DNA from: an uncultured Methanomicrobiaceae archaeon
GTDB lineage: Archaea > Halobacteriota > Methanomicrobia > Methanomicrobiales > Methanoculleaceae
Reading direction: 5' to 3'
Assembly: GCA_963826525.1 (NCBI GenBank)
Contig: CAWGXH010000004.1
Coordinates: 1,344,001 to 1,408,000, forward strand
Length of the DNA stretch: 64,000 bases
Positions 1 to 64,000 of this stretch are shown piece after piece (within the stretch, counting starts at the first letter, position 1; each line of letters begins with the position of its first letter). The notes under the pieces were generated by a model, which did not search any database, was not told the DNA's origin, and saw only the letters and a program-made list of their open reading frames with translations. Position numbers and translations under genes: made by a program.

Positions 1-136
1 TCTTCGTAAGGTCGTAGAGTGCCGCGTCTCCCTCCGCCCGAACTCTCCCGATGATCTCGGAGGCCGGTCCCTTCGCGGCGTCGAGGCTCGAGCGCCGCCC
101 GGCAATCCACGTATCGATATCCAGCGCCTTCCACAT
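1..136 (-). CDS. hisD: Histidinol dehydrogenase, N-terminal part (runs off the window edge)
   Basis: ATG at 136 reads MWKALDIDTWIAGRRSSLDAAKGPASEIIGRVRAEGDAALYDLTK. The II..VR.EGD.AL..LT pattern is the HisD N-terminus. Confidence 0.75.
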   Translation of the reverse strand, partial: MWKALDIDTWIAGRRSSLDAAKGPASEIIGRVRAEGDAALYDLTK

Positions 137-419
137 GGCAGAGATGGTTATCGAGCCGTGGTTATTACGGTTTCGATAGAGCGGTATGCCGGGAGTCTGT
201 GCGGTCTTGGGTATCCCATCGTCCCCGGACGAGCCCGGCGGGCGCATCGGCGGTACCGACCTGCGGATCGAGAGCCTTCACTCCCGGTACGCCTTGTGAT
301 CGATACATGTCGAAAAGAGGCGAATTGTCGATTGGTTAACCCGATGTCTTTTACTCCGTCGGTATTCAGTGATTAATATAATAATATTTTTATATTATTA
401 CCCGGTAGTGCCTGACCCT

Positions 420-1376
420 ATGACTACGAAAGCATGGATGCCCCGTGTGGGCATCGTGGCATTGCTGGTGCTGATCTGCTGCACGGCGTGGGCCTGCGCC
501 CAGCCGGTCGGCCCCGATCAGGCATCTGCTTCCGAACCGGCGGATCCGGGTGTGCTCAAAATTGCAACGACAACGAGTCTTGATAACACCGGACTGCTTG
601 CTGCGCTGGAGCAGGTCTACGAGAACGAAACCGGCGTCGACCTCCAGTTCATCGCACAGGGGACGGGCCAGGCACTCGATACCGCCAGCAGGGGCGATGT
701 CGACATGGTCATGGTGCACGCCCCGAGCCTTGAGGAACAGTTTATCAGCGATGGTTACGGTGTCAATCCCCGCTGCTTCGCCTACAACTACTTCATCATC
801 GTCGGACCGCCGGATGACCCGGCAGGTATCCAGGGACTCTCTGCCGCGGATGCGTTCAAGCAGATATATCTCGCGGGCAGCAACGGAACCTCCGGTGTCG
901 TCTTCGTCTCCCGCGGTGACAACTCCGGCACTAACACGAAAGAGAAGGAACTCTGGGAAACTGCCGGCTACAACTACACCAGCCAGGTTCAGGGTTCCAG
1001 CAACTGGTATCTGGAGTCCGGGAAGGGCATGGGCGACACGCTGGTGCTCGCCAACGAGAAGAACGGCTATACCCTCTCCGACGAAGGCACCTACCTCGCA
1101 TTCAAGTCGCAGCTGAACCTCGTGCCGCTCGTCAACCAGAGCCCGGAACTGCTGAACCGCTACAGCGCAATCCTGGTGAACCCGGAGAAGTACCCCACCA
1201 CGAATTATCCGGGAGCTGTTAACTTCACCAACTGGCTCATCACGAACGACACCAAGGAGTTCATCGGTAACTTCGGTGTGGCGGAGTACGGGCAGCCGCT
1301 CTTCACCCCGCTGTACGAGCCGCAGTGTGCAGAACCATCCTTCAACTGCACCTGCACCGGAAACATAACTGCATAA
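420..1376 (+). CDS. tupA: Tungstate ABC transporter substrate-binding protein, copy 1
   Basis: ATTTSLDNTGLL (TupA TTTS motif), GTGQA, GDVD..MVHAP, FVSRGDNSGT, YTLSDEGTY; N-terminal signal peptide. Confidence 0.9.
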   Translation: MTTKAWMPRVGIVALLVLICCTAWACAQPVGPDQASASEPADPGVLKIATTTSLDNTGLLAALEQVYENETGVDLQFIAQGTGQALDTASRGDVDMVMVHAPSLEEQFISDGYGVNPRCFAYNYFIIVGPPDDPAGIQGLSAADAFKQIYLAGSNGTSGVVFVSRGDNSGTNTKEKELWETAGYNYTSQVQGSSNWYLESGKGMGDTLVLANEKNGYTLSDEGTYLAFKSQLNLVPLVNQSPELLNRYSAILVNPEKYPTTNYPGAVNFTNWLITNDTKEFIGNFGVAEYGQPLFTPLYEPQCAEPSFNCTCTGNITA

Positions 1377-1566
1377 CGACCACGGTACCCATCAATGAAC
1401 GCGGACAATTCCCGCCGCCTGTGCCGGGAGGTGCGGGCGGCGGAGAGATCCGCTTGCGGCCGGATACAGGCCCCTGTATGCTTTTTGCGCCCTCCGAATC
1501 CCGGAAATGTATCGCTATCGTCACGGAGCAGATCGGTGAGGTGTCGACCGGTATTGAGAGGAGAGA

Positions 1567-1586
1567 GTAGAGGAGATCTCCTTAAC
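1567..1586. promoter_or_regulatory. Candidate operator (W/Mo regulon palindrome)
   Basis: GTAGAGGAGATCTCCTTAAC, ending 20 bp before the TATA element AAATTATATA (1607-1616) of tupA copy 2. Confidence 0.5.
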
Positions 1587-1646
1587 CCCAACCGATCAGT
1601 TGCAGTAAATTATATATGTGAGATTAATCTTTCCAGACAGCTGAGT

Positions 1647-2639
1647 ATGAGACCGAAACTGACGCTTCTTACGGCCGGTATTGTCGTACTCGCTGTCATC
1701 ACTGCTCTGTGTGCAGGGTGCACCGGGACAACACCGGGGAACGAAACTCCGAATGCGACGGCGAACGCGACACCCGTCGGGACTGCAGGAGCTGCCGGCG
1801 GCAGCAATGTCCTCCGTATTGCGACTACGACGAGCCTCGATAACACCGGACTGCTTACCGCGATGGAGCAGGTCTACGAGAACGAGACCGGTGTCGACCT
1901 CCAGTTCATCGCACAGGGGACGGGCCAATCCATCGATACCGCCACGCGCGGCGACGTGGATATGATCATGGTCCATGCGCCGGCGCTCGAGCAGGTATTC
2001 ATCGACCAGGGCTACGGCATCAATCCCCGCTGCTTCGCCTACAACTACTTCATCATCGTCGGGCCGCCCGCCGACCCGGCAGGGATCCAGGGACTGTCCG
2101 CCGCGGATGCGTTCAAGCAGATCTATCTCGCGGGCAGCAACGGAACCTCCGGTGTTGCCTTCGTCTCTCGCGGTGACAACTCCGGCACCCATACGAAGGA
2201 GAAGGAACTCTGGGCTCTTGCAGGCTACAACTACACCAGCCAGGTTCAGGGTTCCAGCAACTGGTATCTGGAGTCCGGGAAGGGCATGGGCGACACGCTG
2301 GTGCTCGCCAATGAGAAGAACGGCTATACCCTCTCCGATGAAGGCACCTACCTCGCATTCAAGTCGCAGCTGAACCTCGTGCCGCTCGTCAACCAGAGTC
2401 CGGAACTGCTGAACCGCTACAGCGCGATCGCAGTGAACCCGGAGAAGTATCCGGATACGAACATCCAGGGTGCGGATGAGTTCATCAACTGGATAATCTC
2501 GGACGAAGGGAAGCAGTTGATCGGTAATTACGGTGTTGAGGAGTACGGAAAGGCGCTCTTCACTCCGCTGTACGCACCCGAGTGCACGCAGCCGCCGTTC
2601 AACTGCACCTGTGCGGAACCGATCCCGATACCTGCATAA
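1647..2639 (+). CDS. tupA: Tungstate ABC transporter substrate-binding lipoprotein, copy 2
   Basis: Starts MRPKLTLL, has a lipobox-like LCAGC and the TTTS motif; core nearly identical to 420-1376. Confidence 0.9.
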   Translation: MRPKLTLLTAGIVVLAVITALCAGCTGTTPGNETPNATANATPVGTAGAAGGSNVLRIATTTSLDNTGLLTAMEQVYENETGVDLQFIAQGTGQSIDTATRGDVDMIMVHAPALEQVFIDQGYGINPRCFAYNYFIIVGPPADPAGIQGLSAADAFKQIYLAGSNGTSGVAFVSRGDNSGTHTKEKELWALAGYNYTSQVQGSSNWYLESGKGMGDTLVLANEKNGYTLSDEGTYLAFKSQLNLVPLVNQSPELLNRYSAIAVNPEKYPDTNIQGADEFINWIISDEGKQLIGNYGVEEYGKALFTPLYAPECTQPPFNCTCAEPIPIPA

Positions 2640-2728
2640 GGAAGGAACTGCGTTCGATATGGAATGAAAACCCTGGCAGCGAGGGGAGGGACAACATGGG
2701 GATCCGGTGATCCCGACACAACCGGGAG

Positions 2729-3432
2729 ATGATGAGCGATCGCAGAGAATGAGATCATCCAGGGAATCATCGAGGCGATCAACCTCATCATCACCCTCAA
2801 CCCGAGCGTCGTACAGATCACCATCCTGTCCCTCTACATATCCCTCACCGCCACCCTCATCGCCGCATCCGTCGCCATGCCGCTCGGGGCTTTTATCTAC
2901 TTTAAGGAGTTCCGGGGAAAGCAGGCGGTCATCAGCACGCTCCAGACACTGTATGCACTTCCCACGGTTATCGTCGGGCTGCTGATGTTTCTGCTCCTCT
3001 CCAACGTGGGGCCGTTAGGGTTTCTGCGCCTCCTCTACACGCCGACCGGCATGATCGTGGCGCAGACGGTTCTCATCATTCCTCTGCTCACCGGGTTGAC
3101 GGTCACGGCGCTCTCGGGCATAGACCGGGAGAAGCGCTATACCATTATCAGCTCTTGGCGCCAGCTCGTTCCAGTCCATCACTACCATCCTCCTGGAGGC
3201 GAAATTCGCGATTATAGGCGCGGTGGTGCTCGGCTTCGGGCGGGCGATCTCCGAGGTGGGCACGGTGATGATCGTCGGCGGTAACATCCGCGGCTACACC
3301 CGGGTGCTCACCACCGCGATCGCGCTCAACACCTCCATGGCGAACTACTCGATGTCGATCGCGCTCGGCATCATTCTGCTGGGGGTTGCGCTCGGGGTGA
3401 ACATTGCCCTCTCCCTGGTACAACGCAGGTGA
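2729..3432 (+). CDS. tupB: Tungstate ABC transporter permease (frameshifts near 2740 and 3150, probably sequencing errors)
   Basis: Joined frames give NEIIQGIIEAINLIITLNP...LYALPTVIVGL...GFGRAISEVGTVMIVGGNIRGYTRVLTTAI; paralogous to the intact 27367-28068. Confidence 0.85.
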
Positions 3433-4545
3433 ACCGGATGATCATCGAAGCACATGAACTCACCAAGGCATACAACTCCCGCGAAGTGCTCCACGGGATT
3501 ACCATTGACGTCAGTGAAGGGGAGACCCTCGGGATCATCGGACCGAGCGGTTCGGGAAAGAGCACCCTGCTCCGGCTTCTGGACCTGATCGAGCCGCCGA
3601 CCTCGGGGGATCTCAGGCTCTTCGGGGTGAACGTGACGGATAAGCATCCCCGGATAGAGATCCGGCGGCGGATGGGCATGCTCTTCCAGAAGCCGATCGT
3701 CTTCAACTCCAGCGTCTATAACAATGTCGCCATGGGGATGAAGTATCGGAAGGTGCCGAGAAACGAGATCGACCGGCGCGTCACAGGAGGCGCTTGAGGC
3801 GGTGGGTCTCTCCCAGTACATCAGGAGCAAAGCGCCCGATCTCTCCGGCGGCGAGCAGCAGCGGGTGGCGTTATCAAGGGTGATCGTCACCGAGCCGGAG
3901 ATCCTCTTCCTCGACGAGCCGACGGCAAACCTCGACCCGACTTCCACGGCCACCATCGAGGAGATAGTGCTGCGGCTGAACCGTGAGCTCGGAACCACTA
4001 TCGTCATAAACACCCACGACATGCTCCAGGGTCAGCGGCTCTCGCAGCGGGTCGGGGTCATGATCGCGGGTGAGATCATGCAGGTTGGAAAACCGAGAGA
4101 GATCTTCCACAATCCGAATAACCTTCAGATCGCACGGTTTGTGGGGGTCGACAACATCCTCTCCGGCAGGATCGTCCCGGGCGGTCAGAATGGCCTTACG
4201 GTGGTCGAGGTGCAGGGAAAACGGATCGAGGTTGCAGAGCAGCCTCCGGGCAGGAGGAATGCCGGGGTGAAGGTCGTCTTCCGGGGAGAGGACGTCACGA
4301 TCGGAACCGGGGAACCGGCCACGACGAGTGCCCGGAACGTCTTTTCGGGTTTCATTACAGGTATCGAATCGACCGCGCCGTTCGTCGCCGTGACGATTGA
4401 CTGCGGATTTCCGGTCACGGCGCTCGTGACCGCCCGTTCCGCGGATGCTATGGACTTAGAGGCCAAAAAAAGAGTCTGGGTCTCCTTCAAGGCCAGCGCC
4501 CTGCACCTCATCCCGGAGGAGGCGGATGCCGGCGCCGGGGGATAG
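3429..4545 (+). CDS. tupC: Tungstate ABC transporter ATPase with TOBE domains (frameshift near 3785)
   Basis: Walker A GPSGSGKS, LSGGEQQR signature, Walker B ILFLDEPT, C-terminal TSARN...FKASA TOBE/Mop region. Confidence 0.88.
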
Positions 4546-4559
4546 TATCATGACGATAC

Positions 4560-5396
4560 ATGCAAGATGTGTCAAGCAGGAGTATGACTATGAGTCCGAG
4601 ACGAGAGATGGAGTCGAAGCTGAAAGGAGAATCGCTGGTGAGGCGCGGGTTGATGCGGCGGTATGAAGGCCGGCCGCAGATCCGGATCGCTCCCGAACTT
4701 AACGTCGTCAAGATCGGCGGGCATGGCATCATCGATTACGGCGCTCCGGTTGTCCAGCCGCTGGTTGATGAGATCGGGGAGCTCTCGAAGACGTATAAGA
4801 TGCTCGTCGTGACCGGCGGCGGCGTGCGGGTGCGGCACATCCTCGACATCGGCCTTGATCTCGGGATGCCGACGGGCGTCCTTGCGGAGCTGACGAGCAA
4901 GATCAGCGAGCAGAATGCGATCATGATGGCGGTGCTGCTCTCCCGGTACAGCGGCATGCGGATCCATACCGCCGACCTCCTCGATATTCCCATGCTGCTG
5001 AAGATGGGCATGCTGCCGGTGACGCACGGGACGCCCCCCTACGGGCTCTACGAGTACCCGCCCGATATCGGGATGATCCCGCCGCACCGCACCGATACCG
5101 GAGCGCTCCTCGCGGCAGAGGTGGTCGGGGCGAAGAGCTGTATTCTCGTCAAGAACGTCGACGGCCTCTACACGGAAAACCCCTTTGTGAACTCCGATGC
5201 GGAGCTGATCAGGGATATCTCGGCACGGGAACTTCTCGATATGCAGATGGAGGATCTTGTCCTCGAGGATAAAGCCGTCGAGCTGCTGCTCCATACCAAG
5301 AACGTGAAGAAAGTGCAGATCATCAACGGGCACAAACCGGGTCTGCTGACGGCCGCGCTCCGTGGGGAGAACGTCGGCACGATCATCAGGGCGTAA
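4560..5396 (+). CDS. Molybdenum storage protein (MosB-like, amino-acid-kinase fold) homologue
   Basis: VVKIGGHGIIDYG, TGGGVRVRH, LGMPTGVL, HGTPPYGLYEYPP..IPPHRTDTGA and KNVDGLYT match the Azotobacter MoSto subunit pattern rather than PyrH. The start may be 4584 or later. Confidence 0.75.
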   Translation: MQDVSSRSMTMSPRREMESKLKGESLVRRGLMRRYEGRPQIRIAPELNVVKIGGHGIIDYGAPVVQPLVDEIGELSKTYKMLVVTGGGVRVRHILDIGLDLGMPTGVLAELTSKISEQNAIMMAVLLSRYSGMRIHTADLLDIPMLLKMGMLPVTHGTPPYGLYEYPPDIGMIPPHRTDTGALLAAEVVGAKSCILVKNVDGLYTENPFVNSDAELIRDISARELLDMQMEDLVLEDKAVELLLHTKNVKKVQIINGHKPGLLTAALRGENVGTIIRA

Positions 5397-5485
5397 CGTC
5401 TCTTGCAGGGGCGGGAGGCAACCCTTTCCCTCTTTCTGCGAAAAAAGTAACCTCTCTTCTTTAATTCCTTCTCTGAGTACGCCTC

Positions 5486-5505
5486 GTTCAGTAAATTGCC
5501 TTAAC
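5486..5505. promoter_or_regulatory. Candidate operator (W/Mo regulon palindrome) upstream of wtpA
   Basis: GTTCAGTAAATTGCCTTAAC, followed by the TATA element AAACTATATA at 5521-5530. Confidence 0.6.
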
Positions 5506-5554
5506 TCAAGGTGAATATAGAAACTATATATTGGTGTCAGTTCATGGTTTTTTC

Positions 5555-6630
5555 ATGAACAATATGCGCATATGTGCACTTCTGTGCCTGTGCCTCTGCG
5601 CCGCAGTCATGATCTGCGGCTGCACCGGCACGTCGACCGAGACCCCCGAGTCGGGAAACGCCACTGCCACTCCGACGTCTGCAGAGCAGATTCAGGTCAA
5701 GGTCTTCCTTGCCGGAAGCCTCGCCGGGCCGTTTGAGAAGATGAAAGCGGCATTTGAAGCAGAGTTCCCGAACACCGAAGTGCTCCTCGAACCCGCAGGG
5801 AGCGTCGACACCATCAAGAAGGTGACGGAGAACGGCAAGCCCGCTGATGTCGTTGCATCCGCCGACTATGCACTCATTCCGCAGATGATGGTTCCCGATC
5901 ACGCCGACTGGTATCTCACCTTCGCCAAGAACACGATGGTGATCACCTACACGAACGAGAGCAAGTACGCTGATGAGATCACCGCGGATAACTGGTATGA
6001 TGTCCTTAACCGCGACGGCGTCAAGTGGGCGTTCTCGGACCCGAACTCCGACCCCTGCGGCTACCGCACGCCGATGGTGATCCAGTCTCGCCGAGGCCTG
6101 CTACAACAACGACCAGATCTTCGAGACACTTCTCGGGGAGCACAGCGGCATCACCGCTACCGAAGAGAACGGCACCTATACCATCCACGCCACCGAACCG
6201 AACCCCGACACCACAACCCTGACCATCCGCCCGAAGAGCGTCGAGCTCGGTGCAGATGGTGCAGTCCGGCGGCCTTGACTATGCGTGGGAGTACCGGAGC
6301 GTCGCGGTGCAGAACGACCTGCAGTTCGTGGAGCTTCCGGCAGCGATCGACCTCTCCTCCGTCGAGTATGCCGACACCTATGCGACCGTCCAGATCGAGT
6401 GCAAGAAGGGCAACGGCACAACCATCTATGTGGGCGCCCCCATCGTCTACGGCGTGACCGTCCCCGCGATCGCCGAGCACCCCGAGATGGGTATCGAGTT
6501 TGTCAAGATGCTGATCGGTCCCACCGGGCAGGCGATCCTGACCGAAGACGGACAGCCCCCGATCGTCCCGGCCAGTGGCTATGGCAACGTGTCCGCGCAG
6601 CTGAACTCCCTGGTTGCCATGAAGGCCTAA
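5555..6630 (+). CDS. wtpA: Tungstate/molybdate-binding lipoprotein WtpA (frameshifts near 6086 and 6249)
   Basis: Lipobox ICGC; VFLAGSL, ADVVASADY, FSDPNSDPCGYR, IRPKSVEL, DYAWEYRSVA, GAPIVYGVTVP. Confidence 0.88.
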
Positions 6631-6697
6631 ACCTCCCTTTTTATTACCGCTCAGAGAAAACGAACGTATCTGAAACGCTCAGAGGACGTTTTTACCG

Positions 6698-7582
6698 ATG
6701 AAGATGGCAACACTCCTGAAAGATCTCTTTCCGCCTGGTGAGGACATGGCCGGATGGTTTGACAGATCCGGCTGGTCTCAACGCAGGATCGACTGGTGCA
6801 TCCTCGGGTTCTGTCTCCTCGGGTCGGTCATCGTCGGCATCACGGTGCTCGCGCTTGCAAATATCTCGATCACCGAATTTGCCAACCCCGGGCATCTGTT
6901 CGAGGTGGCCACGAGTGCGGAGGTCATCGGATCGATCCTGCTCACCTTCGGGGCTGGTCTGAACGCTGTCCTGCTGCTCATCCTCTTCGGCACCCCGCTC
7001 GCCTACGTGCTCGCCCGGTCGCAGCCATCGCGCACAAAGGAGGTGGTGGAGAGCATCGTCGATATCCCGCTCATCCTGCCCCACACGGTGGCCGGTATTC
7101 TGGTGTACCTCCTCTTCATGCGAAGAGGATGGCTCGGAGCACCGCTTGCGGACGTCGGGCTCTCCTTTGAGGACGCCTACCCCGGTACTGTCGTTGCGAT
7201 GCTCTTCGTGGCATCCCCGTTCTACATCAACACGATGCGGGAAGGTTTTCTGAAAGTGCCGGTACACCTCGAGAACGTTGCCCGGACACTCGGGGCGACG
7301 AGGTTCCAGACCTTCTTCCGGGTGACGCTGCCCTTAAGTTTCCGCCACATGTACAACGGTTCGATCCTTGCCTGGGGCCGTGCAATCGGTGAGTTTGCTG
7401 CCGTTATCATGATCGCATACTACCCGTTCATCGCCTCCACGCTGATCTACTACTCGTTTACAACGGACGGTATCAGGACGAGCAGAAGCATCGCGTTCAC
7501 CGTCATCGTCGTCAGTTTTGTGGTCTTCCTGGTGCTCCGGCGCCTGACGCGCTATATGGGGAGGTACGATGATCGAGTTTGA
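6698..7582 (+). CDS. wtpB: Tungstate/molybdate ABC permease
   Basis: DIPLILPHTVAGI, EAA-like ENVARTLGA, WGRAIGEFAAVIMIAYYP. Confidence 0.88.
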   Translation: MKMATLLKDLFPPGEDMAGWFDRSGWSQRRIDWCILGFCLLGSVIVGITVLALANISITEFANPGHLFEVATSAEVIGSILLTFGAGLNAVLLLILFGTPLAYVLARSQPSRTKEVVESIVDIPLILPHTVAGILVYLLFMRRGWLGAPLADVGLSFEDAYPGTVVAMLFVASPFYINTMREGFLKVPVHLENVARTLGATRFQTFFRVTLPLSFRHMYNGSILAWGRAIGEFAAVIMIAYYPFIASTLIYYSFTTDGIRTSRSIAFTVIVVSFVVFLVLRRLTRYMGRYDDRV

Positions 7583-8654
7583 CCGCGTATCGCTGGCGCT
7601 CGGGCAGTTTGCTCTGAAGGAAGTCAGCCTGACCATCAACGAGGGCGACTACTACTTCATCGTCGGGCCGTCCGGTGCCGGGAAGACGGTGATGCTCGAG
7701 GCGATCGCCGGGCTCCACCGCCCGGAGCGCGGGCGCGTGCTCCTCCGCGGCGAGGATATCACTGCTACGCTGCCGGAAGAGCGGCGTATCGGGCTTGTGT
7801 ACCAGGACTACTCGCTCTTCCCGCACATGACCGTCTACGGCAATATCGCCTTCGGCCTGCGTCTCCAGGGGCGTTCGAAGGAGGAGGTCTCCCGTGACGT
7901 CGACGACCTTCTGCAGCGGTTCGGCATCGAACACCTGCAGGATCGCTACCCGCTGACGCTCTCAGGAGGGGAACAGCAGCGGGTGGCGCTCGCCCGTTCC
8001 ATCGCGGTGAAGCCCGATATCCTGCTGCTCGACGAACCGCTCTCGGCGCTCGATCCGGTCACCCGGGAGAAGTTCATGCAGGACCTTGCGGCTCTCCACC
8101 GCGAGCAGCACCTGACGATCGTCCAGGTGAGCCACGAGCGGAGCGAAGCGCGGCGGCTCGGCACCCGGATGGCGGTGATCATCGACGGCAGGCTCGTCGC
8201 CGAAGACCGTGTCAGCGCGGTGCTGAACGCCCCGGGCCGCCCGGACGTCGCCAGGTTCGTCGGCATCGAGAACGTCCTCGAGGGCAGCGTGATCGAGAAC
8301 GCCGGTGGCCTCGCCGTGATCGAGGTCTCTGGCCTCCGGTTCGAAGCGGTGACGGAGGCCCGACCCGGGACCTGCGTCTGCCTCTGCATCAGGGGCCAGG
8401 ACGTCGGCATCGCACTCTCCGGGAACCCGGCATCGAGCGCCCGGAATGTCTTTTCCGGAACCGTGACCGGCCTTGTCGGCAACGGGCCGCTCGTCGACGT
8501 CAGGGTCGACTGCGGTGTGGCAGTGACCGCGCTGCTGACGGAGAAGTCGGTCGAAGACCTTCGGCTAAATCCCGGATCAGGGGTCGTTCTGCTCATCAAG
8601 GCGAGCGCCATTCATGTAATTGCCGGAGACCCCCCCCGGAAGATCGGTGCATAA
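7569..8654 (+). CDS. wtpC: Tungstate/molybdate ABC ATPase
   Basis: GPSGAGKT, LSGGEQQR, LLLDEPLSALD, TOBE region SSARN...IKASA. Confidence 0.88.
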   Translation: MIEFDRVSLALGQFALKEVSLTINEGDYYFIVGPSGAGKTVMLEAIAGLHRPERGRVLLRGEDITATLPEERRIGLVYQDYSLFPHMTVYGNIAFGLRLQGRSKEEVSRDVDDLLQRFGIEHLQDRYPLTLSGGEQQRVALARSIAVKPDILLLDEPLSALDPVTREKFMQDLAALHREQHLTIVQVSHERSEARRLGTRMAVIIDGRLVAEDRVSAVLNAPGRPDVARFVGIENVLEGSVIENAGGLAVIEVSGLRFEAVTEARPGTCVCLCIRGQDVGIALSGNPASSARNVFSGTVTGLVGNGPLVDVRVDCGVAVTALLTEKSVEDLRLNPGSGVVLLIKASAIHVIAGDPPRKIGA

Positions 8655-8683
8655 CAAACTCCGGAGGTATTCTGGAAGTTCTC

Positions 8684-9145
8684 TCAATCAGAAACAGCGT
8701 TGTGTTCGTCTTCGCCTTCGGTATCCGGGCTTTGCGGCCCGTCGAGCGAAGGTCTGCCCGTGGGAGCGTGATCCTGGTATCTGCCGCGCGTGGTCTGATC
8801 CGGTTTTATCTTCATCTTTCTGAGGAGTTCGGCGAGCATTCCGACGCCCAGTACCTCCTCGGCTGCATCGGCATACGTCGTCTCCATCATCCGGAGGAGG
8901 CAGCGCGTCCCCTCCGGGGTGGTCGATATCCCGACTCGCTCAACCCGGCGGATCAGTCCGTCCTGCTCCATCGCGGCATAGGCGGGAAGGACGTAGTAGT
9001 GCGGAACGTCGAGGTACTCGGCGAGCTTCCGCGTTGTCGGGAGGCGTATCGAGACGCCGCCCGGGGTAATACTGACGGTCATGCATCGATCTGCAAAGAG
9101 GAGGATCCGTAATGCCGCATCGAATATGTCATCCTGGTCGGACAT
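8684..9145 (-). CDS. GntR-like winged-helix transcriptional regulator
   Basis: RLPTTRKLAEYLDVPHYYVLPAYAAMEQDGLIRRVERVGIST resembles the GntR wHTH pattern LPs.R.LA..l.V....V..AY..Le..Gli....G.G. Confidence 0.65.
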   Translation of the reverse strand: MSDQDDIFDAALRILLFADRCMTVSITPGGVSIRLPTTRKLAEYLDVPHYYVLPAYAAMEQDGLIRRVERVGISTTPEGTRCLLRMMETTYADAAEEVLGVGMLAELLRKMKIKPDQTTRGRYQDHAPTGRPSLDGPQSPDTEGEDEHNAVSD

Positions 9146-9201
9146 GGTATCTGCTCGTGTATCGCTAAAATAGAATGGTTTTAATGGGAGCAGCGGAAGG
9201 A

Positions 9202-9429
9202 TCACTCCTTCTTCTTCTCGCCCCGCTCTTCTTCGGCCATCTCTTCGAGGTAGATCATCTCGGCACCGACGTCCTGCGCGATCTGCTCAAGTTCGGTCTT
9301 CCGAAAGTGCGTCCCCTCGATCTTCAGGTGTTTATCGTCTCCCTTCTCACCGGTTACGGCGACGACGCGGAAACGCGGCTGCTTTACGCCGGTTCCGACC
9401 TTCTGGCGCTCACGTACGTAGATCTTCAT
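9202..9429 (-). CDS. Small hypothetical protein (75 aa)
   Basis: Clean ORF MKIYVRERQKVGTGVKQPRFRVVAVTG with GAGGTGA SD upstream; co-oriented with the GntR-like gene. Confidence 0.75.
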   Translation of the reverse strand: MKIYVRERQKVGTGVKQPRFRVVAVTGEKGDDKHLKIEGTHFRKTELEQIAQDVGAEMIYLEEMAEEERGEKKKE

Positions 9430-9609
9430 ACTCTTTTCACCTCTGATACAGTTGGTATACCACCTGGTATATTTCCTGAAATCTTAATACTTTCGCCGGA
9501 TCCCACCGGTGTCAAGAGACCGGAATCACGCATCTTTGCGGTTGCCCGGCTGAAATAAGATGTATCGATGGTATTCTCAGGCACCGGGGGGTTCTGTCGG
9601 TCTTGTTTA

Positions 9610-9629
9610 GTTAATCTGATTGCATTAAC
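9610..9629. promoter_or_regulatory. Candidate operator (W/Mo regulon palindrome)
   Basis: GTTAATCTGATTGCATTAAC in the divergent intergenic region between 9429(-) and 9690(+). Confidence 0.6.
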
Positions 9630-9689
9630 TCTGCGAGGCTTCTTCACCGAAAAGAGCCGATGATAGAGAAAGGCTCCGGAGCAGAGACC

Positions 9690-10388
9690 ATGACAGTATA
9701 TCTCGGTATCGACGACACCGACACCCCCGAATCCCGCGGAACCGGGCTGCTTGCCCGGAAGATTGCGGCAAAACTTGCCGGGAGCTGCCGAATAGCCGGT
9801 GTGACCCGGCACCAGCTCTATGTTCATGACGATATCCCATACACGTCCCAGAACAGCTGCGCCGTCATCCACATCGAGGAGACGGAGAACGGATCCCTCC
9901 GGGAGATCCTCGGCGCTGCCCGCGAGATGATCCTCGCAGACTTCGTCGAAGGGAGCGACCCCGGTATCTGTATCGCTTCTGGGGATCAGGTAGCCGGGCA
10001 TTTGCTCTCATTCGGAATGCGGGCGAAGAGCGCCGTGGTGACGGAGGACGAGGCGCGGCACCTCGCCCGGGACACAGGCATCACGCTTGAAGGGCTCGGC
10101 GGCACGAACGGCGGCATCATCGGAGCGCTCGCCGGGGTCGGGCTCGCCGCCTCCCGGAACGACGGCAGGTTCGTCGTTCGCGGGCGCACACGGGATCTCA
10201 AAGGCTGCCAGACTGTTGCGACGCTCCTCGGCGGCGGCGTCGACAGCGTCATGACTCCGGACGGCATGCTCGTCACCGACGGTGTCGTCGAGATCCGGAA
10301 GTTCCCAAAACCCGCTCTCCGGCAGGGGCGGGCGGTGCTCTTCGTCGAGGATGCCGGCGGCGTCTACCGCGACCTCGTGGTCGGGTAG
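9690..10388 (+). CDS. Stand-alone TiaS (tRNA-Ile2 agmatinylase) N-terminal-like domain protein
   Basis: YLGIDDTD..SRGTG, RHQLYVHDDIPYTSQNS, SDPGIC, GGIIGALAGVG are the TiaS TCKD-like motifs. Only 232 aa, with no OB-fold or Zn ribbon. Confidence 0.7.
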   Translation: MTVYLGIDDTDTPESRGTGLLARKIAAKLAGSCRIAGVTRHQLYVHDDIPYTSQNSCAVIHIEETENGSLREILGAAREMILADFVEGSDPGICIASGDQVAGHLLSFGMRAKSAVVTEDEARHLARDTGITLEGLGGTNGGIIGALAGVGLAASRNDGRFVVRGRTRDLKGCQTVATLLGGGVDSVMTPDGMLVTDGVVEIRKFPKPALRQGRAVLFVEDAGGVYRDLVVG

Positions 10389-10468
10389 CCGCCGGTATCC
10401 CGGCGCCCGGGTGAGGGTGGACTCGCCCTCATTCTGTCCTGAACAGAGGACAATATGACTCTCTTTTT

Positions 10469-10705
10469 CGATTTTACCAGAGGTTTATGAGGGCGGATCC
10501 CGGTGCTGGAATTAACCAGAGCAGATCGTCATGTTTCCTTAAAAACGGAAGGATTTTGGGGATATGGTGGCCGTATGAGCGGGGGTAATCGTGGGAGGAT
10601 GGTTACCCTGCCGCGCCTTGAGATCGGCTGTCTACGGGCTTCTGTGAGGGTCGAAACTCCGGCGAATTCTGGCCGGATTACGGGTATCTAAAGGTTTCCT
10701 GACCC
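10469..10705 (+). repeat. Dispersed intergenic repeat, copy A
   Basis: Core 10594-10669 matches the reverse complement of 60084-60159 at 67/76 positions (counted by eye); weaker similarity extends over about 230 bp. Confidence 0.8.
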
Positions 10706-10715
10706 CTCCCCTCCC

Positions 10716-11703
10716 TCACCCGAGCGGCTGCGGCCACCCGTCCCTGCCCTCCGCGAAGGCCTCCAGCATAAAGGCGACGAACGAGGCGGCCTCTTCCGGG
10801 TGCTCCGCCGCCGTCGGGACGGTCACGGCATAGACGATAGGCGCTCCCGTCCTGAGATTTCCGATGGAGCCGAACCGCTGAAACCCGAGCTGCACCGCCA
10901 CGTTCCGGTAGCGATCGGCGTAGTCCGCGCTCGAGAGATCGATCTCGGGCGGGAGATCGATGGAGGAGAGGCCATGGGCGTCGGCCACGCTCCGGTACTC
11001 GAAGGCGTAATCGATACCGCCCGCATCGAGGAGCGAGAGGAGGTAGATGGAACCATCCCGGATCTGCACCTTCCCGTCCGACGGGCGCAGCACCTCGGGG
11101 AGCGTGATCGTGACAGTCCCGCCCGCCCGGTTCACGACCGGCCGGGGGTCGAGGTGATCGGCGATGATTCCGTCAAAGAGTGCCCTGTTCCCGTAGTACT
11201 CTTCGGCGAGTGCCGTCACCATCAGCGCCCGGTAGCCGCATGCGTCGAGCATCGGGTTTGAAAACCCCACCCGCACGTCCGGCCGGGCAAGCACGGCATA
11301 CCAGTTCTCCGCGGTGATCTCATCGGCATGCAGGCTCTTTTCGGTGTAGGCGATCACCATCTCGTTCGTGGCGAACGATGTGTAGGTATCGGTGTAATTG
11401 CCGCCCCCGTCTTCCATCGGGCGGAACATCATCTCCGGGATCAGGGACTCGTCAGCGACAGCGACGACGTCGATAGCCCGGTGCAGATCGGTGACCTGCC
11501 TGACCGCCTGGATGCTCCCGTGCCCCTCGACCCGGACGTCGATTTCGGGGTGCAGGTTCTCGTAGGCTGCCTCGATCTCCTCCATGGGCAGGAGCAGGCT
11601 GCCTGCCGGTACGACGCGGAGCTCCCGTGGTTTCGCCCTCTCCCGTGCAGCCCGCACTGAAGATCAGCAGGACGGCGCAGAGCGCAAGTAGCATCGCCTT
11701 CAT
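10716..11703 (-). CDS. wtpA: Second WtpA-type tungstate-binding lipoprotein, without its own permease (frameshift near 11625)
   Basis: Lipobox FSAGC; LRVVPAGSL, DVVAVADES, FSNPMLDACGYR, DYAFEYRSVA, GAPIVYAVTVP. Confidence 0.85.
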
Positions 11704-11706
11704 CCG

Positions 11707-12261
11707 TTACCGCCTGTGCACTTCGACCCGGTCGACCCACTTCACCCACGAACTCCCCTCGGTGATGACGTCGGGGCTCTCGGTGATGATGACGATCCGT
11801 AAGGGGCCGCCCTCCTCGTAGGTGAGCGGTCTGCTGTCCTGCTCGTAAGCCAGGATCACCCGGAGGGGCGGCGGCGGGATCTCGTGGAGATTCTCATCGA
11901 ACGTGAAGAACCCCTCTCCCCGCACCTGGTCGGTATCGAAGACCCAGAGATACCCGTCTTCGGCGGAGACGTAGACGAGGTCATTCTCATCCGCCCCGCC
12001 CGCCATCGCAGCGAGGTTGGTGAGGAGCACCCCCCGGTACCGGTTCGGCCCGAAGGTTATCCCGACGGTGGAGACCGCATACCCGTATCCCTCCTCCGCG
12101 GGCAGTGCCCGCAGTTCCGCAAGCGAAAGCACTTCTTCGGTCTCGCCGGCAACCGTGAGGTTCCAGGCTATCTGCTCCTCGACCCCGTCTCCGCCCTGCC
12201 CGGTGCACCCGGAGATGCAGACGGCGGCAGCGAGCAGGAGAGCGTATACAACACGCAGCAC
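11707..12261 (-). CDS. Lipoprotein with one sulfite-oxidase-like (molybdopterin-binding) domain
   Basis: Lipobox ISGC; WNLTVAG...LSLAELRALP...YRGVLL...SAEDGY...ILAYEQD..PL...GGPLRIV...WVKWVDRVEV follows the Oxidored_molyb pattern. No Cys in the mature domain. Confidence 0.75.
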   Translation of the reverse strand: MLRVVYALLLAAAVCISGCTGQGGDGVEEQIAWNLTVAGETEEVLSLAELRALPAEEGYGYAVSTVGITFGPNRYRGVLLTNLAAMAGGADENDLVYVSAEDGYLWVFDTDQVRGEGFFTFDENLHEIPPPPLRVILAYEQDSRPLTYEEGGPLRIVIITESPDVITEGSSWVKWVDRVEVHRR

Positions 12262-12267
12262 CTGTCG

Positions 12268-13098
12268 TCACCTCCTGCCGCAGAAGAAACTTGCCGCGCC
12301 GATCGCGAGAGGTACCGGCAGCAGCGAGAGGGGTGTTCCGACAGCCCCGGCAGTGGTCGTATCGGCAGCAGGTCCGGTCTTCTGGAGCGACTTGACAAGT
12401 GCGCTCCGCTCACCCTGGTAGCCTCCCTCGTAGACCCTGACCTCGTCCACCCACTTCACGGATAGGCCGCTCGTGGAGGGGAGCAGGTCGTAGAAATGCT
12501 GGGCGGCCTCGGGCAGCGTCTCGTACATATCCTGGTTGCCGTAGACGTGCAGGCCTTCCGCATTTGTCGAGTTGTCGGCGAAGAACGTAAGCCGCATTCC
12601 GTTGTAGAACTCCGGGACATAGCCGGTGCCTTGGCGCTCGCCCGCTCCCGTCTCATCGCCGTTGTACCAGGTGATCCCGATCGGCCCCTGCCGGGGATCG
12701 GGCTGGTAGACGTTCTCGTAGGCAAACTCGACGTGGTAACCGTCGGCGGCCTTCACCATCACCTCGTCGCCGGGCTCCGCACCGCCGACCAATTCGGCGA
12801 GATCACGGATATCGGTGCCCTTCACGGCACCCCGGTCCTTGAAGTTCGTCGTCTCGTTCGGATCCCACTTCTCTCCCTCGAAGACCGGGCCCTGGTGGTA
12901 GTAATGAGTCACGCCGTCACCGAGCACCGGGAGGTTCTCTTCCATCCAGCGGTAGTCCACCGTCGTTTCGTTCAGGATCGTCGCCTGGTCGGCCGCGATC
13001 TTCACCACATGGAGCTCGGTGGTGGGCGCTGCCTCTGCCGCACCCGCCGCTGCCAACAGAAGCAGGGCGACGGCGAGTATTCGTGTCAGTGATGTCAT
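12268..13098 (-). CDS. Exported, C-terminally anchored protein with a diverged sulfite-oxidase-like domain
   Basis: Sec signal peptide; ETTVDYRWMEENLPVLGDG..YYHQGP, VKGTDIRDL..LVGG, VKAADGY, GMRLTFF, SVKWVDEVRV; Thr-rich linker and hydrophobic tail ending in RR. Confidence 0.7.
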   Translation of the reverse strand: MTSLTRILAVALLLLAAAGAAEAAPTTELHVVKIAADQATILNETTVDYRWMEENLPVLGDGVTHYYHQGPVFEGEKWDPNETTNFKDRGAVKGTDIRDLAELVGGAEPGDEVMVKAADGYHVEFAYENVYQPDPRQGPIGITWYNGDETGAGERQGTGYVPEFYNGMRLTFFADNSTNAEGLHVYGNQDMYETLPEAAQHFYDLLPSTSGLSVKWVDEVRVYEGGYQGERSALVKSLQKTGPAADTTTAGAVGTPLSLLPVPLAIGAASFFCGRR

Positions 13099-13136
13099 AT
13101 CGTGTCAATCTCCGGAATCTGTACGTTTGGGTCTGG

Positions 13137-15468
13137 TTACGTATCTTCAAATAGCACGGTGCAGTCGACCGTCGCCCCCGGCGCCACGACGACATTCTCG
13201 ATAGTTCGGCTTTTCGTTTCGCCGACGACCTTCACCGCGTAGGCGCCGATCCGCATCCCCGGGAAGGTATGCGGCGTCGTCTCCCCGGTGTAGCGTCCAT
13301 AGAGGTAGATCTTCGCTCCCGGCGGGGTGCTGTTCACGCTGAGCGATCCGCAGGGATATTCGGTCAGGGTCGACCGGATCGTCCCTCCTGCTCCTGCCGG
13401 AGCACCCGGCGGGATCGTGATCTCCCCGTTCGCCGGGAGGTATCCGGGGAGCGAGAGGGTGATCGTGTGCCTCCCCGACGAGAGATCGCGAACGACGGCG
13501 GGCGTCCGAAGATCGGTTGGATACCCGTCCACGAAGACCAGCGCTCCCGGCGGGTCGGAGACGACCGTGACGGCGTACGTCTCCCCCGCCCCGGGCACTG
13601 CGGTGAACTGCTCCCCGTCCGCGAGGGTGTCGGGCAGCGCGATCGAGTGGTAGGTATCATTCTCGCGGAGGGTGATCCAGGCTCCGTTGCCGTCTATATC
13701 CACCGTCGCCGGCAGGGTATACGCCGGGTACGCCCCGTTGACGGTGAACGTTGCTCCGGCAAGGTCGGGGTTCCCGAATGTGATCGTCCGGACGCGCCGG
13801 TTCTGCACACCATCTACACGGACTGGTGTGATGGTGTCGGGATAGACCCACACCCGGCGTGTCCCGTAGTGGATGCCGGTATCCGCAGAATCGATGCTGC
13901 TCGCGGCTTCGTAATCGAGGGCGATCGTGTGGAGTCCTTCGCGGAGCCCGTACACCACGGAGGGGGTGTTCCGGTCGATCCGCGTATTGTCGATGGTGAT
14001 CGCCGCGTCCTGCGGGAAGGAGTCGATGAAGAGTCCGCCGGAGCGGTTCGAGCGAACCGCCTCAGGCGTCACGGTTGGTGCTGCTGTCGGGGTTTCCGGC
14101 AGTTCGCTCCCCAGATCAGGCTCCGGCAGGCCTTCAGGCGTCCCGAGCGCAGGTTCGCTCTCATCAGAGCCTCCGGTGATGAGGGAGGCGATGAAGTGGA
14201 AGAGTGCGAAGAGCGGGTCGAACAGTCCGGGCGTGGCCGGGGTCGCCGTCGCGGTCGGCACAGGCCGGGTGGTCGCCGGGGTCGCAGGCGACGTCGTGGT
14301 AGCCGGGACGGTCACGGTGAGAGATACTGCCGGCAGTGGTTCCGATCCATTGAGCGGCGCGAGCACCAGATCGACGGCGACCGTCTCATCCGCCACGGCG
14401 GTGACCGTCGTGGTGGCGTTCTCGTAGCCCTCCCTGAAAAGGACGATGGTATGCTCCCCGACCGCGACTTCCTCGAGGATTGTATCGGTCACGTTCCCGG
14501 TCTCGTTTCCGTCGAGGACGATCGCCGCTCCCGTGGGCAGGGACGAGACGGCGATGCTCCCCTGCAGCGGGAGAAGGTCGAAGGTGATCTGCCCGGTTTC
14601 CAGTGCTTTTACGGTGATCCATCGCTCCTGACTTGCGGCGTAGCCGTCCTTCTCCACCCTGACCGAGTGCGACCCTATCTCAAGATCGCGGATCGTGCAT
14701 GGCGTGAGCTGACCGGTGTTCTCGTCGTCGAGGTAGACGGTTCCCCCCGCAGGGCTTGATTCGACCTCGAGCGCTCCGGTCGCCTCTTCCTCGCTGAAGA
14801 TGGCGACCTCGCTGACGTACTGTGCGGATAGGCCGGTCGTCGTCGGCACACCGGGCTGGAAGAAATGCCAGTACTCGGGATCGAAGCACTCCTGCATATC
14901 GGTGACACCGAAGGTGTGGTTTCCCCAGGGGTTGACGGAGGTGTCCGCAAAGAAGACGAGCCGCATCCCCTCCCGGTACTCGGGAACGTATCCCTCGTCG
15001 GCACGGTACCAGGTAACGACCATCGGCCCCTGCCGCGGTTCGGGCTCGTAGACGTTCCGGTAGGGAAAGATCTTTGAAAACCCGTCGGGGGCCTTCACCC
15101 TGACGGTTTCGCCCTCCGCCATCCCCCCGACAAGGTCGCAGAGGTCGGCGAGGTCGGTGCCCTTCACCGCACCCATATCCTTCTCATGTGACGTTGGTAT
15201 CTTCTCCGCCGGATTCCAGGGATCTGACCGGGTCGAAGACCGGCCCCTGGTGGTAGTAGTGCGTCTCCCCGTCCCCGAGGACGGGCAGGTTCTCCTCCAT
15301 CCACCGGTAGTCGACGGTCGTCTCCTGAAGGACGGTTGCTCCGTCGGCAGCATAGCGCACGATATGCACCTCCGTCGTCGCGGCACCGACGCTCCCCGGG
15401 ATGAGGATGCAGAGGAGCAGCAGAATGGCCATAAGCCGGAAAAGAGCATGTATCGGCATAGGGATCAC
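13137..15468 (-). CDS. Exported protein: diverged sulfite-oxidase-like domain followed by PEGA repeats (frameshifted near 15190-15225)
   Basis: N-terminus MPIHALF...TTEVHIVRYAADGATVLQETTVDYRWMEENLP joins the 770-aa frame; repeated S.P.GA.V.lDG..TG..TP PEGA motifs; Thr/Pro linkers. Confidence 0.75.
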
Positions 15469-15508
15469 CGTTGTGCAGATGAGGAACTCTGAAAAAGAGG
15501 CATGGGTG

Positions 15509-16926
15509 TTATCTCCTGCGGAGGAGGAAGAGCAGCCCGAGGGCGAGCACCGGTACCCAGGTCGGGACGGGGAGCGACAGCGGGAACCACGATCCGCCGG
15601 CCGCCGTCGTCGTCTCCGTTGCGGCTGCGGCGATCACCGCTGTCTGCTGCGCTGAGGCGGTCGGGGCGGCTGTCGGTTCACTGGCGGCGGTTGTGGTCAC
15701 CGGCGTGGCGAAGGTCGCTTCGGGGTTGTAGTCGAAGCTCGATTTGGCCGGTGAACCTCCGCTGCTGCTGCTCCCCGAACCTCCCGAGCTCGGCGGCGTC
15801 GTCGGTGCGGGAGTAACCGGGCTTACCGTGGACGTTCCGATGAGGGCGAAGATCGAGAGCCCGCTTGGAGATGCGGCCTCGAAGACGTAGTTGCCGGCAT
15901 CATCGGTGCCGATGAGCGTCGTTGCGAGAGCAGTCGTGGTGCCGTCATCGGCTCTACGCATGATCACGACCTTCTCCACTCCGCCGACCGCCGTCACCCA
16001 GGCCGGGCTGACGGCCATCCGGATCGTCGCGGCCGTGATGACACCGCCGTCGCCAGCGTTCGCAATATTGCTCTTCTGGACGTTCATGACGTATGCGATA
16101 TCCGTGATACCGCTTCCCGACTGCTGGGCGGTGAGGAGGAATGCGCTCTGTGCCGCAGGGTCGGGCTCCCGTGCGATCGTCGTCGTGAGCCGTGCATCCG
16201 ACGGCGGCATCTCGCTCATGTCGAGCGCGATCTGCGCTGCTGCCGTCCCGACGGTAGCATCGACGTTCGCCGTCACCGGGCTGCTCCGCGCGGTCACGCC
16301 GGTGACGGTTCCGGTGACGGTCGTCTCGCCGACCGCAGGTTCATCCCCGGTCTCGATGACGATCTCCTCCCAGCCGCTGCCAACGTCCTGCATCACGATT
16401 CTGTTGCCGTCGGTCGTGACGTTGGCCGTGGTCTCCTGCCGGTTGATCGTCACCTGCTGTGCCCCGCCTGCCGTAGTTGTCTGCACGCCGCCGGGGGCGA
16501 AGGAGCAGTCGCCCGATCCGATCGGGGTCTCCGCCTCTCCGCCCCGCTCCCGGTGGTAAACGTAAGATCGATCGCACTGGCATCGCTGGGTGCGTAGAGG
16601 CATCTCCTGGTCTGCCTGGTCTGCTGCCGACCCAGAACGTGACCGTTGGTGTATCGGATGCGACGAGATCGAACTCCGTAGCCCGCACGACGAGCCGGCT
16701 TGCCCAGATTCCCTCCGCCCCGTAGGTGCCGGGCTCGGTGAGGGTGAAACGCCCGCGTTCGTTCCAGTTTATTTTGGCGATGATGACGGTGCCTGCAGGT
16801 GCGTCGGCACCGTCGATGACGGCCGTTCCCCAGGTACTGTGCGGGAAGAACCGGCATCGATTCGGCGGCTGCCGCTCCCACCAGCAGGAGCAAAAGAAAT
16901 AGTGTGATGATTGGTCTGCTATCCAT
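15509..16926 (-). CDS. Surface protein with PGF-pre-PGF-type domain and C-terminal membrane anchor (several frameshifts)
   Basis: Signal peptide MDSRPIITLFLLLLLVGAAAA; AYVMNVQK...ATIRMAVSPAWV...VFEAASPSGLSIFALIG; Ser/Gly/Thr linker; ends VLALGLLFLLRRR. Confidence 0.7.
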
Positions 16927-16938
16927 GGTTATCTCTGC

Positions 16939-19900
16939 CTACAAGGCGATTGCTGCAAGTTCACCGCTTCCCCGAAGGTACACCCAGTAGCCTTTGCCCG
17001 GAGAGCAGATCTCCCGTGTCGGCATGCGAACCAGATCCTCCGCGAATGATGGCGGTTTCGTATTCCTGGTTTTCTGCATCGAATCCGATCACCTGTGTCC
17101 ATGCGTCGCCGAGGGAGAGGAGGGTGTCGCGTGCCTGTGCAGGTTCGGTGTCGGTGAATCCGACCGCGTTCCAGCCCTTATAGAGATCTGCTGTCGGCGG
17201 CGTCTGCAGGGGCTCGTCGCTGAAATAGAGCGACACGTTGCAGGCGGCTGCATGAGTAGATCCAGTACGCCGCGAGGGGTTTCAGCGTATCGGTCGCCTG
17301 GACTTCCTCCCAATACTTAATCGCCGCATTGTAGCGCCAGATCGCGTGGTTTGCGGTATTGACATCGCTGAAGATCGCGGCGGTGTTGCTGCCGGCTGCA
17401 AGCCTCTTGGGGATGGAGACGAAGTTCAAGCCCTGATGCAGGGCAGAGCTCCGCATCGGCGGGAATGGGGAGATCGATCAGGGCGATCTCGTCGATGCTT
17501 CCGATCTTCTGTTTGCCGCTCGTCAGTGCGGAACCGACGAGTTTCAGCGGCCATGACGGTTTGTCGCCGTCCGCCGGGAGCGGGATGCCGTTTATCTCGT
17601 TGGCGACGATGATGTTGTTGTTCAGTTTGATGAAGCTGCTCTCGAAGGTGGCGGAGAAGTCGTCCTCGGTGCCCTTTGTATTGTCGGGGCCGTAGTCGAT
17701 GACGGTGACGTTGTAGCCGATATCGGCGAGCGTTCCGTTGAAGGGATTGGTACCGTAGTCGTGCTTGTTGGCATCGTCGACCCAGCCGACGAGGAGCCAG
17801 AGCGGCATTCCCGACCAGACGTTGCCGTCATCGTCGGTGTAGGTTGCTCCGTGGCCGCCGAGGGCGCAGGCCTTCCCGGCTTCGAAGTACGAGCGAGTGA
17901 TGGTGTCGGTGATCGCGCCGGTCAGGATGAGGTTCCAGTCCTCGCGTGCGCCGGGGTGAATCTCGACCGTGGCGATATTCTTGTTCGCGACTCCGGCAGC
18001 GGATGGATACTGAATGCCGCCGCTCCAGTAGTAGTGCCAGTAGTCCTCGGCGAGGCATGCCCGCATATCGTCGGCTCCGAAGATGCCGTCGGGGGCATTG
18101 AAGAAGAGGCGGATTCCGTCGCGGTAGTCGGGGACATACTCGTCGTCCGCCCACCATGCCAGAATAGCCTCGCCCTGCCGGTCAAGTGGTGTATAGAGGT
18201 TGGTGTAGTTGATCTTTGCTTCGTAGCCGTCGGAGGCGACGAGGACGATCTCGCTGCCCTCGGGCGCTCCGCCGACGAGGTCGCAGAGATCCTTGATGCA
18301 CGTACCCCGGACGACGTTATCGACTTTGCCGGGGTTTATATCCTCAGCGGGATTCCAGAGGTCGTCCGGATCGAAGGTCGGACCCTGGTAGCGGAGGCGG
18401 ACACCGTCGGCGCCGCCGATGACGGGGAGGTTCTCCTCCATCCACTGGTAGGTCTTCGTCGTCTCGTTAAGAACCGTCACGCCGTCGGCGGCGTAGCGGA
18501 TGATCTGTACGGAGGGAAGGTCGGTCGGCTCCTGGAACTCTGTCAGGGCGATCTTCTCGATGTTGCCGACGCTCTTGCTGCCAACCGCTCCCTCGCCGAC
18601 GAGACGGAGCGGGAACGCTCCGCCGGTGATGGCAGAGCCGTTGACCTTGTTGGCGACGATGTAGTTATTCTTATTCGCTACGATCTCCTGGCTGGTAAAC
18701 TCCTTGCTGTAGGGAGAGACGCCGCCCGAGGAGACGATGACCGTGTAACCGGCCGCTGCGAGGTTGTCGTTGAATGCACCCGAACCGTGCATGACGTCGT
18801 CGTCGACCCAGCCTGCGAGATACCAGAGCGGAACGCCCGTCCAGGTGGAGACGCCATCGTTGTAGGTCGCGCTGTGGCAGGCGGCACCTTCTTCGAACTC
18901 GGCCTCGGAGATGACGGCGGTGATCGCAGCCCCTTCGAGGGTGAGCGTCCATTCTCCTTCCTCAGGTGCACCGGGCAGATCGACGAGGGTGATCGAGGCG
19001 ATGTTGCCGACTCTCTGTTTGCCGCTCGTCAACGCGGAGCCCTGCAGTTTTAGGGGGTAGCCGTCGTCGTTCCCGAGCGGGCTGGCGTTCAGCTTGTTCG
19101 CAACGATGTAGGCGTTGCTCTCTGCGATATCGGCGCTGTCGAGGGTGACGGTGTAGCCGTCCTCTGCGGTGACGTTGATGGTGTATCCTTCGGCCGCAAG
19201 TGCATCGTCGAACGTCCAGTGGTTCGAGGTCTCGATATCGTCGACGACGCCGACGAGGTACCAGAGCGGCATTCCCGTCCAGACGCGGTCACTGCTGTCG
19301 GTATAGGGTGCAGCGTGGCCGCAGGCAATGCCTTCCTCGAACTCTTCCTGCGTCAGGGTGCGGGAGAACTTCCCGTTCAGGGTAATCGTCCAGCCGTCGG
19401 AAGGCTCCGGAAGCCCGATGAGTTCGATCTCGACGACGTTCCCGACCTTCTGGCCTGCGTTCACATGAGCGCCGATCATCTGGAGCGGCCAGCAGGGTTT
19501 CTCGCTGTCCCCGATGACTGCCGGGAGGGGTTCGCCGTTCAGGGTGTTCGCGACGATGATCGCATCGTCACGGGCGACGCTGGCGCTCTCGAAGTTAACG
19601 CTGTAGCCATCGCCGGCGATGACTTTAATCGAGTAGCCCTCTTCGGCGAGGTCGTCGTTGAATGCACCGGCACCGTGCTTTTTGTCGTCGTCGACCCAGC
19701 CTGCGAAATACCAGAGCGGGACACCCGACCAGACGTTTCCGTCATCGTCGGTGTAGGTTGCGCCGTGGCCGCAGTCGACGGCATCCTCGAAGTACGCCTG
19801 GTCGATGGTATCGGTCAGGGCACCTTTCAGGGAGAGCGTCCAGTCTCTCGGGCTCGGCGATATCGACCGTGATGCCGACCATCGCGGTGGCGGTCTCAGG

Positions 19901-20805
19901 GGTAACGCCGTCTTCGCCATAGTAGAAGACAACTTCATCGCCGTCGACGAGTTCGTAGACGTCGACACCCTCGGAGGCAGACTGCAAACCCGTCGAGCGG
20001 ATCGCCGTTCACCATGTAATACCAGGAGGCACCCCCTTTGACGTAGCAGTATTCGCTGACGTTATCGAGGAGGAGAAAACCATTGGAGACCTTCTTCTTG
20101 TCCCCGACGGCGTAGGTGAAGCCTTCTGCTTCGGCGACGGCATCAAGTGCCCCGAGCGGCGTGAGCGTATCGACGGTGTACCCTGTCCCCGATGTCGCGG
20201 TGCAGGTGAAGGTGCCGTCTTCCAGCGTCACCGGACCGTCATAGAGGACGTCCATCGCCTCGTTGATCGAAACGGTGATATTGACGAGCGCGGTTGCGTT
20301 CTCCGGAGTAATGCCGTCCTCTCCGTAGTAGAAGACGACCTCGTCGCCGTCGACGAGTTCGTAGACGTCGACACCCTCGGAGGCAGCTGCAAACCCGTCG
20401 AGCGGATCGCTGTTCACCATGTAATACCAGGAGGCACCCCCTTTGACGTAGCAGGTACTCGCTGACATTATCGAGGAGGAGAAAACCGTTCGAGAGCTTC
20501 TTCTTATCCCCGACGACGTAGGTGAATCCTTCGGCATCGGCGACGGCATCGAGCGCTCCGAGCGGCGTGAGCCGGTCAACGGTGTACTCCGTTCCCGAGG
20601 ATGCGGTGCAGGTGAAGGTGCTGTCGGTCAGCGTCACCGTATCGTCAAAGAGCAGATCGGCCGTAGCAATCATGGCGGCGGTGTTCTCCGGGGCATACGG
20701 TTCGACCGGGAGCCCGGTATCGGCTCCCGCCGCAGGCACGATGAGGATCATCAGTGCGAGCAGCACAGTAAAGCAGATCACTTTGTTTTCCTTAAAATGT
20801 ATCAT
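16939..20805 (-). CDS. Giant exported multidomain protein of about 1290 aa: 2 DUF4430-like repeats, 5 sulfite-oxidase-like domains, paired GWN/GYW C-terminal repeats (about 6 frameshifts)
   Basis: ATG 20805 with GGTGAG SD. ORF fragments 20239-20856, 19935-20579, 19742-19987, 17317-19968, 17178-17456 and 16961-17236 join in order; ends GKGYWVYLRGSGELAAIAL-TAG at 16939. Confidence 0.75.
19860..20660 (-). repeat. Intragenic tandem duplication of about 400 bp encoding two DUF4430-like domains
   Basis: TCGCCGTCGACGAGTTCGTAGACGTCGACACCCTCGGAGGCAG and the following 100+ bp occur near 19938 and near 20345. Confidence 0.85.
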
Positions 20806-20895
20806 AAACTCACCTTTTCGCAAACAGGCTGCCAAGACGTCTCCCAGCATGTGCAAGGCATTAAAAAGGTGGAAGGGGGCGAGTATATAGTTTGC

Positions 20896-20933
20896 ATTTA
20901 CTTAATCTATTGAACTAACTTAATGTGGTTAAC
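20896..20933. promoter_or_regulatory. Two overlapping candidate operators upstream of the surface-protein operon
   Basis: ATTTACTTAATCTATTGAAC (20896-20915) and ACTAACTTAATGTGGTTAAC (20914-20933); minus-strand TATA AAACTATATA at 20893-20884, identical to the wtpA promoter element. Confidence 0.6.
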
Positions 20934-21032
20934 TCGTCCGGTGGCGGGCAAAGGGGCTAAAAAAAGGGCGAAAACGTAAAATCCATTTCAATTCTGCCGT
21001 ATCTCCGGGTGCCGACTTTCGGAGCGCCCCCG

Positions 21033-22172
21033 TCAGTCCTCCGGGGATCGCCTCATCCCCGGCCGCCATCGCTGCAGGGCGTATGCGAGCACCATGCCGG
21101 CGATGAACGCGACCGTGAGCCCGACCGCCAGGGTGAGGATGGCGATCACTGCGGTGACGATATACGAGTCGGTCTTGATGCTATGCTTTCCGAGCTCGAT
21201 TCCGACGAAGACGAGCAGCCCGCCGAAGATGCCGAGCGGGATCAGGGTCAGCACCTCGGGAGGTGCGAAGAGCAGGGCGAAGGCGAGGATGAAGAGGCCT
21301 GCGGCGATGTTCGCTCCACCGGTGCGGGCGCCGAACCGGTACTGGGCTGCCATCCCTCCGGCGCCGTGGCACATCGGGAACCCGCCGAGGGGTGTCGAGA
21401 CCAGGTTCATCAGGCCGATCGTCCGGGAGAGGCGATCGGGTTTGACCTCCTTGCCGAAGAGATCGATCGTCAGGAGCGAGGTCGCGAGGATTGCGTTCGT
21501 CAGCGTCAGTGGGATCTGCGGGAGAACCAGTGTCCACGCTCCTGCGACAAAGTCCGCTGCGGTAGGAATGATCAGGTACGGGAGGGGGATAAAGCGGAGC
21601 GGTGGGAACCCTGCAGTGAGGATCCCGGCACCAAGGCCGATAGCGATCACCACCAGGGCAGAGATGTCCGGCAGTCGGGTCCGGTTTGCGAGGACGAAGA
21701 AGGCGAGGATGATCGCGATCGAGAGCACGGCGAACGAAAGGTCGGTGAGAATGTATCCGAGCGACGTCCGGAGCAGCAGGAGTGCAAGCCCGGCCTGAAC
21801 GCCGCGAATGACGCTTTGCGGGATCCACTTCCGGATACGCTCCATGCCGCCGAATACCCCGAGCAGGAAGAAGATCACGCCGAGGATGATCCCGGCCGCT
21901 GCGATCTCCCCGCCGCTCAGCCCTTCGGCGATGACGATAGCCCCTATCGCTTTCATCGGTTCGATAGGGATCGGGAGCCGGTAGTAGAGGCCGGCGATGA
22001 CGTACCAGGCAGCCATGAAGAGGAAGATGTGGCTGATATTGACGTCCGAGACAAGGGCGACACCGAGGATGATCGGAAAGATCGTGCCGATATCCCCGAG
22101 TCCCCCTGCGATCTCCTCAAGCGTGAACCGGATGCTTGGGGGATCAGTTGTTGGGCGAGCGTGCGGTGCCAT
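21033..22172 (-). CDS. MOT1-family molybdate/sulfate transporter
   Basis: EIAGGLGDIGTIFPI, YRLPIPIEPMKAI, LPQIPLTLTNAI, GGFPMCHGAGGMAAQYRFGARTG; polytopic membrane protein. Confidence 0.85.
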   Translation of the reverse strand: MAPHARPTTDPPSIRFTLEEIAGGLGDIGTIFPIILGVALVSDVNISHIFLFMAAWYVIAGLYYRLPIPIEPMKAIGAIVIAEGLSGGEIAAAGIILGVIFFLLGVFGGMERIRKWIPQSVIRGVQAGLALLLLRTSLGYILTDLSFAVLSIAIILAFFVLANRTRLPDISALVVIAIGLGAGILTAGFPPLRFIPLPYLIIPTAADFVAGAWTLVLPQIPLTLTNAILATSLLTIDLFGKEVKPDRLSRTIGLMNLVSTPLGGFPMCHGAGGMAAQYRFGARTGGANIAAGLFILAFALLFAPPEVLTLIPLGIFGGLLVFVGIELGKHSIKTDSYIVTAVIAILTLAVGLTVAFIAGMVLAYALQRWRPGMRRSPED

Positions 22173-22393
22173 TCATCTCCTCACGGGTAGTCTGTAGGCG
22201 GTAATGATTAATGATGTTTGTTGATTTCGATACCGGGACGAAAGCAGAGACCCGTGTCGTAGATGGGAACATCATCAGTCGTCTGGGGAAGTGGGGTCTC
22301 TTTTGTCCCCTCGGTCGGGTGAGCCTGTTCTCTGAGCCCTGCCGGAGCGTTCGCGCCTTTCCGTGCCCGAAATTTGCGCTCTACCGATGGTGT

Positions 22394-22413
22394 GTAAATT
22401 AAATAAATTTAAC
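22394..22413. promoter_or_regulatory. Candidate operator upstream of modA
   Basis: GTAAATTAAATAAATTTAAC, with TTATAA at 22439-22444. Confidence 0.5.
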
Positions 22414-22477
22414 TTTTGCGCCCAAACGATGTGCTCCATTATAAACAGTTATCTTCTGCGGTCGGTCAATCCTTTTT

Positions 22478-23294
22478 ATGCACAAAAAACGGGTTGTTTT
22501 CATGCTTCTGCTCATCACCTGTGCATCCGTCTTCATCTGCGGGTGCACCGGTCCTGCAGCAACTACTGAGTCGACTGAAACCACGGGTGAGTCGGCATCG
22601 CTCCTGGTCTACTGTGGTGCCGGCATGCGTGAGCCTATGGAGGAGATCGCCACCGTCTTTACAGAGAAGTATGGTGCTACCGTAAACTACAACTTCGGCG
22701 GATCGAATGCACTGCTCTCGCAGATGGAGCTGGTTAAGCAGGGCGACGTCTACATGCCGGGTGCGACCTCGTACTTCGATACTGCCCGCGAGAAAGGCTT
22801 TGTCCAGAAGGAAGAGACTCGTTGTCTACCACGTCCCGGCGATCGTCGTGCCGAAGGGCAACCCGGCGAACATCACCTGTCTTGCCGACCTTGCAAAGCC
22901 GGGGGTCAGGGTGGAGCTCGGTGACGCGGAGGCCTGTGCGATCGGCAAACTCTGCGACAGCCTGCTCACCAAGAGCGGCATCCAGGATGAAGTCCTTGCC
23001 AACACCGTTGCACGGACGGCCACCGTGAACGAGCTCATCGTTCATGCCTCGCTCAGACAGGCAGACGCCGCAATCGTCTGGGAGGATCTCTACGAAAGCG
23101 AGAAGCTTGACCTCATCGAGATCCCGAAGGAGAACAACATCGTCAAGATCGTCCCCATCGGTACCCTGATCTTCTCCGAACATCAGGAGCTCGCCGATCA
23201 GTTCGTCACCTTCGTCTCGTCGGATGACGGCAAGGCGATCTTTACCGCGCACGGATTCACGACCTACCCGGACGCCTACTATGGGACAGTCTGA
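22478..23294 (+). CDS. modA: Molybdate ABC transporter substrate-binding lipoprotein (frameshift near 22815)
   Basis: Lipobox ICGC; LLVYCGAGMREPM, NFGGSNAL, GDVYMPG, VPKGNPANI..L.DLAKPG, ATVNEL, ADAAIVW. Confidence 0.85.
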
Positions 23295-23312
23295 ACGGGC
23301 TTAAAAACGAGG

Positions 23313-23861
23313 ATGGTAATTACCGTGAACCGAAACGATCAGGACGTGAAGAACATGGAGATCCGATACCGACCGATAGGCATCATTCATTCCGAGTTCA
23401 CCGAGCAGGATGAGACGCCGATTCAGGGCATCTTCAACGAATCCGTGGGCCAGGTTGAGGTCTTTCCCGAGTTTGCGGAGGGCCTCCGGGATATCGAGTC
23501 CTTCTCGCATATAATCCTCCTCTACCACTTCGACCGGGCGGACGGGTGCACCCTCCTTCAGAAACCGTTCCTGGACGGCGAAAAGGAGCGCGGTATCTTT
23601 GCTATCAGGCACTTCAAGCGCCCGAACCCGATCGGTATCTCAATCGTCCGTCTGCTTGGGGTGCAGGGGAACGTGCTCGAGATCAAAGGTGTGGACGTCC
23701 TCGACGGGACACCGCTGCTCGACATCAAGCCCTATGTCTACCGGTTCGATCACCGTGATGAGGTCCGGAGCGGATGGGTTGATAACCAGCATATCGACGA
23801 CATCGCAGAATGGAACAGCACGCCGAGAGCGCTGCGCGACCGTGAGAGGACAAACCGGTGA
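23313..23861 (+). CDS. tsaA: TsaA/TrmO-family SAM-binding methyltransferase-like protein
   Basis: PIGIIHS, GLRDIESFSHIILLYHF, GIFAIR...RPNPIGISIVRL, GVDVLDGTPLLDIKPY. Confidence 0.85.
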   Translation: MVITVNRNDQDVKNMEIRYRPIGIIHSEFTEQDETPIQGIFNESVGQVEVFPEFAEGLRDIESFSHIILLYHFDRADGCTLLQKPFLDGEKERGIFAIRHFKRPNPIGISIVRLLGVQGNVLEIKGVDVLDGTPLLDIKPYVYRFDHRDEVRSGWVDNQHIDDIAEWNSTPRALRDRERTNR

Positions 23862-24652
23862 ATGCGTATCTCCGCTCGCCGCTGAAGACCGTCACTATCG
23901 GCGCAGGCGTCGGGCTCGCTCTCTTCATTGTGGTGCTCCTGCTCCTGGTGATGAGTCATCCGACGCCGGATGGCCTCATCTCCTCGCTCCTCTCTCCCGA
24001 GATCTGGTTTGCCATCTACCTGAGCCTGGGGACGTCGTTTGTCTCGACGTTTCTCTGTATTCTGGTTGGTATTCCAGCAGCGTACGCGCTTGCACGCTAC
24101 GACTTCTTCGGGAAGCACGCCGTAAACACGATCCTCGACATGCCGCTCGCACTCCCGCCGCTGGTGGCGGGTGTCGGGCTGCTGCTCTTCTTCGGTGCGA
24201 CCCCGATTGGAGAGGCGCTGTCAATGGCGGGACTGGTCTTCGTCTTTACGCCTCTCGGTATCATCGTCGCGCAGTTCTTCGTCAACGTCCCCTTCATGCT
24301 ACGCATCATGCGGTCCACCTTCGAGGGGATCAGCCCGCGGTATGAGTACGTGGCAAAAACGCTCGGGTGCACCGATACCCAGGCGCTCTGGCGCGTCACT
24401 CTGCCGATGGCTATGAACGGGTTTTTTGCGGGTTCGGTGATCACCTGGGCGAAGGGCATCGGCGAGTTCGGTGCCGCACTGATGATCGCCGGGGCAACCC
24501 GGATGGTGACGGAGACACTGCCGATCTCGCTCTTCCTGAATATGTCGTGCGGGAAACTGGACCTCGCCATCTCGGCGGCGACCATCCTGATCGCCATCAG
24601 CGTCGTTTCACTCTACGTCTTCGAACGCTACGGCGGGTGGGCGCGCCTGTAG
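23858..24652 (+). CDS. modB: Molybdate ABC permease
   Basis: LDMPLALPPLVAG, YEYVAKTLG, WAKGIGEFGAALMIAG...TETLPISLF. Confidence 0.87.
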   Translation: MNAYLRSPLKTVTIGAGVGLALFIVVLLLLVMSHPTPDGLISSLLSPEIWFAIYLSLGTSFVSTFLCILVGIPAAYALARYDFFGKHAVNTILDMPLALPPLVAGVGLLLFFGATPIGEALSMAGLVFVFTPLGIIVAQFFVNVPFMLRIMRSTFEGISPRYEYVAKTLGCTDTQALWRVTLPMAMNGFFAGSVITWAKGIGEFGAALMIAGATRMVTETLPISLFLNMSCGKLDLAISAATILIAISVVSLYVFERYGGWARL

Positions 24653-24662
24653 GAGTGAACGG

Positions 24663-25721
24663 ATGCTGCAGATAACGAATGTATCAAAGGACATGGGTGA
24701 GTTTTTCCTGGACAATGTCTCACTTGAGGTTCTGGACGGGGAGTACCTGGTGATCATCGGTCCGACCGGGGCGGGAAAGACGATCCTTCTCGAGACGGTT
24801 GCCGGGATCTACGAACCGGACAGCGGAGAGATCCGCCTCGACGGACGCGAGATCACCGATGCGCCGCCGAAGGACCGGAAGATCTGCATGGTCTACCAGG
24901 ACTATATGCTCTTCCCGCACCTGACCGTCGAGGAGAATATCGGGTTTGGCCTCACGTCAAAGAAGGTCCCGAAGGAGGAGATCGCCGAGGCGGTCCGGAA
25001 CTATGCAGGGATGCTGAACATCGCGCACCTGCTCCACCGGTATCCGGGCACGCTCTCCGGCGGCGAACAACAGCGGGCTGCAATCGCGCGGGCGATGGTT
25101 ATGAGCCCGCGGGCGCTCCTTCTGGACGAGCCGCTCAGCGCGTTGGATGCAAAGACCCGCGAGATCCTCCGGAGGGAACTAAAATCGCTGCATGCCCGGA
25201 CGAAGACGACCGTCATTCACATAACGCACAACTTCGAGGAGGTCTTCGACCTTGCCGACCGTGTCGCTATCATGAATCAGGGTCGGATCGTTCAGGTAGG
25301 AAAACCCGACGAGATCTTCCGGAGGCCGAAAGATCGGTTCGTGGCCGATTTTGTGGGTGTGACAAATCTTTTCCGGGGGATATCCACGGTTGATGACGGT
25401 ATCGCCGTTATCGCGATCGACGGGCCACAGATCCGTGCTCATTCGGTTGAGGAGGGAGAGGTCCACGTCTCCGTCCGGCCGGAGGATATCCTGATCTCGA
25501 CAGAGCCCCTCGCATCGCCGGTGCGGAATTCATTCCCCGGAACGATCCGGGAGATCGTGCACGTCGGCGCGTTTGTCAGGCTCACGGTTGATGCAGGAGC
25601 GGAATTTATCGTTGCGCTGACACGGCAGGGATTCGAGGAAACCGGTCTTTCCATCGGCGATCCGGTTTTCATCGCATTCAAAGCCACTGCCGCCCACGTA
25701 TTCCCCGGCGGGAACGCCTGA
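24663..25721 (+). CDS. modC: Molybdate/tungstate ABC ATPase
   Basis: GPTGAGKT, LSGGEQQR, LLLDEPLSALD, TOBE region ending FKATA. Confidence 0.85.
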   Translation: MLQITNVSKDMGEFFLDNVSLEVLDGEYLVIIGPTGAGKTILLETVAGIYEPDSGEIRLDGREITDAPPKDRKICMVYQDYMLFPHLTVEENIGFGLTSKKVPKEEIAEAVRNYAGMLNIAHLLHRYPGTLSGGEQQRAAIARAMVMSPRALLLDEPLSALDAKTREILRRELKSLHARTKTTVIHITHNFEEVFDLADRVAIMNQGRIVQVGKPDEIFRRPKDRFVADFVGVTNLFRGISTVDDGIAVIAIDGPQIRAHSVEEGEVHVSVRPEDILISTEPLASPVRNSFPGTIREIVHVGAFVRLTVDAGAEFIVALTRQGFEETGLSIGDPVFIAFKATAAHVFPGGNA

Positions 25722-25759
25722 GTGCCCCGGCATCCCTCGCATTCTCTTTTCGGGGCGAT

Positions 25760-26270
25760 AGCGGGGAGCGTCTCGGATGTCTGAAACGGCTGCGCATCCG
25801 CGTCCGGAACTCTTCCGTTTCTATCGATCCCGCCCGATGTCCCTCAAGGGTCATGATCCGATCCACCCGGGCGATCAGGATGTCGAGCGAACGTGCAGCA
25901 GAGAGGAGCGCCGTCTCGCTGAGCGCCTCACGGCGGGTCGCAAGTGGTCGTCGCATCCCCGCTCCGGAGGCACCCGGGCACGAGAAGGTTCATCACCGAC
26001 CGGTCGTCGTCGAAGATCAGCAGGGGTGCCTGCTTCCGGACGGCTGTCTGGAACTCGTGCGCCATCACTATCGATCCGTTCCTCTGGCCAGATCGCTCGC
26101 GGCGTGCCGCCGATACCGGGGGATACGGACACGTGACTTGATCTCTTCGAACAGCACCGCGACCGCGTCGTCGGCACCGGTAGGATTTCGGCACAGTTTT
26201 TCGAGGATTCTCCCGTCGATCAGCACCGGCAGGCTGGACACGCCGGAGGTCGACGTCCCCCTCTCTGTTC
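25760..26270 (-). pseudogene. Possible degraded fragment of a COG3044-like ABC-class ATPase
   Basis: Broken frames give MAHEFQTAVRKQAPLLIFDDDRSVMNLL (cf. Walker B LLIDED.SA.N) and LDILIARVDRIMTLEGH; no Walker A; several stops. Confidence 0.3.
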
Positions 26271-26306
26271 ACGTCGATATGTTTACTTCGATAATTAATC
26301 AGTATT

Positions 26307-26326
26307 AGTAACTTTATTGAGTAAAC
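26307..26326. promoter_or_regulatory. Candidate operator upstream of tupA copy 3
   Basis: AGTAACTTTATTGAGTAAAC in an AT-rich promoter region; TTTATC near 26346. Confidence 0.55.
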
Positions 26327-26381
26327 CTGCGATTAAATCTCAAGATTTATCTTAGAATTTCACATATGTTAACCGATCGCT

Positions 26382-27302
26382 ATGAAGATGCAGAAATACC
26401 TTCTTGTTGCGGCAATCCTGATTGCTGCGCTTCTCGTCTGCGGGTGCACGCAGACCGCAACGACAACGGCTGAATCACCGCAGACACTCCGTATTGCGAC
26501 GACGACGAGCCTCTACGACACGGGGCTCCTTGACTCCCTCACCCCCGCGTTCGAGAAGGAGCATAACGCCGTCGTACAGGTCGTCTCCGCCGGAACCGGC
26601 AAGGCGCTCGAGTACGGGCAGCGCGGCGACGTCGACATCATGATGGTGCACGACCGTGCCCGCGAGGATACGTTCATCGCCGATGGGTATGGCACCGACC
26701 GCCGTGTCTTCGCCTACAACTACTTCGTCGTCGTCGGCCCTGAGTCCGACCCGGCCGGCATCGCGGGCATGCAGCCTGAAGAGGCGTTCATCACCATTCG
26801 TGAGAAGGGTATGAACGGCACCGGCGTGGTCTTCGTCTCCCGCGGCGACAGCTCCGGCACTCACGCAAAGGAACAGGCTCTCTGGAAAGGGGCAGGGTTC
26901 AACTACTCGACCGAGGTTCAGCAGTCCGGCGACTGGTATGTCGAGGCCGGAACCGGCATGGGCGCGACCCTGGTGATGGCGAGCGAGAAGCAGGCATACA
27001 CGCTCTCCGATATCGGCACCTACCTCGCTTACAAGGGCGACCTTGCGCTCGTCACGCTCGTCGATGAGGGAGACAGTCTCCTCAACATCTACAGCGTGAT
27101 GGCCATCGACCCCGCAAAGCACCCGGGTGTCAACAACAGCATCGCGAAGGACTGGATCAACTACATCGTTTCCGACGACGTGCAGCAGCAGATCGCCGAC
27201 TTCGGCGTCACGGAGTACGGCCAGCCGCTCTTCTTCCCCGCTGCCGGGAACGCCGAGACGATCGGTGTCCCCGCCGACGAGTGCGCGACCCCGCTGAACT
27301 GA
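26382..27302 (+). CDS. tupA: Tungstate-binding lipoprotein, copy 3
   Basis: Lipobox VCGC; ATTTSLYDTGLL, GTGKAL, MVHDRARE, FVSRGDSSGTH, YTLSDIGTY. Confidence 0.92.
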   Translation: MKMQKYLLVAAILIAALLVCGCTQTATTTAESPQTLRIATTTSLYDTGLLDSLTPAFEKEHNAVVQVVSAGTGKALEYGQRGDVDIMMVHDRAREDTFIADGYGTDRRVFAYNYFVVVGPESDPAGIAGMQPEEAFITIREKGMNGTGVVFVSRGDSSGTHAKEQALWKGAGFNYSTEVQQSGDWYVEAGTGMGATLVMASEKQAYTLSDIGTYLAYKGDLALVTLVDEGDSLLNIYSVMAIDPAKHPGVNNSIAKDWINYIVSDDVQQQIADFGVTEYGQPLFFPAAGNAETIGVPADECATPLN

Positions 27303-27366
27303 CGGGAGATCCGGACACTCCTCATTTTTCTCGTTACACTCAAAATATCATACTAGCAGGAATCCC

Positions 27367-28068
27367 ATGAACGAGATTGTCGAGGCGTTCTTCCAGGCCG
27401 TCGAGTTGATTGTTACCCTCAACCCGACAGTGATGGAGATCGCACTCCGGAGTATTCTGATCTCCCTCTCGGCAACCCTCGTCGCGACGGCGATCGCGAT
27501 CCCCCTCGGCTTTCTCATCCAGATCAACGAATTTTCCGGCAAAAGGATGGTGATCAACATCATCCAGACGCTTTATGCCCTCCCGACGGTGATCGTCGGA
27601 CTCTTCGTCTTCGTCTTCATCTCCCGTGCAGGGCCGCTCGGTTTCCTCGGTCTCCTCTTCACGCCGACGGCGATGGCCATCGCGCAGACGGTGCTCATCC
27701 TTCCTATCATGACCGGGCTCACTATCTCCGCACTATCGGGGGTCGACCCGACAGTCCGCGACACCATCCGCTCTCTCGGGGCGAACACCCGCCAATACCT
27801 CGGCCTGCTTATCCGGGAGGCGCGGTTCGCCATCCTCGCGGCGGTGGTGGTCGGGTTTTCGCGGGCGATCTCCGAGGTCGGCGCGGCGATCATGATCGGC
27901 GGCAATACCCAGACCTCGGCGTTCTGGACATCGACGAGGGTTTTGACGACGGCGATCTCGCTCGAGACCTCGATGGGGAATATCGAGTTTTCGATGGCGC
28001 TCGGGATCATTCTCCTCATCATCGCCCTCGTGGTGAATCTCGTGCTGATGACGGTGCAGCAGCGGTGA
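27367..28068 (+). CDS. tupB: Tungstate ABC permease
   Basis: LYALPTVIVGL, GPLGFLGLLFTP, GFSRAISEVGAAIMIGGN, TRVLTTAI. Confidence 0.9.
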   Translation: MNEIVEAFFQAVELIVTLNPTVMEIALRSILISLSATLVATAIAIPLGFLIQINEFSGKRMVINIIQTLYALPTVIVGLFVFVFISRAGPLGFLGLLFTPTAMAIAQTVLILPIMTGLTISALSGVDPTVRDTIRSLGANTRQYLGLLIREARFAILAAVVVGFSRAISEVGAAIMIGGNTQTSAFWTSTRVLTTAISLETSMGNIEFSMALGIILLIIALVVNLVLMTVQQR

Positions 28069-28074
28069 CCTTCT

Positions 28075-29187
28075 ATGATTGACGTCCGAGGTGTATCAAA
28101 ACGGTTCGGCGAGAAAGAGGTGCTCCGCGACGTGAACGTGACCGTCCAGGACGGGGAGATCTTCGGGATCATCGGCCCGTCGGGTTCGGGGAAATCGACG
28201 CTGCTCCGGATACTCAATCTCCTCGAAACGCCGACGACCGGGCAGGTGATCTTCGACGGCGTCGACATCCACGCCCGGAACGATCGGTCGCTCGCCGTCC
28301 GGAGACGGATGGGCATGGTCTTCCAGAAGCCGGTTGTTCTGACGACCAGTGTCTTTGAGAACGTCGCCGCGGGGCTCCGAATCAGGGGAGCGGAAGATGG
28401 GCACCTTCGGTCGAAAGTGGAGCAGGCACTTGAGGTTATCGGGCTTGCCGACCGTGCGGAGCAGCCTGCAAAGACGCTCTCCGGCGGAGAGATGCAGCGG
28501 GTGGCGATAGCGCGGGTGCTCGTCACCGACCCCGCCCTCCTGCTCCTGGACGAGCCGACGGCCAGCCTCGACCCGCTCTCGACCGAGATGGTCGAGGATC
28601 TCATCCGCCGGATAAACCGGGATTTCAACACCACCCTGATCCTGACGACGCACGACCTCCTCCAGGGGCAGCGCCTCGCCGACCGGATCGGGGTGATGAT
28701 CGACGGGACGTTTGCCCAGGTCGGAACGCCGCGGGAGATCTTCGCCGCACCGCAGCGCCGGAGCGTCGCCCGGTTCGTGGGGATGGAGAATATCCTTGAG
28801 GGCACCGTTCTCCGGAGCGATCAGGGGCTCGCGACGGTGGCGGTCGGCAGCGCATCCCTCGCTGCGGCAACCGATCGCCGTCCGGGCGAGCGGGTCACGC
28901 TCTGCATCCGGCCCGAGGATGTTACCCTCCACCTGCCCGGGAGCGGCACGGGGAGCGCCCGGAACGTCTTTTCAGGGATCGTGACCGGTATCCGGTCGCT
29001 CGGGCCATTCTCCCGGATCGACCTCGACTGCGGTTTTCCCATTATCGCCCTCGTCACCTGGAAGGCGGTCGACGACCTCGGCATCGTTCCCGGCGCCACG
29101 ATTACGGTTGCGTTTAAGGTAAGTGCCATCCACGTGATGACACCTGCGGAGGAGCGCGACAGGAGCAGCGGTATATCCCGGACCTGA
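28075..29187 (+). CDS. tupC: Tungstate ABC ATPase with TOBE domains
   Basis: GPSGSGKS, LSGGEMQR, LLLDEPT, GSARNVF...FKVSA. Confidence 0.9.
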   Translation: MIDVRGVSKRFGEKEVLRDVNVTVQDGEIFGIIGPSGSGKSTLLRILNLLETPTTGQVIFDGVDIHARNDRSLAVRRRMGMVFQKPVVLTTSVFENVAAGLRIRGAEDGHLRSKVEQALEVIGLADRAEQPAKTLSGGEMQRVAIARVLVTDPALLLLDEPTASLDPLSTEMVEDLIRRINRDFNTTLILTTHDLLQGQRLADRIGVMIDGTFAQVGTPREIFAAPQRRSVARFVGMENILEGTVLRSDQGLATVAVGSASLAAATDRRPGERVTLCIRPEDVTLHLPGSGTGSARNVFSGIVTGIRSLGPFSRIDLDCGFPIIALVTWKAVDDLGIVPGATITVAFKVSAIHVMTPAEERDRSSGISRT

Positions 29188-29289
29188 TATATTTGGTTGG
29201 GCTCCTCGATATCCTGCACGGAACGGCTGCTCCAGCAATGAACCTCTCTGCCGGTGACACTGGTTGCTTTACGGCATTCCATAGCTCCC

Positions 29290-29485
29290 GACCGCCGGAT
29301 GCACCCGAAGCGAGGAAGGCCACGCTGGTTTGATCCGGAGTTTCTCTACGAAGCGAGGTGCTCCCAAACTCTGTTTCAGCCGGATAAAGGCATTTTCATG
29401 GAGATTACTCCCCGATACGATCACTACGCGAACTTGCTCCTCGGTTTTATCTGTCCGGCATGCGCCACCATGATCCGGTGCCTAT
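29290..29485 (+). mobile_element. Degraded C-terminal remnant of an IS5-family transposase
   Basis: HPKRGRPRWFDPE..Y, then (shifted frame) CFSRIKAF, then ITPRYDHYANLLLGFICPACATMI; resembles the IS5 C-terminus Y..R..vER.F..iK.Fr.i.tRYd.....flgfi.la. No N-terminal part or terminal inverted repeats seen. Confidence 0.5.
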
Positions 29486-29777
29486 CTCCTTCTCGCATTG
29501 ATTTCACGCGAAACTCTTCGGCAGGAAGGGATGACCTTCTACCGATACGATAACCCGGAGACCGCCCGTGCTTACGTTCCGGTCGCCAGTGCAACTCTTC
29601 TCTGCTTGCGAGATTAGGGGAGAGTGTTCCGATAGTCGATCCTCATTCCCTTACACGTGCAGGATGTGCCCGGGTACAGCATGTCAGGATGGCCTTCAAG
29701 AGTATATCCGCGGAAAAGTCCGGTGGAAACCACGTAAATTGGGGATCCTGTGGTTCACCGGAGGGGGTATCCCTGAT

Positions 29778-31483
29778 TTACACATCGGGTGGTGAGACGA
29801 ACCGGTATCCGTTCCGCGGAATACGGATCTCGAACCGGGCGCCGGCGCTCGCGGTGCCGGCTTCCCTGATGGTAATTCCGGTAACGGAGAGGATCTCCCG
29901 CACAAGGAAGAGACCCTGCCCCTGTTTTCGCTCACGCCGTCTTTCAAAGACTGTTTCCTTCATCCCGTCGGGTATTCCTGTTCCGTTGTCTTCGAAGACG
30001 AGGGTCAGCCCCTCATCTGTTTCACGGTACCAGAGAGATACTTCCGTCGCCGTGGTGCCGTGTCCGATCACGTTCTCGGCGAGGTTGAAGAATACGGTTT
30101 CCAGCAGCGGATCGGCATAGATCTCAAGACCCTCCACATGGAGCTTCCGGGATATACCGGTGAAATCCAGGTGCGAGATCCCATAGATGAAGGCAAGGTT
30201 CACATTCTGCCATGCAGGCGGGCGCAGGCCGAGATCCTGGTACATCTCCGCGAACTGTATCCAGTTCTCCACCTGACCGACGAGCAACGTCTGCTTTTCC
30301 AGGTAATCCAGTGCATTCTCATCCGTTGCCAGTTGTTTCTGCAGCTCGATATACCCGGAAAGGCTGAACATTGCGTTTTTTATGTCGCTGAAGGTGATCA
30401 GATTCAGGAGGTTCAGCTTCCGGGTAGCCAGGTGCAACGCCTCCTCCGCACGCTTGCGCTCCGAGATATCCCTGTCGATCGCGAAGACGTATTTTTTTGC
30501 GCCGATGGAGAGCACCCGGGAATTGATCTCTATCGGGAAACAGGTTCCATCCTTTCGCACATGGACAACCTCCCCCTGCAGACGCTCGCCCTTCAGCACA
30601 CGTTCGAACCGTTCCGGTGCCGACTGCCGCGACTCCTCGGTATCGAGATTGGTAATCTTCATGCCTTTCAGTTCCGCGACGGTGTACCCGTGCATCTCTG
30701 CTGCAGCCCGGTTTGCATCAACGATCCGCCCCTGCTCCTCACCGTCGCCCTCGAACATCAGGATGCAGTCGCCAGCCATTTCAAAGAGCGTCCGGTACTT
30801 CTTCTCGCTCTCCTCAAGCTGTTTCTCGTCCGATCCCCTGCGGCGTTCGACGACGCAAACCCCGGCACCCGCAGAGATCAGGGCAATAAGCCAGAGAATG
30901 TAGAGACTTCTGTCAACGGCGTTCAGTTTCTCCAGGACAACAGTTTCTTCCATATCTACGCCGACAATGCCCACGACATTTCCCGCACTATCCCTGACCG
31001 GCGCAAATCCCGAGAGCACCGTCCCCCACTCGTCGGTCGTAAACTCGGTGTCGGCAGACGGCTCGGCAAAACCGAGAAGAGCTCCGGTTCCGCCTCCGGA
31101 TATGGCTCTCCTATCGGTGCGGCATCGGCGGCATAGCCATAATCGCCGTCAACGACGAATTCGATGGCATCGCCGCCTCTTCGCATGGTATAGATATAGA
31201 GAATATTCGGAGTTGCCTCCTTTGTCCGCCGGAGCTGGTCCCTGATGCGGATGAAATCCGCAGTATCCTCATCGCCGCTCTGTATCCGGGCGAGCGCATC
31301 GCCGTCGATCTGGGATGCCGTGACACTTGCAACCGAGATAAGTTGCTCCTGGACCTCTCCGTAGACCGTATCCTTGGTTCCCGTCGAGACTGAATAGACG
31401 AGCCCGCCGGATAGTACGATAATAAGTATGACGAATGCCACTGAGGCGATTCGGTGGTTCTTTCTCATCATGCCTGCCATCAC
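29778..31483 (-). CDS. Membrane-bound PAS sensor histidine-kinase-like protein (frameshift near 31070)
   Basis: TM - extracellular Cache-like region (YIYTMRR...FVVD; SGFAPVRDSAGNVVGIVGVD) - TM - PAS/PAC - HATPase (NLAEN, FEDNGTGIP, GLFLVREI). Confidence 0.85.
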
Positions 31484-31931
31484 ATCACACGGCGGGAAAC
31501 GTATCTCCGGTCAGGAAAACCCTTATAAATATGATGTATCTGTACGACTAAAAACGATACCTTTTTGTTCGTTGCGTCAACCCCGTCACTGTGCAGTTCC
31601 CTGCTTTCGTCACTGCCCGGTTGCACGAACGACTGCACTGCGGAGATGCAGTCCGGTAGCCTCCCCGATACCGCTCAAACCTCGACCACTTCCAGTCATC
31701 CCTGCTGTGCCTCCAGAACTTCGCCGTTGCGGAGTAACATATCCGGCAGCGTTTCTGTTTCGCGTTCAGGGTAGGGCGACTCGTCAATGACCTGGGAGAT
31801 GCGAGCGAGCCCGGGTACATTGGTCTTTGCTATCTCGCGGATCTTCTTCATGGGGCGGGTTATACGGCCGGCAACGGCCTGACCCTCCTCCCCCTCTCTT
31901 CTCCGGGCAAGGCGGTGTGCTGCCGAACTGC

Positions 31932-32366
31932 TCACGGCGCCGCTTCCCGCACCATGGGGCAGACGTTGCACCCCTCCATCTCGCCAAAGCAGAAGTTGAA
32001 CCGCTCCCGGATCGACGTCGGGAGCCGCTCTTCCGGGATCGGCACCCAGCCGAAGGTTCCATAGAACGGGATCAGGATGAGCGTCGAGTGGATGAAGATT
32101 GTCTCGTGGCCGCATGCGTCGAGCAGCGCCCGGACGGCGACCCGTGCAAGCCCCCTGCCCCGGTAGTCGTCCAGCGTAAAGACGCAGTCCATCTCGTTTC
32201 CGTCCGGGTGTCTGGTGAACCGGGCGGTCGCAGCGAGGTTGCCGTCCTCGAAGACGCCGAAGATGTGTTCGAGGCCTGGGTCGGCCTTCTGGCCCCGGTA
32301 CTTCTTCCAGACCTTCTCGGCGAGCGGGAACTCGGCAGGTGATAATTCACGGGCAGTCTCTGTCAT
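31932..32366 (-). CDS. GNAT-family acetyltransferase
   Basis: VFTLDDYRGRGLAR (motif A) and FYGTFGW (motif B). Confidence 0.8.
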   Translation of the reverse strand: MTETARELSPAEFPLAEKVWKKYRGQKADPGLEHIFGVFEDGNLAATARFTRHPDGNEMDCVFTLDDYRGRGLARVAVRALLDACGHETIFIHSTLILIPFYGTFGWVPIPEERLPTSIRERFNFCFGEMEGCNVCPMVREAAP

Positions 32367-32688
32367 TTGATGGGTATACTGCATCGCCGCTTCTAAATAT
32401 ATCGGAGCGGCAGCCGCTCGAAACGATCTTCGCCAGTGCCGCCAGCGTTCTCCTCCCACAAAGGGGTTCGATCATCTCGCGGGAGCTCCTGGCCCTGCTC
32501 ATGGTCAAAGTCGCGTACAACCTACTCGGGAGCACAACTCCGGCGTGGGGAACGCCTCACCCGGGCGATGATACCCGGACGGCGGGCAGAAATGGAGCGA
32601 ATTGCGATACGCGTTTCTTCCCGTGTGTGAAGAATCCTCGAAAAAAGACTGCGTGATATCCGGCAGCAGCCGGAGACGTTCCGCCGGG

Positions 32689-33549
32689 TTACCGCGTCCC
32701 GCAGCAGGAGCACCCGGTCGGTTTTTGGGCGCTGACCTTGATGCTCACGACGCTCTCGAGGAGTGCTTTCCGCCCGGCTTCGTCGAGGGAGAGGCCGTCG
32801 AGAGTCTTTGCAAGCACCGGTTCGCTGACGATATGGTCGAGCGGGAAGACTGCCTCCCCGGCGACCGCAACCCTGTCGAACCCTGCACCGGCAATCTGCC
32901 CGAGGTAGTCTTCCTTCTGCAGCGCTCCGGAGACGCAGCTCGTATAGAAGAGCTCCGACTCGCGGATGGGTGCCGGGAGGGGCATCGTCAGCACGATGTC
33001 GGAGACCATGAGCCTGCCTCCCGGGCGGAGCACCCGGAAAGCCTCCGCAAAGACCCGGGCCTTGTCGGGCGAGAGATTGATGACGCAGTTTGAGATGATC
33101 ACGTCGACCGCGTTGTCCGCCACCGGGAGGTGCTCGATCTCGCCGAGCCGGAATTCCACGTTGGTGTACCCGGCTTTTCGTGCATTCTCCCGCGCCCGTT
33201 CGAGCATATCGGGGGTCATGTCGACACCGATCACCCGTCCTGTCTCCCCGACCCGCTCGGCCGCGAGGAAGCAGTCAAAGCCACCCCCTGATCCGAGATC
33301 GAGGACGGTCTCGCCTTCCCGAAGGGATGCAAGCGCCACGGGATTCCCGCACCCGAGCCCGAGGTTCGCGCCTTCCGGAGCCTGTCCGATCTCCTCTGCC
33401 GAGTAGCCAAGACCGAGACTCACCGACTCGACCGCCCGGCCGGTACTGCAGCATCCGCCGCCGCATCCGCAGCCCGACTCTTCCTGCCGGGCTACCTGCC
33501 CGTATCTGCTTCGCACCTGTTTGCGAACGTCATCTTCCTTCATCATCAA
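32689..33549 (-). CDS. arsM: Arsenite S-adenosylmethionine methyltransferase
   Basis: NLGLGCGNP, VLDLGSGGGFDCF, GVDMTPDML, IISNCVINLSPDK, SCVSGA, Cys-rich termini. Confidence 0.92.
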   Translation of the reverse strand: MMMKEDDVRKQVRSRYGQVARQEESGCGCGGGCCSTGRAVESVSLGLGYSAEEIGQAPEGANLGLGCGNPVALASLREGETVLDLGSGGGFDCFLAAERVGETGRVIGVDMTPDMLERARENARKAGYTNVEFRLGEIEHLPVADNAVDVIISNCVINLSPDKARVFAEAFRVLRPGGRLMVSDIVLTMPLPAPIRESELFYTSCVSGALQKEDYLGQIAGAGFDRVAVAGEAVFPLDHIVSEPVLAKTLDGLSLDEAGRKALLESVVSIKVSAQKPTGCSCCGTR

Positions 33550-33565
33550 AACTCCGTATGGTGTC

Positions 33566-33835
33566 TTATTCCCTGCCGCTCGCGATATCTTCCATCATGG
33601 GGGAGAGGAGGCTCGTTACCATCCTGTTGAAATGATCTGCCTTGATCAGCGTGATGCAGCAGACGTCACCCTCGTTCTCCCAGAACACGACCGCAAGTCG
33701 GTCGCCGGGAGCGATGTTTGCCCTTTCGCGGATATCTTTTGGAAGCACCATCTGCCCTCGCGCGTCGATGTTCACGACCGCCTCGATGGAGCAGGAACAG
33801 GGGGTAATACGATCATCTCTCCGGACGTTTGCCAT
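33566..33835 (-). CDS. AbrB/SpoVT-fold DNA-binding protein with Cys pairs (HgcAB-associated HgcC-like)
   Basis: CSCSIEAVVNIDARGQMVLPKDIRERANIAPGDRLAVV...VCCITLIKAD. Confidence 0.75.
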   Translation of the reverse strand: MANVRRDDRITPCSCSIEAVVNIDARGQMVLPKDIRERANIAPGDRLAVVFWENEGDVCCITLIKADHFNRMVTSLLSPMMEDIASGRE

Positions 33836-33992
33836 GCAGGTTCACCACAGGATAGTGGTTGGGCACGGTATATCTATATTCCGAATATTCCCATTTATCA
33901 GAAATTTCAGTGAACTCCTGTCCGGGAAGCGTCATCGCAGGAGTTACGGAAAAGTCCGGGCGCTCCTCGAGGCGGAACGCCTGCCGCCTGCC

Positions 33993-35138
33993 TCAGGCGA
34001 TCAGGGGCGGCACCTGCCTGGCATCCTCCTCGGCCTTGGCGACCCTGCTCTCCCGCACGACACCGGTATAGTCGTCGAACCATACCGCCTCCGGGCATCT
34101 CCGGTAGACCATGAACTTCCCGATATCCTCGCGTCTCGCCGCCTGGTGATATTTAAAATAAACATGCTCGTCGTCGAGCCCGACGACGGCGATCTTCCCG
34201 GTGCGGTGCGACATGGCGAAGACCGACCGCCTGGCAAGCCCGGAGCAGCGGCTTTTGGCCTGCTCATAGATGCGATAGCTCTCCTCCAGCGGCACGACGA
34301 AGTGCCGGTTGCCCAGCGTCGGGCGGCACTGGAAGAGGTAGTAGGGAGCGGCGCCGACAAACGAGAGGTTCCGGAAGAGATCCGCGAGAACCGCCGGGTC
34401 GTCGTTGATCCCCCGGAGGAGGGGCGTCTGGTTCGCGAGCACCGCACCGGCGCTCTGCAGGATATCGAGCGCCCGGAGAGCAGGATCGGTCATCTCTCTT
34501 GAGTGATTGAACTGGGTCATGATGTAGATCCTTTTCTCCGGCGTGCTGTAGCGCCGGATCATCCCGGGAAGATCAGGGTCGTCGATGATGCGGTAGGGAT
34601 TGAACGCTGGGACCTTGGTGCCGATCCGGATGATCTTCACGTGCTCGATCTCCCTGACTTGCCTGACGATCCGCTCAAGCCGGGATGTCGCGAGAAACAG
34701 GGGGTCGCCGCCGGAGATAAGGACATTGGATATCTCGGAGTGCCGGCTGATGTAGGCGATATCGGCCGAGATATCCCTCGCCACCTCATCGGTGTGATGC
34801 ATGAAGAGCCTTTTCCTGAAGCAGTAGCGGCAGTATCCCGCACAGAGATCGCTCACCAGCAGGAGGGCGGTCTGGCCGTATTTGTGCTCCATCCCGGGTG
34901 CCACCACATAAGCGCTCTCTCCGGACGCATCGAGGCTCCCCCACTCCACAAGCTCCTCGGGATCGGGGATGGCGATCTTCCTGATAGGATCGTCAGGGTC
35001 GTCCCAGTCAATGAGGGAGAGGTAGTAGTCGTTCGAGCGGAACGCGAATTTGCGCGCTACGTCGGCGAGCCGTTCCCGCTCGTCCGCGGGGATCTGCAGA
35101 ACCTTCCTGATATCGGTGCTATACTTCGGTCCAGCCAT
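33993..35138 (-). CDS. KamA-family (lysine 2,3-aminomutase-like) radical SAM protein
   Basis: HKYGQTALL, CAGYCRYCFRKR, LISGGDPL, NQTPLLRGINDD, PYYLFQ, SHRTGKI. Confidence 0.88.
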   Translation of the reverse strand: MAGPKYSTDIRKVLQIPADERERLADVARKFAFRSNDYYLSLIDWDDPDDPIRKIAIPDPEELVEWGSLDASGESAYVVAPGMEHKYGQTALLLVSDLCAGYCRYCFRKRLFMHHTDEVARDISADIAYISRHSEISNVLISGGDPLFLATSRLERIVRQVREIEHVKIIRIGTKVPAFNPYRIIDDPDLPGMIRRYSTPEKRIYIMTQFNHSREMTDPALRALDILQSAGAVLANQTPLLRGINDDPAVLADLFRNLSFVGAAPYYLFQCRPTLGNRHFVVPLEESYRIYEQAKSRCSGLARRSVFAMSHRTGKIAVVGLDDEHVYFKYHQAARREDIGKFMVYRRCPEAVWFDDYTGVVRESRVAKAEEDARQVPPLIA

Positions 35139-35304
35139 TCTGGTTCCCGAATACTATTCTCAAATATTTATACAAATCGGAGAATGCATGCTCCGGAGAA
35201 CTCCTCTTCCGGGAGTGATCGGGAGACGGGTCACGAGACCAAGCCTGGAGGAGGTGCATCACACAGCAGGCTTGAGGAACCGGAAATTCTCCGAGGAGTA
35301 GGTG

Positions 35305-35649
35305 CTACTCCTGATCTATAATCTCTTTGAGCACCACCGCATTGTTGTGCCTCTCATCCTTCGCCGCATACACGAGCGTCACCAATCTCTCGCTCTCTTT
35401 TTTGCGGATCTTGCCGATCAGATCGCTCTTCTCACCGAGTTCCTTCCGGTACCGCTCCCGGAAAGCATCCCACCGCTCCGGGTCGTGACCGAACCACTTC
35501 CTCAGGCCGTTACTGGGGGCGATCTCCTTGCACCAGGAGTCAATCTTTGCCCTCTCTCGTGAGACCCCGCGAGGCCAGAGTCGATCCACCAGAATTCGGT
35601 AGCCGTCGTCGGCGGACGGTTCGTCATAGGCACGTTTGAATCGGATCAT
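35305..35649 (-). CDS. DUF488/YeaO-family protein
   Basis: [54 protein letters not shown]. Confidence 0.88.
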
Positions 35650-36080
35650 TGCTATCCTTGCCGATGCTGAGGATTTGCATGTGATAAAATGTTCGGCTGC
35701 TCCGGAAGAACTTCCAGTTCATCTCCTTCGGAGCATCCAGAGCGTCAGCAAGGCAGGACCCGGTGGGTACATACGGTAGACCCCGCACTTTTCTCCACCT
35801 GAAGGGGACATGCGTGGATGAACGCAGGAAGGAATCGGTTGTTGATATCCTCTTCTCCCGGAGCATCGGGGTATGTCATGTTCCTGTGGTTTCCGGCGCA
35901 CCTGAACACCACCGTCGGACTGCTCACTCTCATGTGCGGTGCTCCCTCTTCTCAAGGAACTCTTCGGCACGCTCCCGCCGACTCGTAACCTGCCCGGACA
36001 TGTCTTCTCAGCGGCCGGTGCGGCTGGCATCTCCGCAGGCGCCGGGTGCTTCGACGAGCCCTGGGACTGGGACATGTTCG

Positions 36081-37061
36081 TCAAACAGAGTGACGTCTTA
36101 AAGGAACTTTGATCGACGCACCCTGCCGGACTGCCAGCATTCGCTCGATCGCTGTCCGCGCCCGGGCGGCGACGTCTTCCGGGACTGTCACCCGAGGTTC
36201 AAGCCGTTCAAGGGCAGCAAGCACCTCTGCAAGCCCGGTCTTCTTCATGTTGGCGCAGACCGCCCGGCTTGAGAGGGGGAAGAAGATCTTCTCCGGGCAC
36301 TGCTTTTCGAGCTGGTGCAGGAGCCCGACCTCGGTGCCGATGACGAACTCCCGGGCGGTGCTCGTGCAGGCGTGCCGGACCATCCCCGACGTCGAGAAGA
36401 CGTAGTCGGCGAGATCGATCACCTCGGGCCGGCACTCGGGGTGGACGAGCACCTCGGCATCCGGGTGGGAATGGCGGGCGGCCGTCACCTCATCGGCCGT
36501 CATCCGCTCGTGGACGATGCAGTAGCCCTCCCAGGGGAGGATCTCCTTTTTGGTGAACCGGGCGACGTAGCGGGCGAGGTTTCTGTCGGGGAGGAATATC
36601 ACCTGCTCCGCGGCGAGGGACTCGACGACCGCGACGGCGTTTGCGGAGGTGCAGCAGATGTCGCTCTCCGCCTTGACCTCCGCGGAGGTGTTGACGTAGG
36701 CGACGACGGCGGCGGCGGGGAACCGCTCGCACAGCACCCGCACCTCTCCGGCGGTGACCATCGCGGCCATGGGGCAGCAGGCATCCGCGGCGGGCAGGAT
36801 GACCGTCTTCTCCGGCGAGAGGATCGCCGCCGTCTCGGCCATAAAGTCGACGCCGCAGAAGACGATGACGCCGCTATCGAGGGTTGCGGCCGCCCGTGCG
36901 AGTTCGAGCGAGTCCCCGACGAGATCGGCGATATCCTGCACCTCGGGAGCCTGGTAGTTATGCGCGAGAATTGTCGCATCACGCTCGGCCTTGAGCGTGG
37001 CGATCCGCCGGGATATGGATGCCGTGTCTTTGGTTTTGTCCGGAATGGGGATGATAATCAC
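36081..37061 (-). CDS. nadA: Quinolinate synthase
   Basis: ILAHNYQ, GDSLEL, FCGVDFMAE, CPMA, YVNTSA, CIVH, HPEC, CANMK. Confidence 0.95.
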   Translation of the reverse strand: MIIIPIPDKTKDTASISRRIATLKAERDATILAHNYQAPEVQDIADLVGDSLELARAAATLDSGVIVFCGVDFMAETAAILSPEKTVILPAADACCPMAAMVTAGEVRVLCERFPAAAVVAYVNTSAEVKAESDICCTSANAVAVVESLAAEQVIFLPDRNLARYVARFTKKEILPWEGYCIVHERMTADEVTAARHSHPDAEVLVHPECRPEVIDLADYVFSTSGMVRHACTSTAREFVIGTEVGLLHQLEKQCPEKIFFPLSSRAVCANMKKTGLAEVLAALERLEPRVTVPEDVAARARTAIERMLAVRQGASIKVPLRRHSV

Positions 37062-37096
37062 AACCTATTTGCGCAGGTAATTGGTACTATTGGGCG

Positions 37097-37112
37097 AATC
37101 ACAATTGTGAAT
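37097..37112. promoter_or_regulatory. Palindromic operator candidate, sulfur/Fe-S cluster
   Basis: AATCACAATTGTGAAT, a 15/16 match to 40422-40437, between divergent nadA and 37158. Confidence 0.7.
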
Positions 37113-37157
37113 GTTTCGGCCTGCCTCCCGCCGGCGGTGCCGACCGAAGTGATCCGA

Positions 37158-37535
37158 ATGCCACGAATTCTGAATGCATTGGATCTCGCGATCCTGAAAA
37201 AAGTTGCCCCCGAATCGTCGGGGACGATCTGCACTGGTTCCGGGAGTCCCTACCGCTCGATCCTCCCGCCGCTGGCGAACCGCCACGCGACGGATGCTGG
37301 GGACTTTCTCGAGCGGATGGAGCGGCTCGACGACTCCGATCTCCGCTATCTTGCCGGGCTGATGTGCGACGGGAGCGAGAGCCTCGGGTGTGTCCCGGTT
37401 GAGTATATCGAACTCTTTCTGGCTTTCGTAGCAGATCGGCTCGGGCGGGATACCGCTCTTTCGCTCCTACAGCACCTTGAGGGTGAGGGTGGCTGCATAC
37501 GCTGTTCGTCCCGTCTGCCGTATCGTACGTCCTAG
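37158..37535 (+). CDS. Hypothetical protein with Cys motifs (125 aa)
   Basis: MPRILNALDLAILKKVAPE...ICTGSG..YRSILPPLANRH...DGSESLGC...CIRC; plausible start downstream of the palindrome. Confidence 0.7.
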   Translation: MPRILNALDLAILKKVAPESSGTICTGSGSPYRSILPPLANRHATDAGDFLERMERLDDSDLRYLAGLMCDGSESLGCVPVEYIELFLAFVADRLGRDTALSLLQHLEGEGGCIRCSSRLPYRTS

Positions 37536-37675
37536 AAAACGGTGAGAATGCATCCATTGCAGGGGAGGCAGTTCGTCCTTGCCCGTCGTCGGGAGGAGAT
37601 TTGCACCGATCCGATATCGATGAGGTATGCATGCTCTCGTCTCTCTCCGCGGTTCAATATGGTACACGACTGTCG

Positions 37676-37691
37676 TTTCGCAATTGTGGAT
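37676..37691. promoter_or_regulatory. Degenerate copy of the sulfur/Fe-S palindrome
   Basis: TTTCGCAATTGTGGAT (13/16 match) upstream of the thiS-ttuA genes. Confidence 0.5.
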
Positions 37692-37829
37692 TGATCTGCA
37701 GCGATCATCGACGATCCATGCGTGGCTTCCCATTGCAGGTGTATCTGTCGCATCGGGTGGCTTTGCCTGCACTCCGGCTGCTCCTGCAGGAGGTTTATGG
37801 GGTGGTGGGATCAACCCTCTGATACATCC

Positions 37830-38024
37830 ATGCAGATCATCCTCCCGGATAAAAGCGTGCGGACGGTTCCCGCCACCTCCGCTCCGATAGAAGCGATCCT
37901 CCTTGAGCTCGGGATCAACCCGACAACCGTGATCGTCGTGAAGAACGGCAAAGTCGTCCCTGAGGATGTGACGGCGGACGACAGCGACGAGATCCGGATC
38001 CTCCGGGTCTCGCACGGCGGGTGA
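37830..38024 (+). CDS. ThiS/MoaD-family ubiquitin-like sulfur carrier (TtuB/SAMP-like)
   Basis: 64 aa: MQIILPDK...LLELGINP..VIVVKNG...RVSHGG, with C-terminal GG. Confidence 0.88.
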   Translation: MQIILPDKSVRTVPATSAPIEAILLELGINPTTVIVVKNGKVVPEDVTADDSDEIRILRVSHGG

Positions 38025-38028
38025 GCGT

Positions 38029-38946
38029 ATGTCCACTGGAGAGAACCGGTGCTCCCGCTGCCGCGAATCTGCGGTCATCCGTCTCACCGGCCCGGAGCGG
38101 CGGTTGTGCGTCGGCCACTTCATCGAGGACGTCGAGGCGCGTGTTCTCGCCACCCTCGAACGTGACCGTATGGTTTCGCCGGCCGACCGGATCGCCGTCG
38201 GCCTGAGTGGGGGAAAAGACAGCACCGCCCTGCTCCTGCTGCTCCACCGCCTCCTCCCAACGCCGGAAGCGAGCCTCGTCGCGGTCACCGTCGACGAAGG
38301 CATCGCGGGCTACCGCGAGGAGACGGTCGCGGCCGCGGAAGACCTGACGAACGAGCTCGGCGTCGAGCACCGGATCGTCACGTTCGCCGATCTCTTCGGG
38401 GACGATCTCGACAGGATACTTGCCGGGAGAGAGGCGCAGGCCTGCACCGTCTGCGGCGTGCTGCGCAGGCGGGCGCTCGTCGAGGCGGCGAAGCGGATCG
38501 GTGCGACGAAACTTGCCACCGGCCATAACCTCGACGACGAGGCGCAGTCGGTCCTTATGAACGTGCTCCGCGGGGACCTCCCTCACCTCCTCCACGATAC
38601 CTCGTCCGGGCAACCCGGGCACTTCGTTCCGCGGATAAAACCGCTCAGTGCACTCTCCGAGAAGGAGATCACGACGTACCTGCTCCTCCGGGAGTACTAT
38701 CGCGACCTGCCTGAGTGCCCGTACGCCGGCACCGCGCTTCGATCGGAGGTGCGCTCGATGCTCGCCGCGATGGAGCATCGCCATCCGGGCACGATGGGCC
38801 GCCTCATGCAGTTCCGCGACGAGGTCAGGCGCTCGGCCGGTTCTGCCGACCGGAAAGGGCTGCTTCGCACCTGCCGTATCTGCGGCGAACTTGCGAGCGG
38901 CGAGATCTGCCAGGTCTGCAGGCTGCTCGGACGGGAAGAGCGGTAG
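38029..38946 (+). CDS. ttuA: TtuA/Ncs6-family tRNA 2-thiolation enzyme
   Basis: N-terminal CxxC..CxxH, PP-loop SGGKDS, CTVCGVLRR, TGHNLDD, RIKPL, CPY, C-terminal CxxC..CxxC. Confidence 0.88.
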   Translation: MSTGENRCSRCRESAVIRLTGPERRLCVGHFIEDVEARVLATLERDRMVSPADRIAVGLSGGKDSTALLLLLHRLLPTPEASLVAVTVDEGIAGYREETVAAAEDLTNELGVEHRIVTFADLFGDDLDRILAGREAQACTVCGVLRRRALVEAAKRIGATKLATGHNLDDEAQSVLMNVLRGDLPHLLHDTSSGQPGHFVPRIKPLSALSEKEITTYLLLREYYRDLPECPYAGTALRSEVRSMLAAMEHRHPGTMGRLMQFRDEVRRSAGSADRKGLLRTCRICGELASGEICQVCRLLGREER

Positions 38947-39025
38947 AGCCTGCACGCCCGGATCACGAGGCATATCTGCCTGCAGAAAAAGAGGTATAAA
39001 GAGCATTCTTCGAGGGAGATACGTC

Positions 39026-39886
39026 ATGGCACCGGATACGGACGAGCATATCATCGAAGCGATAGGAAAGACCAGGGTCGTCGTCAGGAACGGAAAGGTC
39101 GTGGAGGTCGGCGAGGCAATCATCACCGACTGCCCGCTCGCAAAAAGGTTCGCATGCCCGGTTCGCGAGATCTCGGCAGAAGCGGTCAGGGAGAATATCG
39201 AGCACCGGATTCTGGCGTTCGGGATGTGCACGCCCGACCGGGAGGTCTACGACACCCGGGAGTTCGTCGGTTTCGGGGCGTCCGAGCTGCTCAGTTTCGG
39301 CATGAAGGCCGGTATGTTCGACGCCGCGGTTCTCGCCTGCGACGGCGCCGGCACGGTCGTCGTGACCGACCCTGCTATGTTGCAGGGCATCGGCGGCAGG
39401 ATGTCGGGACTTGTCCGGACGACGCCGTACCCGTCGGTCATGGACCGGATCGAAGAGGGTGGCGGCACCGTCCTCGACCGCGAGAGTGCGGCGATCGACC
39501 AGGTGGCAGGCGTCGCGCTCGCGAAGGCCGAAGGCTACCACAGCGTCGCTGTCACGGTCGCCCTACCTGTTGATGTGGCGGAGATTCGCCGGGTGCACCC
39601 CGATGCCTTTATCGTCGCGGTGCATGTCACCGGCCTTACGCAGGATGAGGCGGCGGTTATCGCCGCGGCCGCCGATCTCGTGACGGCCTGTGCATCGGGG
39701 ACAGTCAGGGAGGTGGCCGGCTCACGGGCGCTCGTCCAAGCCGGAGTCTCGGTGCCGGTCTACGCGATGACCGAACGGGGCAAAGACCTCATCATCGAGA
39801 AGATATGCCGGTCGGACGAGCCGGTGCTGATCAAACCTACTCGTCTCCCGGTCGCCGGAGACCGGCAGCCCGATCCCCTGGTGTGA
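39026..39886 (+). CDS. Methanogenesis marker protein 8 (DUF2099)
   Basis: DEHIIEAIGKTRVVV.NGKVVEVGE, CPL, FGMCT, FGASE, ACDGAGTV, QGIGGRMSGL, TACAS. Confidence 0.85.
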   Translation: MAPDTDEHIIEAIGKTRVVVRNGKVVEVGEAIITDCPLAKRFACPVREISAEAVRENIEHRILAFGMCTPDREVYDTREFVGFGASELLSFGMKAGMFDAAVLACDGAGTVVVTDPAMLQGIGGRMSGLVRTTPYPSVMDRIEEGGGTVLDRESAAIDQVAGVALAKAEGYHSVAVTVALPVDVAEIRRVHPDAFIVAVHVTGLTQDEAAVIAAAADLVTACASGTVREVAGSRALVQAGVSVPVYAMTERGKDLIIEKICRSDEPVLIKPTRLPVAGDRQPDPLV

Positions 39887-40022
39887 AAGTCACTTCGGAC
39901 ATGCCCTGACGCGGAGGCCGTAGCACAGCCCTTTGAGTGTGTGGCGCATATACTCGGTGCACTGCACCCGCTCCGCTCCAGGCGTCTCGACGGCTAGGAG
40001 CGACTCTCTCGCCGCGAGCACG

Positions 40023-40376
40023 TCAGTCAGGCGTCCCCGGGCTTGTACCGGTCTTCCCCTCCTCGTTACACCTGCCGAACCCAGGGTCTTCTTCCCGGAG
40101 CTGTACGCAGATGGCGCAGATCCGTGCGGCGAGGTCGTCCACCCTCCCTTCGCGGAGGTCCCGGGCGAGTCCTGCGATTGATGCCTTCACGTCGTTCTCA
40201 AAGACGATTCGATAGCCTCGCTTTCCGGAGAGGTACTGCGAGATCGCCGACGGCGCCATCCCGAGGAGCCGTGCGGCCTCCTGCTGGGAGACATCGCACC
40301 GGATCAGTTCTTCGGCGATAGCCGCCCGGATTGCGGGCAGCACGTCCCAGACAATAGCCTGACAGGGCAACTTCAT
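40023..40376 (-). CDS. XRE/HTH transcriptional regulator with Cys motifs (COG2522-like)
   Basis: MKLPCQ.IVWDVLPAIRAAIAEEL...SQQEAARLLGMAPSAISQYLSGKRG...ICAIC. Confidence 0.85.
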   Translation of the reverse strand: MKLPCQAIVWDVLPAIRAAIAEELIRCDVSQQEAARLLGMAPSAISQYLSGKRGYRIVFENDVKASIAGLARDLREGRVDDLAARICAICVQLREEDPGFGRCNEEGKTGTSPGTPD

Positions 40377-40421
40377 GATATCACAACGCTTAAAGGATTG
40401 TGAATAGCACATTTAATGGAA

Positions 40422-40437
40422 ATTCACAATTGTGAAT
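40422..40437. promoter_or_regulatory. Perfect 16-bp palindrome, operator candidate
   Basis: ATTCACAATTGTGAAT between the divergent HTH gene and iscS; extra half-sites ATCACAA (40380-40386) and ATTGTGAAT (40397-40405). Confidence 0.75.
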
Positions 40438-40496
40438 GGGCAGGAACTCACAAATATCTTTCCCCGTCACCCTGCCCACACCGGAAGTGGACGTTC

Positions 40497-41678
40497 ATGG
40501 CTATGAAACAGGTGTATATGGATCACGCGGCGACCACGCCGACCCACCCGGAGGTCGTCACGGCAATGCTCCCGTACTTCTCGGAGCGGTTCGGGAATCC
40601 CTCCTCGCTCTACAGCAGGGCGCGGGAGGCGCGGAAAGCCGTGGAAGAAGCCCGCGTGAAGGTAGCGACTGTGCTCGGGGCTACCCCCGAGGAGATCTTC
40701 TTCACTTCCGGCGGGACGGAGTCGGACAACTGGGCGATAAAGGGAACTGCCGTCGCCCATCGGAAGAAGGGAAACCATATCATCACCTCGTCGATCGAGC
40801 ACCATGCGGTCATCCATCCCTGCGAATACCTCGAGAAGCAGGGTTTTTCGGTGACCTACCTCCCCGTCGACGAGTACGGCAGGGTCGACCCTGCGGCGGT
40901 CGAGGCCGCCATCACTCCCGGGACGATCCTCATCTCGGTGATGACCGCGAACAACGAGATCGGCACCATCCAGCCGGTCGCCGAGATCGGGAATATCGCC
41001 CGCGAGCATGGCGTCCTCTTCCACACCGATGCCGTGCAGGCGATCGGTGCGATACCTATCGACGTAAATGCACTGAACGTCGATCTCCTCTCGCTCTCCG
41101 CTCACAAGTTCTACGGCCCAAAAGGGATCGGGGCGCTCTACATCAGAAAGGGCACCAGGGCAGAGACGCTCATCCACGGCGGCGGCCAGGAGCGGCGGCG
41201 ACGGGCGGGCACCGAGAATGTTCCCGGGATCGTGGGGCTCGGGAAAGCGATCGAGCGTGCCGCCACCGATCTCGAGGGGCGCACCCGGCGTATCGCCGCG
41301 ATGCGCGACCGCCTGATCGCGGGCATCTTCGATACGATACCGGATACCCGGTTGAACGGCCATCCGACACTGCGGCTGGCGAACAACGTCAACATCGCGT
41401 TCCGCTATGTGGAGGGCGAGTCGATCCTGCTGATGCTCGACCACTTCGGCATCGCCGCCTCGACGGGGAGCGCCTGCACCTCGGCGACCCTCGACCCCTC
41501 GCACGTCCTCCTCGCCTGCGGCCTCCCACCTGAACACGCCCATGGCTCGCTCCGGCTCACCCTCGGGGAGGAGAACTCCGACGAGGATCTCGACTACGTC
41601 CTCGAGGTGCTCCCCGGCGTCATCGAACGGCTCCGGAGCATGTCGCCGCTGACGCCGCCGGCAGAGGGAGGAAGATGA
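40497..41678 (+). CDS. iscS: Cysteine desulfurase
   Basis: [50 protein letters not shown]. Confidence 0.95.
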
Positions 41679-42106
41679 TGACAGAATACAGCGATACCGT
41701 CATGGACCATTTCATGAACCCCCGGAATATGGGGGAGATCGTGGATGCGGACGGCGTTGGCGAGGTCGGGAACCCGGCCTGCGGCGATATCATGAAGATC
41801 TCCATCCGGGTCGCCGACGACCGGATCATGGACGCGAAGTTCAAGACCTTCGGGTGCGGGGCGGCGATCGCCTCGAGTTCCATGGCTACGGAGATGATCG
41901 TCGGAAAGACGCTTAAAGAGGCCTGGGAGATCACGAACCGGGCGGTCACCGAGGCGCTCGAAGGTCTCCCGCCGCAGAAACTGCACTGCTCGGTGCTTGC
42001 GGAGGAGGGCATCCATGCAGCGATTAACGACTACCGCGTGCGTAGCGGCCTCGCTCTGTGGGAGGAGCGCCCTTCCCGCGCCCACCATTCGGGGGAACCG
42101 GAGTGA
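41675..42106 (+). CDS. iscU: Fe-S cluster scaffold protein
   Basis: [37 protein letters not shown]. Confidence 0.95.
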
Positions 42107-42849
42107 CCGGCATTCTTGACGAGCGCGAGTTCTCGCGGTACGGCAGGCAGATCCTCCTCTTCGGCGAGGAGGGGCAGGAACGGCTGAAGGCAGCGAAAGT
42201 CTTCATAGCCGGTGCCGGCGGGCTTGGCTGCCCGGCCGCCCTCTACCTTGCCGCGGCGGGGATCGGTGAGATCCTGCTTGCGGACTGCGATGTCGTCGAC
42301 CGCACCAACTTAAACCGGCAGGTTCTCCACTGGGAGCGGGACGTCGGCCGCAGGAAGACCGACTCCGCTACGGAAAAACTCCGTGCACTGAATCCGGATA
42401 TCAGGGTGACGGATCTTCCGGTCACCATCGACGAGGCGAATGCGGCGGCGCTCGTCGGCGATGCCGACCTGATCGTCGACGCCATGGACAACTTCGAGAC
42501 CCGCTACCTCTTAAACCGGGTCGCCCTCCGGAAGGACATCCCATTCATCCACGGCGCCATTCGGGGGTTCGATGGTCAGGCGACAACCATTATCCCGGGA
42601 AAGACCGCGTGCCTCCGGTGCATCTTCCCGAGAGCCCCTCCGGCAGAGGTCTTCCCGGTCGTCGGCGTCACGGCCGGGATCATCGGGATGATCCAGGCGA
42701 ACGAGGCGATCAAGTTCCTCCTCGGGATGGACGGCCTGCTCGCCGGCAGGCTCCTCATCTGGAGCGGGGTTACAACAGAGACGGAAACTCTGCAGGTGGA
42801 GCGGCACCCGGGCTGCGAGGATTGCGGCGAGGGATGCATGATCGCGTAA
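42103..42849 (+). CDS. moeB: MoeB/ThiF/UbaA-family E1-like adenylyltransferase
   Basis: RYGRQI, GAGGLG, DVVDRTNLNRQ, DAMDNF.TR, CLRC and CEDC. Confidence 0.88.
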   Translation: MTGILDEREFSRYGRQILLFGEEGQERLKAAKVFIAGAGGLGCPAALYLAAAGIGEILLADCDVVDRTNLNRQVLHWERDVGRRKTDSATEKLRALNPDIRVTDLPVTIDEANAAALVGDADLIVDAMDNFETRYLLNRVALRKDIPFIHGAIRGFDGQATTIIPGKTACLRCIFPRAPPAEVFPVVGVTAGIIGMIQANEAIKFLLGMDGLLAGRLLIWSGVTTETETLQVERHPGCEDCGEGCMIA

Positions 42850-42965
42850 AGGTGCGTCTCCGGGCATTCGCCCGGTTCCGGTTCCCGCCGCCCATCCCCC
42901 TTCTTGAGCCTTCCGTTCTGCCCTTCCGCATGACCGTGATTTTCCACTTGTTTCGGTGCCCCTAA
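42834..42965 (+). pseudogene. Truncated MoaD-like N-terminus
   Basis: MHDRVKVRLRAFARFR overlaps the moeB stop and resembles a MoaD start (v.vr.FA.fRe); similarity then ends and there is no C-terminal GG. Confidence 0.45.
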
Positions 42966-43235
42966 GTGGTAAGCGCCGGGAAAACAGAGTCTCAACCCTG
43001 ATCCCGCATCGTATCCCCGAGGAGGCGAGAAGACGGGTGACGGAGCGAGCGGGCAGTTTGCCGGAGAGGCAGGCCACCGGATTCTTTTGGGCATCCGTAT
43101 GCTGCCCGTGTCCCGCATCATCTCTGCCCGATGAATCGCACGGAAGTGGGTCAGGCACGGGAACATTTATGTGAGCGGGAGCGTGTAGGAGACCTGCAGT
43201 CGAGGCTGCATGACGATGGAACAGGAGTTGTGGAT

Positions 43236-43958
43236 ATGGTAGAGAATGAATCACCGGGCGGGCTCCGGAGTGATATTGATACGGTGATATCCGAGATGCA
43301 CAGGCGGCTCCACGAGATGGTTGCGGGGGCCGGAAGAGCCGGGCAGCAGATGATGCCCGCGATCCGCGGAGAGATGCCGGTCGATCTCCGGGAGCTCGAG
43401 GATGAAGTTGTGGTCGTCGCCGATCTCCCGGGGCTGAAGAGTAGTGATGTCACGGTACGGCTCCTCAGCCCGGGAACACTGCGGATCACCGCTCGGCGCG
43501 AAGGGGCGGCAGAGGAAGCACGGGAAGGCTACGTTATCAGGGAGAGGATGTTCGGTGAGCTGAGCAGGACCGTGAACCTTCATGCAGACGTCACGGACGA
43601 AGGTGCATCAGCCACCTTCAAGAACGGTGTGCTGGCGGTGCGGCTGAAGAAGATTCCCGAGGCGCAGGGGATCGAGATCGCGGTCAGTGAAGAAGGAGAG
43701 CAGGCCGGCACTGCACAGGCCCGGTCCGCCGAAGAGGCTGCAGCAGAGCACCGGGAGATGGTCGAGGAGCAGTACAGGGAAGACCGGGAGAAGGTAGAGC
43801 CGTCCGGCTACATGAGTTCCGAGGAGCTCGAGCGGGAAGCGAAGCAGATCGAACTCGAAGAGAAAGGGAGCCCCGAAGAGGTTGCGAAGGCAGCCGAACT
43901 CCGAAAACAGAAAGAACAGGAGTACGAGGAAGCGAAGAAGAAGCTCGGCGGTCAGTAG
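43236..43958 (+). CDS. Hsp20/alpha-crystallin protein with acidic C-terminal extension
   Basis: PVDLRELEDEVVVVADLPG, RERMFGELSRTV.L, ATFKNGVL.V.L.K. Confidence 0.88.
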   Translation: MVENESPGGLRSDIDTVISEMHRRLHEMVAGAGRAGQQMMPAIRGEMPVDLRELEDEVVVVADLPGLKSSDVTVRLLSPGTLRITARREGAAEEAREGYVIRERMFGELSRTVNLHADVTDEGASATFKNGVLAVRLKKIPEAQGIEIAVSEEGEQAGTAQARSAEEAAAEHREMVEEQYREDREKVEPSGYMSSEELEREAKQIELEEKGSPEEVAKAAELRKQKEQEYEEAKKKLGGQ

Positions 43959-44182
43959 GTGCCCGCAGGCTTATCGACGGTGCGGCCGGGAACCTGCGTG
44001 AATGACCGGGCGGACGCTTCCGTCTCTCCCTTCTTCGCTGAAGAGACGGAATCTACTCATCTCCCGGATTTTCCGTGCAGACCGATCCCGACCGACCGTG
44101 TGGTAAGGCCGTAGGAGCGAGACTTCGAAAAAGATCGTCGTTAACGCTGGATATAACTATTCGGTGCGCCGTATAGCAGAGC

Positions 44183-45470
44183 ATGAACCGAACCATGATC
44201 GGCATGCTGGTCCTGGCATCCTTCATCGCACTCGGCAGTATCGCTGCAGGGTGCACCGAACTGCCGGGAGCGACGCCGGTAGAGCCTGCCCCTCCCGTAG
44301 GGCAGGAGACGGTGGCGGATGCCGTCGGCAGCGTCGCCGCGGGAAACAACGAGTTCGCCTGTAATCTCTACCGGTCCCTCGCGAACGATTCGGCATCGGA
44401 CAATCTCTTCTTCTCACCCTTCAGCATCTCATCGGCCCTTGCGATCACCTACGAGGGCGCCCGCGGCACGACCGCCGACGAGATACGGGTCCGTTCTGCA
44501 CGTCCCGGAGAACGATACCCTCCGGCGAGAGGGGTTTGCCGGGATCAATGCCGGCCTGAACAGCGGCGATGCCAACTACACCCTGCGGACGGCGAACGCA
44601 CTCTGGGCGGAGGAGACGTATCCGTTCCTGCCGGAGTACATTGAGACGGCGGAGCGCTACTACGCCGCGAACGCGACGAACCTCGACTTTATCACCAGCC
44701 CCGACGAGTCCCGCGAGACGATCAACCGGTGGGTCGAGGCGCAGACCGAGGATAAAATCCGGGATCTGCTGCCGGTAGGCTCGATCACCCCACTGACCAG
44801 GCTCGTTATCACGAACGCGATCTACTTCAAGGGAACGTGGACGCTGCAGTTCGACGAGAACGAGACAGAGGACGCCGGCTTCCATGTTTCAGAAAACGAG
44901 ACTGTCCGCGTCCCGATGATGCAGCGGACCGGCGAGGATGCCGTCTACCCGTATACGGAAACCGATACGCTTCAGGTGCTTGCAATGCCGTATGCGAACG
45001 AGAACGGACGAGAACTCTCGATGTTTGTCATGCTCCCGAAGGACGGGAACCTGACGGCTGCCGAGAAGGCGCTCGATCCGGAGAACCTCTTGGAACTGCG
45101 CCGGTCGCTCGAATCGCAGCGTGTCGATGTCTATTTCCCGAAGTTCACGCTCGAGACGGAGTACAGCCTCCCGGGAACGCTCGCGGCGATGGGGATGCCG
45201 ACGGCGTTCACCGGTGCGGCCGATTTCTCGGGGATGGACGGCACGAATAACCTGTTCGTCAGCGAGGTTGTCCATAAGGCGTTCGTCGACGTGAACGAGG
45301 AGGGCACCGAGGCCGCAGCGGCGACCGGGGTCGTCGTAGGAGGGACCGCCGTCCGGGAAGATGAGACGCCCGTATTCAGGGCGGATCATCCGTTCGTCTT
45401 CCTGATCCAGGAGGAGGAGACCGGCACGATTCTCTTCATGGGGCGGGTTGTCCGGCCGGAGGCGGCCTGA
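44183..45470 (+). CDS. Serpin lipoprotein (frameshift near 44490)
   Basis: Lipobox AAGC; NLFFSPFSI, INRWVE.QT..KI, NAIYFKGTW, HKAFVDVNEEGTEAAAAT, FRADHPFVFLI. Confidence 0.92.
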
Positions 45471-45904
45471 CCTCCCTCCCTTCGGGATATCCTCCGCGGT
45501 GGCGAGGTACTCTTTCGGGAACGCGAGGTCTTCGAGTTCGCCTTCGTCCCGGATCGGTTCCACGGTCTGGCGGCCTCCCCGCTGGAGCATAGGCGTGTAT
45601 CTGTGTTCTGCCGCATGCCGCACCTGAATGACCATCTCCGCTGGGCGGGGCGCAATCGTGGTACTGCTGTTCGAGCGGCGTTGGATCGGCTTCCGGCACG
45701 ATCCAAACAGATGGCAGCAAGGGGACAGCCTGCTGCAAAGCGAACGGCTATCAGGCCGGCAGACGTCGTCGGTGATGCGGGGAAAGGGGCAGTACCCCTG
45801 CTACGCCCACCAAAGAGGGCGAAGAAGCAGGGGGCGGCCAAACCGCTGAATGTCTTCTCCAGAGCCGCTTGCGGGTGCAAAAAAGGTATACGGCTGCAGT
45901 GATC

Positions 45905-46433
45905 TTACCCCCGCCACCGCGGGAGCGTCGCGAGGTACTGCGCCACCATGCCCTCCGCCTTCCCGACCGGCATGCCGAGCTGTGCCGCCATCATCGGGGC
46001 GTACTTCCGGACCGCCTCCTCTCTCGTGAGATCGGGCTCGGTGAACGTCCCGTCCTTGTAGCAGTGGATGCAGTACGTCGTGCTCCGTGACCCGTCCGCC
46101 TCCGTCCCGGCGTCCTCATCCCGTGCAAGGGGCATGCCGCAGCTCTCGCAGGATGCAACCTCCCGCCCTGCCCACCGCTTCAGGCAGGTGAGTCTGCTCT
46201 CTGCAGAAGTTCTTCGCGTTTTCGACGGGGATCTCGAAGAGCTGTGCGAGGATAGCGCCGCCTTTCTCCGCCATTTCATCGATGGTGATACCGGGGTCGG
46301 TGAAGGCACCGTTCCGGTAGCAGTGCGTGCAGTAGTCCTTCGACAGTGCGCCGTCCGCCTCCGTACCGAAATCGCCCTCTTTCCGCATCGGCATTCCGCA
46401 GCTCTGGCATGCTTTCATAGATAGTTCGTCCAT
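45905..46433 (-). CDS. Protein with two tandem putative Zn-ribbon domains (frameshift near 46190)
   Basis: Two copies of C(Q/E)SCGMP....GTEADG....YC.HCY..G.FT.P...L.RW. Confidence 0.82.
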
Positions 46434-46784
46434 ACCGTCTCCTCCTGTTGATCGGTCACTTGTGCAGCACTGAAATGCTCTCAATCAAAGAATGGAGCAG
46501 ACTACCGATAAAGATTCTGCAACGGCTCCGGAGAAGACGCGGTCGCGCTCGGGCTCTGTCGGGCGATCCGACTCTCCGGGTGGTGCCGGGGTCACGCACC
46601 GTCGGGCGGCCGACCTGTATTCGGGGGTTCCCGGGATCGGGAGAGATGCAGGAAAAGACCGGCACCACCCGTCCGCTGCCACGCCGCCACCTCCGGAGAG
46701 ATCGTTCCTTTCTCGTTGTTCCCTTTTGAGTGCAGACTGCCCGGTTCTATGACTTTAAATCGGCAGAGTACCAATATCTCCGGA

Positions 46785-47573
46785 ATGGAGTTGACCATCC
46801 TCGCCAGCGGAAGCAAAGGAAACTCTGCCTATCTGAACGGCGAGAGCGGTGCGCTGCTCATAGACGCCGGGCTGAGTGCGCGCGAACTCGTTCGCCGGCT
46901 CGCCCGCGCCGGCGGGGATGAACAGCGAATCGAAGCGATTCTCATCACCCACGAGCATTCGGATCACCTGCGCGGCGCCGATGTCCTCGCCCGGAGGCTC
47001 GGCGTTCCCATCATCGCCACGGAAGGAACGCTTGCGGCGTTTTTCAATAAATTCGGAGACCGGGGATGCGTCAAGGCGGAGCGGTGCGTCACCGGAGAGT
47101 CTCTCTGTCTTGGTGACTTCACCATAGAACCGTTTGCAACATCCCACGACGCCCGGGAACCCTGCGGGTTCTGTATCGGCGAGCGGGATCTCCGGATCGG
47201 CTGCTGCACCGATACCGGCGTCGTCACCGACGGGATGATGGAGCGGCTCGCCGCCTGCGACGCGGTTCTCCTCGAGAGCAATCACTGCCCCGAGATGCTC
47301 GAAAACGGCCCCTATCCTGTATACCTGAAGCAACGGATCCGGTCGAAACGCGGCCACCTCTCGAATACCGCGGCATCCCTCTGCTTGCAGACGCTGGCCG
47401 GCCGGGTGGACTCGGTTCTCCTTGCGCACCTCTCCGAAGTGAACAATACCCATGAAAAAGCGCTGACGACCGCTCTTTGCGGTCTCGGCCTCTACGCCGA
47501 CCGGATGCAGATCTCCGTCGCCCCCCAGCACCCGGGGGAGGATCATCCCGCCGGCTGCGGTTTCCGCCTGTAA
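46785..47573 (+). CDS. MBL-fold metallo-hydrolase (YycJ/WalJ-like)
   Basis: LASGSKGN, LIDAG, THEHSDH, SHDA, TDTG, LESNH, GHLSN, AHLSE.N. Confidence 0.88.
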   Translation: MELTILASGSKGNSAYLNGESGALLIDAGLSARELVRRLARAGGDEQRIEAILITHEHSDHLRGADVLARRLGVPIIATEGTLAAFFNKFGDRGCVKAERCVTGESLCLGDFTIEPFATSHDAREPCGFCIGERDLRIGCCTDTGVVTDGMMERLAACDAVLLESNHCPEMLENGPYPVYLKQRIRSKRGHLSNTAASLCLQTLAGRVDSVLLAHLSEVNNTHEKALTTALCGLGLYADRMQISVAPQHPGEDHPAGCGFRL

Positions 47574-47584
47574 GACGGTCTTTT

Positions 47585-48961
47585 CTACTCGTTCTCCCGG
47601 TCGTGCGGCGCATCAAGGCTGATACTGTCGAGTTCGGCAAACATATCGTCCCCGAACTCTGCGGGATCTCCCGGATGTGCGAGCGACTCCTCAGCAGCCC
47701 GCCGCTCGGTGATCTCGATATCGTGAAGCAGGCGCCGGAGCTGCTGGTTCGCCTCGTCGAGCTCGAGCGTGCGCTCTTCCACCAGGTCCTCGAGGCGCTC
47801 CCGGTACCGCCGGAGTTCTTCCTCGGCGCATCTCCGCTCGGTGATGTCGCGGAGGATCACCATCAGCTGCCGCTCCCGGAGCGGCACGATCCGCGCCTCG
47901 AAACACCGCCGCCCCTCGGGGAGGTGGAGCGAGAACTCCTGCGACGTTGTCGTCTCTCCCTCGAGTGCCCGTGCAATGGCTTCGAGGAAGGCCTGTCCGT
48001 CCTTCTGTGGGAGAATCTCCCGGAGCTTCCTGCCGAGCAGTGCCTGCGGGGAGAACGAGAGATCCGCCTTTTTTCCCGCCCTGAACTCGAGAATGGTGCT
48101 GTCGAAGTTCACCCGCACGTACAGGTCGGGGAACGCATCGATCACCGCCTCGAGCTCGCCCGTCGCCTGTTTGAGCTGCTCCTCGACGGCGCTGCGTTCG
48201 GTGACATCGAGCATGGCAAGGAGGGTTGCGCCGTCGTCGAGGCCCGTCGACCGGATCTCAACCTCTCTGACCCTGCCGTCTCCGCAGACGACACTAAACA
48301 CACCGGGTCTTCTGTTCCTGATGATCTGCTCGTTCCAGGTATCGAGCACCTTTGCCCTGTACATCGGATTCGGGTGCACCCGTGTAAACCAGGTCGCAAG
48401 ATCCGGAATATCCTCTGCTGAGTAGATCGTAATCGCGGTGAACGTGCGGTTTGCATAGGCACTTCTGCCGTCCGCATCGAGAAGGAGGATGCCGTAGGGA
48501 GCGCTCTCGAGGACACCGATGAGGGTGCTCTTATCGATCCTGGGCGACTTCTGCGCATTCCGCTGCCCGATCCTGCGGTAGGTATCGATCCGCTCGCCGC
48601 ATGCAGGACCGTCCCTGACGACGACACTCGTGTATTCGACCTCGCAGAGGGCACCCGTATCGTCGGTGAGCCTGAACGTCGCCGTCGGAACATCAAGGTC
48701 GAATCGGATCGCCTCTGCAATGGTATCCCGGTGCACCGCCTCGTATGCAAGATGCGGGGCGACATAGCGGCCGAAGAACTCGCCGGCCTGCATCCCGAGG
48801 ACGCTCTCACGACGGATACCGAGCAACGCCTCCGCTGAACGGTTCAGATACCTGATCGTCCGTTCACCGTCGGTGTGGACGATTGCGTAGGGCAGTTCGT
48901 CGATGAGATGCGGTGTCGCGTTCAATACTGAACTGTTGCGTCTTTCCCTAGATATAGGCAT
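47585..48961 (-). CDS. Protein with three PAS domains and no output domain
   Basis: Three PAS-like units (IRYLNRSAE.LLG; YANRTF...DVTER; ...LRDITERR) followed by a coiled coil and a stop. Confidence 0.8.
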   Translation of the reverse strand: MPISRERRNSSVLNATPHLIDELPYAIVHTDGERTIRYLNRSAEALLGIRRESVLGMQAGEFFGRYVAPHLAYEAVHRDTIAEAIRFDLDVPTATFRLTDDTGALCEVEYTSVVVRDGPACGERIDTYRRIGQRNAQKSPRIDKSTLIGVLESAPYGILLLDADGRSAYANRTFTAITIYSAEDIPDLATWFTRVHPNPMYRAKVLDTWNEQIIRNRRPGVFSVVCGDGRVREVEIRSTGLDDGATLLAMLDVTERSAVEEQLKQATGELEAVIDAFPDLYVRVNFDSTILEFRAGKKADLSFSPQALLGRKLREILPQKDGQAFLEAIARALEGETTTSQEFSLHLPEGRRCFEARIVPLRERQLMVILRDITERRCAEEELRRYRERLEDLVEERTLELDEANQQLRRLLHDIEITERRAAEESLAHPGDPAEFGDDMFAELDSISLDAPHDRENE

Positions 48962-49130
48962 CGCTCTGCTATCCCGTGTTATCTTGCATTTGGGGGACTT
49001 CTGGAGAACGAGCGGTCTATTTTCAAAAAACAGGGCTCCCCGGGGTTTTCTCTGGTGAACGGATGAAAAGCGCCTGAGCTCCCCCGGAGCAGCCTTCACG
49101 CTATGCAGATTACGGACAGAGGGTATCTCT

Positions 49131-50321
49131 TCAGTCCTGCCTGATACCGAGCGCCTGCAGGCAGAACTGATCGACGGCGGTAATGAGGGTGGCCTTCGCC
49201 CGTTTTGCCCGCTCAGTATCATCCTGGTGTGCGTCGCGGAAGATATACTCAAGCGCGGTCGTGAAGTGGTTTCTCTTTCCAAACGCCTTCTTCGCCTCCT
49301 GAAAACAGAGGTATGCTTCGTTCTGCCTGCTGCACATCAGCTCGAACGCAATATCGAGCAGCAGGAGCAGGTGGGTGGGGAACTCTTTGAGGAGTGCTAA
49401 CTTTCGGAAACTGTAGTAAGACGACGGCTGCGCCCCGAAGACGGCGAGTTTCAGCCCGAAATAGATCGGTTCGTGATCGTCCGGGTACTGCTGCATCATC
49501 TGCTTGACGATGGCTGCGGCCGCGTTTCCGTTTCGCTGCTCGATCTGAAGCGTATATGCCTCCGCTAGGAAGTACTTGTCGTCTTGGAACCGTTCGGTGG
49601 CGAGCGTGACGAGGCGTTGCCTCCGCGGGGTATCCTCGTCAAGCCTGGCCTTCCGGATACCGAGACGGAGAAATCCCGGCTCGCTCGGAAACCATTCGAC
49701 CGCCCGGTCCTGCATAAACCAGAAGATCCGGTCGATCTGTGAATCTTTCTGGTTGAAGAGCATGAGGCGGTTTTGCGGGGGATTTGCCTTGATGAGCGTG
49801 ATCATCTCCTCGCGGGCGTGCAGTTCCATATTCCCCGGGCGAAACGGGGTCAGCGGCTGTGCGCCCGGCTTCTGCTGCTGACCGAGCCGGTAGAAGCAGT
49901 AGGCAACGGCAGTGTTGATGCGGGCGTCGGCGTTCCGGTGTTTTATCAGGTAATCGAGTGCCTGGCTGAAGTTCCCGCTGTTCATCAGCTTCAGTCCGGC
50001 GATGACGTCGAGGGTTGCCCTGCCCTTCCGCCGTCGTTTGTTGCCCATCGCGTGGCGGAGCACCTTTTCGAGAAAGTCCACGTCCGGCTGGTGCCGGGTG
50101 GTGTTGAGGAGTTTTAAGGTGACGGAGTCGATGAACTCGTCGTACTCCCTGTCGGGCAGCGACGGGAACGATCTGTCGAGGGATGCGGCGACGTGGCCGA
50201 AGAATATCGGAAGATTAACCTCGATCGTATCGATGTTCTTCTCGACATACTCGTACATGGAAGCCTCCAGCTGGTCGAGTCTCCGGCCCTGGACGGCGTC
50301 GGGTTGCCACGGCTCCTCCAT
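49131..50321 (-). CDS. Hypothetical alpha-helical (TPR-like) protein
   Basis: 396-aa ORF with helical A/L/Y patterns; no family recognised. Confidence 0.7.
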   Translation of the reverse strand: MEEPWQPDAVQGRRLDQLEASMYEYVEKNIDTIEVNLPIFFGHVAASLDRSFPSLPDREYDEFIDSVTLKLLNTTRHQPDVDFLEKVLRHAMGNKRRRKGRATLDVIAGLKLMNSGNFSQALDYLIKHRNADARINTAVAYCFYRLGQQQKPGAQPLTPFRPGNMELHAREEMITLIKANPPQNRLMLFNQKDSQIDRIFWFMQDRAVEWFPSEPGFLRLGIRKARLDEDTPRRQRLVTLATERFQDDKYFLAEAYTLQIEQRNGNAAAAIVKQMMQQYPDDHEPIYFGLKLAVFGAQPSSYYSFRKLALLKEFPTHLLLLLDIAFELMCSRQNEAYLCFQEAKKAFGKRNHFTTALEYIFRDAHQDDTERAKRAKATLITAVDQFCLQALGIRQD

Positions 50322-50449
50322 ACTATCTAAATGGTTGGGCGATGAAGGGATATTTGTTATTATTCACATGCCCGCCGTGGTCGAGCGCCGTTCCCTGAAA
50401 CACAAGGTTATTATCCCCCCCGAAACCTTGATTGATCTGAGATCCGTTT

Positions 50450-52102
50450 ATGCGATTTATGGAGTTTTCTCAATATTGCGAGCAGCTTGAGGGTATATCC
50501 GGCCGCCTTGAGATGATCGACATCGTGAGCGGAATTCTTCCTTCACTCACCGATGAGGAGCTCCCGATATTCGTTCGCTTCATCATGGGGCGGGTCTTCG
50601 CCGACTGGAGCCCGCTGAAACTCGGGGTCGGCCCGAATCTCCTCTACGAGGCCGTGGCCTACGTCGCCGGGACGAAGAAGGAGGCCGTGCGGGAGACGAT
50701 CAATATGCTCGGGGATGCCGGTCTCGCCGTCGAGCAGCTCCTCGCCACCAAAGAGCAGACGGCGTTCTTCATCGAAGAACTCGATCTGATCGAGGTCTAC
50801 CGCGACCTCGAGCGGATGGCGATCGCCGAGGGGCACGGTTCGCAGCGGGAGAAGACCCGGGTGGCGGGAAGACTCTTCGCGAACGCCCGCCCGCTCGAAG
50901 GGCGGTATCTCGCCCGCCTGATGCTGGAGGAGCTCCGGATCGGTATGGGTGAGGGGAACGTCCGCGACGCGATCGCGAAGGCCTTCACAGTCGACGTTGC
51001 CCTCGTCGAGCATGCCCACCAGGCGATCAACGATCTCGGTGAGGTAGCGCTTCTTGCCCGCCGGGGGTCTGATGCCCTGCAGGAGGTGAAGATCGAGCTC
51101 TTCCGCCCCGTGAAGATGATGCTCGCCCAGCAGGGAACGATTGCCGAGCGGATCGAGGAGTACGGGGACGTGGCGGTTGAGTACAAATACGACGGGAGCA
51201 GGTTCCAGTTCCACAAACAGGGCGACACCTGCCGGATCTACTCCCGGAGGCTCGAGGATGTGACGGTCGGGCTCCCCGATATCGCCCGGCTTCTTATGGC
51301 CGCTACGGACCGTGACGTGATCCTCGACGGCGAGGCGATCGCGATAAAGGACGGCCGGCCGATGCCGTTCCAGTACGTCATCAGGCGGTTCCGGCGAAAG
51401 CACAGAATCGATGCGATGATGGAAGAGATCATGCTTGTCCCGCGGGTCTTTGATATTCTCTACCTTGATGGCGAGACGCTGATCGATCTCCCCCTATCTG
51501 AGCGGCGCACAAAACTCGAGGAGGCGCTCTCCGAGCACGTCGCCCCGCAGGTTCGGACGGCTGACGTCACCGCAGCGGAAGAGATCTACGCCGCGGCGCT
51601 CGATCTGGGCCACGAGGGCGTGATGGTCAAAGTGCTCGCATCACGCTACCTGCCCGGGATCCGGGGGCGGCAGTGGGTGAAGGTGAAACCCGGCGTCGAT
51701 ACAATAGATCTCGTCGTCGTCGGTGCTGAGTGGGGCGAAGGGCGCCGTACCGGGGTCTTCGGATCGTTCCTCCTCGCCTGCCTGGATGAGGGGAAGTTCC
51801 TCACCGTCGGGAAGGTGGCGACGGGTATTTCGGACGAGATGCTTGCCGAACTCTATGCGCTCCTGAAGGATCGTGTCATCGCTCAGTCGGGAAAAGAGGT
51901 GACCCTCGAGCCTGAGTTCGTCTTTGAGGTCGGGTACTCGGAGATCCAGACGAGCCCGAACTACAGCAGCGGATACGCCCTCCGGTTCCCGCGGTTCGTC
52001 CGGCTCCGCGAGGATAAGGCCGCGGACGATGTCGAGACGCTCGATGCTGTCCGGGAACGCTACCGGCAGCAGAAGAACGGGGGCGGAGCCCCCTCTTCTT
52101 AG
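50450..52102 (+). CDS. lig: ATP-dependent DNA ligase
   Basis: [44 protein letters not shown]. Confidence 0.96.
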
Positions 52103-53243
52103 AAGTCGAAGAGGGTTCTCTGCGTCTTCAGCTCCGGGACAAGCCTGCTCTCCGGAAGCCAGCGGGCATGTCCGAGGAGGCGGGAGGCGGCGGCAACCGC
52201 CTCGTCGAGGGTGGCGCAGGTGGCGATCTCGTTCTTCATGGCAGCCCGGGCAGCCTCCCTGACCACCCAGGTGCCGAGGGGCGCCCAGGTACTCGCTCGA
52301 GACGTTGCGGAGCACGATGACGCGTGCCGAACGCCGGATGCTCTCGAGATACTCCGTCACTGCCAGACGGGCGGAGTAGTAAGCGCCTGCGAGGGGCGAG
52401 TAACCTGCCTTTTTCAGCCCCTCGCCGTCGACCGCTATCGTCTCCGTTTCCCCAGACCAGAGGGACTGGCGCCCCCAGATCTCGATCATCTCGTACTTCC
52501 AGTCGCCCGGAGCGAGGATGCAGACGATATGGTTCCCGTAGAGCGCGCCGTCGAAGAGCCGGTAGCCCTCGATCGACGGGTAACGGCCGGTATTCTTCTT
52601 GAGCCTGGTTCGAGACCATGTCGTCGACCGCCGTGATCGCCCAGCGGGTGGGGACGATGCGGCGCTTCTTCCCGAGGAGGCCGGTCGTGAGGATCTCCGT
52701 GATGCGGTAGACGTCGATCGACGACTCGTGGAGAAGGCTGCAGGCGTCCACCGCTCCGAGGTCGGTGTCGGAGGTGATCTTGTCCACCGCCCGCTCGACC
52801 CGGGCGTTGTCGATGACGTCCATCTTCCTGATGGCGCCGGAGAGGCCGACCGGCGCGACCGTGCCGTCGAACCTGACGTCGACCGCGACGGGCTTTGTAA
52901 ACCGCACCTCGACGTCGAGCGGTCTGCTCGAGAGCGCGATCTCCTGCATGTTGTCGACGACCCGCGCTACCGCGGAGGTCCCGCGGATTGTCCGGGCTCG
53001 CAGTCCGACGATATCGTCGATCGAGAGGCCGCGGTCGACCCATGTCGGGGGTGTGTCGGGGTCGTTGATCAGAAGCGGCCCGCCGCTGACGTTCGGGTAG
53101 CCGTAGCTTCCGACGAAGACCGACGGTGCACCGCCCATGTAGTGGTCGGAGGGTTTCATGGTGAGCTGGGCGTGGAACCGGCTGATGACCGGGCAGCGTT
53201 CGAGCCCGCAGAGTCCCTTCCCCTTGCACTCAGCGCACCGCAT
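52099..53243 (-). CDS. nreA: Nre-family archaeal DNA repair protein with C-terminal PIP box (frameshifts near 52605 and 52285)
   Basis: [49 protein letters not shown]; ends [12 protein letters not shown]. Confidence 0.85.
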
Positions 53244-54307
53244 CAGTATTTCCCCGCCGATCGACGGCGACCCGAACCCGTCCGCCGAGACGCTTGAGCG
53301 TCCCTGCGACCCAGTCCTCCCAGGATACAGGCTCCTGACTCGAGCGATGCGGCGATCTCGCACCCGAGATCGTCGTCGCGCTCCCCGACTGCCTCGACCA
53401 CGACCGAGCCGGGCGCATACCCTGCCGTAATGATGTCGTCGGCGTCGCCGTCGATGACGCCGAAGACGGGGATGCCGTAGTGGACGCAGATATGCCCACA
53501 GACGGCGGTGGTGTCGTCGCCGATGCAGAGGACGCCGGATACGCCCTCCTCTATCTCGCGGTAGAGCGTATGGCCGGCGTGATCGATCACCGCGATCCGT
53601 CCGGTCTCGCGAGCCCGTCCGGCATGCCGGGGTGCCACCGACCGAACAGGGCCGCTCTTGCACCAGGCGGCGGCAAGATCAGGGGCTCCTCCCCGGAGCA
53701 GCTTCTCGACGCCGTGCTGCTTGAGGTCGATTCCTGCGACCGCTTCGATGGTTCCGGCTCCTGCTGCCAGCACCACCGTATCCGCGGTCGCCGTTCCGAT
53801 CACGATTCCGTCGACGAAGACTGCTTCACCCGGGATGCATCCCCGGATGGTTCGGCCGGTCACTCCGGTCGCGGCACGCCCTTCCGCCTCCACGACCGGA
53901 AACCCGGTCAGGCCGGCGAGGTCTCCGGCAAGCCTGCGGTCGCCTTCGTTCCAGACGAAGATCATCCTGCTCGAGCACTCGAGGTGCACGAGGCCGCGTC
54001 CCTCTGGCAGGCGACCTGCCACAATCTCGCCGAATATCCGGCCGGACGCCGGCGTCTTCCCGCGGTTGACGAGGAACGCCCGCCCGCTCCCGGCAGCGAG
54101 CACGACGCTCGGCCGCATATCGGTGCAGCGGACGGGGAGACCCGAGGCCTCCGCCGCACACCGTCCCATCACCCCGGCGACAAGTATCTCCCGTGGCCGT
54201 ATCCGGTCGGCGAGCCGTCCGGCGTCGCCGCTGTCGAAAGCCTCCGGGCCATGCACTACCATGACGGCGTCCGATGCCGGTGTCCCTTCGGTCTTCTGCC
54301 GGTTCAT
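53230..54307 (-). CDS. DUF2117-like protein (frameshift near 53335)
   Basis: VVHGPEAFDSG, GVMGRCA, NRGKT..SG..FG, IRGCIPGE.VFVDGIVIG, IDH, IGDDTT, DGD.D. Confidence 0.75.
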
Positions 54308-54318
54308 TCCGGGCAGCG

Positions 54319-55008
54319 TCACCGTCCTGAGGTGTCGGGCCTCGGGAGATAGGGCACCAGTGCGGCGGCGAGTTTCGCGAGGTCCATCGACTGCAGGATG
54401 ACCTTCCCGGGGCCGGTCAGCGTGGTCAAGAACAGCCCTTCTCCACCGAAGAGGACGGTCGACACGCCGCCGGCCATGGCGATGCTGTAATCGACGGTCT
54501 TCTCGAACCCCACGACGAGCCCGGTCTCCACCTTCACGACCTCGCCCGGGGCGAGCGTCATCTCGATGATATCGCCGCAGCAGTGGAGAAACGCCGACCC
54601 CGTCCCGGAGAGGCGCTGGAGAACGAACCCTTCGCCGCCGAAGAATCCCGATCGAAGTTTCTTGGTGAACGCGATATCGAGATCGATCCCGTGCTCCGCG
54701 CAGAGGAAGGCGTCTTTCTGGGCGATGAACTCCCCCTCCTTCAGGTCGACCGGGAAGATCTTGCCGGGAATATTGCCGGCGAAGGAGACGAAGCCTTCGC
54801 CGCCCTGCGGGGTGAACTCGGTCATGAAGAGGCTCTCGCCGCTGACCATGCGTTTCAGCCCCTTGAAGAGTCCGCCCTTCATGTTGGTCGTAAGCTGCAT
54901 GTTCCCGCTCATATTGACCATGGCGCCCGCCTCGGCGTAGATGCTCTCGGCCGCTCCGAGGTGAAGCGTGACCATCTGGAGATTGTCTCCCGTTATCTCG
55001 TAGCGCAT
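54319..55008 (-). CDS. TIGR00266/AIM24-family protein
   Basis: AEAGAMV, GESLFMTEF, QKDAFLCA, FFGGEGF.LQ.LSG.G, GEGLFLTTLTGPG.V.LQS. Confidence 0.88.
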   Translation of the reverse strand: MRYEITGDNLQMVTLHLGAAESIYAEAGAMVNMSGNMQLTTNMKGGLFKGLKRMVSGESLFMTEFTPQGGEGFVSFAGNIPGKIFPVDLKEGEFIAQKDAFLCAEHGIDLDIAFTKKLRSGFFGGEGFVLQRLSGTGSAFLHCCGDIIEMTLAPGEVVKVETGLVVGFEKTVDYSIAMAGGVSTVLFGGEGLFLTTLTGPGKVILQSMDLAKLAAALVPYLPRPDTSGR

Positions 55009-55844
55009 AGTATATCCTCTGGTATCTGTTCGCTATAATTGGTTTCCCCCGGCGATAATTCCGACGGATTGGCCGGAATGGCCGGAATCCTGCTCCGAGG
55101 CCCATCGATCGCCGTTTTCCCGATATACCACCTCCGTTCGAAAAAGGCAGATTTATAACGGCCCGAATGAATAGCCGGCCGTTCTCAACCTTTAAATGGG
55201 TGAACGGGAGTATACCTCGCTGGTGAAATCGATTCTGCACGATCCCGATCCGCGGAGCGACCGGATAATCAGTACGTATATCACCGATAGCCGCTGTCCG
55301 GGAGATTCTCCGGAGGCAGGGATATCGCTGCGCCGCCTGCGGGACGGCGGTCGCGGCGGAAGGGACGCACTTCGATCATATCGTGCCCGTCATCTGGGGC
55401 GGGCGGCATACTGTCCAGAACATGCACGCTCTTTGCCCCCGCTGCCATCACCGGATGATGCGTCTTCAGCGGGAGTGGCTCGCCCGCCGGAGTGCCGGGC
55501 GCATCGCCGGAAAGGCATAAGTACTTCAAAGCCTCACCGGTCACCAATGGCATGTGAAGAGCCCGATACGCCAACGCAGGAGTGGAACTCGATGACCATG
55601 AGCCTGCTTGACGGTGCGATAGCCCTGGTGACCGACCCCTGCCGTCCCGGTGCCGCTATCCCTGAGTGCTGTTCGCCCCGGCGGTCGGCGACCATGCAGA
55701 TGCTCGACTCCCTGCTTACCCCCGGGACGGTTCCGAACACCGTCGGTTCGCTCGCGGTGACGATCCTCATCATGCCGCGGGTGCCGGTGCCGTTCCGGCT
55801 GACCGCGACGGCGGCGGGTATGGCGTCCGGGATTGCGTCGAGTC

Positions 55845-57729
55845 TTATCCTCCGGCGGTAGGGTTTGTCAGCCGCCGCTCTATTCGTCTCTTCTTCCTGG
55901 CCGGGATGCCGTGCTGCTGCCGGTTCCGTCCGACGAGGCACGTCCAGCCGCTGCCGATGAGGTCATCCCGCCCGACCGAGCGGAGCCCTTCGCAGACGAG
56001 ACCGTAGTTCTCCGGGTCGCGGTACTGCAGGAGGGCTCGCTGAACCTGCTTCTCCCGCCCCTTCGGGACGTGGACGGGCTGCAGCGTGAAGGGATCGAGC
56101 CCCGTATGGTACATCGCGGTGGAGAGGCTCATCGGCGTCGGGGTGAAGTCCTGCACCTGCTCGGTGTAGAGGTTGGTCGTCCCGGATGTACTCGGCGAGC
56201 TCCACCATATCGGTGACGCTGCAGCCCGGGTGACCGGAGATGAAGTAGGGCACGAGGTACTGCCGCTTCTGTTTTCCCGCCTGCCGACTCTCAAAGCGTT
56301 CTCCGGAATGACTCGAAGACTTCCTTCGGCGGTTTCTGCATCAGTTCCGTCACCCCCTCTGCGACGTGCTCGGGTGCGACTTTCAGGTGGCCGGAGATGT
56401 GGTACTCGGAGAGTTCGTCGAGGAACGTATCGTCCAGAGGCGGGAGGAGGTCGTAGCGGATGCCCGACCCGATGAAGACCCGCTTTACCCCGGGGATCTC
56501 GCGGACACGCCTGAGCAGGTCCCGGTACCGGGCAGCGTCGGTTGCAAGCGTCGGGCAGGACGATTCGCAGCGGCGGCCTTCGCATGCTCCCTGCTCCTCC
56601 CAGCGGCTGCAGGCCATCCCGTACATATTGGCGGTGGGTCCCCCGACGTCCTGCACGATCCCCTTAAAGCCCCGCATCTTCGTCATCCGTTCGACCTCGC
56701 GGACGACGGACTCGACACTCCTGCTCTGGACGATCCTGCCCTGGTGATGGGTGAGGGCACAGAACGAGCAGGAGCCGAAACATCCGCGGTGACTGGTCAC
56801 CGACCATCTGACCGGTTCGAGTGCCGGCACGGGTTCGGTGTAGGAGGGGTGTGCCTCCCGGGTATACGGGAGCTCGTAGATATGGTCGAGTTCCTCCGTG
56901 GTGAGCGGCAGTGCCGGCGGGTTCTGGATGACCACGGTCTTCGGGTGCGGCTGTGCGACCGGCCGGCCGCGGACTGGGTCCTGCTCCCGGTAGTGGGCGG
57001 CGAACGCCCGTGCATAGGCGTACCTGTCCTCTTTCACCTCCGTGTATCCCGGCAGGACGACGAACGGCTCGTGGTCGGTCTCCCGCCACGCCCGGACCTC
57101 CGTCCGGTAGGCGGTGCCGCGGATGTCCGTGAGGCTCGGAGATTGCCTCTCCGGCACGAAGGCGGCGGGCGATCTCCGTTACCTGCCGCTCGCCCATCCC
57201 GTAGACGAGGAGGTCTGCGGGAGCGTCGGCGAGGATCGCCTGCCGGACGGAGTCGGACCAGTAGTCGTAGTGGGCGAACCGGCGGAGGCTCGCCTCGATA
57301 CCGCCGATAACGATCGGGGTCTTCGGGAAGAGGGCGTGGAGCCGGTTGGTATAGACGATCGTCGCCCGGTCGGGCCGCCGCGGCTTCCCGCCCGGCGAGT
57401 AGACGTCGCCGCTCCGCCGTTTCAGGTTCGGGGTGAAATGGTTCACCATCGAGTCGACGTTCCCGGCCGAGACGGCGAAGAAGAGGCGGGGTCTCCCGAG
57501 CCTCGAAAAGTCGCTCTCCCCGGTCCAGTCGGGCTGCGCGATGATCCCGACCGAGTAGCCGGCGTCTTTTAGCACTCTCGCCGAGGAGTGCGGCTCCGAA
57601 CGAGGGGTGATCGACGTAGGCGTCTCCGGAGACGATGATGACGTCGAACTCATCGATACCGGGTGCGCCTCGCTCCTTCACCGACATGGGAAGGTGGCGC
57701 GGCTGAACATTGCTGGAAGCGGTCGTCAC
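55845..57729 (-). CDS. YgiQ-family radical SAM protein (about 4 frameshifts)
   Basis: [85 protein letters not shown]. Confidence 0.88.
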
Positions 57730-58211
57730 CGCTGCTCTGCTCCGGGCTCTTTTGGCATCTCCGGTTCGAGTGTCCGCTCGAAGACCGGCAGGGAAACCCC
57801 GGTCTTCTCGTCATGGAGCCGTATCGCCTGTATGCCGATGAACTCGGTGAGGATCGCCTCCACCACCAGGTATACCTCGGCCTTGTTCCGAAGACACCCG
57901 GTCAGCGACGTCATGCCTTTCCCGGCAGCCGCATGGAGGTGGATTGAAGGCCCTTCCGACCCCGGGTAGACGGTTCCGAACCCGAGGAGTTCCCACCCGC
58001 CGTAGATATTCTCATGGTGCGGCACCGGTGGAATGACCGGCTCTTTCGGCCCCGTGACGAGCTGCCCTTCCCGGAGTGCACCGAGGATCTGGATAGTCCC
58101 TGTCTGCACGTCCACCGCCCGGACGAAGCGCCGGAGCTCGGTGAGCAGTTCCTCTCCGTCGTCGAACCGGATTGTAAAGACCCTGCCTATACGGCCCTGC
58201 GAGTACTGCAT
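57726..58211 (-). CDS. PPC/DUF296-domain protein
   Basis: [36 protein letters not shown]. Confidence 0.82.
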
Positions 58212-58323
58212 ACGAATCGTCCTTATCGCTGTTAGATGAACGCTCTGTGGTATTAACATTCGTGGCTCCCCGGCAGCGCACCCGGGATCACCTTCATTAC
58301 CTCCCGTGCAGATCCGTGATGAT

Positions 58324-59521
58324 ATGCCTGCCGGAGGAGCCGTGCCCGGGACAGCACGGATCGGGGAGCTTGAATACCTGCGGGGGTTTGCGATACTGGC
58401 GGTCGTCGCCGTCCACGTCTCGGTCTTCTTCACGGAAGCGGCACGGTTCGATACCCTTGCGGCCGTGAACCTCGCCGTCTATATCGGCACACACTTTGCG
58501 GTTCCGCTCTTCCTCTTCGTATCCGGTGTTGCCCTCACCTACCGGTACTCGGGTCGCTACCCGCTTCGGCTCTTCTACCGGAGACGGTTTCTGACTATCG
58601 GGCCGCCCTACCTCCTCTTCTCCGGCCTCTACCTGCTCCTGCCGGCGGCGGGTCTCCTCTTCCTCACCGGCGCGACAGGCCTGCCCTCTTCGGATGCGGC
58701 CGTGACCGCTTTTCTCACCGGCACGGCGCACTACCACCTCTGGTTCTTCATCCTGATAGCCCAGTTCTACCTGCTCTTCCCGCTCATCATGCGGGGATAT
58801 GCCGCCGCTGAGCGTTCTGGAGCGGTGCCTTTCCTGCTTCTTACGCTGCTCTTTTTCCAGGTCCTCTGGAATGTCGGCGCACACATTATCGGGGCGTATG
58901 CCGGGACGGTCTGGTACTCGGTGCTGATACGGGTCTTTATCTCGCACCTCTTCTGGTTCGTCCTCGGCATAGCGGCGCTCCGGAACTACGACCGGTTCAC
59001 GAGCATCAAAAGCGCCCTTTCCTGGAAGGTGATGCTCGGCGTCGCCGTCGCCGTGACGGTTCTGCTCACCGCGAATGTGGTCGATCGGCATTGCCGAGTC
59101 AGGGAGTTTCAACGCCGTTTCACTGGCATACTTCTGTATCTATCGGATAGCAGAGCCGGTCATATACCTGCCGCTCTTTCTCGTTCTCTTCATCGCGGCG
59201 GAACGCCTGGCCGCCTCGGCATCCCGGAGTTCGGTCGCCCTCCGCAGCATCGGTGAACACTCTTACGGCATCTATCTCATCCATCCGCTCGTCATCGCGA
59301 TACTGCTCGGCGTCCTCGCAGAACTGAGCCTCGGCTCCTCCTCGTGGCTCTTCTACCCGCTACTTTTCGCCGCGACGGTTGCGATCACGTACGGCCTCGT
59401 GCGGGTGCTCGATCTCGTGCCGGGGAGCGGTCTCGCTCTCGGGGTGCGGCGAAGCGATCCGGCGGCCGCTGTGGCCGAAAAAAGGCGTGGCTCCGCCGGC
59501 GGTTCACCGGAGGATCCCTGA
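58324..59521 (+). CDS. Acyltransferase-3 family membrane protein (frameshift near 59085)
   Basis: LEYLRGFAILAVVAVH, FAVPLFLFVSG, YHLWF, QFYLLFP, IGEHSYGIYLIHP. Confidence 0.85.
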
Positions 59522-59552
59522 ACCCTTCGCCCCCCGTCCCGGGGAGGGTTTT
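59521..59552. terminator. Hairpin between convergent genes
   Basis: AACCCT-TCG-CCCC...GGGG-AGGGTT stem directly between the stop codons at 59521 and 59551. Confidence 0.45.
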
Positions 59553-59881
59553 ACATCGGTCGTGCCATCTGCGGTTTCACGTCCGAGACGTTGGCCGAGT
59601 ATACCTGATACGTCGTAACCTCGGGCGAAGACGCGATGTACTCCGTAAGCTCGCGGGAGGCCTCCCGGAAGAGTCCCTGCATGGAGGACCTCGCCGCCTC
59701 TTCATTCTCCCAGAGACTGATGAGCGGTCATGGTATCCGGGTTCTCCTGCGGCATCAGGAAGAGGTGCCCCATAAAGCCGTCTGTTTTCCGTGCGCTTGC
59801 CTTAATCCGTTCGATAGTGTCGAAGGCGCTCTCACGCCGGCCGCTCTTGAACTTCCATACTGACATTCGTGCAACTACCAT
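59551..59881 (-). CDS. ABM (antibiotic biosynthesis monooxygenase)-like protein, absent from the ORF track (frameshift near 59727)
   Basis: MVVARMSVWKFKSGRRE...KTDGFMGHLFL..ENPDTMTA/ISLWENEEAARSS...PEVTTYQV; removing one base gives 109 aa. Confidence 0.7.
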
Positions 59882-60048
59882 GGTGATCGTGACCCCTCAG
59901 GGAGGACCTGTGTATTATGCTTTGCGCTCCCCAAAAAGTGGGATATCCTGCCGAGCGGGTTTGTGAATATGGGCGCGCTCCCGCCCTCTTTTACCGACAA
60001 TCGGATGGGTCGGATGCCCCGATGTTTTCAGGGAACTGCAGGGAATTT

Positions 60049-60283
60049 GGTTAAGCAATCCTTAAATGCCAGCAATCCCGCTGGAATCCTCCGGAATTTC
60101 GACCCTCACAGAAGCCCACAGACGGCCGATCTCAAGGCGAGACAGGGTATCCATCCTCCAAAAATTACTGGGGCTCATATCGCTGATATACCTCGAGGAT
60201 TATGCTCTTTTTCGTCATCAACGCGATATACGCCAGCGAATACGTTTGCCGAGATCCGGCCTCTGAAAACCACGGTAAATCAT
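60049..60283 (-). repeat. Dispersed intergenic repeat, copy B (inverted relative to copy A)
   Basis: The reverse complement of 60084-60159 matches 10594-10669 at 67/76 positions. Confidence 0.8.
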
Positions 60284-60550
60284 CAATCCTGGCCGCAACC
60301 CTGCACGCTCCGCCTTCCGGCTCATATGCCGCGACCTCCGGAGGTACAGTGATTCTTCTGATGCGTGGCTTTCCACTAAAAACCCCCGAAAAAGGTAAAC
60401 CGACCCTCCCCACTACGAAATCTTCGCTGCTGCGTTCTGCAAGTTCCGTGAGGAGATCACAGTCCGGGTCGGGTTCGATGGTGATGAACTTCCCGTAGAC
60501 GTCGCCGCACGAACGATGCTTCTCAAGGAGAAAGAACAACAAAAGAAAGA

Positions 60551-60624
60551 TGGGCTCGCTGAGATTCGAACTCAGGACCTCCGCCATGTCAAGGCGACGT
60601 CATAACCAGCTAGACCACGAGCCC
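60551..60624 (-). tRNA. tRNA-Val(GAC)
   Basis: GGGCTCG TGGTCTAGCTGGTTATGAC G TCGCC TTGACAT GGCGG AGGTC CTGAG TTCGAAT CTCAG CGAGCCC A folds as a cloverleaf with GAC anticodon; no intron and no encoded CCA. Confidence 0.97.
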
Positions 60625-60748
60625 GGTGTGCCTTGTGCTCTATACCGTTGATCTCCCGGATATAAAATAATTCGCTTTTGCAGTGTCGCGGGGAGAGACG
60701 CCGCCCGCCGGTACGGCCGAAAAAAAGGGGGAATTGAATGATGACTCT

Positions 60749-62333
60749 CTAGATCTCCGCGTGCTTCGCGGTGTGAATGCCGCCGACCGCGCGGACCTCG
60801 TCCATGGCGCTCGGGGGGAACGGCGCTGTCGACGGTCAGCACCATCAGTGCCTCCTCGCCGGGCTTGTTCCTGCCGACCTGCATCCCCGCGATGTTCACA
60901 TTCACCCGTCCGAGGATGGTGGCGACCTTGCCGATCACGCCGGGTTTGTCGGTGTGGCGCGAGATGACGACGTGGCCGGTCGGCGTCAGATCGGTCATGT
61001 ACCCGCCGATGCTCACGATACGCGGTTTGTTCTGGCCGGAGAGGTTCCCGCTCACCGACTCGGTCATCCGGTCGGTCTTCACGGTGATCGTAATGATATT
61101 CTTAAACCCGTAGGCCTCTTCGGTCGTGGTCTCGCTCAGGCGGATCCCGCGCTCTTTCGTCACGAACTCGGCGTTGACAATATTGATCGGCACCTGCAGG
61201 ATCGGGTCGAGCAGCCCCTTCAAGGCAGTGCGGGTGATGTACTTCGTCTTCGGTATCCGGGCGATCTCGCCGCCGTAGATGATCTCGACCGTCTCGACCG
61301 GCCCTTCGACGAGCTGGATTAAGAGCCTGCCCATCTTCTCTGCAAGCCGTGCATAGGGCTCGACGATCTCCGCCTGCTCCGGCGGCACCATCGGTGCGTT
61401 GACCACGTACTTGGCAGCGCCGCCTTCGAGGACGCTGATGCACTGTCTTGCCACCGAGATGGCCACGTTCTTCTGCGCCTCGACGGTGCTCGCACCGAGG
61501 TGCGGCGTGACGATGACCCGGTCGATCTCGAGGAGCGGCGACGCCGTCGGCGGCTCCTCCTCAAAGACGTCGAGTGCCGCACCGGCGACCTTGCCGCTCC
61601 TTACCGCATTGGCAAGGGCGGCCTCGTCGATGATCCCACCGCGTGCGCAGTTGATGATCCGCACACCGTCCTTCATGGTGGCGATGCTCTTTTCGTTGAT
61701 GACATGGCGCGTCTCCTTAATCAGCGGCGTGTGCACCGTGATCACGTCGGCCACCCGGAAGAGCTCGTCGAGCGGCAGCAGCTCGACACCGAGCTGTGCG
61801 GCACGCTCCTTGCTGATGAAGGGGTCGTAGGCGACGCACTTCATCTCGAGTGCACGTGCACGCTTCGCCACTTCCTGGCCGATGCGACCGAACCCGACGA
61901 TCCCGAGCGTCTTGTCGTTCAGTTCGACGCCCATGAACTTCGACCGCTTCCACTCCTTCTTCTTTAAGGATGCGTTCGCCTGGGGAATGTTCCTCGCGAG
62001 GGAGAGCATCATCGCCATGGTGTGCTCCGTCGCCGCGAGTGTGTTCCCTTCGGGCGCGTTCGCCACGATGATTCCCCTGCGCGTTGCCGCATCCATATCG
62101 ATATTATCGACGCCGGCACCTGCACGGCCGATGAACCTGATCTTCGCCCCCGCGTCGATGACGCGTGCCGTAACTTCCGTACCGGAGCGCACGAGAAGTG
62201 CATCGTATTCTCCGATCGTCTCAACGAGCTGATCCTCGCTCAGATCGGTTCTGACATCCACATCGCAAAATTCCCGTAGAATGTCGAGCCCTTCATCTGC
62301 CAGCGGATCGCTGACCAGCACTCTGTAGCTCAC
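60749..62333 (-). CDS. serA: D-3-phosphoglycerate dehydrogenase (frameshift in the G6 run at 60813-60818)
   Basis: GRAGAGVDNID, GFGRIG, INCARGG, TPHLGAST.EAQ, ACT domain DKPGVIG; the corrected end reads AMDEVRAVGGIHTAKHAEI-TAG. Confidence 0.95.
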
Positions 62334-62428
62334 AGTAATAACCCATACTCAATCTGCATCATCGGTATTCATGCTTTTTCTTCCGAAATGTTTTAACCGA
62401 TGATGAGAAGTATATGTGTGGTGCGAGC

Positions 62429-64000
62429 ATGAAACAAATGCCCAATGTTCTGTGGCTCGAAGAGATAAAGAAGGAAGATATCGTCTCTGTAGGGGGAAAA
62501 GGAGCCTCCCTGGGCGAAATGACCTCCATAGGTCTCCCGGTGCCGACGGCATTTGTGGTGACTGCCCAAGCATTCCGCAGGTTTCTGATTGAGTCGGGAA
62601 TCGAAGAAACGCTCTTCAGAAGGCTCGACCGCCTCGATGTCGACGACACGGATGCTCTTGAGGCCGTGGCGCGCGATGCGCAGGATCTCGTCCTGAACGT
62701 CGGGATTCCGGAGCATATCCGGGATGACATCACCGGCGCGTACTCACGGATGGGTGAGGGCGGCATGGTCGTTGCCGTGCGGTCGAGCGCGACCGCTGAA
62801 GACCTGCCGGAAGCAAGTTTTGCGGGTCAGCAGGAGACATTTCTGAATATCAAGGGAGACGCCGATCTGCTCGAGGCTGTCCAGAAGTGCTGGGCATCTC
62901 TCTACGGAGAGCGGGCGATCTACTACCGTTCAAAGCAGGGATTCGACGACCGGTCGGTCAATATCGCGGTGGTCGTCCAGCAGCTCATCCCGTCCGAGAA
63001 GGCCGGCGTCCTCTTCACGTCGCATCCGGTCACCGGTGAACCCCTGACGATCATCGAAGGATCGTGGGGCCTTGGCGAGGCTGTGGTATCGGGCAGCGTC
63101 TCGCCCGACAAATACGTCTTTGACCTGCGCACGGAGCGTGTCGTCGACCGCCTGATCGCGGAGAAAGAGATCGCCATCCTCGCGGACGGCGGGAAGGGGA
63201 CGAAGATCGTCGACCTGACGCCGGAGCAGCGCGTTGCAGCGGTACTCTCCGACGACGAAGTGGCACGCCTCTCCATGCTCGGGAAGATCGCAGAAGACCA
63301 CTACGGTATCCCGCAGGATATCGAGTGGGCGATTGTGGATACTGAATTCTTCATCCTGCAGTCCCGCCCGATAACGACCATCAAGCGTTCCGAGATAGCG
63401 CTCCCCGGCAAAGAGGAAGGCGGCGAACTCGGGGCGGTTCTGCTCGAAGGGCAGGGTGCCTCTCCCGGCATCGGCAGCGGCAGAGTGGCCATCGTCCGCG
63501 ACATGAAGGATGCGAGAGCAGTCAAGGACGGCGACATCCTCGTCGCCAAGATGACCAACCCCGATATGGTTCCTGCGATGCGGCGGGTCCGGGCGATCAT
63601 CACCGATGAGGGCGGTATGACCTGTCACGCGGCGATCGTCAGCAGAAGAGCTTGGAACCCCGGCGGTCGTCGGGACGAAGAAGGCGACGAAGCTGCTCAA
63701 GGCCGGGCAGATGGTCACCGTCGACGGCGAGAAAGGCCTCATCTACGAAGGTGCTATCGAGACGGCGAAGAAAGAGGTCGCCGCAGCACCGGTTGCCGTT
63801 CAGGCTGCGCCGGTCATCACCGGCACCCTCGTCAAGGTGAACGTATCGCTCCCCGAGGCGGCGCAGCGTGCTGCCGCAACGGGTGCGGACGGTGTCGGCC
63901 TGCTCAGAATCGAACACCTGATCCTCGGCCTCCAGAAGACCCCCGGCTGGTATATCAACGAGGGGAAAGAGGAGGAGTTCATCCAGTCGCTCTACGACGG
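62429..64000 (+). CDS. ppsA: Phosphoenolpyruvate synthase, 3'-truncated by the window (frameshift near 63647)
   Basis: VGGKGASLGEM, VAVRSSATAEDLPEASFAGQQETF, WGLGEAVVSG, QDIEWA, LQSRP, GGMTCHAAIVSRELG, DGVGLLR.E. Confidence 0.95.
   Translation, partial: MKQMPNVLWLEEIKKEDIVSVGGKGASLGEMTSIGLPVPTAFVVTAQAFRRFLIESGIEETLFRRLDRLDVDDTDALEAVARDAQDLVLNVGIPEHIRDDITGAYSRMGEGGMVVAVRSSATAEDLPEASFAGQQETFLNIKGDADLLEAVQKCWASLYGERAIYYRSKQGFDDRSVNIAVVVQQLIPSEKAGVLFTSHPVTGEPLTIIEGSWGLGEAVVSGSVSPDKYVFDLRTERVVDRLIAEKEIAILADGGKGTKIVDLTPEQRVAAVLSDDEVARLSMLGKIAEDHYGIPQDIEWAIVDTEFFILQSRPITTIKRSEIALPGKEEGGELGAVLLEGQGASPGIGSGRVAIVRDMKDARAVKDGDILVAKMTNPDMVPAMRRVRAIITDEGGMTCHAAIVSRRAWNPGGRRDEEGDEAAQGRADGHRRRRERPHLRRCYRDGEERGRRSTGCRSGCAGHHRHPRQGERIAPRGGAACCRNGCGRCRPAQNRTPDPRPPEDPRLVYQRGERGGVHPVALRR

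Follow-up and report, generated by a model that had tools for sequence, protein, structure and literature searches.

A possible undescribed step of tungsten or molybdenum uptake at the cell surface, suggested by a conserved methanogen operon of sulfite-oxidase-fold surface proteins and a dedicated WtpA

INTRODUCTION

The closest described precedent for the proteins analyzed here is PruR of Proteobacteria (PDB 7KOS, 7KOM, 7KP2, and 7RKB), a Sec-exported, Cys-less, truncated sulfite-oxidase (SUOX) fold with a periplasmic ligand and a periplasmic partner protein (PMC11194511), and with a shortened hairpin that, per its authors, leaves a cleft too small for the molybdenum cofactor (Moco). PruR is a single-copy protein that has a P-W hairpin motif and works with a c-di-GMP enzyme of the DcpA type. 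An apo SUOX-like binding domain is thus not in itself a new idea. The Moco-binding domain fold is also that of the SUOX-family molybdoenzymes (SUOX, SorA/SorT, SoxC, YedY/MsrP, and the Mo domain of plant nitrate reductase). For tungstate and molybdate, the relevant solute-binding proteins (SBPs) are those of WtpABC and the archaeal ModA-WtpA class (PDB 3CFX, 3CFZ, 2ONK, and 3CG1). A literature search found no description of accessory extracellular proteins of the Wtp, Tup, or Mod systems. The Isd (NEAT-domain) and Shp-HtsA heme relays of Gram-positive bacteria consist of repeated wall- or surface-anchored binding domains ending in the lipoprotein SBP of an ABC importer.

Here, we analyzed an operon in a 64,000-nucleotide stretch of DNA (the window) from an uncultured archaeon of the order Methanomicrobiales, together with its counterpart in a same-genus genome (G110). 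Like PruR, its building block would be a small, Sec-exported, near-pure SUOX fold with a shortened hairpin and no Mo-ligating Cys, and contact with a partner protein outside the cytoplasm is predicted. In contrast to PruR, the operon proteins are archaeal, form three divergent subfamilies (type A, type B, and a lipoprotein), reach eight domain copies per operon, some of them on giant proteins, show an S-T-V-G hairpin tip, and have the SBP WtpA as putative partner. The lipoprotein shares the motifs A-x-D-G-Y, L-A-Y-E-x-x-G-x-P-L, G-P-L-R, and V-K-W with the SUOX family, whereas the operon proteins appear to lack the Mo-ligand Cys hairpin (lipoprotein and type B), the N-terminal active-site segment, the dimerization domain, heme or another redox partner, and Tat export. 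The operon WtpA is a member of the WtpABC class, and wtpB and wtpC come directly after its counterparts in other genomes, but the linked WtpAs form a separate clade with EGHGSIQ and LGFQRF motifs. The relay logic would be that of Isd and Shp-HtsA, although with another fold, another ligand, and in archaea rather than bacteria, and with just the last contact predicted here; no NEAT domain was found by Pfam in the operon proteins of the window or G110. This conserved operon suggests that tungsten or molybdenum uptake includes a step at the cell surface that is so far undescribed, and our literature search found no published description of such a module.

RESULTS AND DISCUSSION

Six tightly packed, co-directional genes lie on the minus strand between 10716 and 20805, inside a tungstate/molybdate transport island that comprises two tupA genes, tupB/C fragments, wtpA/B/C, a modA fragment, modB-like and wtpC-like genes, and a third tupA. 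In G110, where all six genes are intact, the intergenic gaps measure 3-54 nt. The features are as follows.

21033..22172, minus strand: MOT1-family molybdate transporter gene (PF16983, 6.2e-58), directly upstream of the operon on the same strand
20806..21032, minus strand: operon upstream region, including a block that is conserved in G110 and, at 20884-20893, a BRE/TATA-like AAACTATATA
16939..20805, minus strand: giant surface protein (PF00174, 6.9e-16; 1289 aa in the intact G110 orthologue)
19860..20700, minus strand: giant-protein repeats resembling DUF4430 (transcobalamin beta-domain-like), with frameshifts in the window
19408..19851, minus strand: giant type-A SUOX-fold domain 1
18964..19401, minus strand: giant type-A SUOX-fold domain 2
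18514..18960, minus strand: giant type-A SUOX-fold domain 3, the best Pfam PF00174 stretch
17953..18501, minus strand: giant type-B SUOX-fold domain
17464..17946, minus strand: giant type-A SUOX-fold domain 4
15509..16926, minus strand: surface protein with a C-terminal anchor (461 aa in G110; weak PGF-pre-PGF match)
13137..15459, minus strand: PEGA protein, in which a signal peptide and a single type-B SUOX-fold domain precede four to five PEGA domains
12268..13098, minus strand: 276-aa anchored protein, in which a signal peptide and a single type-B SUOX-fold domain are followed by a low-confidence linker and a membrane helix at the C terminus
11707..12261, minus strand: LipoA, a lipoprotein of 184 aa with a lipobox, a short linker, and one SUOX-fold domain, its mature part free of Cys
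10716..11703, minus strand: dedicated WtpA paralogue, a tungstate/molybdate-binding lipoprotein (TIGR03730, 333 bits; cut-off 242.75)

A sequence-only reading of this DNA had proposed the layout and the island, both of which were found as described, along with about eight SUOX-like domains in four proteins. The count is exactly eight: four type-A and one type-B domain in the giant protein, one type-B domain each in the PEGA and 276-aa proteins, and one in LipoA. The giant protein starts with a signal peptide and DUF4430-like repeats, one of the three reaching 27.1 bits for PF14478 in G110 (cut-off 23.8; 5.9e-06), followed by three type-A domains, one type-B, one type-A, and a C-terminal domain without family assignment. 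The PGF-pre-PGF label proposed for the 15509..16926 product, a C-terminally anchored protein, was not confirmed (21.7 bits against a curated cut-off of 28).

All three subfamilies have the SUOX Moco-domain fold. Pfam matched PF00174 in LipoA (5.6e-12) as well as in the giant protein, and profile comparison by hhalign related LipoA to type A (95.5%) and type B (96.2%). Type A and type B are themselves weakly related at the profile level (31.6%), and so may do different things. Two AlphaFold models, of LipoA and the 276-aa type-B protein (pLDDT 90.6 and 89.7), had SUOX or PruR structures exclusively as top matches. LipoA aligned with chicken sulfite oxidase at a VIA-align Z of 15.8 (132 residues, rmsd 2.0) and with PruR 7kp2 at 15.2, and the type-B model with PruR 7kom at 11.8 (132 residues, rmsd 3.1). 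VIA-align Z ran from 15.8 to 9.0 over 33 entries for LipoA before falling to 4.7, and from 11.8 to 7.1 over 30 entries for type B before falling to 4.5, while all 45 Foldseek matches of LipoA at E<=0.001 were SUOX or PruR.

In the lipoprotein and type B, the alignments clearly show loss of the Mo-ligating Cys hairpin. Neither the mature lipoprotein nor the mature type-B domain contains any Cys, the profile alignment of LipoA to plant sulfite oxidase begins past the plant protein's Cys loop, and the hairpin of the lipoprotein is shortened by about 15 residues. The N-terminal active-site segment also appears lost, judging from the aligned range, the structural alignment of LipoA beginning at residue 148 of the chicken enzyme. 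A SUOX-fold domain lacking both elements cannot be a molybdoenzyme. As had been noted earlier, all six proteins carry N-terminal signals and none has an RR; that of WtpA sits in another frame, its lipobox signal MKAMLLALCAVLLIFSAGC lying upstream of a 1-nt insertion near 11626 that splits the signal peptide from the mature domain. These signals point to Sec-type export of the SUOX-fold domains. TatC was not detected in six of six genomes (the source genome and five relatives at 98-99% completeness) and was found in 11 of 14 control genomes. The missing RR had been contrasted with Tat-exported enzymes, a contrast that loses force in archaea that seem to lack the Tat pathway altogether.

The last gene encodes a bona fide member of the WtpA class according to its TIGR03730 match and an E of 3e-67 against MA_0280. 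Of 121 genomes sampled from the order, 51 have an orthologue of the lipoprotein. The gene order type B, lipoprotein, and wtpA on one strand was found at 30/30 and 20/20 loci, together representing 41 distinct genomes of the 51. Among 17 loci retrieved from further families in the phylum, 10 showed the same triad, and wtpB and/or wtpC followed directly on the same strand at 6 of these 17. WtpA linkage is thus conserved in every examined genome of the order (41/41) and, with the 10 other-family loci, over two or more orders' worth of families. A long relay is not universal, since 5 of 20 order loci have no type-A (giant) gene within 10 kb, and the module is dispensable for tungsten uptake as such, since 70 of 121 sampled order genomes lack the lipoprotein. 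In a phylogenetic tree, 30 linked WtpAs split from five unlinked paralogues with branch support of 100/97. All 29 of 29 linked WtpAs carry EGHGSIQ without variation and LG[FY]xRF with little or none, and both are missing from all five unlinked paralogues. By these sequence comparisons, the linked WtpAs form a clade of their own, co-inherited with the module and carrying signature motifs.

Both motifs map to the interface of a predicted LipoA-WtpA complex, which scored 0.72 (three runs: 0.63, 0.72, and 0.72), against a best of 0.01 for three controls. Of 80 solved complexes, 58 reached this score, as did 2 of 110 mismatched pairs, counts that hold only roughly because our own alignments fed the prediction. 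The runs share at least 97% of contacts, with partner pLDDT of at least 89. In the model, the vestigial active-site face of LipoA (hairpin tip S64-T65-V66-G67, D102-G-Y-L-W-V-F-D109 motif, and E168-G-S170) covers the ligand cleft of WtpA. The interface takes in the most conserved loops of LipoA and the cleft motifs of WtpA (G8 of AGS, G34-H35-G36, S122-N123..D127, R189-D190-G191, and G247-S253). Invariant or nearly invariant positions make up 16 of 31 interface residues in WtpA (29% overall) and 15 of 24 in LipoA (27% overall). To our knowledge, no SUOX-domain/SBP complex has been solved that could have been memorized by the model. The conserved motifs that back the complex also entered the model through the alignment.

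In an Isd-like relay, the final step would take this form. We favor, with about even confidence, the reading that the operon encodes an accessory module that serves the Wtp tungstate/molybdate ABC importer outside the cell, in capture and hand-off. Its building block, a Sec-exported, non-catalytic SUOX-fold domain, would act as a binding domain, like PruR. The conserved core comprises at least one anchored type-B protein, the SUOX-fold lipoprotein tethered to the membrane, and the dedicated WtpA paralogue. The lipoprotein would dock through its vestigial active-site face over the WtpA cleft and hand over, or condition, a tungsten or molybdenum species that WtpA would then carry to WtpBC. Two larger proteins, the giant one, which combines DUF4430 with five SUOX-fold domains, and the PEGA protein, may extend capture outward through the envelope. 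The ligand may be an oxyanion, a thiometallate, or a metal-pterin, and the direction of transfer is inferred.

Docking on the cleft face would also suit an inhibitor or regulator, because that face of WtpA must meet WtpB. The lipoprotein could bind a free pterin, such as a breakdown product of methanopterin or molybdopterin, and, depending on that signal, WtpA, switching tungsten or molybdenum uptake on or off without delivering metal. PruR, among the best structural matches of both models, works in a comparable manner, binding pterin and then the periplasmic domain of its partner. However, the hallmark DcpA-type partner is absent here, the hairpin tip lacks the P-W motif, and a sensor would hardly need eight domain copies on giant surface proteins; we consider this explanation unlikely.

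The genes are frameshifted in the window, with at least 10 uncompensated 1-nt extra bases within 10 kb relative to G110. Indels lie near 20452, 19979-19985, 19844, 17444, 17252, and 17003 in the giant gene, near 16833, 16622, 16597, and 16544 in the 15509..16926 gene, and near 15186-15232 in the type-B domain of the PEGA protein. If the breaks were real, the operon would be dead in the source genome, a decaying pseudogene cluster. This is quite unlikely: apart from the indels, the frames stay open at 87% DNA identity to the intact G110 genes, the defects are nearly all 1-nt extra bases, outside the operon, the canonical wtpA, tupB, and tupC are disrupted in the same way, and the source assembly is only 87.6% complete despite its 16 contigs. 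The insertions are probably assembly errors, because all six genes are intact in the same-genus genome.

A cofactor salvage system, in which SUOX-fold (pterin-pocket) and DUF4430 (transcobalamin-like) domains capture whole Moco, its tungsten counterpart (Wco), or other cofactors from dead cells and WtpA receives the stripped metal, would account for the descent of both domains from cofactor-binding folds and for the G-G-P-L-R and S-x-W-V-K-W motifs of the lipoprotein, aligned with sulfite oxidase pocket motifs. Yet free Moco is very labile, and the operon family includes no transporter components other than those of the oxyanion-type Wtp system. The lipoprotein hairpin is also shortened much like the one that, by the PruR authors' account, makes the cleft of PruR too small for Moco, and salvage seems very unlikely.

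We regard as similarly improbable that the large proteins are merely structural or adhesive, tied to WtpA by genomic position alone. Such a role would fit the PEGA domains, the PGF-type anchor, and the large repetitive architectures, all of them typical for envelope proteins in archaea. Type-B proteins, with the domain N-terminal, range from 156 to 3139 aa among the best 150 of 475 representatives. Against this stand the strict wtpA synteny, the WtpA clade with its interface motifs, and the confinement of type-A and type-B domains to this operon in the source genome. Extracellular molybdo- or tungsto-enzymes of SUOX type, for instance in sulfite detoxification, can practically be dismissed despite the PF00174 matches and automatic names ("molybdopterin-dependent oxidoreductase" and "YedYZ catalytic subunit"), given the missing Cys ligand (lipoprotein and type B), active-site segment, and dimerization domain, the lack of a Tat signal and of detectable TatC, and, as the sequence-only reading held, no electron-transfer or redox partner found with the operon by Pfam or NCBIfam.

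Finally, the promoter palindrome that the operon had been said to share with its island was not confirmed, as no inverted repeat was found upstream of the giant gene. What is common to this region and the canonical wtpA promoter is an identical copy of the 10-mer AAACTATATA, which occurs twice exactly, or three times if one mismatch is allowed, against 0.35 expected from shuffles at the one-mismatch setting.

An operon of six surface proteins, unbroken in a close relative

Six co-directional genes occupy 10716-20805 on the minus strand, as the sequence-only reading had proposed, and several of them are distributed across more than one frame in the window (G+C ~60%). Judged by how its nearest protein relatives are named, the window derives from a Methanoculleus-like member of the Methanomicrobiales. 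We describe the products from G110, a same-genus genome that is 99% complete, in which the syntenic region shares 86.7% DNA identity with the window and all six operon genes are unbroken, with intergenic gaps of 3-54 nt.

Products of the operon, in order, with their lengths in G110
Giant protein: 1289 aa
C-terminally anchored protein: 461 aa
PEGA protein: 772 aa, with 4-5 PEGA domains
Anchored type-B protein: 277 aa (276 aa in the window)
Lipoprotein: 184 aa
WtpA with lipobox: 328 aa

Alignment of the operon with G110 shows at least 10 extra single bases in the window, none of them compensated. Canonical wtpA, which lies elsewhere in the window, is broken in the same comparison by one extra base each at 6086 and 6250, and tupB, tupC and canonical wtpA are fragmented in the window (2877-4545 and 5531-6457), so that insertion errors seem to be present throughout the assembly. 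Since these genes outside the operon are broken too, and the assembly of the genome carrying the window (G000) is 87.6% complete, the frameshifts in the operon are very probably assembly errors, as judged by sequence comparison. In the giant protein of G110, one of three repeats matched DUF4430 (PF14478) at 27.1 bits against a gathering threshold of 23.8, in a region where the window copy is frameshifted. The TIGR04213 (PGF-pre-PGF) model for archaeosortase substrates scored 21.7 bits on the C-terminally anchored 461-aa protein of G110, below its cut-off of 28.

Sulfite-oxidase-fold domains of the operon proteins

The eight domains previously counted across four of these proteins proved to be exactly eight, falling into three subfamilies: type A (~148 aa), with four copies, all in the giant protein; type B (~185 aa), with one copy each in the giant, PEGA and 276-aa proteins; and the single domain of the lipoprotein. 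The sulfite-oxidase (SUOX) fold suspected for them was supported by Pfam and hhalign and, for the lipoprotein and type B, by AlphaFold models compared with Foldseek/VIA-align. PF00174 matched the lipoprotein (5.6e-12) and the giant protein (6.9e-16), and hhalign placed the lipoprotein family with type A at 95.5% and with type B at 96.2%, types A and B being weakly related to each other (31.6%). The AlphaFold model of the lipoprotein (pLDDT 90.6) had as top structural matches only SUOX-family proteins and PruR, a described Sec-exported SUOX-fold protein, and all 45 of the 45 Foldseek matches at E<=0.001 belonged to these two groups. VIA-align aligned 132 residues of this model to chicken sulfite oxidase (Z 15.8, rmsd 2.0) and gave Z 15.2 for PruR 7KP2, with unrelated folds beginning at Z 4.7. 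The type-B model (pLDDT 89.7) reached Z 11.8 against PruR 7KOM (132 aligned, rmsd 3.1) and Z 11.4 against chicken sulfite oxidase, with unrelated folds beginning at Z 4.5. A type-B profile run against PDB sequences returned a single chance-level match (E 0.68), so that hhalign to the lipoprotein family and the modelled structure are what link type B with SUOX. Type B also fell near unnamed ESM Atlas clusters at 0.90-0.91, one of which has PF00174 on 35% of its members and serves as a lead only.

No type-A or type-B domains were found in G000 outside the operon. Longer fusions of the lipoprotein comprised one 457-aa protein with PF00174 only and none to a solute-binding protein, which is weak evidence either way. 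A distant 270-aa lipoprotein relative, P0108 (E 1.1e-6), is recorded with PF00174 and PF02597 (ThiS/MoaD family); so recorded, it would carry a fused sulfur carrier domain of the molybdopterin-synthase type.

Loss of catalytic features and route of export

In SUOX enzymes, Mo is ligated by a Cys at the tip of a long hairpin (Cys185 in chicken SUOX, Cys102 in YedY), according to PMC11194511. Neither the mature lipoprotein nor the type-B domain contains any Cys. The profile alignment of the lipoprotein to plant sulfite oxidase 1OGP starts past the Cys loop of the latter. Because the structural alignment of its model starts at chicken sulfite oxidase residue 148, and because the model has ~15 residues fewer than 1OGP over the aligned range, the lipoprotein lacks, by alignment, the N-terminal active-site segment and part of the hairpin. 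Type A carries a nearly invariant Cys (C27) followed by a His, and hhalign positions C27 upstream of the hairpin. Pfam and NCBIfam scans of the six proteins revealed neither a dimerisation domain nor a redox partner (haem, cytochrome, YedZ), in keeping with the earlier statement that no electron-transfer partner is encoded.

As also stated earlier, RR is absent from all six signal peptides, and TatC went undetected in all 6 genomes searched (G000 and five relatives that are each 98-99% complete) by a search that was positive in 11 of 14 controls. Given the lack of RR and of a detectable TatC, export is of the Sec type, and cofactor-loaded export is not available. The contrast that the sequence-only reading drew between Sec and Tat signals thus stands as far as Sec-type export is concerned but loses its weight as an argument, TatC having been found neither in G000 nor in its relatives. 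A catalytic SUOX enzyme, as the database names "molybdopterin-dependent oxidoreductase" and "YedYZ catalytic subunit" would have it, was rejected given the absence of a Mo-ligand Cys (lipoprotein and type B), of Tat export and of a dimerisation domain or redox partner. Because defining features other than the fold are lacking, the operon system falls outside the SUOX enzymes. The evidence contradicts these automatic names: by alignment the proteins have no catalytic Cys, and counting them as sulfite-oxidase-family molybdoenzymes would be wrong, so that a widespread annotation is corrected.

Conserved linkage to wtpA

The lipoprotein was present in 51 of 121 sampled genomes of the order, spread over 18 of 30 genera. 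We examined 41 of these positive genomes (30 loci and 20 loci, with 9 genomes common to both sets), and the type-B gene, the lipoprotein gene and wtpA lay in this order on one strand in 41/41, a count that is not independent given that the genomes are related. A giant-type gene with type-A domains occurred within 10 kb in 15 of 20 long loci. Strong lipoprotein-profile matches were also found in other families among the 401 genomes of the phylum searched, and the same triad was recovered in 10 of the 17 loci fetched from outside the order (again related genomes, with counts that are not independent), 6 of the 17 having wtpB and/or wtpC directly downstream on the same strand. Linkage to wtpA, which the sequence-only reading had proposed to check across methanogens, is thereby supported within the order and in other families. 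Because triad synteny held both within and outside the order, type B, the lipoprotein and WtpA form the conserved core; WtpB and WtpC often join it, and giant and PEGA proteins are frequently added.

Other arrangements were observed at individual loci. At L091 (G369:C18, 6832-9770), one more of the 17 loci, lipoprotein-type and type-A domains are fused in one gene, which has wtpA on both sides, followed by wtpB and wtpC; an EGHGSIQ and F-x-F-H-R-F signature is present only in the downstream wtpA. At L092 (G160:C19, 5467-10098), from another family, a 1574-aa frame encodes several lipoprotein-like SUOX-fold repeats and then four type-A repeats, with ABC ATPase-like genes downstream and no wtpA in view. 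Weak lipoprotein-like matches in three further families (L094-L096, E 1e-8 to 1e-14) had no wtpA neighbour and were not counted as members.

A dedicated WtpA and its predicted contact with the lipoprotein

Proteins of the WtpA family bind tungstate or molybdate via a conserved cleft with carboxylate ligands. The last operon gene encodes a true WtpA, which scored 333.1 bits with TIGR03730 (curated cut-off 242.75) and matched the solved archaeal ModA/WtpA structure 3CFX at E 3.2e-67 and P. furiosus PF0080 at E 6.6e-52. The motifs AGS, GS and SNPxLDxCGYR do not vary in the alignment. Thirty linked rows, of WtpAs encoded beside the lipoprotein gene, split from five unlinked paralogues, with a support of 100/97 for the separating branch. 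Two signature motifs, EGHGSIQ (invariant) and LG[FY]xRF (invariant or nearly so), characterize the 29/29 aligned linked WtpAs and are both absent from the 5/5 unlinked ones.

When folded together, the mature lipoprotein and WtpA obtained a score of 0.72 (0.63, 0.72 and 0.72 in three runs), as against 0.01 for the best of three controls. Of 80 solved complexes, 58 attain this mark, as do 2 of 110 mismatched pairs; these counts are only roughly valid here, own alignments having been used. Contact agreement among the three runs was at least 97%, with a partner pLDDT of at least 89, and we know of no solved complex of this kind that the model could have copied. On the WtpA side, the predicted interface is the cleft mouth, comprising G8 of A-G-S, G34-H35-G36, S122-N123..D127, R189-D190-G191 and the G247-S253 loop, so that both signature motifs fall within it. 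On the lipoprotein side, it comprises the hairpin tip S64-T65-V66-G67, at the position of the lost Mo-ligand loop, together with D102-G-Y-L-W-V-F-D109 and E168-G-S170. Invariant or nearly invariant residues make up 16 of 31 predicted interface positions in WtpA (29% overall) and 15 of 24 in the lipoprotein (27% overall). The lipoprotein-WtpA contact is a prediction. As the alignments also entered the model, the motifs are not wholly independent evidence for it.

Relationship to PruR and proposed function

The closest described relatives in kind are the PruR proteins. These proteins are Sec-exported, lack the Cys and have a truncated SUOX fold, and in the periplasm they engage both a pterin and a protein partner (PMC11194511; review PMC13259868). 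The lipoprotein resembles them as a small (184 aa) Sec-exported SUOX fold without the Mo-ligand Cys, its signal having a lipobox, and it aligned with the five PruR entries 7KP2, 7KOM, 7KOS, 7KOU and 7RKB at VIA-align Z 15.2-14.0. The hairpin tip bears a P-W motif in PruR and S-T-V-G in the lipoprotein family. The Tyr/Trp/Asn pterin sandwich is formed by Y104, W160 and N102 in A. tumefaciens PruR; in the lipoprotein, the conserved aromatics Y139 and W175 are candidate counterparts. PruR sits in a two-gene operon with a DcpA-type diguanylate cyclase/phosphodiesterase, whereas here wtpA is downstream in 41/41 examined genomes of the order, and because the partner differs, this is not a PruR-DcpA system.

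Isd and Shp-HtsA are surface relays that end at a solute-binding protein. By analogy, the present system would join PruR-like binding modules with surface-relay logic of this type; Pfam scans of the operon proteins found no NEAT domains, and the analogy with Isd is functional only. In the main texts searched, the PruR papers among them, we found no account of Wtp, Tup or Mod transporters with associated SUOX-fold proteins. The idea of the SUOX fold as an extracytoplasmic binding module would be extended from proteobacterial signalling to archaeal transport.

A functional tie of the operon to W/Mo uptake is likely. WtpA, the lipoprotein and the 276-aa type-B protein would all be tethered on the outer face of the membrane, WtpA and the lipoprotein having lipoboxes and the 276-aa protein a C-terminal helix behind a low-confidence linker. 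The lipoprotein would turn its vestigial cofactor pocket toward the open cleft of a co-evolved WtpA paralogue, and in the simplest function, a W/Mo species would be handed over or conditioned for Wtp-mediated import, with the larger multi-domain proteins gathering such species further out. The species handled could be a free oxyanion, a thiometallate or a metal-pterin, all three being compatible with the conserved carboxylates, the type-A Cys and His and the pterin-pocket ancestry of the fold. That the operon is an acquisition module for W/Mo uptake is, in our estimate, about evenly balanced. By analogy with the gating of DcpA by PruR, the lipoprotein might instead gate WtpA in response to a pterin; the same predicted contact suits this regulatory role, since the permease, too, has to dock at that side of WtpA.

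A bolder reading, possible but in our estimate less likely than not, is that Methanomicrobiales and neighbouring lineages have a dedicated envelope machine of several proteins, made of cofactor-less SUOX-fold domains. It would extract W/Mo from the forms prevailing in sulfidic anoxic habitats, whether as thiometallates, bound to minerals or organic matter, or in metal-pterin cofactor that has been released, and would relay the metal from domain to domain to a specialised WtpA. If this were so, W/Mo would have its first surface acquisition relay and archaea their first relay of this kind, and the Moco pocket would have been reused a second, independent time for binding. Methanogens of this order rely on W/Mo enzymes, formylmethanofuran and formate dehydrogenases among them. 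How Mo and W are supplied to anaerobes where sulfide gives thiometallates and minerals is an open question, termed a paradox in PMC11484787. A conserved surface module with a dedicated WtpA would bring concrete, expressible proteins to this question.

Transport island, promoter and neighboring genes

The operon does lie within a W/Mo transport island, as first read, since the window carries two tupA, tupB/C fragments, wtpA/B/C, a modA fragment, modB-like and wtpC-like genes and a third tupA. Six W/Mo solute-binding genes (three tupA, two wtpA and the modA fragment) are found in 27 kb.

Genes of the island around the operon
369-2639, plus strand: tandem tupA pair opening the island, 75% identical over the aligned part
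8684-9205, minus strand: small protein adjoining wtpC, weak GntR-type winged-helix match
21009-22190, plus strand: longer ORF overlying the MOT1 gene, no family match, probably a shadow ORF
21033-22172, minus strand: MOT1-family molybdate transporter gene (PF16983, 6.2e-58), co-directional with the operon and immediately upstream of it
23313-23861, plus strand: TrmO/TsaA-like gene (TIGR00104, 3.6e-40) within a mod-like transporter operon
26382-27302: third tupA

The promoter palindrome that the operon was thought to share with the island did not hold up, as an inverted-repeat search upstream of the giant gene gave 0 pairs. The repeat ACTTAAT occurs only upstream of the giant gene and once inside it (3 matches, a number reached in 13 of 100 shuffles), and a k-mer comparison among 10 intergenic regions gave only a TATA-like 10-mer. 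This BRE/TATA-like element, AAACTATATA, precedes in identical form the canonical wtpA (5521-5530, plus strand) and the giant gene (20884-20893, minus strand); with 1 mismatch allowed, it has 3 matches versus 0.35 expected, the 2 exact ones being those before these two genes. A block upstream of the giant gene with two ATTAAGT repeats is conserved with G110.

For the MOT1-family gene, G110 showed no counterpart at this position. The protein encoded at 8684-9205 has a 60% identical counterpart in G110 and a 56% relative just after wtpA in another homologous locus (L082), and is a candidate W/Mo-responsive regulator. Four other genomes likewise have a TrmO/TsaA-like gene next to genes for SUOX-fold proteins or W/Mo transport (L031:16372-16893, L048:12395-12811, L089:2891-3355 and L093:8370-8768).

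Follow-up and report, generated by a model that had tools for sequence, protein, structure and literature searches.

Methanogens are among the most Fe-S-rich organisms, and to our knowledge no account exists of how they regulate Fe-S assembly or sulfur trafficking. The question is posed by a 64-kb window (the whole stretch of DNA analysed here) from an uncultured Methanomicrobiaceae archaeon, in which a 16-letter palindrome recurs close to sulfur and Fe-S genes and to the gene for a small Cys-containing helix-turn-helix (HTH) protein. A sequence-only reading of the window had taken the palindrome to be the operator of this protein, acting as an Fe-S- or sulfur-sensing autoregulator. The explanation that we consider best, and probable overall, is that the palindrome is the predicted operator of a four-Cys XRE-type regulator that represses its own gene and steers sulfur and Fe-S genes. 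This would be a control circuit for such genes not yet described for methane-making archaea. No regulator of these genes is named in the term-matched text of a 2021 survey of the pathways for iron and sulfur in methanogens (PMC8351635), a review from 2026 on Fe-S biogenesis that has SufR work among its references (PMC13066941) or a paper on the M. acetivorans ISC system (PMC7585200), and searches of the literature found no description of such a regulator. The analysis yields a concrete candidate protein, an exact predicted operator, a predicted regulon and a specificity-determining residue, and with these in hand the question of Fe-S and sulfur control in methanogens becomes directly testable.

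Copies of the palindrome

Three copies of the palindrome had been proposed, and all three were found, matching at 16, 15 and 13 of the 16 positions (Table 1). They are exactly the matches with three or fewer mismatches in the window; dinucleotide-preserving shuffles of the window gave a mean of 0.06 matches at this threshold, and three were reached in 0 of 100 shuffles. Across the whole genome (3.06 Mb), six matches at three or fewer mismatches were present against 2.9 expected from base composition, and three of the six fall within one 3.3 kb stretch of the window. The fourth, GTTCGCAATTGTGAAC at C4:1074360, lies upstream of a paralog of the same HTH gene, while the other two look like chance matches, one being within a coding frame and one in an AT-rich gap.

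Table 1. Features of the locus. Positions are counted from the first nucleotide of the window.
Feature	Position	Strand	Remarks
nadA2, second quinolinate synthase paralog	36081-37061	-	NadA, 416 bits
Half-site AATCACAA	37056-37063		Overlaps nadA start codon
Box AGGTAATT	37075-37082		14 nt upstream of second predicted operator
Second predicted operator AATCACAATTGTGAAT, 15/16	37097-37112		Between nadA2 and hypothetical gene; PWM score 24.9
Hypothetical 125-aa Cys-containing gene	37158-37535	+
Radical-SAM relic, 73 codons	37532-37753	-	Internal deletion joining residues ~8-20 to ~310-327
Degenerate copy TTTCGCAATTGTGGAT, 13/16	37676-37691		PWM score 11.2
SAMP2/ThiS-like carrier	37830-38024	+
NcsA/TtuA-family tRNA thiolase (PP-loop protein)	38029-38946	+	Below both NCBIfam cut-offs
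Methanogenesis marker 8 (DUF2099)	39026-39886	+	In cluster, without site
Regulator gene, 117-aa XRE-type HTH protein	40023-40376	-	Pfam HTH_3 (PF01381)
ATCACAA	40380-40386		Directly before regulator start codon; conserved as TTGTGATAyC-ATG
Half-site TTGTGAAT	40398-40405		32 nt from main operator centre
Main predicted operator, perfect 16-bp palindrome ATTCACAATTGTGAAT	40422-40437		Between regulator gene and iscS; top PWM score in genome, 31.3
BRE/TATA-like box AAAGATATTT, minus-strand reading	40452-40461	-	14 nt before palindrome
iscS/nifS-type cysteine desulfurase	40497-41678	+	NifS/IscS; divergent from regulator gene
iscU/nifU scaffold	41675-42106	+	NifU/IscU
ThiF/MoeB/UbaA-like E1 enzyme	42058-42849	+	Downstream of iscSU; relatives' thiF genes carry sites
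Regulator paralog	elsewhere in genome		Adjoins moaD-moaE-ycaO; has own variant palindrome

Three isolated half-sites had been listed as well. All of them exist, but the one at 37056 overlaps the start of nadA and the one at 40380 overlaps a Shine-Dalgarno-like GTGAT (the 3' end of the 16S rRNA being GGATCACCTCCT). The latter ATCACAA may thus double as a ribosome-binding element and perhaps be no operator half-site; in one relative GGAGGTGGTATA stands in its place near the regulator start codon. The half-site at 40398-40405 may be the remnant of a second operator, and full second operators are found in relatives, 20-32 nt from the first. In either orientation, the 7-mer half-site has 10 copies in the window, seven of them within the nadA/hypothetical and regulator/iscS gaps.

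The palindrome is linked to the regulator gene

The palindrome is very probably the docking site of the Cys-bearing HTH protein, and its proposed role as operator of that gene is supported by position, co-occurrence and protein-DNA covariation. A motif scan of the genome and of orthologous promoters, which the sequence-only reading had suggested, located the palindrome (four or fewer mismatches) 35-61 nt upstream of the HTH gene start at 23 of 23 close-homolog loci, 21 from relatives and two from the source genome. Of the best 80 of 462 public loci, 70 had the 14-bp core (two or fewer mismatches) in the 100 nt preceding the gene, and most of these cores began between -59 and -65; in both sets the palindrome typically lies ~54 nt from the gene start. 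In comparison, 11 of 1600 random 100-nt windows from the same public loci reached the core at this threshold. A conserved palindrome preceding the protein's own gene at 23 of 23 and 70 of 80 loci is naturally read as a sign of autoregulation, as had been supposed.

Of 41 related genomes, 22 encode a close homolog of the regulator (E <= 4e-20), and 20 of these contain the exact pattern TTMACAATTGTKAA, as does 1 of the other 19. Within one genus, the pattern is present in all 7 genomes that have the regulator and in none of the 11 that lack it; these counts overstate the statistical weight because related genomes are not independent samples. A reversed control pattern occurred in none of the 41. 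In the one exception, the regulator-less genome G027, the pattern is a chance word within a repeated transposase gene: all 11 copies lie inside copies of one transposase ORF.

The third line of evidence concerns specificity. Where the recognition helix of the protein begins with Thr-Pro, TTAACAA was found in both half-sites at 18 of 18 distinct loci, and where it begins with Ala-Pro, at 0 of 58; the pairing was seen in at least two lineages, including two paralogs of one genome. At the level of sequence, one recognition-helix residue covaries with one operator base. Against this covariation it is scarcely credible that the palindrome belongs to a different DNA-binding factor, or that it is a repeat without regulatory role travelling with the gene cluster. 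The sites do cluster in one genomic island in several relatives, and linkage alone could yield some co-occurrence. However, the distance from palindrome to HTH gene is fixed whether the neighbour is iscS, moaD, thiF, thi4-like or fdhD, the site is missing from genomes without the regulator gene, and sites decay once the downstream gene has been lost.

Genes marked by the site

In relatives, sites precede iscS, moaD/E, thiF, fdhD, nadA2, radical SAM and SAMP2-ncsA genes, and also tRNA-Cys/SepCysS, cysK, sufS-like, thiI, pdxS and sufB-like genes. The site reaches across Methanomicrobiales and some Methanosarcinales, with a variable regulon. Its members would be concerned with sulfur mobilisation and Fe-S assembly, and the suggested focus of the regulon on sulfur and Fe-S metabolism is borne out by site-bearing genes such as iscSU, nadA2, moaD/E, thiF, tRNA-Cys/SepCysS and cysK. 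In the source genome the predicted regulon is of modest size, with only three strong sites, plus one unexplained match near a superoxide dismutase gene, and no site was found there at SepCysS, both tRNA-Cys genes, pdxS, the sufB-like gene, thiI or fdhD. The presence of a site could serve as an annotation aid for sulfur-related genes, with nadA2 and the hypothetical gene (37158-37535) as two examples.

The regulator gene and the divergent iscSU operon have a 120-bp control region in common, and the operon would probably be co-regulated. Among close-homolog loci, iscS was the divergent partner in 9 of the 22 for which a partner was found (24 searched). Orthologs of iscS are present in 37 of 41 relatives, and since these include regulator-less genomes, the regulator is not needed for isc expression in general.

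The second copy had been tied to nadA and the hypothetical gene together. The tie to the hypothetical gene holds, and this gene is likely a direct target: it matched no Pfam or NCBIfam family, and its orthologs in three g6 genomes have a site 50-54 nt before the ATG. The tie to nadA is weakened. The nadA of the window is not the housekeeping copy, which lies elsewhere in the genome; relatives hold two nadA types, with a site upstream of 10 of 14 nadA2-type and 0 of 16 housekeeping-type loci. In G001, the nearest relative, both the hypothetical gene and the nadA-side operator are decayed but nadA2 is retained, and the operator would for this reason mainly serve the hypothetical gene.

The third copy had been assigned to thiS-ttuA, an assignment that was not sustained. 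The radical-SAM relic aligned by BLASTP with the intact 330-aa radical-SAM ortholog of G010 in two segments (E = 5e-08 and 0.005), and in relatives a strong site stands between the 330-aa radical-SAM gene and SAMP2-ncsA. The 13/16 copy is evidently the decayed operator of a lost radical-SAM gene; it scores far below the main operator (11.2 vs 31.3) and lies 146 nt from the SAMP2 start. The SAMP2-ncsA pair has a TATA-like GGTTTATGG of its own ~35 nt before the ATG, and control of the pair by the palindrome in the source genome is doubtful.

Promoter geometry and the sign of regulation

The HTH gene and the hypothetical gene share one layout, namely an 8-mer box, 14 nt and the palindrome, with the palindrome centre 53.5 nt from the ATG. 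In a logo of 67 distinct loci, 'cgaAAg.ttTTTTt' stood out as conserved at positions -34..-22 relative to the palindrome centre, pointing to the HTH gene; an example of a local BRE/TATA is the box AAAGAGGTATAAAG of the marker 8 gene, which ends ~22 nt before its ATG. Because the BRE/TATA-like box is 26 nt upstream of the palindrome centre, transcription would start inside the palindrome, and autorepression is for that reason likely. A dimer of the regulator most likely binds the 16-bp site, and in that position the protein would lie over the transcription start, thereby repressing its own gene. The same mode of repression is predicted for the hypothetical gene, whose geometry is identical.

Two other settings bear on the sign. 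At 10 of 12 distinct tRNA-Cys genes, in a sample of loci retrieved because they hold sites, the palindrome centre is 14-20 nt before the mature 5' end, close to the start set by the tRNA promoters of the source genome, and at some tRNA-Cys genes of relatives a second operator directly follows TATAAATA. The iscS gene of G035, which has no divergent regulator gene, is preceded by a TATA box, 19 nt and then the palindrome.

It could be that the protein is an activator or dual regulator that binds upstream of the BRE/TATA and recruits TFB/TBP to iscS, nadA2 and perhaps its own promoter, though we regard this as very unlikely. On the iscS side, 14 nt separate the palindrome from a downstream box AAATATCTTT, which is 35 nt from the ATG; should this box serve iscS, the BRE would be preceded by the site, an arrangement found with archaeal activators. 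In many loci the palindrome is also followed by an AT-rich element; were this the true TATA box of the HTH gene, the palindrome would overlap the BRE and activation would be possible. However, the box is flanked on its far side by a conserved, purine-rich AAAG, which orients it to the HTH gene, and the tRNA-Cys sites (between TATA and start, or on the start) and the G035 iscS palindrome (downstream of the TATA box) are both in the position of a repressor site.

The regulator and its putative signal

The predicted autorepressor belongs to a hitherto uncharacterised family of small XRE-type HTH proteins from archaea with four conserved cysteines. Its HTH_3 match covers residues 21-53 with 27.1 bits against a Pfam gathering cut-off of 23. 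The AF2 model has five helices (pLDDT 75.6), including helices at 31-38 and 42-50, but pLDDT is <50 at residues 1-3, 5-7 and 99-117, and the model is therefore silent on whether the four cysteines meet. The LPC and CxxC motifs and further Cys noted previously were confirmed as LPC (Cys5), CAIC (Cys87 and Cys90), Cys27 and Cys103. All 22 of 22 close homologs retain Cys5, Cys87 and Cys90, and a fourth Cys follows 10-13 residues past Cys90, its position alternating between two alignment columns. Of 123 diverse representatives, 110 have Cys5, 96 have the CxxC and 70 have all four cysteines. The most plausible role of the four cysteines is to ligate an Fe-S cluster, or some other centre sensitive to sulfur or redox state, which would couple DNA binding to sulfur or Fe-S supply.

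Four-Cys sites of small DNA-binding proteins are often zinc sites. One alternative is that operator and regulator hold as described but that the cysteines bind structural zinc, making the protein a plain autoregulator or one whose signal (a small-molecule ligand or partner protein) is unrelated to Fe-S or sulfur. The shifting column of the fourth Cys, the incomplete set in the diverse relatives and the lack of confident geometry for the cysteine site in the AF2 model all agree with zinc. On balance this is nevertheless unlikely: a sulfur-linked signal agrees with a regulon so strikingly centred on genes for cysteine, persulfides, Fe-S and thiolation, very distant relatives retain Cys5 and the CxxC, and the combination of an N-terminal Cys, a CxxC and a tail Cys is unlike the usual pair of CxxC knuckles.

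SurR of Thermococcales and CstR/SqrR of bacteria are thiol-based switches that alter DNA binding, and the signal here might similarly be metal-free thiol chemistry, with the CxxC forming a disulfide, persulfide or polysulfide bridge upon exposure to reactive sulfur or oxidant. This is consistent with the invariance of the CxxC in close homologs and with the regulon members that make or carry persulfides (IscS, SufS-like, ThiI, MoaD/SAMP and E1 enzymes). The C-terminal helical hairpin weakly resembles CstR, CsoR and FrmR (Z 5.0-5.4), a level that reflects a common helical arrangement and does not count in favour of this reading. A simple CxxC switch, however, needs neither an invariant Cys5 nor a recurrent fourth Cys, and in the sulfide-rich, strongly reduced milieu of methanogens disulfide switches are less obvious; we judge it decidedly unlikely.

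Comparison with known regulators

The reported absence of an IscR-type Rrf2 protein from the genome was upheld in the 87.6%-complete assembly, where the sole Rrf2-like match is another ORF (31.4 bits, the winged-helix part alone, a single Cys). Pfam matches of the regulator at E <= 0.01 did not include PF02082 (Rrf2 winged helix), and Pfam gave only HTH_3-clan and other generic HTH profiles, with no ArsR/TrmB-type winged helix. Bacterial IscR ([2Fe-2S], Rrf2 family) nonetheless resembles the predicted regulator in being autoregulated, in adjoining iscSU, in controlling Fe-S assembly together with some Fe-S enzyme genes and in having a Cys-ligated sensing site. The two differ in fold (Rrf2 winged helix vs XRE-type HTH_3), in ligands (three Cys and one His or other fourth ligand vs Cys5, Cys87, Cys90 and the tail Cys) and in gene order, iscR being the first cistron with iscS and the regulator gene being divergent from it. 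Unlike that of IscR, the regulon in relatives reaches tRNA-Cys/SepCysS, molybdopterin and tRNA thiolation genes.

SufR of cyanobacteria and actinobacteria ([4Fe-4S]) is likewise a four-Cys autoregulating repressor, and through palindromic sites it also represses a neighbouring, divergent operon for Fe-S assembly; it is bacterial and of an unrelated protein family, and the cluster of the regulator described here is putative. We suggest, as a tentative possibility only, that the present family comprises Fe-S- or sulfide-sensing master regulators that replace IscR, SufR and CymR in methanogens and repress tRNA-Cys and SepCysS in many relatives. If so, both would be repressed from operators on their transcription starts, and even Cys-tRNA supply would be coupled to the sulfur or Fe-S status of the cell.

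SurR shares with the regulator its archaeal origin, its sulfur-related genes and a CxxC motif, which is a functional redox switch in SurR. It is larger, has winged-helix domains that Pfam did not report in the regulator, and answers elemental sulfur in heterotrophs, whereas the predicted targets here are biosynthetic sulfur-transfer genes.

Restriction-modification controllers and HigA antitoxins belong to the same HTH_3 fold class and, as dimers, recognise short palindromes ahead of the genes that encode them. The best sequence matches of the regulator were weak, to a lambda-repressor-like protein in the PDB (E = 5.9e-4) and to HigA (E = 0.05), and Foldseek matched HigA and C.Esp1396I at E >= 0.77; no match in these sequence and structure comparisons covered the C-terminal half. 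The controllers and HigA proteins are without the N-terminal Cys and the C-terminal CxxC-C extension of the regulator, and the genes that they control are toxin or restriction genes, not genes of metabolism.

The palindrome and its neighbors

The palindrome is a 16-mer with the core CACAATTGTG, and three copies of it were found in the window, at the positions that a reading of the sequence alone had assigned to them. At a threshold of ≤ 3 mismatches these were exactly the matches obtained in the 64 kb, and 100 dinucleotide-preserving shuffles of the window gave a mean of 0.06 matches, with 0/100 reaching three. The whole assembly (3.06 Mb, 16 contigs, 60% G+C) was then found to contain six matches at ≤ 3 mismatches, against ~2.9 expected from base composition, and three of the six fell in one 3.3-kb stretch of the window. 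The fourth match lies 61 nt upstream of a regulator paralog with 69% identity, while the remaining two look like chance. Ranking of sites in this genome with a position weight matrix (PWM), trained on other genomes only, gave the four leading sites in the table, with all further hits scoring below 15. The half-site at 40380 may not be an operator element, since it matches the anti-Shine-Dalgarno sequence, which was read from the 3′ end of the 16S rRNA gene; this end is itself inside the window, at ~57634 on the minus strand (contig C4:1401634). The gene identities found here agree with those proposed in the sequence-only reading.

Genes of the window and highest-scoring candidate sites in the genome (window positions, except where contig C4 is named)
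Feature	Position	Strand	Remark
NadA (second paralog, nadA2)	36081-37061	-	
Site nadA2/hypothetical gene	37097-37112		15/16 copy; PWM score 24.9
125-aa hypothetical protein	37158-37535	+	matches no family
Third palindrome copy	37676-37691		13/16 copy
SAMP2/ThiS-like carrier	37830-38024		
NcsA/TtuA-family PP-loop protein	38029-38946		under both NCBIfam cut-offs
Methanogenesis marker 8	39026-39886		
HTH_3 protein (regulator)	40023-40376	-	117 aa
Site iscS/regulator	40422-40437		perfect copy; PWM score 31.3
NifS/IscS	40497-41678		
NifU/IscU	41675-42106		
ThiF/UbaA-like E1 enzyme	42058-42849		
Site moaD/regulator paralog, GTTCGCAATTGTGAAC	C4:1074360		PWM score 17.9
Possible site CATTTCACAAATGTTAAGTA, ~250 nt from Fe/Mn superoxide dismutase gene start	C4:1509251		PWM score 17.3

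Conservation of the palindrome upstream of regulator genes

Conservation of the motif at orthologous loci, a check named in the sequence-only reading, was borne out. Among 41 genomes of the same order, the one under study included, a close homolog of the regulator (E ≤ 4e-20) was found in 22; in the remaining 19, any HTH_3 relatives were distant (E ≥ 2.7e-10). Each of the 23 close-homolog loci (21 in relatives, 2 in this genome) had an xTTmACAATTGTkAAx-type palindrome, differing from the 16-mer by 0-4 mismatches, at 35-61 nt ahead of the start codon, compared with 0/7 of the distant-homolog loci L025-L031. The exact degenerate pattern was present in 20/22 regulator-bearing genomes, the two misses holding near-matches, and in 1/19 genomes without the regulator; a reversed control pattern was in none of the 41. 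Within one genus, represented by 18 genomes, regulator and motif were present in the same seven and in no others. A distant HTH_3 subfamily of ~105 aa is encoded in most of the 41 genomes, after a short ORF, and an upstream palindrome of the regulator type is absent there.

The related genome G027 was considered as a counter-example, having the motif without the regulator, and was rejected. All 11 copies lie inside copies of one transposase ORF and thus represent one chance occurrence multiplied: an IS element is repeated eleven times in near-identical form (L132-L142), and its transposase ORF includes TTAACAATTGTTAA by chance.

A public collection was also scanned, at one genome per species, and yielded 462 stretches encoding relatives of the regulator. 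The best 80 of the 462 came from Methanomicrobiales (Methanoculleus, Methanoregula, Methanofollis, Methanocalculus, Methanolinea) and Methanosarcinales (Methanolobus, Methanomethylovorans), and 70 of these 80 had the 14-bp core (≤ 2 mismatches) within 100 nt upstream of the gene, and in most cases the core began at -59 to -65. The control, random 100-nt windows from the same loci, contained the core in 11/1600.

Covariation of protein and palindrome

The relationship between the regulator and the palindrome was studied further in 76 distinct locus types, in which related genomes are non-independent samples. Proteins with Thr-Pro at the start of the recognition helix were associated with TTAACAA in both half-sites in 18/18 cases, compared with 0/58 for Ala-Pro proteins, which had C in both half-sites in 51 cases and mixed half-sites in 7. 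The Thr-Pro state occurs in Methanoculleus-type proteins and, separately, in a divergent paralog group with ~40% identity, and one genome contains two paralogs, each behind its own operator type. Such covariation would be hard to explain unless the regulator reads the palindrome.

Fixed position, co-occurrence and covariation all point to the palindrome as the predicted operator of the Cys-bearing HTH protein, and the core of the original proposal, in which this protein would be autoregulated and would control sulfur and Fe-S genes, stands. The regulator would work like IscR and like SufR but belongs to neither family and, as had been stated, a search of the 87.6%-complete assembly gave no IscR-type Rrf2 protein. 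A search of the freely accessible literature (main texts) returned no paper describing the regulator or its motif. Passages of PMC7585200 report clustering of the M. acetivorans iscS2U2 with genes for methionine and NAD biosynthesis across many Methanomicrobia; they name no regulator, and the main text is without 'XRE' or 'helix-turn-helix'. The passages returned from PMC13066941 and PMC8351635 likewise held no regulator of sulfur or Fe-S genes.

Promoter geometry and probable mode of action

In a logo prepared from 67 distinct loci, positions -34 to -22 relative to the palindrome centre are conserved as 'cgaAAg.ttTTTTt', whose purine-rich portion faces away from the HTH gene. Archaeal promoters have a BRE upstream of the TATA box, which is centred ~26 nt before the start, and by this spacing the regulator mRNA would start mid-palindrome. 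A regulator bound at this predicted start would occupy the position of a repressor. The regulator promoter in the window consists of AGATATTT (minus strand, 40459-40452), 14 nt and the palindrome, whose centre is 53.5 nt from the ATG; that of the hypothetical gene consists of AGGTAATT (37075-37082), 14 nt and the palindrome, again with its centre 53.5 nt from the ATG, so that the geometry is exact in both. The marker-8 gene provides an example of a local promoter, in which AAAGAGGTATAAAG ends ~22 nt before the ATG.

Sites were also seen next to tRNA genes. In these loci, which were fetched for carrying sites and so describe what adjoins a site rather than the share of tRNA-Cys genes with one, 12/12 distinct tRNA genes were tRNA-Cys, and in 10 of them the palindrome centre preceded the mature 5′ end by 14-20 nt. 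The 50 tRNA promoters of the genome under study have a TATA box ~35-45 nt ahead of the mature end, with the predicted start near -15. In several site-bearing tRNA-Cys promoters TATAAATA is immediately followed by another operator, at a distance of 28 nt from the first one, and the iscS gene of the related genome G035, which is without a divergent regulator gene, is preceded by a TATA box, 19 nt and then the palindrome. Protein bound at the regulator, hypothetical-gene, tRNA-Cys and G035 iscS sites would block the polymerase. An AT-rich element was also observed downstream of the palindrome, and at iscS and nadA2 of the window the site would be beside or upstream of the likely TATA boxes. We infer repression as the sign of regulation, and co-repression of iscS and nadA2 in the window is likely.

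The nadA2 site and the decayed third copy

The proposed link of the palindrome to nadA was upheld in part. Two quinolinate synthase genes are present in the genome, one in the window and one at C3:63203-64093. The latter is the housekeeping type found in every genome (45-52% identity), and the window copy belongs to the nadA2 paralog group (65-100% identity, 14 of 41 genomes). The site was found at 10/14 nadA2-type loci versus 0/16 housekeeping loci; the linked gene is, however, the second paralog, and its neighbor appears to be the main target. In the nearest relative, G001 (L144, G001:C1 2440-2640), a deletion extending into the SAMP2 upstream region leaves only the first ~20 codons of the hypothetical gene, the operator has lost one central base, the upstream TATA-like box is gone and nadA2 is intact. 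Operators seem to decay together with the gene 53 nt downstream, which argues that the hypothetical gene, not nadA2, would be the main target of this site. A search for its protein in the ESM Atlas gave nothing usable.

The 13/16 copy scored only 11.2 with the PWM and adjoins a 73-codon ORF (37532-37753, minus strand) matching residues 8-20 and 310-327 of a 330-aa radical-SAM protein. This ORF is, judging from these matches, a radical-SAM relic in which an internal deletion joins residues ~8-20 to ~310-327. In relatives the intact gene lies between a strong site and SAMP2-ncsA and is a regulon member. Given the low score and the adjoining relic, the 13/16 copy is the decaying operator of the deleted radical-SAM gene. 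The weak copy is 146 nt upstream of SAMP2, a gene preceded by a TATA-like box of its own, and the claimed link to thiS-ttuA is therefore doubtful in this genome. The NcsA protein from M. maripaludis is reported to require a [4Fe-4S] cluster (PMC10067955).

Extent of the regulon

Opposite the regulator gene, in divergent orientation, stood iscS (9 loci), a moaD-like gene (5 loci), thiF (2), fdhD (2) or a thi4-like gene (1). Sites in relatives also precede nadA2 with the hypothetical gene, the 330-aa radical-SAM gene with SAMP2-ncsA, and tRNA-Cys followed by SepCysS (644 bits), cysK (457 bits) or thiF, as well as a SufS-like desulfurase, thiI, pdxS, thiN, a sufB/smsB-like gene and a small winged-helix gene; a LarE gene lies downstream of the regulator in some genomes. 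The paralog in the genome under study (C4:1074421-1074744, L002) diverges from moaD (ThiS family), moaE and ycaO, and its palindrome variant recurs at L016, in a congeneric genome.

Sulfur and Fe-S genes thus carry sites, as had been claimed, but the extent in this genome is narrower. No site accompanies SepCysS, either of the two tRNA-Cys genes, pdxS, the sufB-like gene, thiI or fdhD, and the regulon here is accordingly small. Since iscS orthologs occur in 37/41 genomes, many without the regulator, the latter is an accessory control layer and not a universal one. A third iscS-like gene (C4:312080-313238) appears to be split into two overlapping frames, covering residues 3-205 and 205-388 with one TGA within the second, which could reflect either a pseudogene with a frameshift or faulty assembly.

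The regulator protein and its cysteines

Cys5 (in PCQ/PCE), Cys87 and Cys90 are invariant across the 22 close homologs, and a fourth cysteine always follows 10-13 residues past Cys90. A profile search of 1.84 billion representatives gave 762 clusters at E ≤ 1e-10, and among the best 150 of these the 123 full-length-sized members had Cys5 in 110, CxxC in 96 and all four cysteines in 70.

Database comparisons returned the HTH fold alone. Foldseek gave zero matches in the PDB at E ≤ 0.001, the best hit in a wide VIA-align comparison (Z 5.9) was confined to the HTH, and a PDB sequence search found generic XRE/HigA matches only, so that no solved structure matched beyond a generic HTH. The ESM Atlas likewise gave generic HTH clusters only, and those of the 120 matches listed that bore a name all had generic ones. 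The AF2 model has five helices (pLDDT 75.6) and is unsure at residues 1-3, 5-7 and 99-117, and so cannot show whether the cysteines meet. Fe-S binding by this putative Cys site is a reasonable idea, and the residues may instead form a structural zinc site or act as a thiol switch. The distant ~105-aa HTH_3 proteins (L026-L031; for example, L026 1471-1788), with the pattern MTEPPSCDIMRCD ... ICDVC, have four cysteines too.
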